Assembly (NCBI GenBank): GCA_038087875.1
Contig: CM075988.1
Span: 2,046,001-2,110,000 of the forward strand
Length of the DNA: 64,000 nt
Source: Malacoraja senta
Taxonomy: Eukaryota
Direction: 5' to 3'
The notes beneath the pieces are model-generated. The model saw only the letters and a list, made by a program, of their open reading frames with translations. It did not search any database and was not told the DNA's origin. Position numbers and translations under genes: made by a program. Positions 1 to 64,000 of the stretch are shown piece by piece (position 1 is the stretch's first letter; every line of letters begins with the position of its first letter).

Positions 1-2600
1 TATTCTTTTGTACACAGAAAATTTTCCCATTCTTTACATAATGGGAAAGCAGTATTTACAGAGTCACAACCTCAGATTCTCAAATGTACTGCTTTTGAGT
101 GCTCTTCCGCCAGACTGCTGTAAGCATGTCCACAGTATGCCCAGACAATCCTCTTTTTAAAACCTGCAAATTAACAGATCCATACAGGCATATAACGGAT
201 CTTACTCTCCAATTATCGGATACACCAGTAAATCCCTTCTTTTGGGAACCTTTATCAGAAACTGTGTCATTAATTCCAATATCAAAGGGAACCATGGCTG
301 CGTAGACCAGTCTGGTACCACCAGTACCCCAGAGGCAGCATCCTGCTTCATTTTAAGCAGACACCGGTTTATGAGACAGAATGATGGAAAATGCATATAA
401 AAACATACCACCCTAATGTAGCGAGAAAGCATCAATCCCTACTGTCTCCCGATGTAGTTCCCATAACACATATCTCTGTAACTGGTGATTGAGTCTGGAT
501 GGAAACAAGTCGTTTCTGGCTTCCCAAATCTGACTATTATATCATTAAAATCTTAAGATTCAACATCCATTCTTTGTTATCATGGAAATTCCCGTAACCT
601 GGTGTCTGCTACTATACTGAATCTACCTGGTAGATAAATAGCTGAAACCAAATATTTGTCAACACACCAAGTCCAGATTTGATTAGCCAATTTGTCACAT
701 GACACCAACTTAATTCCACCCATACGATTAATACATGCCATTGCTGTAGTATTGTAAATTTGAAGCTGAACATGGAGATTAGTTGTATTAACAACAAACT
801 TGGAGCTCATAAGCCTTCCAACAGCTGTAAAACGTCGATTCTCCATGTCTGCAAAAAATAATGCCTCTTCCATATTCCATCTGTCCACAGATGGATACCA
901 TTTCAGTGGCACCAATCCTAGTGCACTGACATCAGTCTGTAAGACCATGGAAGGCTGTTCAATCAGTATATTGCTCAAACTTTTGTGAAATTGGAGTGTT
1001 CTGCTAGGAACATGCTGGATGGCAAATCACTATTTGAATCAATTCGAAACCTTTGAATAATACTCAGAATAATGAATCTGAAGTAATTTGCTTCCAATAT
1101 TTGACTGTTTTTGCCTTAATATGTTCCCGTAAGAACCAGGTCCACCTTCCTCCTTTGTCACCTGAGTGACCTGTGGTCCCTGGCTCCTGGCAGGAAAACC
1201 CACTCTTTTTCGTGTTCCTGCCGCAGGACGCCAACTGCGCCTCTGCTTCAATGGTCGACTTGTTCCTGGTGTAGGCCCAGGATTCTGTATGATGTCTGAA
1301 AGGACACCTCCTCTTCACAGACTTGCCGACCATCGATGTTTTGATCAACCTTGCTGTTTTTGCCTCATCATCCAACTCTTTCCCACGTTTCGTGAGTTTT
1401 TTCTCCGAAGAGTAAGTTGAGTGACTGCACATTGCTGGGCTTTACAGAGTTGCTGCAACTTGGGGTTGATGGTGGGCTGAATGGCATACTTCCTGAAACA
1501 ATTCATCTCAAAGTGGGCGCTACATAGCAACCCTAGTGCCTCTTGATGCATTTCCATCCCTGGCCTCCATCCATTGTTCTTGCAAAAATGCAGTTGTTCC
1601 TCAACCCAGCAGCTTCAATATTCTCTGCAGTTTTATTTCTTAGGCTCACATGCCCTCGCCCATCTGACCCCTTATATCTTGGTTCACTGCTAGTGCTTTC
1701 AGCAATACGCAGTTCCTTGGGGTCTCGTGCTTTTTTGGCATTTTCATCCATCGTAAGCTACTGGAGCTGATGGAAGACAAAATAGTTGATCGTAGAGGCC
1801 ACTTCTTCTCCCAGTGGCTCTCCTGACTCTGACGGGGCAGCAAATCGTACTGCCAGGAGTAGAACATCTGGCAGCTGCCGTCTTCGCTTGTATCGGCCTC
1901 ACCATCAGAGGCAGGGTCAAAACTCTCACAGAGCAGTGAATGGTACTGCCAGAAATAGAACATCTGGCAGCTGCCGTCTTCGCTTGTATCGGAAAACTCT
2001 GCTGACCCTGTGCACGCGCCTCATCAATGAGGGTGCTGTCAAGCAGCCCTTTACTAGGTGCTGCTGACCTGGCTTCTGCAGCCTGGCTCTGACATCACTC
2101 CTCCTGGAGTATGTCTTGTTGGAGCAACCTGTGTACAGGTTCTCCATTTGGAATATCCACTCAGAAAGTGGTATCCAGCCTTGGAGGTGAATCCCAAACT
2201 GACTCTTGCTCCATGGACCTGACTTGCATGTTGGCTAGCGCCCAACTGATGCTGGCTCCATTCTTTTTCTAAAGTCCACAGTCGCCCCGCTCCCACCCAG
2301 CGACTGTTACAGGGGTATGAGGCAGCCCTTCACCAACCGCATTCCCGCGGCTCTCTATCGGCTTTGCGGCTCGCCTCTTGCCCTTGCCCGTTTTGTTCAT
2401 GGTGCCTGTGAAAAAATCGCAACAGACCACCACAGCAAACGGACCTAAAAAACTCCCAAAAAGTGTTTTACTTACCTTGGAGTTGTAAAAACTACATTCC
2501 ACTAGAGGAGCTCACGTCCGTGAGCGCCAATGCGTCTGACGTAAATGACGCGCATGCGCCCTGACGGGTCTTCTTCACGTAGTCACTCATGTGACTCCAA
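1..2600 (-). mobile_element. Degraded DIRS-like (tyrosine-recombinase class) retrotransposon, 5' portion
   Basis: Minus-strand fragments: gag-like (EALGLLCSAHFEMNCFRKYAIQPTINP), RNase H-like (LQTDVSALG; HVQLQIYNTTAMACINRMGG) and the DIRS-type motif GVLVVPDWSTQPWFP; many frameshifts; runs off the left edge. Confidence 0.75.
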
Positions 2601-2605
2601 AGTAA

Positions 2606-5216
2606 CATATGATATAGTTGGAATTACAGAGACATGGCTCCAGGGTGACCAAGGCTGGGAGCTAAACATGCAGGGGTATTCAATATCCAGCAAGGATAGA
2701 CAGAAAGGATGAGGAGGTGGGGTGGCCTTGCTGGTTATAGCGGAGATTAATGCTATAGCAAGGAGATACATCAGCTTGGATGCTGTAGAATCAGTATGAG
2801 TAGAACTGCGAAATAGCCAAGGGCAGAAAACACTTGTTGGAATTGTATACAGAGTACCTAGCAGCAGGAGGGAGGTTGGGGATAGCATCGAGCAGGAAAT
2901 TAGGGATGCGTGTAGCAAAGGTACAGCGGTTATCATGGGTGACTTTAATCTACATATTGATTGGGCCAACCAAATTAGTAACAGTGCTGAGGGGGAGGAT
3001 TTCCTGGAATGTATACGGGATGGGTTTTTAAACCAATATGTAGAGGAACCGACTAGAGGGCAGGCCATCCTAGACTGGGTATTGTGTAATTTGGAAGGAT
3101 TAGTTAGCGAACTTGTTGTGCAAGGCCCCTTGAGCAACTGTAACCATAATATGGTGGACTTCTGCATTAGGATGGAGAGTGACATGGTTAATTCAGAGAC
3201 TGGGGTCCTGAACTTGAATAAAGGAGACTTTGAAGGTATGAGGGGAATTGGCTAGGATAGACTGGCAGATTATACTTAAAGGGTTGACAGTGGAGATGCA
3301 ATGGCAAAGATTTAAAGACCGCATGGATGAACTCCAGAAATTGTTCATCCCTGTCTGGCGAAAAAAATAACTGGGAAGGCGTCTCAAACCGTGGCTGACG
3401 AGGGAAGTCAAGGATAGCGTTAAATCCAAGGAGGAGGCATATAAATTGGCCAGAAGAAGTGGCAAACCAGAGGACTGGGAGAAATTTAGAACTCAACAGA
3501 GGAGGACAAAGGGATTAATTAAGAGGGGGGGGGGGGCGAAAGAGCATTAAAGAAAGCTTGCGGGGAATATAAAAAATGACTGTGAAAATCTCTTTAGGTA
3601 CAGATGAATTTATTATGGGAAACAAGGAAATGGCAGAACAGTTAAATGAGTACTTTGGTTTTGTCTTCACTAAGGAAGACACAAACAATCTCCCAGAAAT
3701 ACTAGGGGACCGAGGATCTAGTGGGAGGGAGGAACTGAAGGGAATCCACATTAGTCAGAAAATGGTGTTGGGTAAACTGTTGGGACTGAAGGCAGATAAA
3801 TGACCAGGGCCTGATGGTCTGCATCCCATAGTACTCAAGGAGGTGGCCCAAGAAATCGTGGATGCATTGGTGATCATTTTTCAATGTTCTCTCGACTTTG
3901 GATCAGTTCCTGTGGACTGGAGGGTAGCCAATGTAACTCCACTTTATAAGAAAGGAGGGAGAGAGAAAACAGGGAATTATAGACCAGTTAGCCTTACATC
4001 AGTAGTGGGGATGATGCTGGAGTCGATTATTAAAGATGCTAGAGCAGTGCATTTGGAAAGCAGTGACAGGATCGGTCAAAATCAGCATGGATTTATGAAG
4101 GGGAAATCATGCTTGACTAATCTTTTGGAATTTTTTGAGGATGTAACAAATAGAATGGATAAGGTAGAGCCAGTGGATGTGGTGTATCTGCATTAAAAAA
4201 AAACGTTGACAAGGTCCCACACAAGAGATTAATGTGCAAAATTAGAGCATGGTATTGGGGTTTAGGGTACTGACATGGATAGAGAACTGGTTGGGAGACA
4301 GGAGGCAAGAGTATGAATTAAAGGAGGATGCTATGAGGCTGCAGGGTGACTAGGAAAGGTTGGGTGAGTGGCAGAAGCATGGCAGATGCAGTATAATGTG
4401 GATAAATGTGAGGTTATCCACTTTGGTGGCAAGAACAGGAGCCTTCCTCAAACTATTATCTGAATGGAGCAGATTAGGAAAATGGGAGGTGCAATGAGAC
4501 CTGGGTGTCCTTGTACATCAGTCACTGAAAGTAAGCATGCAGGTACAACAGGCAGTGAAGAAAGCTAATGGTATGTTGGCCTTCATTGCGAGAGGATTTG
4601 CGTTTAGGAGCAATGCGGTCCTACTGCAGTTGTACAGGGCCCTGGTGAGACCGCACCTGGAGTATTGTGTGCAATTGTGATCTCCTAATTTGAGGAAGGA
4701 CGTTATTGCTGTTGAGGGAGTGCAGCGTAGGTTCACCAGGTTAATTCCCGAGATTGCGGACTGTCATATGCTGAAAGAATGGGAGAACAGGGCTTGTATT
4801 AGCTGGAATTTAGAAGGATGAGAGGGAATCTTACAGAAACATATAAAATTCTTAGAGGATTGGACAGGGTAGATGTAAGAAAAATGTTCACGATGTTAGG
4901 GGAGTCCAGAACCAAGGGTCACAGTTTAAGAATAAGGGGTAGGCCATTTAGGACTGAGATGATGAAAGGCTTTTTCATCCAGAGAGTTGTCAATCTGTGG
5001 AATTCTCTGCCACAGAAGGCAGTGGTGGCCAATTTACTGGATGTTTTCAAGAGAGAGTTAGATTTAGCTCTTAGGGCTAAGGGAATCAAGCGATATGGGG
5101 AAAAAGCCGGAACGGGTTACTGATTTTGGATGATCAGCCATGATCATATTGAATGGCAGTGCTGGTTCGAAGGGCCGAATGGCCAACACCTGCACATATT
5201 TTCTATGTTTCTATGA
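2606..5216 (+). mobile_element. CR1 LINE, decayed ORF2 (APE endonuclease + RT) with 3' tail
   Basis: YDIVGITETWLQGDQ, MGDFN, NYRPVSLTSVVG, QHGF motifs; stops and internal deletions; ends in TTCTATGTTTCTATG. Confidence 0.93.
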
Positions 5217-5283
5217 AAAAAGACCTAGTCTATCCAGCCTATCCTTATAACTCAAACCTACCAGCTTGGTAACATCTTTGTAA

Positions 5284-7078
5284 AGGAAGGAACTGCTGAT
5301 GCTGGTTTTGCACCAAAAACAGACACAAAAAGCTGGGACTACTCATTGGGTCAGGCAGCAGCTCTGGAGAAAAGGAATAGGTGATGATTCGGGTTGAGAC
5401 CCGTCTTCAGACTGAGAGTTAGGGAAGAGGGACCCGAGAGATATGAAAAGGTACATAGAACAAATTAATGAATGATATGCAAAATGGGAGTTGCGGAGAG
5501 AACAGTCTCAGCGGAAAGCTGATAGGGGTGGAGATGAGAAGATGTACTAGTAGGATCCTGTTGGAGGTGGCAAAAATGTCGGAGGGTTATGTGCTAAATG
5601 CAACTGCTAATGGGGTGAAAAGTGAGGACTCGGGGGACACTGTCCTTGTTGTGAGTGCGGGGAGGGGGAGCAAGGGCGGGGTACTCAGGAGACACGAGTG
5701 GGGGATTCATCTATGGTTGAAGAGGGGAACTCAGATGTCGTGGTATGGAACACCTCACCTTGGGCGCAGCTACGGAATAGACGGAGGAATTGGGAGTAGG
5801 GGATAGAGTCTTTGAAGGAAGCAGGGTGGGAAGAAGTATAGTCGAGATAGTTGTGGGAGTCAGTAGATTTATAACAAACATCAGGCAATAGTTTATCTAC
5901 TGTGATGGAGATGTTGAGAATAAGAAAGGGGAGGTAGGTGCTGGACATGGTCCAAGTAAATTTGAGTGCAGGATGGAAATTGGTAGTGAGGTTAAAGAAA
6001 TTCATGAGTTCTGCATGGGTGCAGGAGGTAGCACCGATGCATCTGCATCCAACATGAGGTGTTCCTTACCAGGACATCCGAGATGTCCTCATTCTTTAGG
6101 GAACAGGGGTTTCCCTCTCCCATCATAGATGAGGTCCTCACTCATGTCTCCTCGGTATCTCGCAGCTCTGCCATTGCTCCCCCTTCCCCTAGTTGCAACA
6201 ACGACAGAGTCCCCTAGTCCTTCCCTTTCACCCCATAAGCCATCGCATACAACACATAATCCTCCAACATTTTTGGCACCTCCAACGGGATCCCACCACT
6301 AGCCACATTTTCCCATCTCCCCCCCTTTCCGCCTTCCGCAGAGACCGTTCCCTCCACAACTCCCTGGTTAACATCTCTTCCCACCCAAACCACCCCCTCC
6401 CCAGGTACCTTCCCTGCAACTGCAGATGCCACACCTGTCCCTATACCTCCTCGCTCGACTGTCCAGTTTAGGCAGAGATTCACTTGCACCTCCTCCAACT
6501 TCATCAACTGTATCCGTTGTTCAAGATGTGGACTACATCGGCGAGACCAAAGATTGACTGGGCGATCGTTTCGCTGAACACCTTCGCTCAGCCCGCGTGA
6601 ACCCTACCTGATTTCCCTGTTGCTAAACGCTTTAATTCTCCTTCCCATTCCCACACTGACCTTTGTGTCCTAAGTCTCCACCATTATCAGAGTGAGGCTG
6701 AATGCAAATTAGAGGAACAGCATCTCATATTTCGCTTGTGCAGCTTACAGCCCAGTGGTATGAATATTGATTTCTCTCACATCAGGTAGCCCCGGCACTT
6801 CCTCTCTCTCTATCCCTCCCTCACCCAAGTTGCACGAGCTTCTCGTTTTCACCCAACAAACAGCTAACAATGGCCTATTTCCTTTATCATTGTTACTTTT
6901 TTTGCATATCTTTCATTCATTGTTCTTTATCTCTCTACATCATCGTCTATATCTCTTCTTTCCCTTTCCCATGACTTTCAGTCTGAAGAAGGGTCTCGAC
7001 CTGAAACGTCACCCATTCCTTCTCTCCAGAGATGCTGCCTGTCCCGCTGAGTTACTCCAGCGTTTTGAGTCGATCTTT
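5284..7078. mobile_element. Penelope-like element with inverted 5' part
   Basis: Minus RT C-terminal region (NFHPALKFTW..YLDYTSSHP..SIPYSQFLRL, 5685-6005); plus-strand linker and GIY-YIG remnant (FTCTSSN..CIRCSRCG..IGETK..RFAEH); oppositely oriented pLTR-like ends at ~5284-5480 and ~6900-7078. Confidence 0.85.
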
Positions 7079-7560
7079 AGTTTAGTTTAGTTTAAGTTAG
7101 TTTAGTTTAATTTATTGTCACGTGTACCGAGGTACAGAGAAAAGCTTTTGTTATGTGCTTTCCAGTCAGTGGAAAGACAATACATGATTACAATTAAGGG
7201 CCTGTTCCACTTGGCGATCTTTTCGGCGAATGTCGGCATCATATCAGTGTCGCCAAAAGATTTTGAACATTTCAAAATCCAGCGGTGACAAAAAAAATGT
7301 TGCGACACTTGAAATAAAAAGCGCGTCAATACTGCATTTTCCGGTGACCTGATACATCAGTCAATGATGCTGGCAGTCGCCAATAAAAAGGCCAAGTGGG
7401 ACAAGCCCTTAAAAATATCTACAGTGTATAGATACAGTACATGATAAGGGAATAAGGCTTAGTGCAAGGGAAAGCCAGCAAAGAACAATCAAGGATAGTC
7501 CGAGGTCACCAATGAGGTAGATAATAGTTCAGCATTGCTCTATGGTTGTAGTAGGTTGAT
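7079..7560 (-). mobile_element. LINE 3' tail fragment (Rex1/Babar-like) with (TTTAG)n end
   Basis: TTTATTGTCAC..GTACAG..AAAAGCTTT tail resembles the tail at ~24390; microsatellite end. Confidence 0.5.
7198..7408. mobile_element. MITE with ~18-bp TIRs and TTAA flanks (Kolobok- or Harbinger-like)
   Basis: TTAA|GGGCCTGTTCCACTTGGC...GCCAAGTGGGACAAGCCC|TTAA. Confidence 0.8.
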
Positions 7561-8368
7561 TCTTTTTTTTTCCACTTAAATTATTATTGATTTTTCACAG
7601 AGATATATACAAAACAGTGCAACACCATCACCATAAATAAAACAAAATAAGAAAAACAACAATCAAAATAAAAAAATTAATAGATAGGGAAAAAAAAAAT
7701 GTAAATAAATAAAAAATTGGAATAAGACCGTGTGGTTCACTTACCAAAAAAAAAAAAAAAATGTTACATTGATTAGTTATCTGGAAATATTTCAATATTC
7801 ACACAAACATACCATCTAGTTCTATATAACAGAATCTTCCCATATCTAGCTCGGCATTTATCTAGTTGGTGTCATGGCGCAAATAAGCGGTCCATTTTCC
7901 CCAGATCTTCTCAAATGAATTCTTCTTGACTCTCAAGGAATATGTCAGTTTCCCCATAGTAAAGATGTCTTGCACAATTTCTAACCACTGTTCCTGTTTT
8001 GGACTTTTTTTCATTAAGCCACTGCCTGGTAATGGCCTTCTTACTTGCTACAAGCAACATTTTAATCAAATAGGAATCTTCTATCTTTACAATATCTTTA
8101 ATACGCCCCAGATACATCACAGGGCGGGTATTTGGGATTTTATAACCCAAGATATTTTTAACAACTGCGTTAACATTTTCCCAGTATGGCCTTATCTTTA
8201 CACAGTTCCAGAAAATATGCGAGTGGTCTGCACAACCTCCAACAGTGTTGTTGTACAGCAAGTTGTCTACTTTTTATTTTGGGTGTTATAAAAAAGCGAG
8301 ATAGATTCTTCCAGCAAAATTCTCTCCATACTAGTGAGCTTATGGATGAACATTGTGTTTCACACATT

Positions 8369-10385
8369 CATTTTTTATTTTTATTTTTTATTTAATTCTT
8401 TATTTTGAACAGAATAAAAGAATAAAAAGCAAGTGTGAAAGCATACAAAAAAACAAAACAAGAATATTTATAAAGTGTCATAAACAATATCTATAAATAA
8501 ATGAAATCGTATGTGTCTGAAAAGGAGCAGGAAGAAGCCAAAGCTTATTAATTCCCACCCCTTATTCAACTGCTTATAATTATCTTATGCAAATTTAGCA
8601 GCTATATGTACACCATATGTACACCAGCAGCTATATGTACCCCAAATTATTTACATTTATACACTAATCAAATATTTACAAAGCCACACAAAAAAAGAGA
8701 GAAAAAAAGAAAAAAGAAAAGAAAAAACCCTCATATACTATATCATTATCTCTTAGTCATATATACAACCCATCACCCTATAATCACCCTTCCCAATACA
8801 ATCAGTATAACAAATATCCCACTCACAATCACCTATCCCAATATCCTTTAAAAAAAAGTGTTTTTGTACATCTTCTTAAACTGAATTATGTTTGTGCTAA
8901 GTTGTATCTCCTGTTCCAGACCATTCCACAAATTCACCCCACAGATTGCTATGCACATACTTTTAAGAGTTGTTCTGACATTGAGTTTTTCTAAATTATG
9001 TTCCCCTCTCAAATTATACCCACCTTGTCTTTCCATAAACAGTTTTTGTATATTTCTTGGAAGTAAATTATTTCTTGCTTTGTACATGATTTGTGCAGTC
9101 TTAAATTTAACCAGATCGGTGAACTTCAGTGTATGTGACCTTAAGAATAATAAATTGGTATGTTCAAGATATCCAACGTTATTGATAATTCTTATTGCTC
9201 TTTTTTGTAATGTGCATAACGGCTGTAGGTTGGTTTTGTAGGCGTTACCCCATATCTCCACACAGTAACTCAGATATGGCAATATGAGTGTATTATACAG
9301 AGTATGTAATGATTTGTGGTCCAGAATGTGTCTTGATGTTCCCAATATTGCAATAGACTTTGCCAGTTTTGCTTTGATGTGGTTTATATGTGGTTTCCAG
9401 CAGATTTTGTGGTCTAAGATCACACCAAGAAATTTATATTCATATACTCTTTCTATATTTATGTTATCTATTTTCAATTGTACTTGAGGGTTTGTTTTAT
9501 GTTTTCCAAATAGCATCATCTTTGTTTTGCTTAAATTTAAAGACAATTTGTTGACATCAAACCACTGTTTTAATTTATTCATTTCTGATGTGATGACCTC
9601 CAAAAGCTGCTTCAAATTGTCACCGAAACAAAAAATATTCGTATCATCGGCAAATATAATCAATTTCAGTATATTTGATACTTTGCATATGTCGTTAATG
9701 TACATTATGAAAAGCTTTGGACCTAACACAGACCCTTGAGGTACTCCACAAGTTATGTTCATGTAAGTTGATTTATGTTCACCTATTTCTACAAATTGTT
9801 GCCTGTTTCTTAAATAGCTTCTCGCCCAATCCAATCCAACCCCTCTAAGGGACAGAAGTTTAGGGGTAACATGAGGGGGAACTTCTTTACTCAGAGAGTG
9901 GTGGCTGTGTGGAATGAGCTTGCAGTGAAGGTGGTGGAGGCAGGTTCGTTTTTATCATTTAAAAATAAATTGGATAGTTATATGGACGGGAAAGGAATGG
10001 AGGGTTATGGTCTGAGCGCAGGTATATGGGACTAGGGGAGAATACGTGTTCGGCACGGACTAGAAGGGTCGAGATGGCCTGTTTCCGTGCTGTAATTGTT
10101 ATATGGTTATATGGTTATATGCCAGACCTATCCAGTTTCATGAGTAAAATGTCGTGATTTACGGTATCAAATGCTTTTTTAAAGTCTATGAATATTCCCA
10201 CTGCAAGTTTTTTATTATCTATGCAATTTGTGATTTCCTCAATTAGTTCCATTAGTGCCATAGATGTTGATCTGTCTGTCCATATTGACTGTCGATCAAA
10301 AGCTTATGTTTTTCAATGAAATTGTCAAGTCTTTCTGTAAAAAGTTTTTCAAGGATCTTGGAGAATTGGGAGAGTAAAGAAACAT
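8369..10385 (-). mobile_element. L2/Crack-like LINE RT fragment with A-rich 3' UTR
   Basis: VSLLSQFSKILEK, GVPQGSVLGPKLF, FADDT, LNLSKTK, YCVEIWG; 328-aa ORF 8848-9834. Confidence 0.8.
9848..10120 (+). mobile_element. CR1 3' fragment nested in the L2/Crack-like element
   Basis: GNFFTQRVVAVWNEL; (ATGGTTAT)n tail; same subfamily as 54206-56203. Confidence 0.88.
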
Positions 10386-11543
10386 TTTGATACCATTCTT
10401 CTTCTGTTATTTGAATCTTTAATTCTGCTTCTTTTGTTTTTATGTAGAGCGTTGATTCTCCCCCGCTTCCCACCAGAGCTTGGTAGAAAGCAGAGATGAC
10501 CCGGGATCCCTTCTGTTTGTATGCATCCACAATCACCTTGATCACATTATTTGAAGTTTCATCTAGTTCTGGCCTTATCTCTTTTGTAAAGTAGTCTCTT
10601 AATTGCAAGTATCTAAAAAAATCTTTGTTTTCGAGACCGTACTTTGACTTTAAATCCTGGAAGCTCATAAACTCGCCATTTTCTGAAACTGTATACATTG
10701 CCGTTATGCCTTTTTGTGCCCATTCTTTGAATCTTGAATCATACACCCCTGGCTTAAACTTTGAGTCATATGCGAACCACTTCAATGTGTGAACCCCTCT
10801 TTTTAATTTGTATTTTTCCACTATAACATTCCATATTTCTAATGTAAATGCTACAATTGGATCCATAGCATGTCTCAAAGCCCCTCAGATATTTGTCTCC
10901 CACCAAAATCTGGGTCTGGTAACCCTGTATCTCCCTTTCCATTTCCTTCCATCGAGACTCATAATCAGGTCTACACCAACAAGCCAGAGGTCTGAGTTGA
11001 GCTGCATAAAAGTATTTCCTCAGATCTGGTAAAGCCATTCCACCCGTGCTTTTCGGCAGTTGAAGTGTTGTTAGTTTTATTCTTGTTTTTTTGCTATTCC
11101 AAATGAATCTAGAGATCATCTTATCCCAGGCTATGAATTTGTCTCGGGGAACATTAATTGGGAGAGATTGGAATAAATATAGTAGTTTAGGTAGGATATT
11201 CATTTTTACCGTTTGTATTCTGGCACTGAAGTCTAGAGGAAGGGTAGACCACCTTTCAACATCCTTTTTGATGTTTTCTTCAATTTTGTTATAATTAGTT
11301 TCAAACATGTTGGAAAGTGTTTTGGTTATAGTTGCACCAAGATACTGCATTGTTTTAGAATTCCATTTCAGATTATATGCATCTCTGATTTGTTGGGATG
11401 GAGAATCATTGAATGAAATAATTTGTGTTTTTGTTATATTCAGTTTATACCCCAAGTAGTATCCATATGTTTCAAATAGGCTCATTAGATTTGGGAGACA
11501 TATATCTGGTCGTTCAAGAAAAATAATGACATCATCAGCGAAT

Positions 11544-12305
11544 TTGTCCCCTATCCTCACTGATTGGGGTCGGTTGGTCAGGAAGTCGAGGATCCAGTTG
11601 TAAAGATGAGTGCTGATACCAAGTACTGCTAGTTTGGTGATAAATTTGGATGGTACAATGGTGTTAAAGGCGGAGCTGTAGTCTATGAATAGGAGTCTGA
11701 CGTAAGTGTCTCTCTTATCCAGGTGGTTCAGGGATGAGTGTAGGGCCAGGGCGATGGCATCGTCTGTGGACCTGTTGTGGTGGTTGGTGAACTGCAATGG
11801 GTCAAGGCCGCTGGATGGACTGGATTTAATACGTTCCATAACTAGCCTTGTAAAACATTTCACAATGGTGGATGTCAAGGCCACTGGGCAGTAGTTGTTT
11901 AGGCGTGAGGTCTTGCTTTTCTTCGGCACCGGGATGATAGTGACCTTCTTGAAGCAGGAGGGTACCTCAGAACCGAGTAGGGAGATTAAAGATGTCCGTG
12001 AATACTCCCCCTAGCTGCTAAGGACACGGCCAGGAACTACGTCTGGGCCAGTTGTTTTCCATGGGTTTACCCTCAGGAAGGCCGATCTAACATCTGCAAC
12101 AGTCACCCTGGAATGAGGCACACTGGAGTGTGAAGGGCCAGGTGTCACCACCCTGTTAGCCTTCTTCTCAAAGTGAGCATAGAAGGGCATAGAAAAGCAT
12201 TCAGTTAATTAGCTAGGGTTGCACTATCACCAGTGAAGTTGCCTGACCTTGCTCTGCAGCCTGTTATTTATTTCAGAACTTGCCACATTCTCCATGTGTC
12301 TGAGT
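11544..12305 (-). mobile_element. Rex1/Babar-like LINE RT fragment
   Basis: NNYCPVALTSTIVKCF, LDPLQF, RSTDDAI, YVRLLFIDYSSAFNTIVP, WILDFLTNRPQSVRIG. Confidence 0.85.
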
Positions 12306-12617
12306 GATTATACTGGGAATCAAGTTCAGGGATAGGGTCAGTGTATGCCTGGAACAGGGATTGTTCAACGTACCCTACAAAGAGGCAGACATATCTGGGG
12401 CCCATGCGAGCGCCCATGGCTACGCCTTTGATTTGGAGGAAGTGGAAGCAGTTGAAGTAAAGCTGTTAAGGGTGAGGACCAGCTCCGCAAGGCGGAGGAG
12501 ATTGTTAATAGAGTGAAATTGGCTGGTTCTGCAGTCGAGGTAGAAACCAGGAGCTTAAAGTCCTCCTGGTGGGGGATGGAAGTGTAGAAAGGTCCATTGT
12601 ATGCCCCACCTTTCCTT
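12306..12617 (-). mobile_element. Penelope RT fragment
   Basis: Minus translation LQIKGVAMGARMGPRYVCLFVGYVEQSL. Confidence 0.8.
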
Positions 12618-12619
12618 GA

Positions 12620-12835
12620 TAGAAGCACAGAAACATGGAAAAATAGGTGCAGGCGTAGGCCATTCAGTCCTTTCAACCAGCACCGCCATTCAATATGATC
12701 ATGGCTGATCAACTAAAATCAGTACCCCGTTCCTGCTTTTTGCCCATATCCCTTAATTCCATTAGCCCTAAGAGCTAAATCTAACTCTCTCTTGAAAACA
12801 TCCAATTAATTGGCTTCTACTTCCTTCTGTAGCAG
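12620..12835 (-). mobile_element. CR1 3' tail fragment
   Basis: Reverse complement of the CR1 3' UTR seen at ~5020-5216. Confidence 0.85.
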
Positions 12836-15800
12836 ATAAGAAGGAACAGAAGGAAACAAAACGGGCAATATGGGCTGAAAAGATGAAGTACGAGGGGAAG
12901 CTGGCCAGGAATATAAAGAAGGACAGTAAAAGCTTCTTTAGATATGTTAAGGGGAAAAGAGTAGCAAAGTCAAATGTGGGTCCCTTGAAGGCAGACACGG
13001 GTGAAATTATTATGGGTAACAAGGAAATGGCAGAAGTGTTGAACAGGTACTTCGGATCTGTCTTCACTAAGGAAGACACAACCAATCTCCCAGATGTACT
13101 GGAGGACAGAGGATCTAAGGGGGTAGAGGAACTGAAAGAAATTCTCATTAGGCGAGAAATAGTATTGGGTAGGCTAATGGGACTGAAGGATGATAAATGC
13201 CCTGGGCCGGATGGTCGGCATCCCAGGGTCCTCAGGGAGGTGGCTCTAGAAATAGTGGACGCATTGGTGATCATTTTCAAATGTTCAATAGATTCAGGAT
13301 CAGTTCCTGTGGATTGGAGGATAGCTAATGTTATCCCACTTTTCAAGAAAGGAGCGAGAGAGAAAATGGGGAATTACAGACCAGTTTGCCTGACTTCGGT
13401 GGTGGGAAAAATGCTGGAGTCAATTATTAAAGAGGTAATAATGGGGTATTTGGATAGCAGTAAAAGGATTAGTCAAAGTCAACATGGATTTAAGAAAGGG
13501 TAATCATGCTTGACTTATCTTCTGGAATAATTTGAGGATGTGACAAGTAAAATGGATGAAGGCCAGCCAGTGGATGTAGTGTTTCAAGACTTTTAGAAAG
13601 CCTTTGATTAGGTCCCGCACGGGAGACTGGTGACTAAAATTAGAGCACATGGTATTGGGGGTAGGGTGTTGACATGGATAGAAAATTGGTTGGCAGAAAG
13701 GAAACAAAGAGTAGGAGTGAACGGGTCCTTTTCAGAATGGCAGGCAGTGGCGAGTGGAGTGCCGCAAGGCTCGGTGTTGGGGCTGCAACTGTTTACCATA
13801 TATATTAATGATTTGGAAGAGGGAATTAGGAACAACACTAGCAAGTTTGCGGATGATACAAAGCTGGGTAGCAGTGTGAACTGTGAAGAGGATGTTAGGA
13901 GGTTGCGGGGTGACCTGGATTGGTTGAGTGAGTGGGCAGATGCGTGGCAGAAGCAGTATAATATAGGTAAATGTGAGGTTATCCAATTTGGCGGCAAAAA
14001 CAAGGGGACAGATTATTATCTCAATGGGGTTAGGTTAGGTAAGGGGGAGGTGCAGCAAGATCTGGGTGTCCTTGTACACCAGTCACTGAAAGTTGGCGTG
14101 CAGGTACAGCAGGCAGTGAAGAAAGCTAATGGAATGTTGGCCTTCATAACAAGAGGATTTCAGTATAGGAGTAAAGAGGTTCTTCTACAATTGTATAGGG
14201 CTCTGGTAAGACCACATCTGAAGTATTGTGTACAGTTTTGGTCTCCTAATTTGAGGAAGGACATCGTTGTGATTGAGGCAGTGCAGCGTAGGTTCACGAG
14301 ATTGATCCCAGAGTACTTAAGGAAGTAGCTCCAGAAATAGTGGATGCATTAGTGATAATATTTCAAAACTCTTTAGATTCTGGAGTAGTTCCTGAGGATT
14401 GGAGGGTAGCAAACGTAACCACACATTTTAAGAAGGGAGGGAGAGAGAAAACGGGGAATTACAGACCAGTTAGTCTAACATCGGTAGTGGGGAAACTGCT
14501 AGAATCAGTTATTAAAGATGGGATAGCAGCACATTTGGAAAGTGGTGAAATCATTGGACAAAGTCAGCATGGATTTACGAAAGGTAAATTGTGTCTGACG
14601 AATCTTATAGAATTTTTCGAGGATGTAACTAGTAGAGTGGATAGGGGAGAACCAGTGGATGTGTTGTATCTGGACTTTCAGAAGGCTTTCGACAAGGTAC
14701 CACATAAGAGATTAGGATACAAACTTAAATCACACGGTATTGGGGGTTCAGTATTGATGTGGATAGAGAACTGGCTGGCAAACAGGAAGCAAAGAGTAGG
14801 AGTAAACGGGTTCTTTTCACAATGGCAGGCAGTGACTAGTGGGGTACCGCAAGGCTCAGTGCTGGGACCCCAGCTATTTACAATTTATATTAATGAACTG
14901 GATGAGGGAATTGAAAGCAACATCTCCAAGTTTGCGGATGACACTAAGCTGGGGGGCAGTGTTAGCTGTGAGGAGGATGCTAGGAGACTGCAAGGTGACT
15001 TGGATAGGCTGGGTGAGTGGGCAAATGTTTGGCAGATGCAGTATAATGTGGATAAATGTGAGGTTATCCACTTTGGTGGCAAAAACGGGAAGGCAGACTA
15101 TTATCTAAATGGTGGCCGATTAGGAAATGGGGAGATGCAGCGAGACCTGGGTGTCATGGTACACCAGTCATTGAAAGTAGGCATGCAGGTGCAGCAGGCA
15201 GTGAAGAAAGCGAATGGTATGTTGGCCTTCATAGCAAGAGGATTTGAGTATAGGAGCAGGGAGGTTCTACTGCAGTTGTACAGGGTCTTGGTGAGACCAC
15301 ACCTGGAGTATTGCGTACAGTTTTGGTCTCCAAATCTGAGGAAGGACATTATAGCCATAGAGGGAGTGCAGAGAAGGTTCACCAGACTGATTCCTGGGAT
15401 GTCAGGACTTTCATATGAAGAAAGACTGGATAGACTTGGCTTATACTCGCTAGAATTTAGGAGATTGAGAGGGAATCTTATAGAAACGTACAAAATTCTT
15501 ATGGGGTTGGACAGGCTAGATGCAGGAAGATTGTTCCCGATGTTGGGGAAGTCCAGGACAAGGGGTCACAGCTTAAGGATAAGGGGGAAATCCTTTAAGA
15601 CCGAGATGAGGAAACACTTTTTCACACAGAGAGTGGTGAATCTCTGGAACTCTCTGCCACAGAGGGTAGTTGAGGCCAGTTCATTGGCTATATTTAAGAG
15701 GGAGTTAGATGTGGCCCTTGTGGCTAAGGGGATCAGGGGGTATGGAGAGAAGACAGGTACGGGATACTGAGTTGGATGATCAGCCATGATCATATTGAAT

Positions 15801-16343
15801 GGCGGTGCAGGCTCGAAGGGCCGAATGGCCTACTCCTGCACCTATTTTCTATGTATCTATGTATCTATCCCTGGGATGGCGGGACTGTCATATGAGGAAA
15901 GATTGAAAAGACTAGGCTTGTATTCATTGGAGGTTAGAAGGATGAGTGGGCATCTTATAGAAACATATAAAATTATAAAAGGACTGGACAAGCTAGATGC
16001 AGGAAAATGTTCCCAATGTTGGGCAAGTCCAGAACCAGGGGCCACAGTCTTAGAATAAAGGGGAGGCCATTTAAGACTGAGGTGTGAAAAAACTTTTTCA
16101 CCCAGAGAGTTGTGAATCTGTGGAATTCCCTGCCACAGAGGGCAGTGGAGACCAAATCACTGGATGGATTTAAGAGAGAGTTAGATAGAGCTCTAGGGGG
16201 CTAGTGGAATCAAGGGATATGGGGAGAAGGCAGGCACAGGTTATTGATTGCGGACGATCAGCCATGATCACAATGAATGGTGGTGCTGGCTCAAAGGGCC
16301 GAATGGCCTCTTCCTGCACCTATTTTCTATGTTTCAATGTTTC
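12836..16343 (+). mobile_element. CR1 LINE (5'-truncated), host of a nested CR1
   Basis: ORF2 fragments 12883-13503 and 13630-14309; resumes IPGMAGLSYEERL at 15867; 3' tail near 16340. Confidence 0.9.
14310..15866 (+). mobile_element. Younger CR1 nested in CR1; open 476-aa RT frame
   Basis: ORF 14340-15770; (TCTATGTA)n tail; ATCCC duplicated at 14305-14309 and 15867-15871. Confidence 0.9.
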
Positions 16344-16344
16344 C

Positions 16345-17300
16345 ATAATTCCACATATTCACAACTCTCTGGGTGAAGAAGTTTTTCCTCATCCCAGTCC
16401 TAAATTGCCTAACCCTTATTCTTAAACTGTGACCCTTGGTTCTGGACTCCCCCAACATGGGAAACATTTTTCCTAGCCTGTCCAATCCCTTAAGAATGCT
16501 ATATGTTTCTCTAGGATATCCTCTCATCCTTCAAAATACCAGTGAATACAAGCCCAGTCGACCCATTCTTTCATCATATGTCAGTCCCGCCATCCCGGGA
16601 ATTACCCTGGTGATCCTACGCTGCACTCACACAATGGCAATAATGTCCTTCCTCAAATTAGGATTCCAAAATTGCACACAATAGTCCAGGTGCAGTCTCA
16701 CCAGTGCCCTTACAAATGCAGTAGGACCTCATTGCTCCTAAACTCAAATCCTCTCGCAATGAAGGCCAACAAATTCCTCAAATCCATTAGCTTTCTTCCT
16801 GCATGCTTACTTTCAGTGACTGATGTACAAGCCTAACCAGGTCTTGTTGCACCTCCCCTTTTCCTAATCTGACACCAATCAGATAATAATCTGCCTTCCT
16901 GTTCTTGCCACCAAAGTGGGTAACCTCATATTCATCCACATTATGCTGCATCTGCCATGCATCTGCCCACTCACCCAACCTATCCAAGTCACTCTGCAGC
17001 CTCATAGCATCCGCCTCGCAGCTCACACTGCCACCCTGCTTTGTGTCATCTGCAAACTTAGAGATGTTACATTTAATTCCCTCATATAAATCGTTAATAT
17101 ATATTGTAAATAATTGGGGTCCCTGCACCGAGCCCTGCGGCACCCCACTAGTCACTGCCTGTCATTCTGAAAAGGACCCGTTAATTCCTACTCTTTGTTT
17201 CCTGTCTGCCAACCAGTTCTCTATCCATGTCAATACCCTACCCCCAATACCATGTGCTCTAATTTTGCACACAAATCTCTTTTTGAAAGTCCAGATACAT
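16345..17300 (-). mobile_element. CR1 RT fragment
   Basis: SGVPQGSVQGPQLF, KFADDTK on the minus strand. Confidence 0.88.
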
Positions 17301-17916
17301 CATTACAGGCTTTGATCTGTTTTTTTGCATATCTTTCATTTATTTGTTCATTTACTTTTTTTCATATTTCTCAGTTCACTCTCCCATGACTCTCAGTCTG
17401 AAGAAGGGTCTCGACCCAAAACGTCGCCTATTTCCTTTTCCCAGAGATGTTGCATGACCCGTTGAGTTACTCCAGCTTTGTATACCTATCTTCAGTATGA
17501 ACATCTTTGTAAATCCTTTTTGCATCTTTTCCAATTTAATGACCTCCTTCCTGTAGCAGGGTGACCAGACTGCACACAGCACTCCAAATGTGACCTCTAT
17601 CAACATATTGTACAGCTGTAACTTGACATCCCCATTTATGTACATTTTTGCTTCTATGATGGAACTATGTACCTAGACCTGTAGGTCTTTCTGTTCTACA
17701 ATGGTCACAAGGGCGTTACGATTTAGTGTGTAAGTCTTACCCAAATGGAACAGCTAACTTTTATCTGAATCTGCTAATCATTGACCCATTGAATCAGTTG
17801 ATCAAGATCCCATTATGATGTTAAATATCCTTGTTCGCTGTCCACTTCATCACATATGTTCGTGTCATCCGCAAACTTATTAACCATGCCACCCATATCC
17901 AAATCATCAGACCATC

Positions 17917-18647
17917 AGGGGCGCCGCACGATGGCAGCCTCGCCAACAGTCTATCTGTCTTTTCGTCTTTTTTTTGTTACTTTTTAGTGTGTTTTAAAAT
18001 AATGTGTTAATGTTCTCTGGTTTGTTTTATGTGGGGGGTGCGGTAGGGGGTTGGGGGAAACATTTTTTCAATCTCCAACCTTGCCAGAGATGTGACTGTT
18101 TTCCGGATCGTATCTCTGGTCGCTCTGCGGCCTAACATCATGTAGCTGGCGGCCTTGCTCGGGACTGACTTTGAGGCCCACCGTGAGGACGTGGACTTAC
18201 CATTGGAGCCGATCCCTTGCTCCAACTGCGGCCTGCGAATTTCAGCATCGAGAAGTCGGGAAGCTCCAAAGCTTCTCCGTTGTTGGGAAACCGACGCAGA
18301 AGGTTCGACCAGCCTCGACCCGGGGTCAGATCGCTCGCCGCGGGGGAGCTGATATTCCCCCCGATGCAGGAGCTTGACTGACCGCCGGCTTCTGGAGTCA
18401 ACGGAAGGCTTGAGGCCCCCGACCGTGGGAGAACAAAGAAGGGGAGAGATTGAACTTTTTTTCGCCTTCCTTCACAGTGAGGAATGTGGAGGAGTCACTG
18501 TGGTGGATGTTCATGTTAAAATGTATTTTGTGTGTTTTGGTGCTTTTATTGGTATGACTGTATGGCAAATGAAATTCCTCGTATGTTGCAAACCATACTT
18601 GGCTAATAAAGTATGATTGTGATGATGATGATGATGATGATTATGAT
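17917..18647 (+). mobile_element. Non-autonomous retroposon with Rex1-like 3' tail and (GAT)n end
   Basis: 3' motif AAATTCCTCGTATG..CATACTTGGCTAATAAA shared with the LINE tail at ~27490-27545; 5' part resembles 29433-29710. Confidence 0.55.
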
Positions 18648-19027
18648 TAACCTATTGGCTAGATCACCCTGGATCCCATGTGATCTAACCATCCAGACCA
18701 GCCTACCATGTGGAACCTTGGCAAAGACATTGCTAAGGTCCATGTGGGCAATGTCTGCCACACTGTCATCATCAATCTTCTTGCGCATCTCCTCAAAGGC
18801 CACTTGTCAGACACCAGCCTCCCTCCCAGTAGATCACCACTTGCCCTCCCAGCTGGAGACGAGCCCACCCACCCCTCATGGACATCCTCCAACACATCTC
18901 CCCTGATAGATACCACCTCTCTCACCCCACCGCTGGTGGCCCAGATACTCTGCTGGAGACGTCTCCTGATACCCAGCCCCGCTGTGGTCCTGCCCCCGCC
19001 ACACAGCCCTCCTGTCCAATCACTCAC

Positions 19028-19283
19028 CTGTCCGGAGTAGAGAGGTATTTCTGTTTCTGGAATTTCTTCTCCAGACCCATGAGCTGCAGTTCGGTGAAAA
19101 TGGTGCGGCATCTCCGGGGCTTCTTAAACCGAGGTACAGCCCGATCGCTGTTGTTCTCGGTGCTGGTACTCTCCAGAGCTAATAAGCCAGTGGTGCTGGA
19201 GGACAGAAACTGTGGAATCCTTGTAGTGGGAACTGGAGACAGCTGCGTCAAAGCCAACGATGGGTATGAGCTCAATGCTGACC
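19028..19283 (-). CDS. BARX2: BARX2 exon 2 (N-terminal part of the homeodomain)
   Basis: ctacag|GG TCA GCA TTG ... GAC AG|gtgagt; encodes GSALSSYP...[33 protein letters not shown]; phase matches exon 1; KKPRR/TIF/KKFQK fit BARX2 rather than BARX1. Confidence 0.95.
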
Positions 19284-19427
19284 CTGTAGAAGTACATGGG
19301 GACTAACATTAACCAGAGACTACAGACACACAGACCTTGCAGAAGTACATGGGGCTAACATTAACCAGAAACTACAGACATTGAGTATAAACTCCTGGAA
19401 TTCATTTTTCCAACAACACCTTCTTCA

Positions 19428-19725
19428 GGGCAGCACAGTGGTGCAGCAGTCGAGTTGCTGCCTCAAAACACCAGAGACCCGGGTTTGATCCTGGCTACGT
19501 ATGCTGTCTGTGTGGCGTTTGCATGTTCTCCCTGTGACCATGTGGGTTTCCTCCAGGTGCTCTGGATTCCTCCCACATCCCAAAGGCATGCAGGTTTTGT
19601 AGGTTAACTGGCTTCTGTAAATTGTCATTAGTGTGTAGGATAAAACTAGTGTAGGCGTGATCACTGATCGGCGTGGACTCAGTGGGCCGCAGGGTCTGTT
19701 TCCACGCTGTATCTCTATACTAAAC
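19428..19725 (+). mobile_element. tRNA-derived V-domain SINE (HE1-like)
   Basis: A/B-box-like GTGGTGCAGCAG and GGTTTGATCC; core TTTGCATGTTCTCCC..TGGGTTTCCTCC..TTCCTCCCACATCCCAAAG; CR1-like tail. Confidence 0.85.
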
Positions 19726-20414
19726 TGAGAAAAAATTCTGACCCTCTGACACTGGGGGATCATGACTGTTATAGGCTGCAGCTTTCTTAAACATATCTTT
19801 AAATTAAGTCCCAATTTTGCTGGTCTGGAACAGTTAGATTTTGCCGAAACACTTCTGCTCAAAAACTGCAATATCCCGCAAAACAAATCTACATTTACAT
19901 AGCACTGTTGCAGTGTTAGGGCATTTCAGTGATTAAGGCCAGTGAAGTCGTCATAATCATAGAGCACAGAAACAGATCCGTGTGGCTCAACTCATCCATG
20001 CCGACCATGATGTCCCATCTGAGCTCATCCCATTTGCCTGTGCCTGGCCCATATCCTTCAAAACCATTCCTATCTATGTGCCTGTCCAAATGTCCTTTAC
20101 ATGTTGTTATTGTACCTGCCTCAACTACATCATCTGGCAGTTTGTTCTATATAGCCAACATGCCCAAAACCTTCCTCACTATCCTTTTGGCCTGTGCTGC
20201 CTTTTTATGGAACTATGGACATACTCTTAGATCACTCTGCTCTGCAACACTCCCTAGGCCCCGCTGTTCCCGGTGAAAATCCTGCCTTGATTAGACTTCC
20301 CAAGATGCAACACAGAGGGTGATGGATGGGGAGATGATAATGGAGATAGTAGCAGAGAGAGGGAGAATGTAGGAATGTCATACAGAGGAGCAGAAAAATG
20401 GAGTACACAATATC

Positions 20415-20558
20415 TTCTTCTTCTTCTTCTTTTGTGTGGCGTGCACAGCCTAAAGTTGTTGGACAACTTGTTCTATTTGATCTTCCGTTTGTGCACGTCG
20501 AGTTGATTGCATTAGTCGAAACAGGGCAGACCACGTGAAGGTTGCAATCTTCCACCCC
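20415..20558 (-). mobile_element. 144-bp non-autonomous retroposon: 5' HDV-like ribozyme, stem-loop, (GAA)n tail
   Basis: Perfect 14-bp TSD GAGTACACAATATC at 20401-20414 and 20559-20572; (AAG)n tail. Confidence 0.9.
20505..20558 (-). ncRNA. Predicted minimal HDV/CPEB3-like self-cleaving ribozyme
   Basis: GGGGTGG-AA-GATTGCA-ACC-TTCACGT-GGT-CTGCCCT-GT-TTCGA-CTAA-TGCAATC fits P1/P2/P3/L3/J4-2; activity untested. Confidence 0.8.
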
Positions 20559-20758
20559 GAGTACACAATATCCATTGATTTTCTCTCATCTATTCTGCCT
20601 GTTGCAACCTAAAATCTCCAGCATGCTACTCAGACATAATATCCCTTCTGGAAACCCTTATTGAATTTGCTAATCCCATTGATATTTTCTGAGTGTTTTG
20701 TTGTCTCATTGTTTATATTGGCTCGGGCATTTCTTCACGAGAGTCAGAGATGTGTGCA

Positions 20759-20858
20759 GGAAGGAACTGCAGATGTTGGTTTACACCGAAAATAGACACA
20801 AAAAGCTGGAGTAATAGGCAGCATCTCTGGAGAAAAGGAATAGGTGATGTTTCAGGTC
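20759..20858 (-). mobile_element. Short Penelope pLTR-derived insert
   Basis: GGAAGGAACTGCAGATG terminus; 11-bp duplication AGATGTGTGCA at 20748-20758 and 20859-20869. Confidence 0.75.
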
Positions 20859-21254
20859 AGATGTGTGCACCAGGTGAGGGAGAATAGGAAGTCTGACTCA
20901 GGAGAGACCAGCGAAAGTTGGCAACACAGTGTATGAGGGAGGGAAGGTTTAGGATCTTGGGTAAGGTTGCCAATTGGGCAGGCTGCTTTGTCTTCTATTA
21001 TAGTGACACAGAAGGTGACAGACTGGCCCTTCAGCTCCATGCCGGTGCCATGAGGACAGTCCTATCAGTCCCATTGCCTCCTTATTGCTCTCTTCTCTCC
21101 CACACAGGTCTATCAACACAGGTCTAGCCAATTCATCTACAGCATATCTTTGGGATGGAAAAGGATAATGAGGAAGCCCACAAGATCACTGAGAGATCAT
21201 ACAGACTCCATGCATGCAGCACCCATAGTCAGGATTGAACCCAGTTTTTGATTA

Positions 21255-21578
21255 ATTGAAAGATATAGCATGGAAACATGCCCTTTGGCCCTTCAAGTCC
21301 ATGCCAACCAAAGATAACCCGTTCACTCTAATTCCATGTTATCCCACTTTCCCATCCACTCCCCACACACTGGGGGCAATTTACATAGGCCAATTAACCT
21401 ATAAACCCACACATCTTTAGGATGTGAGAGGAAACCGGAGCACCCGGAGGAAACTCATGTGGCGATAGCAGGAACTTGCAAACTCCACACAGACAGCACA
21501 GTTCGCGGTGAGGGTCAAGCCCGGGCCTCTGGCGCTGTGAGGCGACAGCTCTACCAGCTAGGCTACTATGCCACCCCA
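21255..21578 (-). mobile_element. tRNA-derived V-domain SINE (HE1-like)
   Basis: Reverse-complement similarity to 19428-19725. Confidence 0.8.
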
Positions 21579-21730
21579 ATTGTGCTCCCTACAGCAGAGT
21601 GTCAAGCTGCATGAAGGTTATTGCAGTTGTATTGGTCCTGGGAAGTGGAGAGTGCATTGTGTAATATTGAAGGTGATGCCCTTTGACTGCAAGAGTTGAT
21701 TTGGTCTTGTAGCCATGTATTGTTATTGTT

Positions 21731-21933
21731 TAAGAAGGAACTGCAGATGCTGGAAAATCCCAGGCACACTAAAATGCTGGAGAAACTCAGCGCGTGCAGC
21801 AGCATCTATGGAGCGAAGGAAATAGGAAATGTTTCGGGCCTGAAGAAGGGTTTCGGCCCAAAACGTTGCCTATTTCATTTGCTCCATAGATGCTGCTGCA
21901 TCTGCTGAGTTTCTCCAGCATTTTTGTGTACCT
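21731..21933. mobile_element. Fold-back Penelope pLTR-derived element
   Basis: Inverted arms ATGCTGGAGAAACTCAGC / GCTGAGTTTCTCCAGCAT; central CTGAAGAAGGGTTTCGGCCC; GCCATGTATTG on both flanks. Confidence 0.8.
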
Positions 21934-22399
21934 GCCATGTATTGCTATATTCTACTGTATTGGTGTGGCTGGTTGATGTCCTCAGGATGCTAGTGGTGGG
22001 AATTCATTGACAGTAAATGCATTGAATTAGTTAGTTGTTAATTCAATTAGTTAGTTAATTTCTCTAAAATTGAAGGTATTTCTCTTTCTTTTATATGTAT
22101 GATTGCTACTTGCCACTTATCAGCCTAATTCAGAATGTTGTCTAGGTCTTGCTGCATGCAAGTCGACTGTTTCATTTACTGAAGAGTTGTGAACAGAATT
22201 AAGCATTGCATAATCATCAGGAGATCCGAATACCTCTGGGAATTCCATGCAGGTCACGGAGAGAATGAGCAAACTCCACGTAGAAAGTACCTAAATTCAG
22301 GATTTAAACCATGTTGTTGCAGCTGTGAGACAGCGGCTTTACCTGCCACCATGCTGCACGTGGAATGGAGGAGGGCGCGGGCAACCTGATGGAGGACAT

Positions 22400-23830
22400 G
22401 CTCCAAATGTCGAGGCATAGATGGTAAGAAACCTTAACCCATGGCAGTGCTATCCAAAACTAGCGGGCGTAGGTTTAGAGTAAAGGTTAAACATTTACAG
22501 GGGATCTAAGGAAGAACGTCTTCATCCAAAGAGTGATTGTAATCTGGAACTCTGTGTGAAAGAGTGACACACCATGTAAGATGCTTCTTCGTGAGCTAAG
22601 TGCGACTAAACAGGATCAGCACAGATAGGTACAATGGTTGGCGTGGACATGGTGAGCAGAAGGGCCTATTTTTATGTTGTATCCCTATGACTCCATGATG
22701 TACTACTGGATGATATAAAGCAAGACTAGATTAGAGGTGGCCAGTTTGGCTTTGCTCCTGGGAAATTGTGTCGCAACTGTGATAGAGTTTTTTGATGAGA
22801 TCACCAAGTCGATTGATGAGGGCATGGCAGTGTCTATGTGAAATTTAGCAAGGTCCCGCATGGTAGGCTATTCTGGAATCCAAGGTGAACTAGCCAAATG
22901 GATTCAAATTAACCTGGAGAGAGGAGTAAACGGGTAGTTGAGGAGGGCTGTTTCTCTGACTGGAGGCCTGTGACCAGTTGTCTGCCACTGGGATTAGTGT
23001 TGGGTCCATTTGTATTTATTATCTACATTAATGGTTAGATGACAATGTAGTTAATATTGCAGATGACACTAACATTTGTGGTACAGTGACAGTGAGGAAG
23101 GATATCTAAGTTTGCAACAAGATGTGAAGAAAGTCACCAGCTTCAAGTTCCTAGCATTTAAGTTTCAGAAGGTTCGGCATGTTGCCATATACTCTATCGT
23201 ATTTCTCCAGATGTACGGTGGCTGCATCATAGCCTGATTCGGTAACACCCAGGAGTGAAGAAGACTGCAGAAAATGGTGGACATTGCCGGTCAAGCTGAG
23301 GTATCAATCTCCCCATTGATTTATGGTAAGTGCTGCCTCAAAAAGTCAGCTAATGTCATCAAAGACCAACACCACTCTGGCCAGTCTTTGTTTTGGTTAT
23401 ACTAAACAGTACTTTAGTTAGCACGATTATGGTCCGGGTACCTAGCGTTACTGATAATTCATTGTATTATTGATTATCAAATGTTTATTTCTTGTGTTAT
23501 GCCATTAATTGGCCTGTTAAGCAAGTAAGAATGTCATTGTTCCATTCTCGATGTATATGACAATTAAATACTTTTCACTCTTGGATCTAGATCAGTTGGG
23601 AAGGTGGGCTTAGGAATAACAAATGGAATTTAACTCTGACAAGTGTGAGGTGTTGCACTTTGATATCTCAAACCAAGGCGGAGCTTATACAGTAAACGGT
23701 AGAGCCCTGGGGGGGTGCTGTGGAACAGAGAGATTTGGAAGGACAGTTGCAAGGCTTCCTGCGAGTGAGGTGTCAGGTGAAAAAAGGTATTGAAAACAAA
23801 GGTTGGGATATTATGATGCAGTTGTACAAG
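22400..23830 (+). mobile_element. Old degraded CR1 fragments with a nested Rex1-like fragment (~23120-23585)
   Basis: Recognisable KVPHGRL, WRPVTS and KCEVLHF remnants. Confidence 0.6.
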
Positions 23831-24389
23831 TTAGTAAAGGTAGTATAACAAGGGGAGTGGGTGTTGATGGAGATCGAAGTGTGAACCATGGAGACATGGA
23901 AAGAGTGTTCTGTTTTCTGTTTAGTTCTGGAGTCATACTGCATGGAAAAAAGCCACATATTCACACCAACCAATGGCCACCCATCCATATTAATCCCACC
24001 TTCTAGTATTTGACCCATAACCTTCAACTCCAACGTCGATACAATGCAAGTATCATCTCAACACTACTTAATTGCTGTCACTGACTCTGCGTCTACCACT
24101 GCCTCTGGCAGTGTTTTCCAGGTATGTTATACCTTATGTTAAATCTATGTCCATTAGTTTTATCCATCTCTGATATGGGGAAAGTTCCCTGTAATCTCTA
24201 TTTATACTATTCATCTTGTTCTCTCATCTCCTCTCCCTCCCAGAGCAAGGCTAGGATTCTCCTTGCCCTCAGCTTGCAACCCACTAAGCAGATCAGCCTC
24301 CGTGAAACAATCACCCTAATCCCTGTGTGATGCCACTACCAGACATCCTTTCCCTCCCCTCGCGAACAGCATTTTGAAAAGCCATTGTT

Positions 24390-25140
24390 ATTATTGTCAC
24401 ATGGCCTGAGATGCAGTGAGAAACTTTGTTTTGCATTCCATTCAGGCAGATCATTCTAAACATGAATACATCAAGGAAGTGCAAACATGAAAAAATAATA
24501 CAGAATGTTGAATACAGGTTTACAGCTGCAGAGAAATTGCAGGTAAAAAAAGTGCAAGGGCCATATGAGGTAGCTTGGGTGATGAAGAATTCATCTTAGT
24601 TTGTGAAAGAATCTGACAACAACAGGATAGAAGCTGTTCCTGAATTTATTGGCATACGGTTTCAAACCTTTGTATATTGTGCCCAACGGGAGAGGAAGAA
24701 GAGAGTATGACTGAGGCGGGAGGGCTCCTTGATTATGTTGGCTGCTTTCTTGAGGCAGTAGGAATTGTAGAAGGAGTCAATGGAGGGGAGGCTGGTCTGT
24801 GTGATGGACAGGGTTACATCCACAACTCTCTGCAATTTCATGCGGCCTTGGGCAATTGCCGTAACAAGTTGTGATGCATCCAGATAGGATGCCTTCTATG
24901 GTGCTTCTGCAAAAATTGGTAAGAGTCAATGGGGACAGAGCAAATGTCTTCAGCTTCTGAGAGAGTAGATGCACTGTAGTATCATCTGTAAACTTGTAGA
25001 TGGAGTTGGAGTGGAATTTGGCCACACAAATTCTAGTGTGTACAGGGAAGGATAGTAAGGACTGAGTAACCAGTGGGTAACCAGTGTGATGATTATTGTG
25101 GAGGAGGTGTTGTCACCTATCCTCACTGACTGGTCTGCAA
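24390..25140 (-). mobile_element. Rex1/Babar-like LINE 3' fragment
   Basis: QSVRIGDNTSSTIII, SIYKFTDDTTV, IEGILSGCIT. Confidence 0.75.
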
Positions 25141-25439
25141 GTCTGGAAGCCCGGAGTCCAGTGGAGAGTGCTGAGTCCGAGGTCCCAGAATTATATCCCA
25201 TCTCTTGGCACATCCACAAGCAAACCAAGAAGGAATATTTGGGTCACTACCACTCCTGTATTCAAGGACACAAATATTCCTTGTGTATGAAACAGCAATT
25301 TACTTGCACTGCTTTCAATTTAGTGCACTACATTCAGTATTCATAATATAGTCTCCTCCGCATCTATGAAACCAAATGCTTATCGAATAAGTCCTCTAAA
25401 GAACAACTGCTCAGTTCTTGTATTTTGTTATTTCAGGTA

Positions 25440-26800
25440 TCTTTCTTGATTTCTCATTTATCGAGGGAAAACTCTCTTCATGTGTCTGGCCTGCCAAACT
25501 CTTTAATGGTTTTGTAAGTTTCAATGACATTTCCTTCATTCTTTTACATTCTATTTAGGTTAGGAGTCTAAAACTGTATTAAATACTCCAGGTAGTGGTC
25601 TCACCAAGGCACTATACAAATGCAATAAGATTCCTTGGTTGTCAAACCTCAAGTTATAAAGTCACGAAAGCAATTGCCTCCCTTATTGCCTGTTGCACCT
25701 GCATTCAGTGACATGTGTATAAGCTCTCCCTCGTCCCAATGAACATCCACAGCACCAGATCTTTCACCATTGATGCTCTAATTTCTGTTATGTTCACCAA
25801 GAATTGACGCCATCAAATTTTCCCATCTGCTGTCTTGTCAACCTTTCAGTTTGTCTATATTCCCTTCACATCCTTCTATAAACTCACAATATGCCTCTTA
25901 TTGATCAGTCTGATGAAGGGTCTCGACCCGAAACATCACCCATGCCTCTCCAGAGATGCTGCCTGTGTCACTCCAGCTTTTTGTGTCTATCTTCGATTTA
26001 ACCCAAAATACGCAGTTCCTTTCTACACATGCTTCATTAAATATTTCATCTCCTCAGCAAGACAGTTGACAGTAATTGTGAAGAGCTGATCCCCATTTCA
26101 GTTCCTGTGGTACCTAATGAGTCACAGCCCGATAACTGGAGACATCCCTATTGATGTGCACTCTTTGCTTTTTGTCTGTTAATAATTTTACTGATTCCAT
26201 GTGTTCTATTCTTATTGAACAACCTCCTGTACGAGAACTTATCAAAAACCTTCCAAAAATCCTCACACACCACATCCATCGGTTCTCATTGATTTTACTG
26301 TCACATCCTCAATGAACTCCAGTAGATTTGTCAAACATGATTCTGCAATCATAAATCCATGTTGACTCAGCCCAATCCTGTTATTTTTTAAAAGGTGATC
26401 TATAATTACGTCTCTCCTTGTAGATTCTGGTGCTTTCCCTACCACAGACATTAGACCAACAGATTGGCAGTTTCTGTTTTATCTCTCCGTCCTTTTTTGA
26501 AGGATGAGGTCACATTTCCTTCCCTCCTAGACACAGGAATAATCCATGAACCTTTGGAACTCTGGAAGATGACAAGCAGAGCATTAACTTCTGTAAAGCC
26601 GTCTCCATCAAAATGCTAGAATGTAGATATTCAGATCTATCAATTTATCTGCTGCTATGTTTTGATTAATCCTTATTTCCTTCAGGTCTTCATTCTTGGG
26701 TTCTCTAATATACTTGGCAGGTTTTGTGCATCATTGTGAAGGCAGATGTACAGTAATTGTTTAATTCTTCTTCCATTCCCTTACTCCCCAAAATAAATCC
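25440..26800 (-). mobile_element. Old CR1 fragments with a Penelope pLTR insert (~25905-26030)
   Basis: SQHGFM..SCLTNLLEFIEDVT; insert carries CTGATGAAGGGTCTCGACCCGAAAC. Confidence 0.65.
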
Positions 26801-27174
26801 CCATTGGCCCTAGACCTCAGCACTCAATGCAACAGTAGCAGATAATCTTCGTCCCATTTACCTGCACATGGTCTAGGAGCTGGCAATTCAAGTGTCCACC
26901 CACATATATTTACAATGCTTTAAGAGCCTCAGTCATCACCATTCACACCGCCAGTCCATTCCAAATTCCAGCCACCTCTGAGTGCAAAGGTTCTTCCTCA
27001 GATCCCTCGATACTATTTCACCTTTACCCCCAAATCTCTGCCTTCTTGTTTTATATACCTCTGCTGTGAAATATTTGTTTTCCGGTTCAGTATCAATACC
27101 CTCATAATTCTGCCCCTCAGTCAGGTCATCCCTCACTCTGAACTCCACGTAAAGGAAACGCAGCCTACCTAGTC

Positions 27175-27550
27175 TCGTTTGATCAGCCGAGAAGGTTGTT
27201 GGCTGCAACCTTCCCCCCCATCGATGAACTGTACACTGCAAGGGCCAGGAAGCGAGCAGGTAAGATCATCTCTAACCCCTCTCACCCTGGCTACAAACTC
27301 TTTGAAGCACTTCCCTCTGGAAGGCGACTCCAGACTGTCAAAGCTGCCACGAGCAGCAGCTCTACTCAACAACCAAAAGTCTGTAGCCTCCTTTTGCTCT
27401 GGTATTTTACTCTTCATATGTTTAAATTATAATGTTTTATACTTAATTGTTTACTGTATATTGTGTTGTTACTTGCGAGCAAAGCACCAAGGCAAATTCC
27501 TTGTATGTGTACATACTTGGCTAATAACATTTATTCAATTCAATTCACTT
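27175..27550 (+). mobile_element. Rex1-like LINE 3' end
   Basis: RARKRAGKIISNPSHPGYKLFEALPSGRR; (ATTCA)n tail. Confidence 0.75.
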
Positions 27551-27943
27551 CAGTTCATCACTGCATCTCAAAAAACCTGGTGATGAAGCTCCTCTGCATC
27601 ACACACTGACACTGTACACCATGCTCCAACCGCGACCTGACCAATATTATGTAAAGTTGTACTGTAACTCCCTGCTCTTATATTCTGTGCACCGTATCTA
27701 CTTGTGGTGCCACCATCAGAGACCCTTGGACATACAGCAGATTCTTTTCTTTCTACCACACTCCCTAGGGCCTACCATTCATTCTGTCCTATTACCTTTA
27801 AAGAACCATAATGTCTCTTTTTCTTTACACCACTCAATATCCTTCCATTTATTGTATATTACCCTGTTCCTGTTGTATCTCTCCAATGCATTCTCTCACA
27901 CTTGCTTAAACCTTGCTTCTCTCTGGCTTAAATTCTATTTGCT

Positions 27944-28166
27944 TAAGAAGGAACTGCAGATGCTGGAAAATCTAAGGTAGAGAAAAGTGCTGGAGAAACT
28001 CAGCGGGTGCAGCAGCAACTATGTAGCGAAGGAAATAGGCAACGTTTCGGCCCGAAACCCTTCTTCAGACTCAAGAAGGGTTTCGGCCCGAAACGTTGCC
28101 TATTTCCTTCGTTCCATAGATGCTGCTGCATCCGCTGAGTTTCTCCAGCACTTTTGTCTACCTTCG
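27944..28166. mobile_element. Near-perfect fold-back Penelope pLTR-derived element
   Basis: ~95-bp inverted arms around 28070; ATTTGCT at 27937-27943 and 28167-28173. Confidence 0.85.
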
Positions 28167-29322
28167 ATTTGCTATTGTTCTCTTCAATTTACCATGTTCT
28201 TGCAATCTATACTTTTTCTTCTCATTAGCAACTCCACAACCAATTTTAGTTTCAGCAGAAATAGCTGAAACTATTTCTTCTTTATTTCCTGCTTGCTTCT
28301 TTTAACAGCCTGCGAAATATTTCATCCCAAAGACGTACGTGCAGGTTTGTAGGTTAACTGGCCTCCGTAAATTGCCCCTAGTGTGTGGAGAGTGGATGAG
28401 AAAGTGGGATAACATAGAACTAGTGTGAACGATGGTTGGCGTGGACTCGGTGGGCTGAAGGGTATGTTTCCATGCTGTATCTCTAAACTAACTAAAAGGT
28501 CAAATTTTCAAAACACAAAACTTCCTCTCTTAGCAAGTCATTCCATTAATTTTCCCTTTCTCCCCTCTTCCTGGCCCTCTGCCCTTCACTCTCCTCTCTC
28601 TTCCTTCTCCTCCCTGCCTCTTTACCTTCTCTTCCTCCTCTTCACCCCCATTCTCCCAGGATGTGGAGAAATACTGCTGGAGTTATCACAGCACAAAGCA
28701 TCTGCAAACAGGGTCACAGCTCAGTCGGCCTTGAACCCATTGGTATTTGGTCTGAATTATTATCTGGCACTGAGAATCCATGTTATAAACACACAAGCAA
28801 TGAGAAACCAGCCAGCACAAATGTAAAGTCTCCAATCTCCTGCCTCCAGTAAGTGCTGTCTGGCCTTACATCCTTGCTACTGTATACAGGCCATTGACAA
28901 TGTGACAACTAATCAGAATAGGTGGAAACCGAAGACAAGACTTGCAGAAGATGCACACAATACGTGTGGCACCCATGGACAGAACAAAATAGGCTGATGC
29001 CAATATAACTCAGGGTTGTCAGCTGCAGTACAGGGACAGATAATACCCGCTGCATCACTGTCCGCTCCAGCATAACCCAACACCAGATTGCCCCATTCTC
29101 CCTCATTCGTATAGTGGGAGTTCAGTAACATAAATTGTCATTCACAACCTAAAGCTACCATCTGCAAAGTCTGCAACTCCACCCTCTCACAAATGGGTGG
29201 TTGTGTTATCATTGACTTTGGCCATTACAGACTGAGCTAGGGTGACCCTGACTGATTTAGGCAACGTCTTCCTTTGAGTATCCTTGGACACCAACATCAT
29301 CATCTTATTCCAACCTTTGGAG

Positions 29323-29986
29323 CAGGTATCGGCAACCTACGGCCCACATGTCAAATGCGGCCTGTAACTCGAAATCATCCGGCCCGCAGTCGTATTTTTT
29401 TTGCTGCAGGACCATTCTGGCCAGCAGACAGAGAGGGGTGAGTCCGTAATGGTCGTCTCCCAAGCTGCCTGCCCTTCTCTGTTTTTGTTGTTTTGAGTGT
29501 GTGTTAAGGGTATGTTTAGGTGTTACTTCGTATGTTTTATGTGGGGGAGGATGCAGGGAATAGGGGGAAACTTTTCTTGTTGTGTTGCAATCCGTCCCAA
29601 CGCCGGAGTTTCGATCATCCCGACGAGATGATCTGAACATCGGGCCGTCGTCACAGTGCGGAATGTCGCTTCCACTGTAGTCGATGCTTATGTTAAATTG
29701 TGTCAAATGGTTGTGTTAAATTAAATCATTGTTTTTGTACAATAAACACGAAGTTGATCTTAAGATTCCATAGATGCTACCTCACCCGCTGAGTTTCTCC
29801 AGCATTTTTGTCTACCCTAAGATCCTTGAGGGTTGTTTCAATACCAGTGTCTCAAACTAACTGCTATGTTCAGGAGCCATAATATTTTTTAAATATATAA
29901 ATAAGTCAAAGTTTATTAACTATGGTGATAGATGTGGCCCTCCAACCACTCACAGACCCGGGACCCAGCACGTAGGCAGACCCCTG
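29323..29986. mobile_element. Non-autonomous hAT DNA transposon with nested inserts
   Basis: CAGGTATCGGCAACCTACG...CGTAGGCAGACCCCTG termini; 8-bp TSD CTTTGGAG/CTATGGAG. Confidence 0.75.
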
Positions 29987-30049
29987 CTATGGAGTGAGTT
30001 TCTCTCAGAACATCAGGGTTTCTGTTAGAATTAAACTAGGACATGAGAG

Positions 30050-31106
30050 GGCAATCTCCTTGAATACGCTGGGATGCAGACCATCAGGCCCTGGGGATTT
30101 ATCTGCCAATGTCCCAACAGTTTACCAAACACCATTTTCTGACTAATGTGGATTCCGTTCAGTTCCTCCCTCCCACTAGATCCTCGGTCCCACAGTATTT
30201 CTGGGAGATTGCTTGTGTCTTTCTTAGTGAAGACAGAACCAAAGTACTCATTTAACTGTTCTGCCATTTCCTTGTTCCCCAATATAAATACACCTGTCTC
30301 TGACTGTAAGGGACCTACATTCGTCTTCACTAATCTTTTCCATACCTAAATAAGCTTGTACAGTCAGTTTATAAAATCCCCGCAAGCTTTCCTTCATGCT
30401 CCCCCCCCCCCTCCCTCTTAATTAACCCCTTTGTCCTCCTCTGTTCTAAATTTCTCCCAGTCCTGTGGTTTGCTGCTTCTTCTGGCCAATTAATATGCCT
30501 CTTCCTTGGATTTAACACTATCCTTGACTTCCCTCGTCAGTCACGGTTGAGCCGCCTTCCCAGGTTTATTTTTTCGCCAGACAGCGATGAACAATTTCTG
30601 GAGTTCATCCGTGCGGTCTTTAAATCTTCGCCATTGCATCTCCACTGTCGACCCTTTAAGTATAATTTGCCAGTCTATCCTAGCCAATGCCTGCCTCATA
30701 CCTTCAAAATCTCCTTTATTCAAGTTCAGGACCCTAGTCTCTGAATGAACTGTGTCACTCCTGTGTCCTCCTCCTCAACGCTGCTACCAATTTGGTTGGC
30801 CCAATCTATATGTAGATTAAAGTCACCCATGATAACCGCTGTACCTTTGCTACACACATACCTAATTTCCTGGTTGATGCTATCCCCAACCTCCCTACTG
30901 CTGTTTGGTGGTCTGTATACAACCCCAACAAGCGTTTTCTGCCCTTGGCTATTTCACTGTTCTACCCATACCGATTCTACAGCATCCAAGTTAATGTCTC
31001 TCCTTGCTATTGCATTAATCTCCGCTTTAACCTGCAATGCCACCCCACCTCCTCTTCATTTCTGTCTATCCTTCCTGAATATCGAATATCCCTACATGTT
31101 TAGCTC
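30050..31106 (-). mobile_element. CR1 ORF2 fragment
   Basis: NKGDFEGMRQALARIDW, NVGPLQSETG; close to 2660-3840. Confidence 0.88.
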
Positions 31107-31969
31107 AATGTTGGAATGTTGGCTAAGAATCACTTAGAGTCTGGATTTACAGAGGGAGAGGAGGGGTAAGTATTGGGGGGTGGGGGGAGAGATGGGATTC
31201 AGTTGGAAGTGTGTACGGGGGAAGGTCAGACAGTCTTAAGCGATAGGAGTAGAATTAAGCCATTGGGCCCCATCAAGTCTACTCCGCCATTCATTCATGG
31301 CTGATTTATCTCTCCCTCCTAACCCCATTCCCCTGCCTTCTCCCCTTAAGGGGTAAGGAGCAGGGTGATAAAGTTCTGGGGAATAGGATAAGAAGGGGGT
31401 GTGAGAAAGGACGAGAGATAGGAGGAGAGAAAAAATGACAGTAGAGGAGGAGTTTACCTGAAATTTGAGGTTTCAATGTTCATGCTGTCGGGTTGCAGAT
31501 TACCCACGCAGAATATGATGTACTGTTCCTCTAGTTTGTATTTGGTCTCACCTTGTTAGTGGAGTTAATTTAATGCCCACTCCAGGCAGATGTACAGTGG
31601 CCAAACTTTTATTCAGAATTTATTTTGCGTCAATTAAAAAACGATCATTTTTTCCCGTTATCTATCTTTTACTTGCTCTCTTCTCTTTTTTTTGCCTCAT
31701 ATTCACTTTTTGTTTTGCCCTCTATCTTTTTCCTCTCCCAATGAGAGGTTGGTTAACAAGCTGTGAGGACAATCGTCAGCCTGCAAAATTATCTTGGTCA
31801 TGAAAGTGGTTTGCTGATGTGGAGGAATGTGGAGCATCTACTTTAGAAAATAGAATGGGGAAAACTGGTTTTTATTTACATTGCAACTATACAAAGGCAT
31901 GGAGGGTCCAAATGCATGAAGCACAAACAGCAGACATGCAGGTACAGCAAGTAATGAAGAAGGTTAATG

Positions 31970-32225
31970 AAATAAAAAGAAGACACAAAGTGCTGGAGCA
32001 ACTCAGTGGGTCTGGCTGCACCCCTGGAGAATATGGATAGGTGATGTTTTGGGTCGGGAGCCTTCTTCAGAATGATTGTCTGAATCAGTTACAATCGGTC
32101 TGAAGAAGGGTCACCACCCAAAACATCACCTATCCATGCTCTCAAGATTGCTGCCTGACCCGCTGAGTTACTCCAGCACTTTGTGGCCTTTTTTTGTAAA
32201 CCAGAATCTGCAGTTCCTTGTTTCT
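31970..32225. mobile_element. Fold-back Penelope pLTR-derived insert inside an old CR1
   Basis: Inverted arms; 10-bp duplication AAGGTTAATG at 31960-31969 and 32226-32235. Confidence 0.75.
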
Positions 32226-33829
32226 AAGGTTAATGGAATGTTGGTCTTTATTGGAAAGGGCAAGGGGTTTAAAAGTAGGGGAGATCTGAGGCAAATTTAC
32301 AAAGTGCTGGTGATATACTTGCTCTGGGGCAGTGCAAAGTCCAGTGGTTAGCTCCTGGGGTGAAGCAGTGCTGATGGAGGGGGGCTGAGCAGGAGAATAA
32401 AGCAACTTGTTGAAACCGAGGGTTGACACGGTAGATAGTGAGAGGACGTTTCACCCGCTGGGAGTATTTAGAACAAGAGGGGGGGAGAAAGGGGGTCACC
32501 TCCTCAACATGGTACTGGGGCATAAAGCTGATGATGGAGGATTGGCCTCAATCAAAGCATGAGACAGGAATAATTTATAATCCCACTGACTAGTAACAAT
32601 CCTGAGTCCCACACTACCATTTTACCTGATGTAAAAAAACTGCAAATGCTGGCAAACTGATGTTAGTCTGAAACATTAACCCTGTTTCTACCTTCATAGG
32701 TGCTGCCTGACCTGCTGAATTAACCTCCTGGGATGAATAAAGTTTTAGCGCATTGTATTGTATCAAAAGTCCCCAGCATTTCCGGATTTTGTTTCAGCTT
32801 TGCATTTTTTAAAATCTGCAATGAATATGGTCTCACTGTGCTCAGTAGTGGGATCCGGTCAAGGTGGCCAGGGTAGTGGAGGTGAATACTGACAAGCTGG
32901 TGCGTGGTGGCTGCAGTCACCACTGTGCTGCACTGGAGGGGAGGAGAGAGGGCGATAGTGATCGGGGAATCGATTGAAAGGGGGAGCAGACACCTACACG
33001 TTTCTGCAGCTGGAATGGAATGGAATGTTGTCTCAGTGTGCCTCAACAGGGGAAAGAGAGAATCAGTAACCATGGTATGTATCTGAGCACAGAATGCCAC
33101 AGGAGATCCTTTTTCCCTGTGGCTATCAAACTGTACAATTCCTCCCCCTTCTGTCATGGGATAGACTGACTCCCCTATCCCCCCCCCCCCTACAAACCTC
33201 CCCAATCTTTGCACATCCCCAATCCTGGACTTATCACTTTAATTTCATGGATCTTGTTGCGTTTCATGACTGTTGGCAGACCAATTTCCCTCTTGGGATA
33301 AATAAAATTCTATCGTATCATATCGTACCGTATATCGTTAAAAAAATGTCAGGCATGATTCTGACTTTGGAACAGGTAATAAAAGGAATGAAGTCCTACA
33401 AGTTTAATACAGGGAGCTCAGAAGTAAATTAAAAAAAATAGCACCTAAAGATAGTAATCTCAGGATTACTACCAGTGGCACATGCTAGCCATAGTAAAAA
33501 TAGATGATTAAATAAGGTAATCACGTGGCCTGAGGAATGCGAAAGTGAAGAAATTAAAATTCTTGGGCTACTGAAACTGTTTTGGAGGAATTCAAAGTAC
33601 AATTTAATCATGGGTGACATAAAATAGGTTAACAATGCTATCAGTAACAACACCATGGAGGAGGGATTACTGGAATGTATATTGATGGCTTTATGAACCA
33701 ATATATTGAGAAGAGTGAACTAGTGGCAGAGAAATTATGTTAGGGAAATTGATAGGATTGAAGACTGAAAAATCCCTTGTGCTTGATCATTTACGTTCCT
33801 GGTTATTTGATGAAATGGGCATAGAATTT

Positions 33830-34090
33830 GTTTAGTTTTAGAGATACAACTTGGAAACAGGTCCTTCAGCCCACCGAGTCCATACCGAGCATCAATCACC
33901 CATTCAACCAATTCTATGTAATCCCACTTGCTCATCCACTCACAACACACTCGGGACAATTTACAGAAGGTCAATTAACCTACAAACTCATACATCTTTG
34001 GGATGTGGGAGGAAATCATAGCACCCAGAGGAAAACACAAGCAATCACAGGGAGAACATGCAATCTCCACATAGAGACCACCCAATGTCA
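33830..34090 (-). mobile_element. V-domain SINE (partial)
   Basis: TTTGGGATGTGGGAGGAAA core; (TTTAG) tail. Confidence 0.75.
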
Positions 34091-34164
34091 GAATCATGCT
34101 TAACATTTAATTGAGTATGTATTTGGTAGAGTGAATGGTGAAAAATAATGTTGTGGTATATCTG

Positions 34165-34820
34165 GAAATGAAAAAGGCATTTGGCACATTGGCCTTCATC
34201 AGTCAGTGTATTGAGTATAGAAGTTGAGAGGTCATGTTGCAGTTGTATAAGACGTTGGTGAGGCCGCATTTAGAGTAATATGTTCAGTTCTGGGCACCAT
34301 GTTAGAGGAAAGATGTTGTCAAGCTGGAAAGTGTACAGAGAAGATTTACAAGGATGTTGCCTGGGCTAGAGGGACTGAGCTATAGGGATAGGCTGAGTAG
34401 GCTGGGACTCTATTCTTTGGAGCACAGAAGGATGAGGGTGATCTTGTTGAGATGTATAAAATCATGAGAGGAATAGATTGGGTAGATGCACAGAATCTCT
34501 TGCCCAGAGAATCGAGGTGAATCGAGGACCAGAGGACATAGGTTTAAGGTGAAGGGGGAAAGATTTAATAGGAATCTGAGGGGTAACATTTTCACACAAA
34601 GGGTGGTGGGTGGATGGAACAAGCTGCCAGAGGAGGCAGTTGAGGCAGGGACTATCCCAACATTTAAGAAAGTTAGACAGGTACATGGATAGGACAGGTT
34701 TGGAGAGATACAGACCAAACGTGGGCAGGTGGGACTAGTGTAGCTGGTACATGTTGGCCGGTGTTGGCAAGTTTGGCTGAAGGCCCTGTTTCCACACTGT
34801 ATCACTCTATGACTCTATGG
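34165..34820 (+). mobile_element. CR1 3' fragment
   Basis: RTRGHRFKVKGERFNRNLRGNIFTQRVV; (ACTCTATG)2 tail. Confidence 0.85.
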
Positions 34821-35289
34821 ACATTCACAAAAGCTGTTATCACATCCCACTCATGAGATTCCTGGGCAAAGTTAGAGCACTGGGATTGTTATCATTCACT
34901 GGATGGAAAACTGGTTTGTCAACAGGAAACAAACAGCAGGAATAAAAGGGTAGTTTAAATATGCCCACTATTTGCCATGCATATCAACATGGTGGCTGAG
35001 GGAATGAAATGCAACATCAATAAATTTGCACATGACACAAAGCTGAGTGGGAGAGTGAGATGTGAAGAAGATGAGAAAGGTTCCAGAATGACATAGACAG
35101 ATTGAGTGAGTGGGCAAGTGTAGGGCTGAAGCAGGATAATGTGGAGAAAGGTGAGGTTATCCCTTCTGGCAGAAACTGGAAGGCAGGTGACAGAATGTGG
35201 AAGAATGTTGACGGAGAAGAGGAAGTGTAATGGACTTGGATAACTTTGTAAAATAGTCAATGGAAGCAAGCATGTAGGTGCAATAGGTT

Positions 35290-36770
35290 ATGAAGACAGG
35301 AGAAACTGCAGATATTGGAATCTCAAGCAAAACACAAAGTGCTGGAGGAACTCAGCGGGGCAGGGAATGGATGGAAGGCATCAGTGGAGGGAATGGATGG
35401 AAGACATTTTGGATATGGAGTAGGGGGGGAACTGGAAAAGAGAGGTGGAGGTTAGACAAAGCCAAGCAAGTGATAGGTGAATACAGGTGAAGGAGTGTGA
35501 TTGGCAGATTGGTTGAGGCGAAAAGGAGATGGCTAAAGGCGAAAGGGAGACAAAAGGATGTCAGATAAGGAGTGAAGTGTAAAGCTGGAGGGAGGTATAT
35601 GGGCGGAAGGGGACAGGAAGAAGGGGAAAGGGGAATGAAAGGGAAATATGGACATGGGGATAGGAGATGAGCCTACGGAAAATGAGGAAAGGAACAAGGT
35701 GACGGGTTGATGCATTTGGGGGTGAATGAGGGGCAAGGGAAAGAGATGGCAGCCTGCATGTTATTTGAACTTGGAGTATTCATACTATTTGGTTGTAGGC
35801 TACCCAAGTGGAATATGTGGTGCTGTTCTTCTAGTTTACATGTGGCCTCACTCTGGCAATGGAGCTGGCTGAGGAGAGAAAGGTAATGGGAAGGGGAGTT
35901 AAAATGGATGGAAATGAGAGAGACGGTGTAGGTCTTACACCTCCTGCAGTTGCAGGGGAAAGTGTCTGGGAAATGGACGGGTTGGGTGGGAAAGGATGAA
36001 TGAATCAAGCAATTGTGGGGTGCGTGGTCTCTAAGGAAAGCAGAAAGGGATAGGATGGTGTGACTGGTGGTGAAATCAGATTGAAGGTGGCAGAAATGTT
36101 GGAGAATTAAGTATTGGGATGCAGAGGGGGGTGGGGAGGATCAGAGGAACTCTATCCTTGTCCTGTCTTGGGGAGGAGGAGAGAGAGCAGGACATTGGTG
36201 AACATGTGCTCCATCTGCCAAGTCCTGCTAGATCTCCCAGGTGCTAACCATTTTAACTCTTCCAATTCCCATACTGACCTTTCTGTCCTGGCTGTCCTCC
36301 ATTGCCATAGTGAGGCCACATGTAAACTGGAGGAACAGCACCTGATATTATGCTTGGGTAGCTTACAACCCAGCTGAATTGAATACTCCAACTCCAAATA
36401 ATACACTGAATCTCAGTTCCCTATAATCCTCCCTCTTTCCCTTCCCCTCGTCCCCTTCCACCCATAACCCTCCCTCTATCTTTACATTTCACTCTTCTCT
36501 CCTTATCTGACACTCTTTTGTTTCCTTTTCTCCTCTAACTTTTGTCACTCACTCCACCCATGTGCCGATCACCCCCTCACCTGTATCTACCTATTTTGCC
36601 CCACCTGTATCTACCAAATTTCCCCCACCCCACCTCTCCCTTCCAGTGTTCTCCACTGTACAAGAATCACTTTGAAGAAGGGTCCTGATACAAACTTTGT
36701 ATGCCCATTCCCTCCCTAAGTGCTGTCTGATCCACTGAGTTTCTCCAGCACTCTGTGTTTTGCTGAAGAA
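35290..36770. mobile_element. Penelope fragments in inverted arrangement
   Basis: GIY-YIG C-terminal remnant ATCKLEEQHLI..LGSLQP on both strands (35673-36008 minus, 36114-36377 plus) with pLTR-like ends. Confidence 0.75.
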
Positions 36771-37048
36771 TGCATATTGTGTAATAGTAACTGAGCTGGG
36801 ACGCCTTATTGCAATTACGCAGAGCTTTGCTGAGACCATATCCTGAGCACTGTGCGCAGTGTTTGTCTACTTATCTGAGGAAGGATGCTCTATGTATGGA
36901 GGGAGTGTAGCAAAGATTTGTCTGACCTACTCCTGGGATGGCAGGACTGATAGGGAGATTGGGCATATTCACCAGTTTACGAAGAAGAATGAGAACAAAA
37001 TGCCAACGGGACGGGACAGGCTTGATGTTCGCAATGGAATTAGCGGTC

Positions 37049-37585
37049 GTAGAAACATAGAAAATAGGTGCAGGAGTAGGGCATTCGGCCCTTCAAGCCA
37101 TTCAATGTGATCATCCACAATCAGTACCCCGTTCCTGCCTTGTCCCCATATCTCTTGATTCCGCTAGCCCTAAGAGCTCTATCTAACTCTCTTTTGAATG
37201 CATCCAGTGAATTGGCCTCCACCACCCTCTGAGGCAGAAAATTCCACAAATTCACAACTCTGTGTGAAAAAGTTTTTCCTCATCTCCATTCTAAATGGCC
37301 TACCCCTTATTCTTAAACTGTGGCCCCTGATTCTGGACTCCCCCAACATCGGGAACATGTTTCCTGCATCTAGCTTGTCCAACCCCTCAATAATGTTATG
37401 TTTCTATAAGATCCCCACTCATCCTTCCAAATTACAGTGGATACAAGCCCTGTCGTTCCATTCTTTCATCATATGACAGTCCAGCCATCCCGGGAATTAA
37501 CCTGTTGAACCTACGCTGCACTCCCTCAATAGCAAGAATGTCCTTCCTCAAATTAGGAGTCCAAAACTGCACACACAATACTCCA
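37049..37585 (-). mobile_element. CR1 3' fragment
   Basis: CVQFWTPNLRKDILAIEGVQRRF; 3' tail near 37050. Confidence 0.88.
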
Positions 37586-37710
37586 AGGTACACAAAAATG
37601 CTGGAGAAACTCAGCGGGTGCAGCAGCATCTATGGAGCTGCTGCACCCGCTGAGTTTCTCCAGCATTTTTGTGTACCTTCGATTTTCCAGCATCTGCAGT
37701 TCCTTCTTTA
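37586..37710. mobile_element. Short fold-back Penelope-derived insert
   Basis: Inverted arms; perfect 15-bp TSD ACACACAATACTCCA at 37571-37585 and 37711-37725. Confidence 0.85.
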
Positions 37711-38414
37711 ACACACAATACTCCAGGTGTGCTCACAACCCGAGCACATGGGAGTTACTATTCAGGATGGACATGAGAAGAAATGTCTTCACCCAAAGTG
37801 TTGAGCCTGTGGACCTCTCCATCACAGGATGCCATTGAAACCAAACACAATTTAAGACGAAGTTTGGTGCTAATGGTGAAAGAGATGAGGGGATACCGGC
37901 AGCGATAAGGAACACATTTGTATGATTAGTACTGACTTGTAGGGCAGACTCAAAGACTGAATGGCTTCATCCTGTTGCCACTGAGAACTGGTGTGTAGAA
38001 CTCTATTATGTTGCACTGGTCGGTGTTTTTGACTACAGGACACTGTCACACTGCTTGGGACTGGAGCGCTCCATGGCACCGCGCTCTGGATGTCGCCGGT
38101 CAGTGATAGAGCAGAGTGTCGCCACACTGGTGAGGGGTGTGAGACACTGGACAGTGGTTGACACTGGAGACAGACACTGGTCAGTGCACACACTGCGTTG
38201 GGCTCCGCGCGTCCCTGGCGCACGGCTATACCAAGCTCCCGGGACCTCTATCAAAGCGCCAAGTGCCGGAGTGGCTCTGTGCTGCCTGCCGGAGTTGACT
38301 GGGAGTGAGCGGGTGGAAGTTGAACCTGCTGCCCGGCTGGGCTGTCCCGTCCCGGGGGTCCCCCGCACCCGCAGCGCCCGGCGCGACCGAGAGGGGAGCG
38401 AGCAGCGCGCGTAC

Positions 38415-38559
38415 CGGCACAGGAGCGCAGCGGCAGCGGGCGGGTCAACGAGCCGCTCTCCCTCCACAGGATCTCCTCGATCATGAAGGTCTTGTAGCGC
38501 CGGCTGCTCGGCTGCTGCAGCCCCGGCACGAAGAGCCTCGGCGCGGCGGGACACTGCAT
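38415..38559 (-). CDS. BARX2: BARX2 exon 1 (48 codons + 1 nt; eh1-like motif FMIEEIL)
   Basis: MQCPAAPRLFVPGLQQPSSRRYKTFMIEEIL...RPLPLRSCA G|gtacgc; resembles the BARX2 N-terminus (RRYKTFMIDEIL, RPKPLHSC); splices in frame to exon 2. Confidence 0.92.
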
Positions 38560-38635
38560 GTTCACTGCCTCCAGCACACAAGCTCTCCAGCTTACGCGCC
38601 GCCCGCACTGAGTCCGCGGCTCCGCCCGCAGGCCC

Positions 38636-38681
38636 TTTATAAACAACAGCACCCGGCCCGGCACAGGCCGCCCATCAATCA
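38636..38681 (-). promoter_or_regulatory. Putative BARX2 core promoter: TGATTGAT, GC box, TATA box
   Basis: Minus strand TGATTGAT (38681-38674), GGGCGG (38673-38668), TATAAA (38641-38636), about 80 nt upstream of the ATG. Confidence 0.65.
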
Positions 38682-39804
38682 GCCCATAGCCGCCTCACCG
38701 GCACCACCGGGCAGCGAGGGGGGGGAGGGGTGGGAGAGAGGGGGGGGGGGGTGAGGGAGGGGGCTGGGTGAGAGTCAGGGGTGGCGGCTACACTTACTGA
38801 GGGACTGGGTAATGGAGAGAGGGGGGGCACGGCTGATGGGTGAGGGTGCTGGTGTTGGGGTGTGGGGTGCTGGCCACACTTGCTGAGGGGGTATCCCAAT
38901 TTCCTGGGGGATCAGGACATTTGAGGTTGGGTGTGAGAGCCACATGACTGTGTGCTGGTCTGAACTGTTCAACGCTAGTGAGGACTGGGGAGAGGATGGG
39001 AGGACACCACTCATCTGCTGGGTTGGGGAGATAAACAGGACTGCAGCTGGGATGAGTTCTCTCGAGCCTGTAAACTAGGAGACTGATGCGTGAAACGCGC
39101 AGCCACCGCTATGAGGTCCAGGATCCACCGGTAAATGGGAGAACGGTCCTGGAGCCGAGATCTATTTATGAATAGGAGATGGGTCCAGCTGAAGCTGCTT
39201 TAGTGTCCGTGAATGTACTGATATGAAAATATTCCAGCTCCCATTGTCTTCAACTGGAGTCATGTGGCTCCCAATCATCTTGAAACTGTTGCAAATAATC
39301 TACCTGTGGCTGCAAAAAGTTGTAAACGCTGCCCAGGCCATCATCGGCTCTGACCTCCCCACCATAGAAGGGATCTATCGAAGTCGCTGCCTCAAAGGCA
39401 GCCAACATCATCAAAGACCCACACACCATCCTGGCCACACACTCATCTCACCACTGAAGAAGGTAGAAACATAGAAACATAGAAACATAGAAAGTAGGTG
39501 CGAGAGTAGACCACCAGGTCCATCGAGCCCGCACCGCCATTCGCTCATGGCTGAACACTAAACAGACACCCTTACCCACAAACAGTAGACACAAGACACA
39601 GAACACAAGACACTACCCTCCCCTTTATATCGCTATCACCCCTCTCCACCCCAAGAACCACGTGATCTCCTGGGGGAGGCAAAAAACCGGATAAAAACCC
39701 AGGTCCAATTCGGGAAAAAAATCCGGGAAATTCCTCTCCGACCCCAATCCAGGCGATCGACACTTGTCCAGGAGATCACTCAGGTCTTACTATACTAACC
39801 ATAC

Positions 39805-42699
39805 CTAGGTCCATATCCCTGCCCTCTCCCCGTAGCCCCTTTTCCCCTTGGCAGCTAAAAAACCATCTATTTTAGACTTAAATATATTTAATGTTTCTGC
39901 TTCCACTGCTCCCTGGGGCAGTGAATTCCATAAATTAACCACCCTCTGGGTGAAGAAGTTCTTCCTCATCTCAGTTTTAAAAGAGCCCCCTCTTATTCTA
40001 CAACTATGTCCCCTAGTTCTAGTTTCCCCGATCATTGGGAACATCCTCGGTGCATCCACCCGATCAAGGCCCCTCACGATCTTATATGTTTCAATAAGAT
40101 CGCCTCTCATTCTTCTAAACTCCAAAGAGTAGAGTTCCAGCCTACTTAACCTTTCCTCATATGTCAATCCCCTCATTGCAGGAATTAATCTTGTAAACCT
40201 TCGCTGCACTGCCTCCAGGGCCAGTACATCCTTTCTTAAGTATGGACCCCAGAACTGTACACAGTATTCCAAATGTGGTCTCACTAATACTGTGTACAGC
40301 TGCAGCAAGACCTCCGTGTTTTTATACTCAATCCCCCTAGCAATAAAGGCCAAAACTCCATTGGCCTTCCTGATTGCTTGCTGCACCTGCATACTAACTT
40401 TTAGTGATTCATGTACTACTACCCCTAGATCCCTTTGCGTTGCATTACAACGCAGCTCCACCTCATTTAGAAAATAACTTGCCCTATCATGTTTTTTCCC
40501 AAAGTGAATGACTTCACATTTATTAGTATTAAATTTCATCTGCCAAGTTGTTGCCCACTCACCTAGCTTATCTATATCCTTTTGCAGACTCTTCCTATCC
40601 TCCTCATCCCCTACTTTTCCTCCCATTTTTGTATCGTCCGCAAATTTTGATATATTACACTTGGTTCCCTCCTCCAAATCATTTATATAAATTGTGAACA
40701 ACTGGGGTCCCAGCACCGACCCTTGCGGAACCCCGCTAGTTACCGGTTGCCATCCCGAGTATGAACCATTTATCCCCACTCTCTGCTTCCTATTTGTTAG
40801 CCAATCCTCTACCCATGCTAATATATTACCCCCAATCCCATAATTTTTTATTTTTAGCAATAGTCTCTTATGTGGCACCTTGTCAAAAGCCTTTTGGAAG
40901 TCCAAGTATACCACATCCACCGGTTCCCCTTTATCCACCCGGGTTGTTACTTCCTCAAAGAATTCGAGCAGATTCGTTAAACAGGACTTCCCCTTCACAA
41001 AACCATGCTGGTTCTGTCCGATGAAGTCATGTTTATCCAAGTGCCCCGTTAGTGTTTCTTTAATAATTGTCTCTAACATTTTACCCACCACCGATGTTAG
41101 ACTAACCGGTCTATAGTTACCCGCCTTCTGTTTACTTCCTTTTTTAAATATAGGTGTTACATTGGCCATTTTCCAATCCACTGGGACCGTTCCTGCCTCC
41201 AGGGAGTTTTGGAAAATTATCACCAATGCATCCACAATCCCCACCGCTATCTCCCTCAAGACCCTTGGATGTAATCCATCAGGCCCAGGGGATTTATCCT
41301 CCTTCAGTCTCATTAATTTCCCTAATACCACCTCCTTGGTGATCTTAATAGTATTTAGCTCCTCCATTCCTACCGCCCCCTGTTTATCCAGCGTTGGAAT
41401 ATTTTTTGTGTCTTCTATGGTGAAGACTGATACAAAATACTCGTTTAATGCCTTTGCCATTTCCATGTTCCCCACCAACAACTCTCCAGTCTCACCCTCC
41501 AATGGACCAACGTTCACCTTAGCCACCCTTTTTCTTTTTATATAGCTATAAAAACTCTTACTATTAGTTTTTATGTTGTTCGCTAAATTCCTTTCATAGT
41601 CTATTTTCCCCGTCTTAATTAATCTCTTAGTTATTTTTTGCTGACCTTTAAATGCTTCCCAATCCTCTACCCTCCCACTATCTCTAGCTACCTTATATGC
41701 CCTTGCCTTCAACCGAATACTATCCTTTATAGTTTTACTGAGCCATGGCTGACTGTTCTTTCCCTTACCCCTTTTTTTCTTCATAGGAATAAATTTTTCT
41801 TGAAGGTTATACAGTAGATCCTTAAACGTACACCACTGCTCATGTACCGTCTTATTCTTGAGTCTGCTATCCCAGTCAACTTTGATCAGCTCAGTCCTCA
41901 TACCTTCATAATCCCCTTTATTTAGACTAAGTACCCTAGCCTGAGTTTCAACCTGCTCCCCTTCTATTTGAATATGGAATTCGACCATATTGTGGTCACT
42001 TGTTCCCAACGAGTCCCTAACTATGACATTTTTAATTAATCCTGCTTCATTACACAGGACCAGATCCAAGATTGCCTCCCTCCTTGTCGGTTCTGTGACA
42101 TACTGTTCTAGGAACCCGTCTCTAATACATTCTATAAACTCTTCCTCTAGTCTACCCTGCCCAGTTTGGTTTGCCCAATTAATATGAAAATTGAAGTCCC
42201 CCATGATTACAGCAGTTCCCTTTTTACATGCGTCAACTATTTGCAGATTTATGTTCTGACTAACAGCGTCACAGCTATTTGGAGGTCTATAAATTACACC
42301 CACTAGTGTTTTTTTCCCCTTGTTATTCTCTATCTGTACCCAAGCTGTTTCACTATCCTGATCCTTCAACGCAATATCCTTCCTCTCTATTGCCGTTATT
42401 CCCTCCCTTATTAAAAGGGCCACCCCTCCTCCCTTTCTTTCCTGTCTATCTTTTCTAATTGTCGAGTACCCCTCTATATTTAACTCCCAATCCTGATCCC
42501 CTTGCAGCCATGTCTCCGTAATGGCCACGATATCATAACTATATGTACTTAATTGCACCGTTAATTCATTTATCTTATTTCGAATACTCCGTGCATTTAG
42601 ATACAGCACTTTCAGATGATTTTTACTACCCTTCCTTTCTGTTTTTGCCCCTTTTACATCTAGAGCTTTATCTTCACACATTCTGGATCCTCCTGTCAC
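39805..42699 (-). CDS. CR1 ORF2 (APE endonuclease + reverse transcriptase), 964 aa
   Basis: YLNARS, ITETW, MGDFN, SDH, GVPQGSVLGP and FADD motifs with no stops. Confidence 0.95.
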   Translation of the reverse strand: MTGGSRMCEDKALDVKGAKTERKGSKNHLKVLYLNARSIRNKINELTVQLSTYSYDIVAITETWLQGDQDWELNIEGYSTIRKDRQERKGGGVALLIREGITAIERKDIALKDQDSETAWVQIENNKGKKTLVGVIYRPPNSCDAVSQNINLQIVDACKKGTAVIMGDFNFHINWANQTGQGRLEEEFIECIRDGFLEQYVTEPTRREAILDLVLCNEAGLIKNVIVRDSLGTSDHNMVEFHIQIEGEQVETQARVLSLNKGDYEGMRTELIKVDWDSRLKNKTVHEQWCTFKDLLYNLQEKFIPMKKKRGKGKNSQPWLSKTIKDSIRLKARAYKVARDSGRVEDWEAFKGQQKITKRLIKTGKIDYERNLANNIKTNSKSFYSYIKRKRVAKVNVGPLEGETGELLVGNMEMAKALNEYFVSVFTIEDTKNIPTLDKQGAVGMEELNTIKITKEVVLGKLMRLKEDKSPGPDGLHPRVLREIAVGIVDALVIIFQNSLEAGTVPVDWKMANVTPIFKKGSKQKAGNYRPVSLTSVVGKMLETIIKETLTGHLDKHDFIGQNQHGFVKGKSCLTNLLEFFEEVTTRVDKGEPVDVVYLDFQKAFDKVPHKRLLLKIKNYGIGGNILAWVEDWLTNRKQRVGINGSYSGWQPVTSGVPQGSVLGPQLFTIYINDLEEGTKCNISKFADDTKMGGKVGDEEDRKSLQKDIDKLGEWATTWQMKFNTNKCEVIHFGKKHDRASYFLNEVELRCNATQRDLGVVVHESLKVSMQVQQAIRKANGVLAFIARGIEYKNTEVLLQLYTVLVRPHLEYCVQFWGPYLRKDVLALEAVQRRFTRLIPAMRGLTYEERLSRLELYSLEFRRMRGDLIETYKIVRGLDRVDAPRMFPMIGETRTRGHSCRIRGGSFKTEMRKNFFTQRVVNLWNSLPQGAVEAETLNIFKSKIDGFLAAKGKRGYGERAGIWT

Positions 42700-42788
42700 A
42701 TTTTGATTTTCCGTTTCCCCACTGATACCCTGCTCTATTTCCTCTACCCCTGCCGTTATTACCCCCCTTGATACCTCCCCCCCGCTAC

Positions 42789-43742
42789 TTAGTTTAAAGA
42801 CCTCTCTACTGCCCTAGTTATATGATTTGCCAGGACCCCATTCCCAGCACCGTTCAGGTGAAGTCCGTCCTTACAGAACAGATCCCCCCTGTCCCAGTAC
42901 TGGTGCCAGTGGCCCAAGAAACCAAACCCATTTTTCCCACACCAGTCTTTGAGCCACGCATTCAGCTTTTTAATTTTTCGTACCCTCGCCGATTTGGCCC
43001 GTGGCTCAGGTAGCAATCCGGAGATCAGTACCCTCGAGGTTCTGCTTTTTAATTTATTCCCTAACTGCTCAAACTCGTTCAGCAGATCCTCCTTCCTCGT
43101 CCTTCCTATGTCATTGGTCCCCACATGGACCACGACCACTGGATCCTCCCCCTCACTCTGCAAATTTCTCTCCAGCATCGCAGAGATATCCTTAACCCTA
43201 GCACCGGGTAGGCAACACAGCCTTCGGGACATGTTCTGCTGGCCGCAGAGAACCTTATCTACCCCCCGAATAATACTATCCCCTATCACCACGGCATTTC
43301 TTCTAACTTCCCCCTCTTGAATGGCCCCCTGATCCACGGTGCTGCAGCCAGGTTGCTCATCCCTCCCACAGCCCCTGATCCCGTCCTCACATTGAGTAAG
43401 AGCCTCGGTCATGCTCGTCAGGGACAAGGGCTGTGGCTCCTGCCGCATCTCCTCCTGGTTCCCCCTACCTGCCTCGCTTATGGCCACACCTTCCGTTCCC
43501 TGCTCACTAACTACTGAATTAGTTAAACTGGTCGGTGTGACCATCCCCTGGCACAAAACATCCAGGTAATACTCCCCCTCCCTGATGCACCGCAGCGTAT
43601 GAAGTTGGGTCTCCAGCTCATCAATGCGGAGCTCGAGTTCCGCTAGCTTCAAACACTTACTGCAGCTGTAGGGATCATCTACATCAATGGTGTCGACAAT
43701 TTCCCACATCTCACAGTATTGGCACATCTCCTGGCCGCCCAT
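42789..43742 (-). CDS. CR1 ORF1 (zinc finger, leucine zipper, SGNH esterase-like), 317 aa
   Basis: CQYC..CSKC, heptad LAELELRIDELETQL, IGDSII, HVGTND, DGLHLN. Confidence 0.93.
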   Translation of the reverse strand: MGGQEMCQYCEMWEIVDTIDVDDPYSCSKCLKLAELELRIDELETQLHTLRCIREGEYYLDVLCQGMVTPTSLTNSVVSEQGTEGVAISEAGRGNQEEMRQEPQPLSLTSMTEALTQCEDGIRGCGRDEQPGCSTVDQGAIQEGEVRRNAVVIGDSIIRGVDKVLCGQQNMSRRLCCLPGARVKDISAMLERNLQSEGEDPVVVVHVGTNDIGRTRKEDLLNEFEQLGNKLKSRTSRVLISGLLPEPRAKSARVRKIKKLNAWLKDWCGKNGFGFLGHWHQYWDRGDLFCKDGLHLNGAGNGVLANHITRAVERSLN

Positions 43743-44069
43743 CTTATATAAGTAATTAACTGGTCCTATTAAGAATCCCCTACCAGGATTACTGTATTAA
43801 AACACCCCTTATTTATATAATCCTACCTCCTATAAATGGGAAAGTACTTACCCCAGCCGTAAATTACCTACTGGTTTGGCTGTCTAGTGGTAATTCCGTC
43901 CGCTCTTTCTGTCTGGTCCACTGCTCCCTTGCAGTGCGTGGCCTACCTCTTAGCCCCTGTTAGCCTCTCGAGCCGCGGCTCCGTCCTTCCTCCCTCGGCG
44001 ACAACCCTGGGCCGCACCTGTGGCACCTGTGGCACCGCGGTCGTGACGTCCCTTCCGTTCCAACTGCCA

Positions 44070-44172
44070 CTGATTACTCGCTGCACTCTGATTACCTCGC
44101 TACACTCTGATTACCTCGCTGCACTCTGATTGCTGCCTAACAGCGCCTGATTACCTCGCTGCACTCTGATTG
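44070..44172. repeat. ~19-bp tandem repeat in the CR1 5' UTR
   Basis: About five degenerate copies of TGATTACCTCGCTGCACTC. Confidence 0.85.
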
Positions 44173-44322
44173 CCTCAACAGGTACAGGAGCCTGAGAACT
44201 GTAACGTCCAGGTTCAGGAACAGCTGCTTCCCTACAGCCATCAGGCTATTAAACACTACAACCTCATAAGCTATGAACTACGAAAGACTATTATTATTAT
44301 TATTATTATTATTATTACACTG

Positions 44323-45333
44323 TGTAAGTTATTGGGGGCAAATCCTCCAAGATTATGGAAGAACTCGGGGATAAGGACCTGGACATTTTAAAACAGACAT
44401 GCTAGCTGCAAAAGGAAAAAAAAAAACCAAGGGATTACAAGTTCAAAGCCTGTCTGTGGGCCTGGGCAGCCACATGACTATGCGAATGGTGAGAACAGGA
44501 AAGGCCAGGACGGAGATAACGAGATTATCTTGGAAAGACAAAGGAAGGAACCGAGCCCAGCAGACGAGGGTCAATAGCGCAGCAGCAAGACAATCACCAT
44601 CGTAAATGGCCCATCCATTGGGACAATGGGAGCCCATCCAGGTGATTGGATAACGATCAGGCTGAGGCATCGTGACATCAGCAAACCCATTATCATCGGA
44701 AGCCTATTGTTCATGCCAGATCGAAACTGGGAATCATCGAAAGACCCTTTTGTCCAGAGGACCACCTGGGAGGTTTCAAGGGAGAAACTCGGGTATAAAA
44801 GGGACAGGCAAGCAAGAGCTCGCTCTCTTTTCTGCTCTGTTGGACGGCTCCTGACCCTGCATCGATCTAGCTGTAAGCACCCCAGACGACCTGGTGAAGT
44901 TCCGGAAATAGGATAGAGGTTGAGAGAAGAAGGGGCAAGGGGGGGGGGTGCATTTGTAATTAAAATTGTGTAAAGTTAGTTTTTACGACATGCCCGATAA
45001 TTTTCTTTCCATAGTCTTAGTTTAAAGCATAAGTATTATGTAGAGTTGGTGAGATTCGATTTCTCATTTGTTCAATAAAGCCTGTAAATTTTAGACTTGC
45101 TTTGAATCCATCTTGGTTTCTGTTTTCTCTCATCAGCATGCTCTGGTCAAGTCAACCTTTTTTTTTCATATCCCACCATAATTCTGAGGTCTAGAACCCA
45201 GGGGAACCCTTTTTTTTGTATTCTCTCTTGGGAACCGCTCGAGTGGAGTGGTGGCCGTTTGACCCACCAACAAGGGAGAGAATCACTCGGGCAGTTGGGC
45301 CCGAAGTGGAGCAAAGGGAACAAAACCCCCACA
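44323..45333 (+). repeat. 5' LTR (TG...CA, 1011 bp)
   Basis: Direct repeat of 50354-51368; TATAAAA at 44794; AATAAA at 45074. Confidence 0.92.
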
Positions 45334-45336
45334 GAA

Positions 45337-45354
45337 TGGTGACCATGGCAGGAC
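45337..45354 (+). other. Primer-binding site, probably tRNA-Arg
   Basis: TGGTGACCATGGCAGGAC, 3 nt after the LTR end. Confidence 0.65.
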
Positions 45355-45407
45355 CTCGGTGGTTTGGGATATGTGACTTGCCAGAGGGGGTGAGAGAACG
45401 TGGCAAG

Positions 45408-47212
45408 ATGGAGGAGAGAATCTCCTCTTAACTGTTTAAAAAGATCAATCTCACCAAACAATGGGTGGTAGCACTTTTGACAGCACAGCAGCCCGCAGCA
45501 GCTGCAGCAGAATGGATGGAAAGTAAAGGTTATAATAAAGGGCAGGAAAAGGCAGTTTGGCTAGCGCCTATCACAGCAGGTAGCCAAAATGGAGAGACAG
45601 GTAGAGAGTCTAGAAGAGCAACTGAGAAAAGCTAGGGCCAGCGCTGAGGAAAGCGCTAGAGAAGGGGAAGGGCTAATGAGGAACTCAGTGAAGCCAGGCA
45701 GTGTATCTTGCAGGCTAGGGAGTCCCACAGAAATGCCCAGGAATTCCTCCAATGCCAGGCTGTAGAGGCAAAGGAGAGGGAACGGAACGCCCAGGAACTC
45801 CTGGCTCAGAGTACACAGAGGTACAGGGAGCTGGAGGGAAAGTTCCAAGATATCCAACCAGCATACAGGGTGGCCCGTAGCGAGCTAGGGGACTGTGATC
45901 ACGGGCCTTGCCAGGCAAGGGTAGCGCAGCTGGAGGAGACTCTGTCCAAGACTAGGGGACGGGTTCACCTGGTAGGACCAGGGGGGTCCCCCGGAGGCAG
46001 AGGGCTTCCCTCAGCAGATGATTCCCCAAAGGGGAATAGACCGCCTCCTGAGGCGCTGGGAATAGGTCCGGGTCGGCAGGTGGGGTTCGGGTTGTCCGGG
46101 ATGGGACAGGCCCAAGGAGGGGCGGGAGAGCACCCTCAGTTAGCGGCGTCTGCGCCATGTGTAGCACACCATGAGGTGGTGGGGTTACCGATCATGGTGG
46201 GAGAGCAGGGGGTAAAGGGGCAACAGCCCCGGGTAGGGCAGATGTGCCCGGTACGGCAAAGGAAATATGGTCCCCTGGTAGGGCAGGCAGATAGGGTGTC
46301 CATAGAGAGTGATATCATCATTCCCCATGGGGCACACATGCTGAGGGGGATGGTGGCTCACGTTCCCAGGTTAACCAGGGCGGGAGACACGTCATTGCAT
46401 TTTATGGAGGTGCAGCAGGCAGCCGACATAAATGATTGCGATGAGGTAGAACGGGTAAAGCTACTACTGATGACCCTAGATTCCTACCTATGCAAGGCGG
46501 TGACCTCCAGGGAAGGGGGAAGACCTGAAACATGGGTAGCGGCACAGACGGCGGTTCTGGAGGCCACGGGGTTGAATCAGGGTAGTCCTTTCGCCAGGGT
46601 GGGGGAGACGAAGCAGCAGGTAGCTGAGTCCCCGGACATGTTCGCAGACAGACTGTGGGCAGTGTATGAGGGAGCGTGTGGGACGCCTTTAGATAGACAG
46701 AATTTAGATGAGAGAACAGCCCACTGGCTGAAGACTCTGGTAGAGAATTGCCTCCCGCGAGTTAGGGCAAAGGCCGAGCACTGGTTCGACCCAGCGGACC
46801 CAAACCTTAACGAGGCGGAGGTAATAAGGAAGCTCACCCTTGCGTATCGCAATGGGGAGAGAAGTGAGGAGAAGCCCTTTAAGGGCAAGGTGCACAATAT
46901 AGTACCGGCACCCCTCAAAAGGAGGGAGTGGAAACAGGAAGGCAGCCGGACCTCTTCGGAGATGAGGCCGGTGTGATACGGGTGTGGAAGCCCGGGCACT
47001 ACAAGAGGGAGTGCAGAAACCCAAGTAGAGCAGTGGAGGATAGGACCCCGGTAACAGCCGACCCAGCCCCGGAGGAGGGAGCGGCCGTGCCGGGAACAAT
47101 AGATGTAAAAGATCTATTGGCCTATTCGCAGTCAAAGGCGGGAGGGTCCGGACAGGTAGCCATGGCAACAGGCCAGGGAGCGCCTGTATCCGCACCCCCG
47201 GCACCTTTATGA
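45408..47212 (+). pseudogene. gag: ERV gag (frameshifted; coiled coil, capsid-like region, CCHC knuckle)
   Basis: 422-aa ORF 45708-46976; knuckle remnant [C>stop]YGCG/KPGHYKREC; start position uncertain. Confidence 0.8.
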
Positions 47213-48449
47213 CTGGCAGCGAAACAGCCCACATTCATATGCCCGTTAGAATATGGCCCAGGTGGGAGACCCTGGATCAAGATGGAGGTCCAGGATGTGG
47301 TCGGGAGTTACCTGCTGGACACAGGTGCTTCCAGTACCATTGTCCACACGGACAATCCCCGTACATCCCCTCTATCTAGTGGGGCGCCCTATAGTCTTGT
47401 CGGTTTTACGGGAAACGAGAAGACGGGGTTTTTCTCTATTCCCTTGTCCATTCGATTAGGAGCACTCCAGGCGCAGTGGAAGTGCGTCCTGATGAGTTGG
47501 GAGCAGGAGGGAAAGGGGATACTAGGCGCCGACTTTATAGTGGCCCACCAGGTCCTGGTGGACCTGAGGAACCATTGTTTGTGGGACAAAGCAGGAGAAG
47601 GGGCTGAGAGAGAGAAGGAGGTAATGGTCATCGAGAGGGCACCAGAGAGAGGGGCTCTGTGTGTCGTGAAGCCCAGAGAGGGGTACGTTGTAGAGGCCCT
47701 AGTGAGGCAGACCCCGACAGAGTATCGAGGCCATGTTAAGCGAAATTTGGCCGCATTCGCTACTCACAAGCACGACTGTGGAAGGGTCACAGGAGCAGAG
47801 GTCAGGATAGACGGGGATCCCATGTCCCGACCGCAGAAACAGTATAGTTTTCCCCGAGAAGCGGAGGCTGACTTAGAAGTCGCCCTGAGTTCACTGGTTA
47901 AGCAAGGCGTTTTGAGGCCCATAGCCACCCACATGAACTCACCGCTCTGGCCCGTACGGAAGCCAGACAATTCATGGAGGGCCACGGTAGATTATAGGGT
48001 CCTGAATAAGAACATTCCGGCTTGCGCACCAACTGTGGCAGCCGTAGCAGACCTATTAGGGGAAATTCGGGCGCCTGCATCTGTATTTACGGTGCTAGAC
48101 ATCTCGAGCGGTTTCTAGTCTATCCCGGTCAGGAAGGAAGACCAGTACAAATTTGCTTTCACATTCAAGGGGCAGCAGTAAACGTGGAACTGTCTTCCCC
48201 AAGGGTTCCACAATAGCCCCAGCATTTTCCACCAATGTATGGCAGAATGTTTAAAGGAATTCAGTAAGCCCCACAAGATCGTCCAGTATGTGGATGATAT
48301 TTTGCTATTCATGGACACCAGTGAGGAACATGGGCCCCTAGTAAACGAACTGCTGGAGCTGCTCTGTAAGAGCGGTTTAAAAGTAAATCCCAAGAAGGCA
48401 CAGATAGGGTTACAAGAGGTAAAGTTCTTGGGACTGACCCTAAGGGCCG
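47213..48449 (+). pseudogene. pol: ERV pro-pol (protease + RT core; RNase H and integrase absent)
   Basis: YLLDTGASS, ILGADF, NSPLWPVRKPDNSWRATVDYR, LPQGFHNSPSIF, QYVDDILL; two in-frame stops. Confidence 0.9.
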
Positions 48450-50138
48450 GAGAATGGGTTAGCGCTCGTCCCAACCAAGAATGTGCTGTACCAGGCAGTG
48501 CATTACGCTGTGGCCTCAGTAGTATTAAATTTGACTGAAGTGCGATTACCCGCATGGTGCCCCCGCGAGACGGAGTTATTATATCAGGCCCTGTTAAAAG
48601 ACATGTTCCAGAAATTCCACAACCTGGATTTCGGGGACATAGACATAGAAGAGATGTACCGCGGGGGAGGGGATTTCACTATGGGGTCCGGTAGGCAAAG
48701 ACGAGGGGTGGTAGGCAAAGACGAGGGGTGGTTAACGATGGGTTTACAGCATTTAACACGGGGACGTCCATTATTAATAACATGGACAACGTAGAACTGG
48801 CCCTGCAGATCAATCAGTTGAAGGGCCAGTTACGAAAGGTTCTGGGGGAGGAAAATGCGGTGGTAGGATCGGGGCTGCATGAAGAGGTGGCAATGACTAC
48901 ATCTAAAAGAAATCATAGCACAATTGGAGACACATGCAAAAACGATAAACACTGTGATTAAAGAGGACCGGAATGCGTCCGATCAGGCTGCACAGAATGA
49001 GGTGTGTGGGCTGTATGGTGCGTGGTTGTTGGGGGAGGGGAGGAGCAACCTGGAAGACCTGAGGCAAGGTCGGGTCCCCTCCTGGTTAAGCAACCAGCAC
49101 CTAGCTGCGCTACACCCTTATAACAGCACTTTGAGTCCTTGTCAGCTTCGTGTCGCCTCCGAGGCCTACCCGGTACCGGTGGATTGCGGAAAGTCCAATC
49201 ACACCATAATGGGAGTGGTCGTAAGAATCCCGGTGATGGGAACCTCGGCACGACCAGCTCCTCTGTACCGAGTGGAGAACGTGGGAGTTGTTCGTGGGGG
49301 GGTGCATATTCGCTATGGGAAGGTCCCGCCTTATGTCATAGTGAGGGAGCAAGCTGTGACAGGCATTGACCTTTTGGGTTGTCGGAGCCGGGGAGCACAG
49401 GTAATCCTGTGTCCCCAGCACATGGGCGCCGAGGCTAGGCCTCAGTGTGGGTTCAGGACTGTTGGGGCACAGCCTATAAACTGTACCATGGAGGCGATGG
49501 CGTCAGACCATGTCCCTCCACAGGTGGCGTATATAGGCAGTGGGACGTACTGTGTCACCACAAGTGCCCAGCGGTATCAGCATGGATCACAGCTGTGGTG
49601 CCCGATACCACACAGTAGCTTCTGTTTTAAACCCAGGGCAGAAGTCCATGTGGCACAGCAGCGAATATTACCCATCCCGGAACCTTCTTCGGTTCACCTC
49701 TCGGTACGAGAAAATGTAACGTACTTATCTAACTATGTGGCCCATTTCGGGTATGATATTCCCCCAGTGAAGGAAACATTAAAAGAGTTGCTGGCGGCGG
49801 TCGAGTTGTCGCACAAACACTTTTCCCTGGAACAAAAGACACTGGATATCGCCAGGGAGATCGAAGAAATCAAGTCTCCAAGTTGGTGGGACCTGGAGTC
49901 CTGGATCGTAGTTCCAGCATGGGTCCGCATCGTGTCCCATGTTCTGATCATCTGCCAGATGATAATTGTGGTGTATTTGCTATGTATTAATTGCAAATTT
50001 AAAAGGCGGAGGAGGATGACCAAATTACAACAGCTGGTAAATCGAGCCGCCCGACGCAGCTGTAACGACACCTCGACACTATTGCAATGGTTTTCGTACA
50101 TATGTTGTGTTCCCTGCATCTTCAGGGAACGGTCGTGA
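48450..50138 (+). pseudogene. env: ERV env, fusion-glycoprotein-like (5'-deleted, two frameshifts)
   Basis: RQRR then GVVNDGFTAFNTGTSII, heptad repeat, Cys-rich region, second heptad, SWWD, TM VLIICQMIIVVYLLCI, basic KRRRR. Confidence 0.8.
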
Positions 50139-50353
50139 TGGTACTGTATGGTTTGTGGGATTGATTTAAAGTAACAGGTGTATAGTGTAAGTTAATGTGC
50201 TTCGAGGGTCTAGTTTAGCAATTAAGGGGTCTTTCGGGGTACATAATTTCACAATCTCGACAGGGGTGTTTACAACTCTTGAGACTGGAGGAGTTGCCCA
50301 CTAACTTTGTCAATCGATACAGTCTGTGCAAGCCTGGACGTATCGTAGGGGCA

Positions 50354-51368
50354 TGTAAATTATTGGGGGCAAATCCTCCAAGATTATGGAAGAACTCGGG
50401 GATAAGGACCTGGACATTTTAAAACAGACATGCTGGCTGCAAAAGGAAAAAAACAAAACAAGGGATCACAAGTTCAAAGCCTGTCTGTGGGCCTGGGCAG
50501 CCACATGACTATGCGAATGGTGAGAACAGGAAAGGCCAGGACGGAGATAATGAGATTATCTTGGAAAGACAAAGGAAGGAACCGAGCCCAGCAGACGGGG
50601 GTCAATAGTGCAGCAGCAAGACAATCACCATCGTAAATGGCCCATCCATCGAGGCAATGGGAGCCCATCCAGGTGATGGGATAACGATCAGGCTGAGGCA
50701 TCGTGACATCAGCAAACCCATTATCATCGGAAGCCTATTGTTCATGCCAGATCGAAACTTGAAATCATCGAAAGACCCTTTTGTCCAGAGGACCACCTGG
50801 GAGGTTTCAAGAGAGAAACTCGGGTATAAAAGGGACAGGCAAGCAAGAGCCCGCTCTCTTTTCTGCTCTGTTGGACGGCTCCTGATCCTGCATCGATCCA
50901 GCTGTAAGTACCCCAGACGACCTGGTGAAGTTCCCGAAATAGGATAGAGGTTGAGAGAAGAAGGGGAAAGGGGGGGGAGGGGTGCATTTGTAATTAAAAT
51001 TGTGTAAAACAAGTTTTTACGACATGCCCGATAATTTTCTTTCCATAGTCTGAGTTTAAAGCATACGTTTAGTCACGTATTATGTAGAGTTGGTGAGATT
51101 CGATTTCTTATTTGTTCAATAAAGCCTGTAAATTTTAGACTTGCTTTGAATCTGTCTTGGTTTCTGTTTTCTCTCATCAGCACGCTCTGGTCGTCAACCT
51201 TTTTTTTCATATCCCACCATAATTCCGAGGTCTAGAACCGAGGGGAACCCTTTTTTTTGTATTTTCTCTTGGGAACCGCTCGAGTGGAGTGGTGGCCGTT
51301 TGACCCACCGACAAGGGAGAGAATCACTCGGGCAGGTGGGCCCGAAGTGGAGCAAAGGGAACGAAACC
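50354..51368 (+). repeat. 3' LTR (terminal few bases lost)
   Basis: Matches the 5' LTR with scattered substitutions and small indels; preceded by AGGGGCA. Confidence 0.92.
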
Positions 51369-52560
51369 TGTTCAGCGACCTGTGCCCCCTGTGAGTACCC
51401 ATCGTACCGTCAGCTCCAACCCCTTCCCCTCTGGTCCCCCTTGCAGGCTCCTGCCCCCTCCCCGTGATGCCCCCCTCTCCCCCACAACCCCCGTCTTTTC
51501 TCCGAGCTCTTTCCCTTCCTGCCCACACCCCCCCTCCCCCCCACAATCCTCCCACACAAGCACCCCACATCCCTCCTCCCCCCTGCCCACTCACGCCTCT
51601 CCCCGCCCACCACCCTCACAACCACCCCAGACCCCCTTCCCCCGCACCCTTCCCCCATGCCCACACCCCCCCTGCCCAGCCCCCACAAACACCCCCCCCG
51701 CACACACCCTCCCCCACAACCCTCCCCCGCCCACACCGCCCCCCCACCACCCACACCTTCCCCTCCCATATACCCCCACACACACCCCCCATGCCTACAC
51801 AACCCCCTGCCCACACACGCCCCCCACCCCCCCCCATACACCCCTCCCCCCACAATCCCTCTCCCCGCCCACACACCCGTCCCCAGCTGTAGGATGCTTC
51901 CCCTCCACCATACCCCGCCTAAAGCCGTCCCCCTCCCCCGGCTATAGAACGCTCCCCGCCGGCTCCAGCCTGAAGCCATCCCCAGCTGCAGGACGTTCCC
52001 ACCCCACCCCCCCACTGGCCCCTACCTGATGCCATCCCATCCCCAGCTGCAGGATGCTCCACCACACTCCAGCAGCCCCCGCCTGAAGCCGCCCCCATCC
52101 CCAGCTGCAGGATTCTCTCCACCGGTCCCTGCCTGAAGCCGGTAGGCCACAGCAGCGACAGACCACAGCCACTGCAGCAGTAGGCCATGACAGCAATAGG
52201 CCATGGTAGTCCCTGCCTGAAGCCATCCCCCTCCCCCGGCTGCAGGACACTCCCCCCTCCCCTTCGGCCCCCCGACAGTCCCTGCCTGAAGCCGTCCCCC
52301 TCCCCCGCTGCAGTACACTGACCCCCCCCACCAGCCCCCGCCTGAAGCCGTCCAGTCCCCAGCTGCGGGACGCACCCCCACCGGTCCCTGCCTGAGGCCG
52401 GTGGGGAGCGGCAGCGGTAGGCCATTACAGCTATCCCCCCCTCCCCACCGGCTCCCGACAGGCACCACTCAAAGCTGTCCCCCTCCCGGGCTGCAAGACG
52501 CTCCCCCACCGGCCCCCGACAGCTCCCGCCTGAAGCTGCCCCCCTCCCCTGGCTGCAGAA
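51369..52560. repeat. C-rich low-complexity tract and degenerate minisatellite
   Basis: Recurrent CCCCAGCTGCAGGA and CCTGAAGCCGTCCCC units; strong C skew. Confidence 0.8.
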
Positions 52561-53122
52561 CGCAACAAGAGACGCAAAAGAAAGAATGGACTGAATAAAT
52601 CTCATCTTTAACATTTAAATTGTTGATATATTTTAGGAGTTATTCAAATTTTAAGCTTAAAATAAATCCCTTTGCACTTGCCGTGCCCGTCAGCTGCGCC
52701 TGCGCAGTAATACCTGTGTGTTCTACGTCGCAATGGGAACCCAATGGGCGGGAATGGCTGCGCCGCCAGAGAGCCGCTAAGAGTGGATGTGGGGGATGGA
52801 GTGAATGGGGAGGTGAAGGGCAAGGGGCGGAGTGGGGGGGGCGGTGAGGGGAGGAGGGGAGGATCAGGGGTGTCACAACAGGAAACTATCAGTCGTGCCT
52901 GCGCATTTAGGGGCTATGCATCAGTATTGGAATATTGCTTTGGCGGAACGGGTTGCATTGGGGGAACGGGTGAGTGGTGGAATATTGCGTTGGGGAATGG
53001 GTTGCCTTGGGGGACCAGGCCTCCCCTGTGACTGGCCTAGGTATGACAATAAAACACTCTTGACTTGTCTTGACATTCACCTCACCTGGTATACTGCGAC
53101 TCAGTATCACTGAGTCAGGATG

Positions 53123-53327
53123 TGTAATGAGTCGAGTCGTACACACATCAAGATACAACACATATTTATTAAAGTCCACACAGCATTGGTCTGCAGGACA
53201 TTACAGTAACTAGCAGTTACTCAGACTGAATTACATAAGCAAGGCTCTTGGTAATATAAATCGCATAATAGGTGGAGCTACTACTAACAAGCACTACAAT
53301 TGGTTACTTTGAAATAACCAATCTACA
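53123..53327 (-). repeat. Gypsy 3' LTR (~205 bp)
   Basis: Minus strand PPT AAGGAAAGA then TGTAG...TTACA; AATAAA at 53170-53165; partner LTR not visible. Confidence 0.7.
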
Positions 53328-54205
53328 TCTTTCCTTGTAGAAACAAAATAAAGCATAGATACGTGGAAACATGGTGGCTAAACAATACAGTAGCCAAAAC
53401 GATAATAATGCATATGGGGAAGTAAAGATGGTTACACAAAATCACCGTATCTAATGGGTGGCCTGTTAACCCGTCTGGCACAAGTGCGGTACGAATCTGC
53501 ATCTCCTCCTTTCACCGGTGAAGTGACTGGGGAGGTGACCGGGGACGGCACCGGAGACCCGCCGGGTGGAGGTGGTGAAGTAGGCGAACTGGGCACTGAA
53601 CGCTGTGGAGAGGCCGCGGGGGACACAGTCTCTGGTAGTGGAGCAGCCGGCGCGGTAGTGGGAGGGTAAACAAAATGCGAGACCTCTGGATACGTAGTCG
53701 CAGGACGTGGTTCCGTCACAGGAAGATGTTGACAGTTGCGTCTGTAAATGGCCCTGTCCGCGCTAACCAAGTAGGAGCGCGGTTCTTTGGCAGGGCTGTG
53801 GATGTGACCCAGACGGCCATAGCCCTTGTTGGTCTGGAGGCGAACAACCTGTTCACTGGAGAGAGGTTTAAGTGGCTTACTGGACTTGTCAAAAAAAAGT
53901 TTTTGTGCATCGCGCTTGAACTGTAGTTGTTTCTGGACCATGGGTGGAGAACGGACCTGTGGCTGCAGAAGCTGCTGGGGTACAGGCAGGGCAGCGGGGG
54001 TGTGACAAGACATCAGTCGCTGGGCTGGGCAACCCAGTATGGGATCCCTGGCAATGTTCCTTAAGTTGAGCAGGTCCAGGTCGACGTCAGATTTAGCAAG
54101 GTAAGAACGCTCCATTAGTTGTTTTGCACTTAGTTACGGCCCGTTCAGCGAGTCCGTTGGACTGCGGAACCTCAGGGCTGCTGTTGATATGTCGAAAGTC
54201 CCATC

Positions 54206-56203
54206 ATATAACCATATAACCATATAACCATTACAGCACAGAAACAGGCCATCTCGGCCCTTCAAGTCCGCGCCGAACATTAAAAAAAATATATATATAT
54301 ACTTCCCCCTACTCCCATCTACCTGCACTCAGACCATAACCCTCCATTCCTTTCCCGTCCATATACCCATCCAATCTATTTTTAAAGGATAAAATCGAAC
54401 CAGCCTCCACCACTTCCACTGGAAGCTCATTCCACACAGCTACCACTCTCTGAGTAAAGAAGTTCCCCCTAATGTTACCCCTAAACTTCTGTCCCTTAAT
54501 TCTCAAGTAATGTCCCCTTGTTTGAATCTTCCCTACTCTCAATGGTAAAAGCTTATCCACGTCAACTCTGTCTAACCCGCTCATAATTTTAAAGACCTCT
54601 ATCAAGTCCCCTCTTAACCTTCTGCGCTCCAAAGAATAAAGACCTAACTTGTTCAACCTTTCTCTGTAACTTAGTTGCTGAAACCCAGGCAACATTCTAG
54701 TAAATCTCCTCTGTACTCTCTCTATTTTGTTGACATCCTTCCTATAATTAGGCGACCAAAATTGTACTCCATACTCCAGAATTGGCCTCACCAATGCCTT
54801 GTACAATTTTAACATTACATCCCAACTTCTATATTCAATGCACTGATTTATAAAGGCCAGCACACCAAAAGCTTTCTTTACCACCCTATCTACATGAGAT
54901 TCCACCTTCAGTGAACTATGTACAGTTATTCCTAGATCCCTCAGTTCAACTGCATTCCTCAATTTTCTACCATTTACCATGTACGTCCTATTTTGATTTG
55001 TCCTGCCGAGATGTAGTACCTCACATTTATCAGCATTAAACTCCATCTGCCATCTTTCAGCCCACTCTTCCAAATGGCCTAAATCTCTCTGTAGACTTTG
55101 AAAATCTACTTCATTATCCACCACACCACCTATCTTAGTATCATCTGCATACTTACTAATCCAATTTTCCACACCATCATCCAGATCATTGATGTACATG
55201 ACAAACAACAGTGGACCCAACACAGACCCCTGAGGCACCCCACTAGTCACCGGCCTCCAACCTGACAAACAGCCATCCACCATTACTCTCTGGCATCTCC
55301 CATTCAGCCACTGTTGAATCCATCTTGCTACTCCACCATTAATACCCAACAATTTAATCTTCTTAACCAACCTTCCATGAGGAACCTTGTCAAAGGCCTT
55401 ACTGAAGTCCATATAGACAACATCCACTGCTTTACCCTCATCAATTTCCCTAGTAACCTCTTCGAAAAATTCTAGAAGATTAGTCAAACATGACCTTCCA
55501 GGCACAAATCCATGTTGACTGTTCCTAATCAGACCCTGCTTATCCAGATGCTTATATATATTATCTCTAAGTATCCTTTCCATTAATTTGCCCACAACTG
55601 ATGTCAAACTAACAGGTCTATAATTGCTAGGTTTACTCTTCGAACCCTTTTTAAACAACAGAACAACATGCGCAGTACGCCAATCCTCCGGCACTATTCC
55701 CTTTCTAATGACATTTGAAATATTTCTGTCATAGCCCCTGCTATTTCTACACTAACTTCCCTCAATGTCCTCGGGAATATCCTGTCAGGACCTGGAGACT
55801 TATCCGTTTTCATATTTTTCAAAAGTGTCCGCACCTCCTCTTCTTTGAATCTCATAGTTTCCATTGCTACTCTGCTTGTTTCCCTTACCTCACATAATTC
55901 CATATCCTTCTCCTTGGTGAATACCGAAGAAAATAAATTGTTCAATATCTCCCCCATCTCTTTTGGCTCTGCAGATAGCTGTCCACTCTGACTCTCTAAT
56001 GGACCAATTTTATTCCTTGTTATCCTTTTGCTATTAATATAACTGTAGAAACCCTTTGGATTTACTTTCACCTTACTTGCCAAAGCAACCTCATATCTTC
56101 TTTTAGCTTTTCTAATTTCTTTCTTAATATTCTTTTTACATTCTTTATACTCCTCAAGCACCTGATTTACTCCATGCTGCCTATAATTATTGTAGATCTG
56201 TAT
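54206..56203 (-). mobile_element. Young 5'-truncated CR1 in the Gypsy integrase region
   Basis: Open 461-aa RT frame 54309-55694 with YADD; (ATATGGTT)n tail. Confidence 0.92.
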
Positions 56204-57545
56204 TGTATTGTTGGCACGTATGTACTTGGTCATACCAGGCCAGTAAAACATGCTCTGTGCCCGTTGTAACGTTGCCTCCACGACGGGGTGGCCCCTGTTG
56301 AAGACGTCAAAGTACTTGTCCCGGAGGACAGCTGGGACAAATGCCTTGTGGCCCTTAACTATAATCCCGTCCTGCAACACCAGTTCGTCACGAACCAGGA
56401 AGTATGGGCGGATTGTGAGCGGGGTGCTGTGTTGTTTATCCGGCCAGCCTCGCCGGATGACCACGGACAGCAATTGTAAAGTCACGTCAGCAGCCGTGTG
56501 CTCTGCCAGGCTACTTAGGCAATCAGTAGGAACATACGATACCTTCATTACTGAGAACTGGTCCTGTTCAGAGGGCTGTTGTTTGCTGGTTTTGCATGGG
56601 GCCCTTGATAGCGTGTCAGCTATGTGCATGTCCTTGCCGTTTTTGTAGACAATGTTGAAATCGAAACGCTGCAGCTGCATCATCATCCATTGCAGGCGAG
56701 CCAGAGCAGCGTGAATGGGTTTATTCAAGATGGTGACCAGCCATCAGCCAGCCATTCAAGATGGTGACCAGTTTCTATAGTCACAGACTTCCCAAAAATA
56801 AAGTCTTTGAATTTTGTGCAGGTATAAACCATTGCAAGCAATTATTTTTCAATCTGGGCGTAACATTGTTCAGTATCGGTTAGAGTGCGAGAGGCATATG
56901 AAACAGGCTTGCAGTTGCCATTGGTAGTGGTCTGCAAGCAAGCAGCGCCAAGTTCGTACTGGGACGCATCACATGTGAGTGTTACTGGTAACTCCAAAGC
57001 GAAATAGGCAAGGGTAGGTGCGCTGCCCAGCTGTAACTTGAGGATATCAAAAGCTCTTTGGTGCTGCAGATACCAAGACCATGCAGCGTCTTTGTGTGTC
57101 AGTTCGATCGCTGAGGTTGGGAATAAATTTCCTCAGGGTAGTTGACCATTCCAAGGAACCTTTGTAGACTCTTAACGTCAGTAGGAAACGGCATCTCGTT
57201 GATAGCAACAGTTTTTGTTGGGTCTGGTCTGAGACCATCACTTGTGAAAACATGTCCGACATAGGTAATTTCCGGGAACCGGAACTTGCACTTCAGGGGA
57301 TTGAGTTTAAGCTGAATGTCTTTGGCATGGTCCAACACCCTCTTCAGATTGGCTTCATGCTCAGCCAAGTCGCGCCTGTAGACGAGAATGTCATCAACAA
57401 TGATGGCGCATGGATACCCCGCAAACAGTTGTTCCATCGTGCGCTGAAAAACCTCGCTGGCAGAGTTGATGCCAAATGGCATTCTCAGGAATTTGTAATG
57501 GCCGAAGGGGGTACCGAACATAGTAAGGTTGAACAAGTCTTGGTC

Positions 57546-60500
57546 TACCACCACCCAGCACCCAGAGTTCTGAGGTATTTGGTTGCACCATATGAGTCAA
57601 TAACACTAAACTAATATATAATACAAGACGATAGACAAATAAAGAATGGAGGAATTACATTCTGCAGTTTGGAATATAAGGGGTGCTAATGAACCAATTA
57701 AGAGGGGTAACATTTTTGCCCAATTAAAATCATTAAATTCTGACATAATGTTTTTGCAGGAAACACACATGAAACAACAAACACAGATGAGATTGCAGGC
57801 AAACTGGATAGGTCAAACATATTATTCTTCATTTACTTCTAAATCTAGAGGTACGGCTATTATTATTCGGAAAGGTATACCATTTAAATTAAAGAATACT
57901 ATTTCAGATAAAGAGGGAAGGTATATTATAGTTTCGGGAGAAATTTATTCAATCCCACTGACTATGATAAATATTTACGCTCCGAATTTTGATAACCCCC
58001 AATTTTTAAATAAAATTATAGATATAATATCAGAGTTTAATTACCAAAATGTAATAATAGGGGGGGGACTTCAATTGCATTTTAGATCCATATTTAGACA
58101 AATCAGTAAAACAAAGGAGGGGTAATTTAAAATCTAAGACTAGTGAACTTCTAAATACATATATAAAAAATACTAATATAACAGATGTATGGAGAACTGC
58201 TAATCCAACTGGAAGGGAATATTCGTTTTACTCATCAGTACATAAAACTTATTCACAAATTAATTATTTTTTAGTGGATACAAAATTAATTCCATATACA
58301 ATTAATCCTTCATACCACACCAGTATTATTTCCGATCATTCTCCGCTGACTTTTCTATTAAAATTTGAGGGAATGCCGGGTAAAAAATCTTTCTGGAGGT
58401 TTAACACACAAATTCTAAACGACCCACAAGGTTATAAATATTTAAAACAACAAATGACATTTTTTTTTGAGGCAAATGAAACACCAGGTATTTCACCTTC
58501 TTTATTATGGGAAACTTTCAAGGCATTTATCAGAGGAGTTATAATCTCATCAAATTTTTCAAAATAAAAAGAATAAGACAGAACAACTGATGCTAGAACA
58601 AGAAATTAGACAATTAGAGTTAGATAATGCCAAAGATCCAACTACAGATAAACATAATAAGATAATACTATTGAAATTTAAACTTAATCGAATTTTATCA
58701 GCAAGAGTAATAAGATTATTCCAAATTACAAAACAGGAACATTTCAAATTTGGTGACAAGCCACAAAAACTCTTAGCTCGCCAATTGAAAAAACAAGAAA
58801 AGGAAAATACTATCACTAAAATTAAATCAGAGAAAGGTGAATTACTAACATTACCTAAGGATATTAACAATAGATTTGCTCAATTTTATCAAAACTAAAA
58901 TAGAAGATAGTAAAATTATAATTTTTTTAGATAACTGTAATCTTCCAAAACTTGACCTTTCAGAACAAGAGGAATTAGGAGCTCAGATTACACTTGAAGA
59001 AATAGGTGAAACAATAAAATCGTTAAAAAATGGTAAGACGCCTGGACCAGATGGTTTTAGTAACGAATTTTATAAAAGATTTCACGAGATAACGGTTCCA
59101 CGCTTACTTAATTTATATACTCACGCCTTTAAAGAAAATAAACTACCAGAAACATTAGCTGAATCAACTATTACGCTTATACCAAAAAAAGATAACAATT
59201 TAGATGAACCGGGCTCATATAGAGCTATATCACTTTTAAATACAGATCAGAAAATTTTAGCAAAGACCTTAGCAAGAAGATTGAGTAAATACATTAGTAA
59301 ATTGATAAATCCTGATAAAACGGGGTTTATACCCAAAAGACATTCATTTAATAATTTGAGATGCCTGTTTAATATAATGTACTCACATAAAACGGAGGAA
59401 GAAGATATATCAATTGTTTCTCTGGACGCAGAGAAAGCATTTGATCAGGTAGAGTGGCAGTATTTATATAAAGTACTGCAAAAATTTAATATTGGAGAGA
59501 ATTTTATTGTATGGGTAAAATTATTATATGCTAAACCGACAGCAAGAATATTAACCAATAATATGTTATCTCCAAAATTTCATTTATCGAGGGGCAATAG
59601 GCAGGGATGTGCTTTATCACCTCTGCTATTTGCCCTTATGATAGAGCCCCTGGCTGAAAGTATAAGAATTCATCCGAATATTCAGGGATATAATACTAGG
59701 GACTCAAATAATAAAATTTCATTATATGCAGACAATATGCCTTTATACATTACAAATTCACAAACGAGCATACCAAACTTATTAAATTTAATAGAGGAAT
59801 TCGGTTCTTTTTCTGGATATAGAATTGGAATAAAAGTGAAATCATGACGCTAAAACCTCAAGAATCTACACACCTATTAAAATTCCCCTTTAAAATTGCA
59901 ACAGAAAAATTTAAGTATTTGGGTATTCAAATTACTAGAAAATACAAAGCATTATTTAATGCTAATTTTATGCCTTTATTAAATAAACTCAACACGTTGA
60001 TTAAATTCTGGAAAACACTTCCGTTATCATTAAAAGGCAGAATAAACGCTATAAAAATGATATTTTTATCACAAATATTATACCTATTTCAATCTATACT
60101 ATTATGTATACCAAAAAACTTTTTTTTTAAAACTAGACTCTAATATTACTGATGCGTTGTCTATTTGAGCAGCAATTTCCTCTACCGTTCACATAGGGTA
60201 GTTCGGGCGTGTGTTGAGGTCCCTGGGGTTGATGCAGATACAGATTTCTTCATTGTTTTTTTGTTGTTGCAACCACCATGGTGGAAACCCAGTCAGATGG
60301 GTCAGTAACTTCAGCAATGACACCCAGGGAGACTATCTGCTTGAGCTCATTGTGTACTCTGCCGCACATGGCATGCAGAATACGATGTGGTGCTCGAACC
60401 ACAGGAGTGACTTTGGCATCAACGGCGATGTTGTACTTGAGGGACAGCTTGCCAAGCTCATCGTAAAATACTTCTCTATAGTGAGAGAGTATTTACTGAG

Positions 60501-62344
60501 TGGGGCCACCAGCGACAGAAAAATTTAAGTATTTGGGTATTCAAATTACTAGAAAAAACAAAGCATTATTTAATGCTAATTTTATGCCCTTATTAAATAA
60601 ACTCAACACGTTGATTAAATTCTGGAAAACACTTCCGTTATCATTAAAAGGCAGAATAAACGCTATAAAAATGATATTTTTATCACAAGTATTATACCTA
60701 TTTCAATCTATACTATTATATATACCAAAAAACTTTTTTTTTTAAACTAGACTCTAATATTACCAATTTTATTTGTGACTATAGATCACACAGAATTCAA
60801 AGAAAACACTTGTGCAAACCAAAAGATGTTGGGGGGACTTTCACTTCCGAACTTGTTGTATTATTATTGGGCAGTGCATATTAAGAATATAATTTACTGG
60901 TTGGACAGTTCTACCCAACAGACAGAATGGATAAGAATGGAGAAAGAGGATTGTTCTCCTTGTAACATAGGAGCGATCCTCTTCTCCCCGATAAAACTGA
61001 ACAACACAATATATAAGAATAACCCAATTATACATGATACAATAAGAATTTGGAAACAAATAAAATTATCTTTAAAATTAAGAAACCTATCATTGTTAAT
61101 GGCAATAGTGAATAATCCTTCATTTAAACCGTCTCTTATTGATAAAATATATAATCAATGGGAAAAAATTGATTAAAAGGATCGGTGATATGTATGAAAT
61201 GGGAAATCTGTTATCATTCCAACAATTCTAATTAAAAATTAAACTGAAAAATAACCAATATTTTAAATATCTTCAGATCTGCGACTTCATGAAGAAATAC
61301 ATACAAAGATATCAAAACATAACTTTAGATCCACTGGAAGAAACAATGAATATTAAGGCTGACTCACAGAAATTAATATCATATTTATATAATAGTATTT
61401 TAAATATAGACCTACCATCGACAGAGGCACAGAGAAGATTGGGAATGAGAATTAATGATAAAAATCACGAAGGAAAAATGGGAAAAGTATTTGATATATA
61501 TACACAAATGTTCGATTAATGTAAGACATAATTTAATTCAATTTAAAATTTTACATAGATTATATTATTCAAAAACTAGATTGAATAAATTCTATCCAAA
61601 TACCTCCCCCATTTGTGATAAATGTCTATCCCAAAATGCAACTATAACACACTCTTTTGTTTCCTGCATAAAACTTTACAAATTCTGGAGTGATATTTTT
61701 GAAATATTTACAAAATTATTCAAGATAAAAATGGAACCTAATACTGAAATGATTATATTTGGAGTAATGGAAGATGGGAATAAATTGAACTCATCTCAAC
61801 ATTTCTTTTTTAATTATGGGTTAATAACGGCAAAAAAACGTATACTTAAATTTTGGAAAAATACACCCATACCACGCTTAAAATGTGGATTTCAAATATG
61901 TTGGACACCGCACATCTTGAGGAAATGCGATTCCTCCTAATAGATAAATCAGACCAATTCTTAATGAGTTGGTCTCCATTTGTTGATTTTTTGGAAGCAT
62001 ATGGTGCAACAAAATCGTAGAAGCCAACTGTTTCAGGATTGGGTGAGGGATGGTCAAGAATATAGATAATGATCTTCTTAATCTCTTACTTTCTACTCTT
62101 TCTCTCTCTATCTTCTTTTCTTCATTTTTCTTCTTTCACCCTTTTCTCCTTTTCACACACTATATATCACACGTTTTTCTATCTTTTATTATCTATTCTC
62201 TCTTTTTCTTTTTCATTATTTTTAAAAAAAAGAAGTTATACATAAAATGTAACATGTCAATATATATTAAGCACCTTGGTGCCATATTTCTGTACTTACT
62301 TCTAATAAAATTAAATTAAAAAAATTAAATTAAAAAAAAAAAAA
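57546..62344 (+). mobile_element. L1-like LINE (ORF2 with frameshifts) inserted in the Gypsy RT
   Basis: WNIRG, LQETH, NIYAPN, ISDH, PGPDGF, LDAEKAFD, RQGCALSPLLF, CDKC..H..C; AATAAA and poly(A) at ~62303-62344. Confidence 0.92.
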
Positions 62345-64000
62345 GGCTGGGTCCACTGGAATCTGCCAAAACAAGCTTTTGGCATCCAGAATGGAGAACA
62401 CTGATGCGTTGTCTATTTGAGCAGCAATTTCCTCTACCGTTCACATAGGGTAGTTCGGGCGTGTGTTGAGGTCCCTGGGGTTGATGCAGATACAGATTTC
62501 TTCATTGTTTTTTTGTTGTTGCAACCACCATGGTGGAAACCCAGTCAGATGGGTCAGTAACTTCAGCAATGACACCCAGGGAGACCATCCGCTTGAGCTC
62601 ATTGTGTACTCTGCCGCACATGGCATGCAGAATACGATGTGGTGCTCAAACCACAGGAGTGACTTTGGCATCAACGGCGATGTTGTACTTGAGGGACAGC
62701 TTGCCAAGCTCATCGTAAAATACTTCTCTATAGTGAGAGAGTATTTACTGAGTGGGGCCACCAGCGAGAAAGAGTTGATGGACAGTGTGGCCAAAGTAAA
62801 CTAGACCTAGATCATGGCATACATTGATACCAACCAGAGTTTCAGAATTCCCCTTGACTATATAAAACCTCAGGGTGTGAGACTGTGAGTCTATGATGCA
62901 GTTTAAGTCAGTTTCTCCAACCGGTTTTAGAACATCACCCCCATAGGCCCGTAGTGTGTCCGAGGCCTTTTCAACATGTTCAGCATTACGGGGTTTTTTA
63001 AACACAGATAATGAGATGACAGTACATTTCAATCCGGTATCAATCTTAGCGATCACAGGCTTGTTATTTACAAACATGGTTACCTCAGGGTCAAGTTGCT
63101 CGTTAGAGGAAGGGAGGAGGGAGTGGATGGCTGAACTGTTATCTGCACTTGCGGAGAGCTGAGCAGGGGATAGCTCATCAAGCTCTTGGCTTTCATTATC
63201 AGCGTTGTAACAGGTACAAACTCATCCTTGGGACGGATTGAGTCACACGGGAACGGCAACATTTTGCAAAGTGGTTACATTTCTTGCAGAAATTGCAAAT
63301 ATCACCATAAGCAATACAGAACTCCCGACCCAGAGCATGAGAATAGTTACAATTAGGACATCGAGCAGCAGACCTTCTCTGCTGCCAGGCAGGGGAAGGC
63401 TGCGGATGCTTGTTACAACAGGACATGTCTGTAAGGTTACCACTATACTGGGAGTGCAGCCCAGAGATCACAGACTTAGTGTGAGCAGCCGTTATCTCAG
63501 CAATCCGACAGGCGTGTTTGGTTTGATTTAGAGTCAGTTCAGTGTTACGAAGTAATTTGTCCATCACCTTGTCATTGAGCATACCTCCAACGGGTTTGTT
63601 GCAGATCAGTTCATCGCATAAATCTTGAAAATGACAGTGCGCAGCCATGTGTTTCAAGTCGCTGATACTCTACTTGCTCGCCAACTTGTTGCTTACGAGC
63701 AAAAAACGTTTTACTTTCGCTAACCATTTGTGTCTAAAAGAGCAGGCTCAAAAGTAAAATGGTCTGCATGTTTCATTGCCTCAGGACCAGCCAGGTTTAG
63801 TAGCACAGAAGCACGTATATCTGGAGGATCGATGCGATGAACTATGCAAATGTAGTGAATGTAGTTGCGCTCGAAAAAGCACCAGCGTTCAGCAATGTCA
63901 GAGTCAAAGATCAGAGGACTAGGACGGCGAGACGGGTTTGCCATGATAGAGATAACAGGCACATGAAACAAATATAAAAAACAAAACCCGATAAACTTGA

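What the first reader, a model, noticed from the sequence alone, without database searches (positions are those of the whole stretch)
20401..20572. 144-bp retroposon that starts exactly at a minimal HDV/CPEB3-like ribozyme
Seen: a perfect 14-bp TSD brackets a minus-strand insert reading GGGGTGG AA GATTGCA ACC TTCACGT GGT CTGCCCT GT TTCGA CTAA TGCAATC. This is followed by a stem CGTGCACA/TGTGCACG enclosing a hairpin AAGTTGT/ACAACTT, then a (GAA)n tail. The first 54 nt map onto the HDV double pseudoknot: 7-bp P1 opening with a G.U wobble (three G.U pairs in total), 7-bp P2, 3-bp P3, L3 UUCACGU, almost no P4, and J4/2 CUAA with the candidate catalytic C. Established: UUCACGU is, as I recall, the CPEB3 ribozyme L3, and HDV-like ribozymes form the 5' ends of R2, RTE and L1Tc/ingi elements. 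Inference: this is a promoter-less SINE-like family that is cut out of read-through transcripts and mobilised by an Ingi/Vingi- or RTE-type LINE. It is sense to BARX2, so an active copy would cleave intron 1 of the pre-mRNA.
Basis: partly seen in the sequence, partly recalled or inferred. Interest (0 to 1): 0.9.

Follow-up and report, generated by a model that had tools for sequence, protein, structure and literature searches.

The report
Ribozyme-headed SINE of an RTE LINE
A 144-base mobile-element copy, one of about 7,000 in this genome, begins with a 54-base fold of the hepatitis-delta/CPEB3 self-cutting RNA type and most likely uses it to cut itself out of host transcripts before an RTE-type element copies it.

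Summary
Minus strand 20558-20415 is a 144-nt TSD-flanked retroposon ending in (GAA)5, and its first 54 nt fit an HDV-like double pseudoknot.

It belongs to a young family: 6,861 exact hits to a 17-mer of the fold. Copies start at the same G, with unrelated flanks and 10-15-bp TSDs.

Rfam support for this copy alone is weak (14.2 bits). Support from relatives in the same genome is strong:
- Six related elements start with the same fold: an older subfamily, a 205-nt SINE with a full P4, a second P4-less SINE and two RTE-type LINE families.
- Their P1, P2 and P3 sequences differ but still pair. Ten of 17 pairs change on both sides between the two P4-less families.
- Several relatives pass Rfam's gathering score for the CPEB3 ribozyme (37-64 bits, cut-off 35).
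- One RTE LINE carries the same (GAA)n tail.

The copy lies sense in intron 1 of a BARX-like gene.

Catalysis is untested. The one raw RNA-seq run showed read-through and no pile-up of 5' ends. HDV-like ribozymes heading RTE elements are already known. A P4-less form in a vertebrate SINE, and CPEB3-class ribozymes on retroelements of an apparently non-mammalian genome, look new.

The parts
20559..20572 (-). 5' copy of the target-site duplication (GATATTGTGTACTC), directly abutting the first G of the element
20505..20558 (-). 54-nt P4-less HDV/CPEB3-like fold. Predicted cleavage is 5' of the G at 20558.
20552..20558 (-). P1 5' strand. It pairs with 20523-20529: G.U, three G-C, U.G, G.U, G-C.
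20543..20549 (-). P2 5' strand. It pairs with 20505-20511 (7 Watson-Crick pairs) and forms the pseudoknot.
20530..20542 (-). P3 (3 bp) closing L3 UUCACGU. L3 is invariant across the aligned P4-less copies and identical to the Rfam CPEB3 consensus.
20523..20529 (-). P1 3' strand. Position 20528 is T here and C in 17 of 30 fetched copies of this subfamily (a CpG transition that keeps the pair as G.U).
20512..20522 (-). J1/4 (GU), a 5-nt linker in place of P4, and J4/2 (CUAA) with the candidate catalytic C at 20515. The C and the two A are invariant in alignment A2.
20505..20511 (-). P2 3' strand
20440..20497 (-). 3' domain: an 8-bp stem (20497-20490 with 20447-20440) enclosing a 7-bp hairpin (20469-20453). 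Probably the part seen by the reverse transcriptase (inference).
20415..20439 (-). Pre-tail motif and (GAA)5 tail. Most fetched copies of this subfamily read ACGAAA before the repeat; this copy reads ACAAAA.
20401..20414 (-). 3' copy of the target-site duplication
38400..38559 (-). Context: first coding exon of a BARX-like homeobox gene (the translation holds RRYKTFMIEEIL). Limits are approximate.
   Evidence: weak Atlas hit to BARH1/Engrailed fragments
19027..19220 (-). Context: next coding exon of the same gene (start of the homeodomain, ..[27 protein letters not shown], then a stop in frame). The element lies about 1.2 kb upstream of it in the intron. Limits are approximate.

Best explanation
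The insert is a full-length copy of a non-autonomous, promoter-less non-LTR retroposon (a SINE in the broad sense). Its first 54 nt are a minimal, P4-less ribozyme of the HDV/CPEB3 class.

Proposed mechanism:
1. A source copy is transcribed as part of a longer host transcript.
2. The ribozyme cleaves 5' of its first G and releases an RNA that starts exactly at that G.
3. The reverse transcriptase of an RTE-type LINE with a (GAA)n tail copies this RNA by target-primed reverse transcription. This leaves the (GAA)n tail and a 10-15-bp target-site duplication.

Shown: the anatomy, the family, the precise shared 5' end, the covarying fold in six related elements, and the existence of RTE LINEs with the same kind of 5' fold and tail.

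Inferred: the cleavage itself, co-transcription as the source of the RNA, and which RTE family mobilises this SINE.

The window copy differs from the majority sequence of the 30 fetched copies at two CpG sites and keeps all 17 pairs. It could therefore still cleave BARX-like intron 1 RNA, in which it lies in sense.
For: Family and ends:
- 1,933 first-look candidates; all 40 scored are 98-100% identical.
- 6,861 exact hits to a 17-mer of the fold, against 2 for the reversed control.
- 28 of 30 fetched copies start with the same 7 bases.
- 32 of 46 A-lineage copies have a strict 10-15-bp TSD abutting the first G. Upstream information content is at most 0.19 bit.

Fold:
- One descriptor hit in the window, at the element's first base, against 1 per 40 Mb of random sequence.
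- Standard pairs in family A: 206 of 210 cells in P1, 209 of 210 in P2, 89 of 90 in P3. Slid partners give 1-71% across helices and slides of 1-3 positions.

Covariation:
- Gapless alignment of the two P4-less families: 96.7% of cells paired and 10 of 17 pairs changed on both sides. None of 500 shuffles reached the covariation score. Slid controls gave 35-50% paired and 0-2 such pairs.
- Against the 205-nt SINE B, 2 pairs of P1 and 4 of P2 change on both sides.
- Both RTE LINE families carry further helix sets.
- L3, J1/4 and the C and two A of J4/2 are invariant in alignment A2.

Other support:
- Relatives pass Rfam's curated CPEB3 cut-off: 39 of 60 listed matches in the genome, best 64.2 bits. 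Fetched copies score 61.3, 59.7, 47.7, 45.8 and 37.0 bits.
- Between the two A subfamilies the fold differs at 2 of 54 positions, both unpaired. The body differs at 12 of 77 (Fisher p 0.042).
- RTE-1 LINE: APE and RT domains, a 986-aa open frame, a 15-nt 3' UTR followed by (GAA)n, and an HDV-like 5' end at 21-27 bits on RF00094.
Against: - No cleavage was measured.
- In the only raw RNA run (poly(A), coded organism I, about 6% of the run read), 408 reads lay on the element and no place qualified as one where many molecules begin or end. 123 reads ran on past 20558, and 12 more diverged from 20553, into heterogeneous flanks. My estimate of local depth from the run's binned depth table is about 158. 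Most poly(A) RNA copies are therefore uncleaved, or the cleaved ones are lost.
- This copy and its family fall far below Rfam thresholds: 14.2 bits against 44. RF00622 was not listed at E up to 10.
- The nested fold of the whole element is no more stable than shuffles (z 0.23).
- P4 is absent.
- The second base of J4/2 varies (U, G or A).
- The pre-tail motif of this SINE (ACGAAA/ACGCAA) differs from the RTE-1 3' end. The 3' end of the second RTE family was not seen.
Confidence: 0.8

Rival explanations
1. The conserved double-pseudoknot is real but no longer cuts, at least in the P4-less form. It serves instead as a protein-binding or translation/RT-recruiting structure. The sharp 5' end then comes from a transcription start or from another nuclease.
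For: - No 5'-end pile-up, and abundant read-through, in the raw RNA run.
- Loss of P4 and weak Rfam scores for this family.
- The review passage read states that the 5' pseudoknot of R2 also binds R2 protein.
Against: - The candidate catalytic C and L3 are invariant while the helices covary. This is what catalysis demands, not mere binding.
- No tRNA-like head was found.
- Two unrelated primary sequences (A and B) start at the same structural position.
- P4-less HDV-like ribozymes are described in the passage read.
Confidence: 0.13
2. The family is ribozyme-headed, but this copy is an inert relic. Cleavage matters only in a few source copies, and the copy in the BARX-like intron has no effect on the host gene.
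For: - Copies decay neutrally after insertion. This copy already carries two CpG transitions.
- Read-through RNAs of many copies exist.
Against: All 17 pairs and all invariant unpaired bases are intact in this copy. This reading does not conflict with the main explanation of what the element is.
Confidence: 0.5
3. A chance HDV-like motif in an ordinary 5'-truncated LINE tail or SINE.
For: Rfam E-value 2.8 for this copy alone. The fold energy is not exceptional.
Against: - The descriptor's random frequency is 1 per 40 Mb, and the hit sits at the element's first base.
- The same architecture heads six related elements, with compensatory changes.
- Relatives exceed Rfam's curated cut-off.
Confidence: 0.01

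Closest known systems
HDV-like ribozymes at the 5' ends of non-LTR retrotransposons (R2, RTE, baggins, L1Tc)
   Same: - A double-pseudoknot ribozyme forms the first bases of a promoter-less element.
- It is proposed to free the element RNA from a co-transcript.
- RTE association is confirmed here.
Basis in print: passages of the review PMC6765202 read. Ruminski et al. 2011 is recalled and cited there; its text was not held.
   Different: Here the element is a 144-nt non-coding SINE in a vertebrate with about 7,000 copies, and the ribozyme lacks P4.
Non-autonomous elements that keep the LINE's 5' ribozyme: R2 SIDEs and T. cruzi NARTc
   Same: Short ORF-less elements headed by an HDV-like ribozyme and mobilised in trans. 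For PMC3414825, PMC3383444 and PMC4035085 I saw the search listings and abstracts. For SIDEs I also read the review passage.
   Different: - SIDEs are internal deletions of R2 and insert in rDNA. This SINE shares neither helix sequences nor body with the RTE LINEs I found, and it is dispersed.
- NARTc also carries an internal promoter (Pr77).
Mammalian CPEB3 ribozyme (Rfam RF00622)
   Same: Identical L3 (UUCACGU), J1/4 (GU) and J4/2 type (CGAA in the older A subfamily), and an intronic sense position. Relatives in this genome score 37-64 bits against a cut-off of 35.
   Different: - This copy does not reach any reported score on RF00622.
- It has no P4 and different P1, P2 and P3 sequences.
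- It is a multi-copy retroposon, not a single conserved intronic locus.
Minimal P4-less HDV-like ribozymes (metagenomic drz-Mtgn type, phage theta ribozymes)
   Same: About 50-55 nt, with P4 replaced by a short linker (passages of PMC10879173 read).
   Different: That paper reports nearly 99% of minimal and theta forms confined to bacteriophages, next to tRNAs. Here the form is in a vertebrate genome, at the 5' end of SINEs.
Twister-variant ribozymes in Schistosoma mansoni non-LTR elements; hammerhead-bearing SINEs and retrozymes
   Same: Self-cleaving RNA as part of the life cycle of LINE/SINE pairs (PMC8501958: search listing and abstract only).
   Different: A different ribozyme class and a different position logic.

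Membership tests
HDV-like (delta) ribozymes | Nested double pseudoknot: P1 and P2 interleaved, with P3 inside P1 | tested here: met
   All 17 pairs are standard in this copy. 96.7% of cells pair across the two P4-less families.
HDV-like (delta) ribozymes | Helices supported by covariation | tested here: met
   10 of 17 pairs change on both sides between A and D. Six more change between A and B. The number of independent lineages is small, about seven.
HDV-like (delta) ribozymes | G.U wobble at the cleavage site and a cytosine in J4/2 | tested here: met
   G at 20558 pairs with U at 20523. C at 20515 is invariant in A2. Family D lacks the G.U position.
HDV-like (delta) ribozymes | P4 helix | tested here: not met
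   A 5-nt linker stands in its place. P4 is not essential in the described minimal forms (passage read).
HDV-like (delta) ribozymes | P1.1 between L3 and J1/4 | not tested
   L3 and J1/4 equal the CPEB3 consensus. I did not evaluate the pairing.
HDV-like (delta) ribozymes | Rfam gathering score | tested here: not met
   This copy: RF02682 14.2 bits against 44. No other delta-family model was listed at E up to 10. Relatives: RF00622 37-64 bits against 35; RF02682 36.7 against 44; RF00094 21-27 against 50.
HDV-like (delta) ribozymes | Site-specific self-cleavage | not testable with these tools
   The one raw RNA run showed no start pile-up at 20558. This gives no support and is not decisive.
LINE-dependent non-autonomous retroposon (SINE in the broad sense) | Short and non-coding, with TSDs, a LINE-type 3' tail and many dispersed copies | tested here: met
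LINE-dependent non-autonomous retroposon (SINE in the broad sense) | Partner LINE with a matching 3' end | tested here: inconclusive
   The RTE-1 LINE ends in (GAA)n. Its last 8 bases before the repeat recur in SINE D, but not in this SINE. The 3' end of RTE-2 was not seen.
Classical SINE | Pol III head derived from tRNA, 7SL or 5S | tested here: not met
   ARAGORN found none, and no Rfam hit of that kind was listed.
RTE clade (for the partner LINE) | About 3.2 kb, a single ORF of about 1,000 aa with N-terminal APE and RT, and a very short 3' UTR with a simple-repeat tail | tested here: met
   Relatives of 960-995 aa sit on 3.0-3.6 kb contigs from many animals. I made no clade tree.

The most novel reading that the evidence does not exclude
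This genome keeps a living radiation of CPEB3-class ribozymes as the 5' heads of RTE LINEs and their SINEs, including P4-less 53-54-nt forms.

Two consequences would follow. The single-copy mammalian CPEB3 ribozyme would be an exapted head of such an RTE/SINE insertion. And minimal delta ribozymes, so far reported almost only from phages, would have an independent eukaryotic origin through loss of P4 in SINEs.
Probability: 0.4. Interest if true: 0.85.

Novelty: new variant of a known kind. Interest (0 to 1): 0.7.

Why it matters
HDV-like ribozymes are known to process RTE, R2 and L1Tc elements. Three points here go beyond what I found in print.

1. **P4-less forms in a vertebrate.** Two families carry a P4-less 54-nt form that heads thousands of SINE copies. 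The paper read places nearly 99% of minimal forms in bacteriophages and calls their origin and function open.

2. **CPEB3-class ribozymes on active retroelements.** Ribozymes that pass Rfam's curated cut-off for the "mammalian CPEB3 ribozyme" sit on active-looking RTE LINEs and SINEs of what looks like a non-mammalian vertebrate. [quoted passage not shown] These elements could supply outgroups and an origin.

3. **A natural mutagenesis series.** About 7,000 near-identical copies scattered through introns allow study of how an intronic self-cleaver affects host transcripts.

My four targeted searches of the held library found no paper on such SINEs in fishes or other vertebrates. Subscription journals, Repbase and the Ruminski 2011 text were not available.

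Tried and rejected
**Partner LINE by tail motif.** Patterns for ACGCAA(GAA)n in every upstream context other than the two SINE lineages gave 198, 136 and 49 hits. Almost all listed rows were variants of the same SINEs.

**Other pattern searches that found only mutated SINE copies:**
- A third ribozyme with the ACC..GGU core and another P1: 66 hits.
- Body or ribozyme followed by foreign sequence.

**Candidates examined and dropped:**
- L082-L084: another repeat with an internal (GAA)n.
- About 80 identical 5'-truncated copies inside a larger amplified unit.
- Ten ribozyme hits without the 3' 17-mer: ordinary mutated copies.
- The intact LINE in the window at 39808-43796: CR1/L2-like, with an (ATGTTTCT)n tail.
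- The abundant LINE with a 1,271-aa ORF: it has an A-rich tail.
- Two recurrent (GAA)n contexts: one is poly-Glu coding sequence, the other an internal run that looks coding.

**RNA evidence.** One poly(A) raw-read run plus three contig runs gave no 5'-end pile-up at 20558 and many reads running through. This neither supports nor excludes cleavage. Strand was not split for the loose ends, only about 6% of the run was read, cleaved RNA may be unstable, and contigs cannot show ends.

**Other dead ends:**
- Earlier notes of this scan held nothing on this genome or sequence. The word search returned only unrelated negatives from other genomes.
- The literal L3 string was in no held paper, so I confirmed it from the Rfam consensus instead.
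- MAFFT could not align the P4-less and P4-bearing forms in register (A1). I therefore counted P2 across those families by script.
- The Atlas look-up for the BARX-like exon was weak.

Full report
**What is at the coordinates.** On the minus strand, 20558 to 20415 is a 144-nt insert.
- It is bracketed by GATATTGTGTACTC at 20572-20559 and 20414-20401. The first two bases could belong to the tail, so the duplication is 12-14 bp.
- The insert ends in (GAA)5.
P1 has 7 bp and opens with G.U. P2 has 7 bp and makes the pseudoknot. P3 has 3 bp and closes L3 (UUCACGU). The bases GU follow P1, a 5-nt linker stands where P4 would be, and CUAA precedes the 3' strand of P2.

**Is it more than chance?** Taken alone, the copy is weakly supported.
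- Rfam at gathering thresholds finds nothing in the window.
- In E-value mode, RF02682 aligns end to end to exactly 20558-20505, but at 14.2 bits (E 2.8, gathering score 44).
- The nested fold of the whole element is no more stable than shuffles (z 0.23).
- A descriptor of my own says otherwise. It requires a 7-bp P1 with G.U, a 7-bp P2, a 3-bp Watson-Crick P3, a 7-nt L3 and J4/2 of the form CNRA. It hit the window once on both strands, at these coordinates, and once in 40 Mb of dinucleotide-matched random sequence.
- The hit starts at the first base after the target-site duplication.

**The family (A).** The window's own assembly is 1.94 Gb.
- It gave 1,933 first-look candidates. All 40 scored were 98-100% identical over at least 139 of 144 nt.
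- A 17-mer of the fold has 6,861 exact hits, against 2 for the reversed control. A 17-mer of the body has 5,128. Ten fold-only places that I fetched were ordinary copies with a mutated body motif.
- Of 30 fetched loci, 28 start with the same seven bases and 2 have a changed first or second base.
- A strict test found a 10-15-bp duplication abutting the first G in 32 of 46 A-lineage copies. The ten upstream positions carry at most 0.19 bit. T precedes the element in 22 of 46.
- The window copy differs from the majority of the 30 fetched copies at two CpG sites. One of them turns a G-C pair of P1 into G.U.

**Relatives with the same head.**
- *A' (older subfamily).* At least 1,371 candidates, 95-96% identical to the query copy. 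It has the same fold, with CGAA or CAAA in J4/2.
- *SINE B.* Searching the genome with RF02682 found a 205-nt SINE: 5 matches among 62 scored, best 36.7 bits, below the cut-off of 44. It has at least 841 candidates, and scored copies are 91-95% identical to the query copy. A complete HDV-like fold with P4 begins at its first base. It ends in ACGCAA(GAA)n, and 16 of 27 copies have strict TSDs.
- *RF00622 (CPEB3 ribozyme) hits.* This search gave 60 listed matches, 39 of them over the gathering score of 35, best 64.2 bits. I fetched 15 of them.
 - The 84-nt hits head a second RTE-like LINE family. Nine ribozyme hits pair with a weaker (46-49% identity) protein match. In eight of the nine pairs, the first G of the ribozyme lies 1.12-1.18 kb upstream of the start of that match.
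 - The 61-65-nt hits are a second P4-less SINE (D). Two copies show TSDs abutting its first G.
 - Further forms are L122, L124-L126 and L132.
- On the fetched copies, cmscan gave 61.3, 59.7, 47.7, 45.8 and 37.0 bits. It also printed the CPEB3 consensus. That consensus confirms that UUCACGU, the GU after P1 and CGAA are CPEB3 features.

**Covariation.**
- *Within families, nearly all cells pair.* A: 206 of 210 in P1, 209 of 210 in P2, 89 of 90 in P3. A': 118 of 119, 119 of 119, 51 of 51. B: 194 of 203, 228 of 238, 102 of 102. Slid partners give 0-73%.
- *Between A and B.* P1 positions 5-7 read U.G, G-C, G-C against C-G, U-A, C-G. Four of the seven P2 pairs change on both sides.
- *Between A and D.* These align without a gap. 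I gave DNA alignment 10 of the 52 A, A' and D copies in hand and left out L131, which has a 1-nt deletion.
 - On that alignment, 96.7% of 153 cells pair and 10 of 17 pairs change on both sides, including two of the three P3 pairs.
 - None of 500 shuffles reached the covariation score.
 - Partners slid by 1-3 columns give 35-50% pairing and 0-2 such pairs.
 - L3, GU, and the C and two A of J4/2 are invariant.
- *The two RTE LINEs* add two more sets of P1 and P2 sequences.
- *Between the A and A' majority sequences,* the fold differs at 2 of 54 positions, both unpaired. The body differs at 12 of 77 (p 0.042).
- *Caveat.* The number of independent lineages is about seven, and each change is counted once per lineage.

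**The partner LINE.** After several failed pattern searches, a scan of sequences preceding (GAA)5 showed a recurrent context. It proved to be the end of an ORF with an RTE-like C-terminus (the clade motif is recalled, not tested).
- The family (RTE-1) has at least 2,782 candidates.
- The stop codon is followed by a 15-nt 3' UTR, GATTGCAACGGACTC, and then (GAA)n.
- One copy has a 986-aa open frame.
- Pfam finds the endonuclease domain in the N-terminal 364 aa and RVT_1 in the C-terminal 675 aa.
- Relatives are 960-995-aa proteins on 3.0-3.6-kb contigs from many animals.
- Of 22 matches to its first 301 nt, 13 reach within 9 nt of the 5' end. I fetched 12 of these. Together with the query copy they show unrelated upstream DNA (L113 and L114 are one duplicated locus) and a common start at a P1-like strand. 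The first base of that start varies (A in 4 copies, G in at least 4).
- RF00094 aligns there at 21.0-27.3 bits in 4 of the 4 LINE loci given, with a cut-off of 50.
- Its P3 and L3 are those of SINE B.
- SINE D ends with the same 8 bases as this LINE before the repeat. SINE A and SINE B instead read ACGAAA or ACGCAA.
- I could not reach the 3' end of RTE-2, so which RTE family mobilises the window's SINE is open.

**RNA evidence.** Twenty-four runs were listed, 23 of them holding part of the stretch, from nine coded organisms.
- The only raw RNA run was poly(A), and about 6% of it was read. It laid 408 reads on the element in both directions, with first mates on the plus and minus strands at roughly 1:2.
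- No place qualified as one where many molecules begin or end.
- 123 reads ran on past 20558, and 12 more diverged from 20553, into heterogeneous sequence. My estimate of local depth there is about 158.
- So most poly(A) RNA that holds the element is uncleaved, antisense or genomic.
- This gives no support for cleavage in vivo. It is not decisive either: loose ends were not split by strand, and cleaved RNA may be lost.

**Host context.**
- A BARX-type first coding exon lies at about 38.5 kb on the minus strand.
- The exon encoding the start of the homeodomain lies at about 19.1 kb on the minus strand.
- No other such exon was found between them. The element therefore sits in sense in intron 1, about 1.2 kb upstream of exon 2.
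- Calling the gene BARX2 rather than BARX1 rests on my recall of the homeodomain sequence.

**Known and new.**
- The review passages read state three things. HDV-like ribozymes occur in RTEs and baggins elements that lack promoters. R2 SIDEs are ribozyme-headed non-autonomous elements. Some SINEs use hammerhead or HDV-like ribozymes. The mechanism is therefore of a known kind.
- The P4-less form in a vertebrate SINE appears new. The paper read places nearly 99% of minimal forms in phages.
- CPEB3-class ribozymes above the curated cut-off on retroelements of a genome that looks non-mammalian also appear new. [quoted passage not shown]
- The non-mammalian guess rests on genome size, the repeat content, and RTE relatives in teleosts at 85-90% identity. 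It was not tested.
- My four targeted searches found no paper on such SINEs. Ruminski et al. 2011 was not held, and Repbase and Dfam were not available.

**Verdict.** Catalysis and the in vivo role remain to be shown.

Noticed in passing
own genome; loci L119-L133 (e.g. L121:125-208, L122:128-216, L126:49-118, L130:244-306): Rfam's model of the mammalian CPEB3 ribozyme has 39 of 60 listed matches over its gathering score in this genome, best 64.2 bits. They head a second RTE-like LINE family and several short SINE-like families. This may bear on the origin of the CPEB3 ribozyme.
   Followed up: partly
L104:3777-3803 and L106:199-225, against window 20540-20551 region of older-subfamily copies (e.g. 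L074:47-58): The stop codon and 3' UTR of the RTE-1 LINE share an 11-nt identity (GAGATTGCAAC) with the J1/2-P2-P3 stretch of the older SINE subfamily. By rough count I expect well under 0.001 such matches by chance. The meaning is unknown.
   Followed up: no
proteins P0001, P0002: The RTE-1 protein is 85-90% identical to proteins annotated in two teleosts, an eel and a cyprinid. All other relatives are about 50% identical. This pattern is compatible with horizontal transfer of the RTE.
   Followed up: no
window 39808-43796 (-), tail near 39470-39500: An apparently intact CR1/L2-like LINE. ORF1 (335 aa) has a GDSL-esterase domain, ORF2 (1,002 aa) has endonuclease and RT domains, and the tail is (ATGTTTCT)n.
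   Followed up: partly
unplaced contigs, e.g. C2327, C962, C588, C517; L085-L087: A 5'-truncated RTE-1 copy recurs every 10.2 kb in tandem arrays on small contigs. About 80 identical 5'-truncated copies of the older SINE subfamily sit in another amplified unit.
   Followed up: partly
flanks of SINE and LINE copies: T is enriched at the base just upstream of the element: 22 of 46 for SINE A, 13 of 27 for B, 4 of 5 for D, and about 7 of 12 distinct RTE-1 loci. This probably reflects a target-site preference.
   Followed up: no
own genome, e.g. L098 (C2:44048500-44050300): An L1-like LINE with a 1,271-aa ORF and an A-rich tail is present in many copies with identical RT scores, so it is probably recently active.
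   Followed up: no
window 8851-12010 (-), 13612-15767 (+), 54312-56743 (-), 58849-59844 (+): Further reverse-transcriptase ORFs (one next to an integrase zinc-binding domain) show that the window is dense in other retroelements.
   Followed up: no
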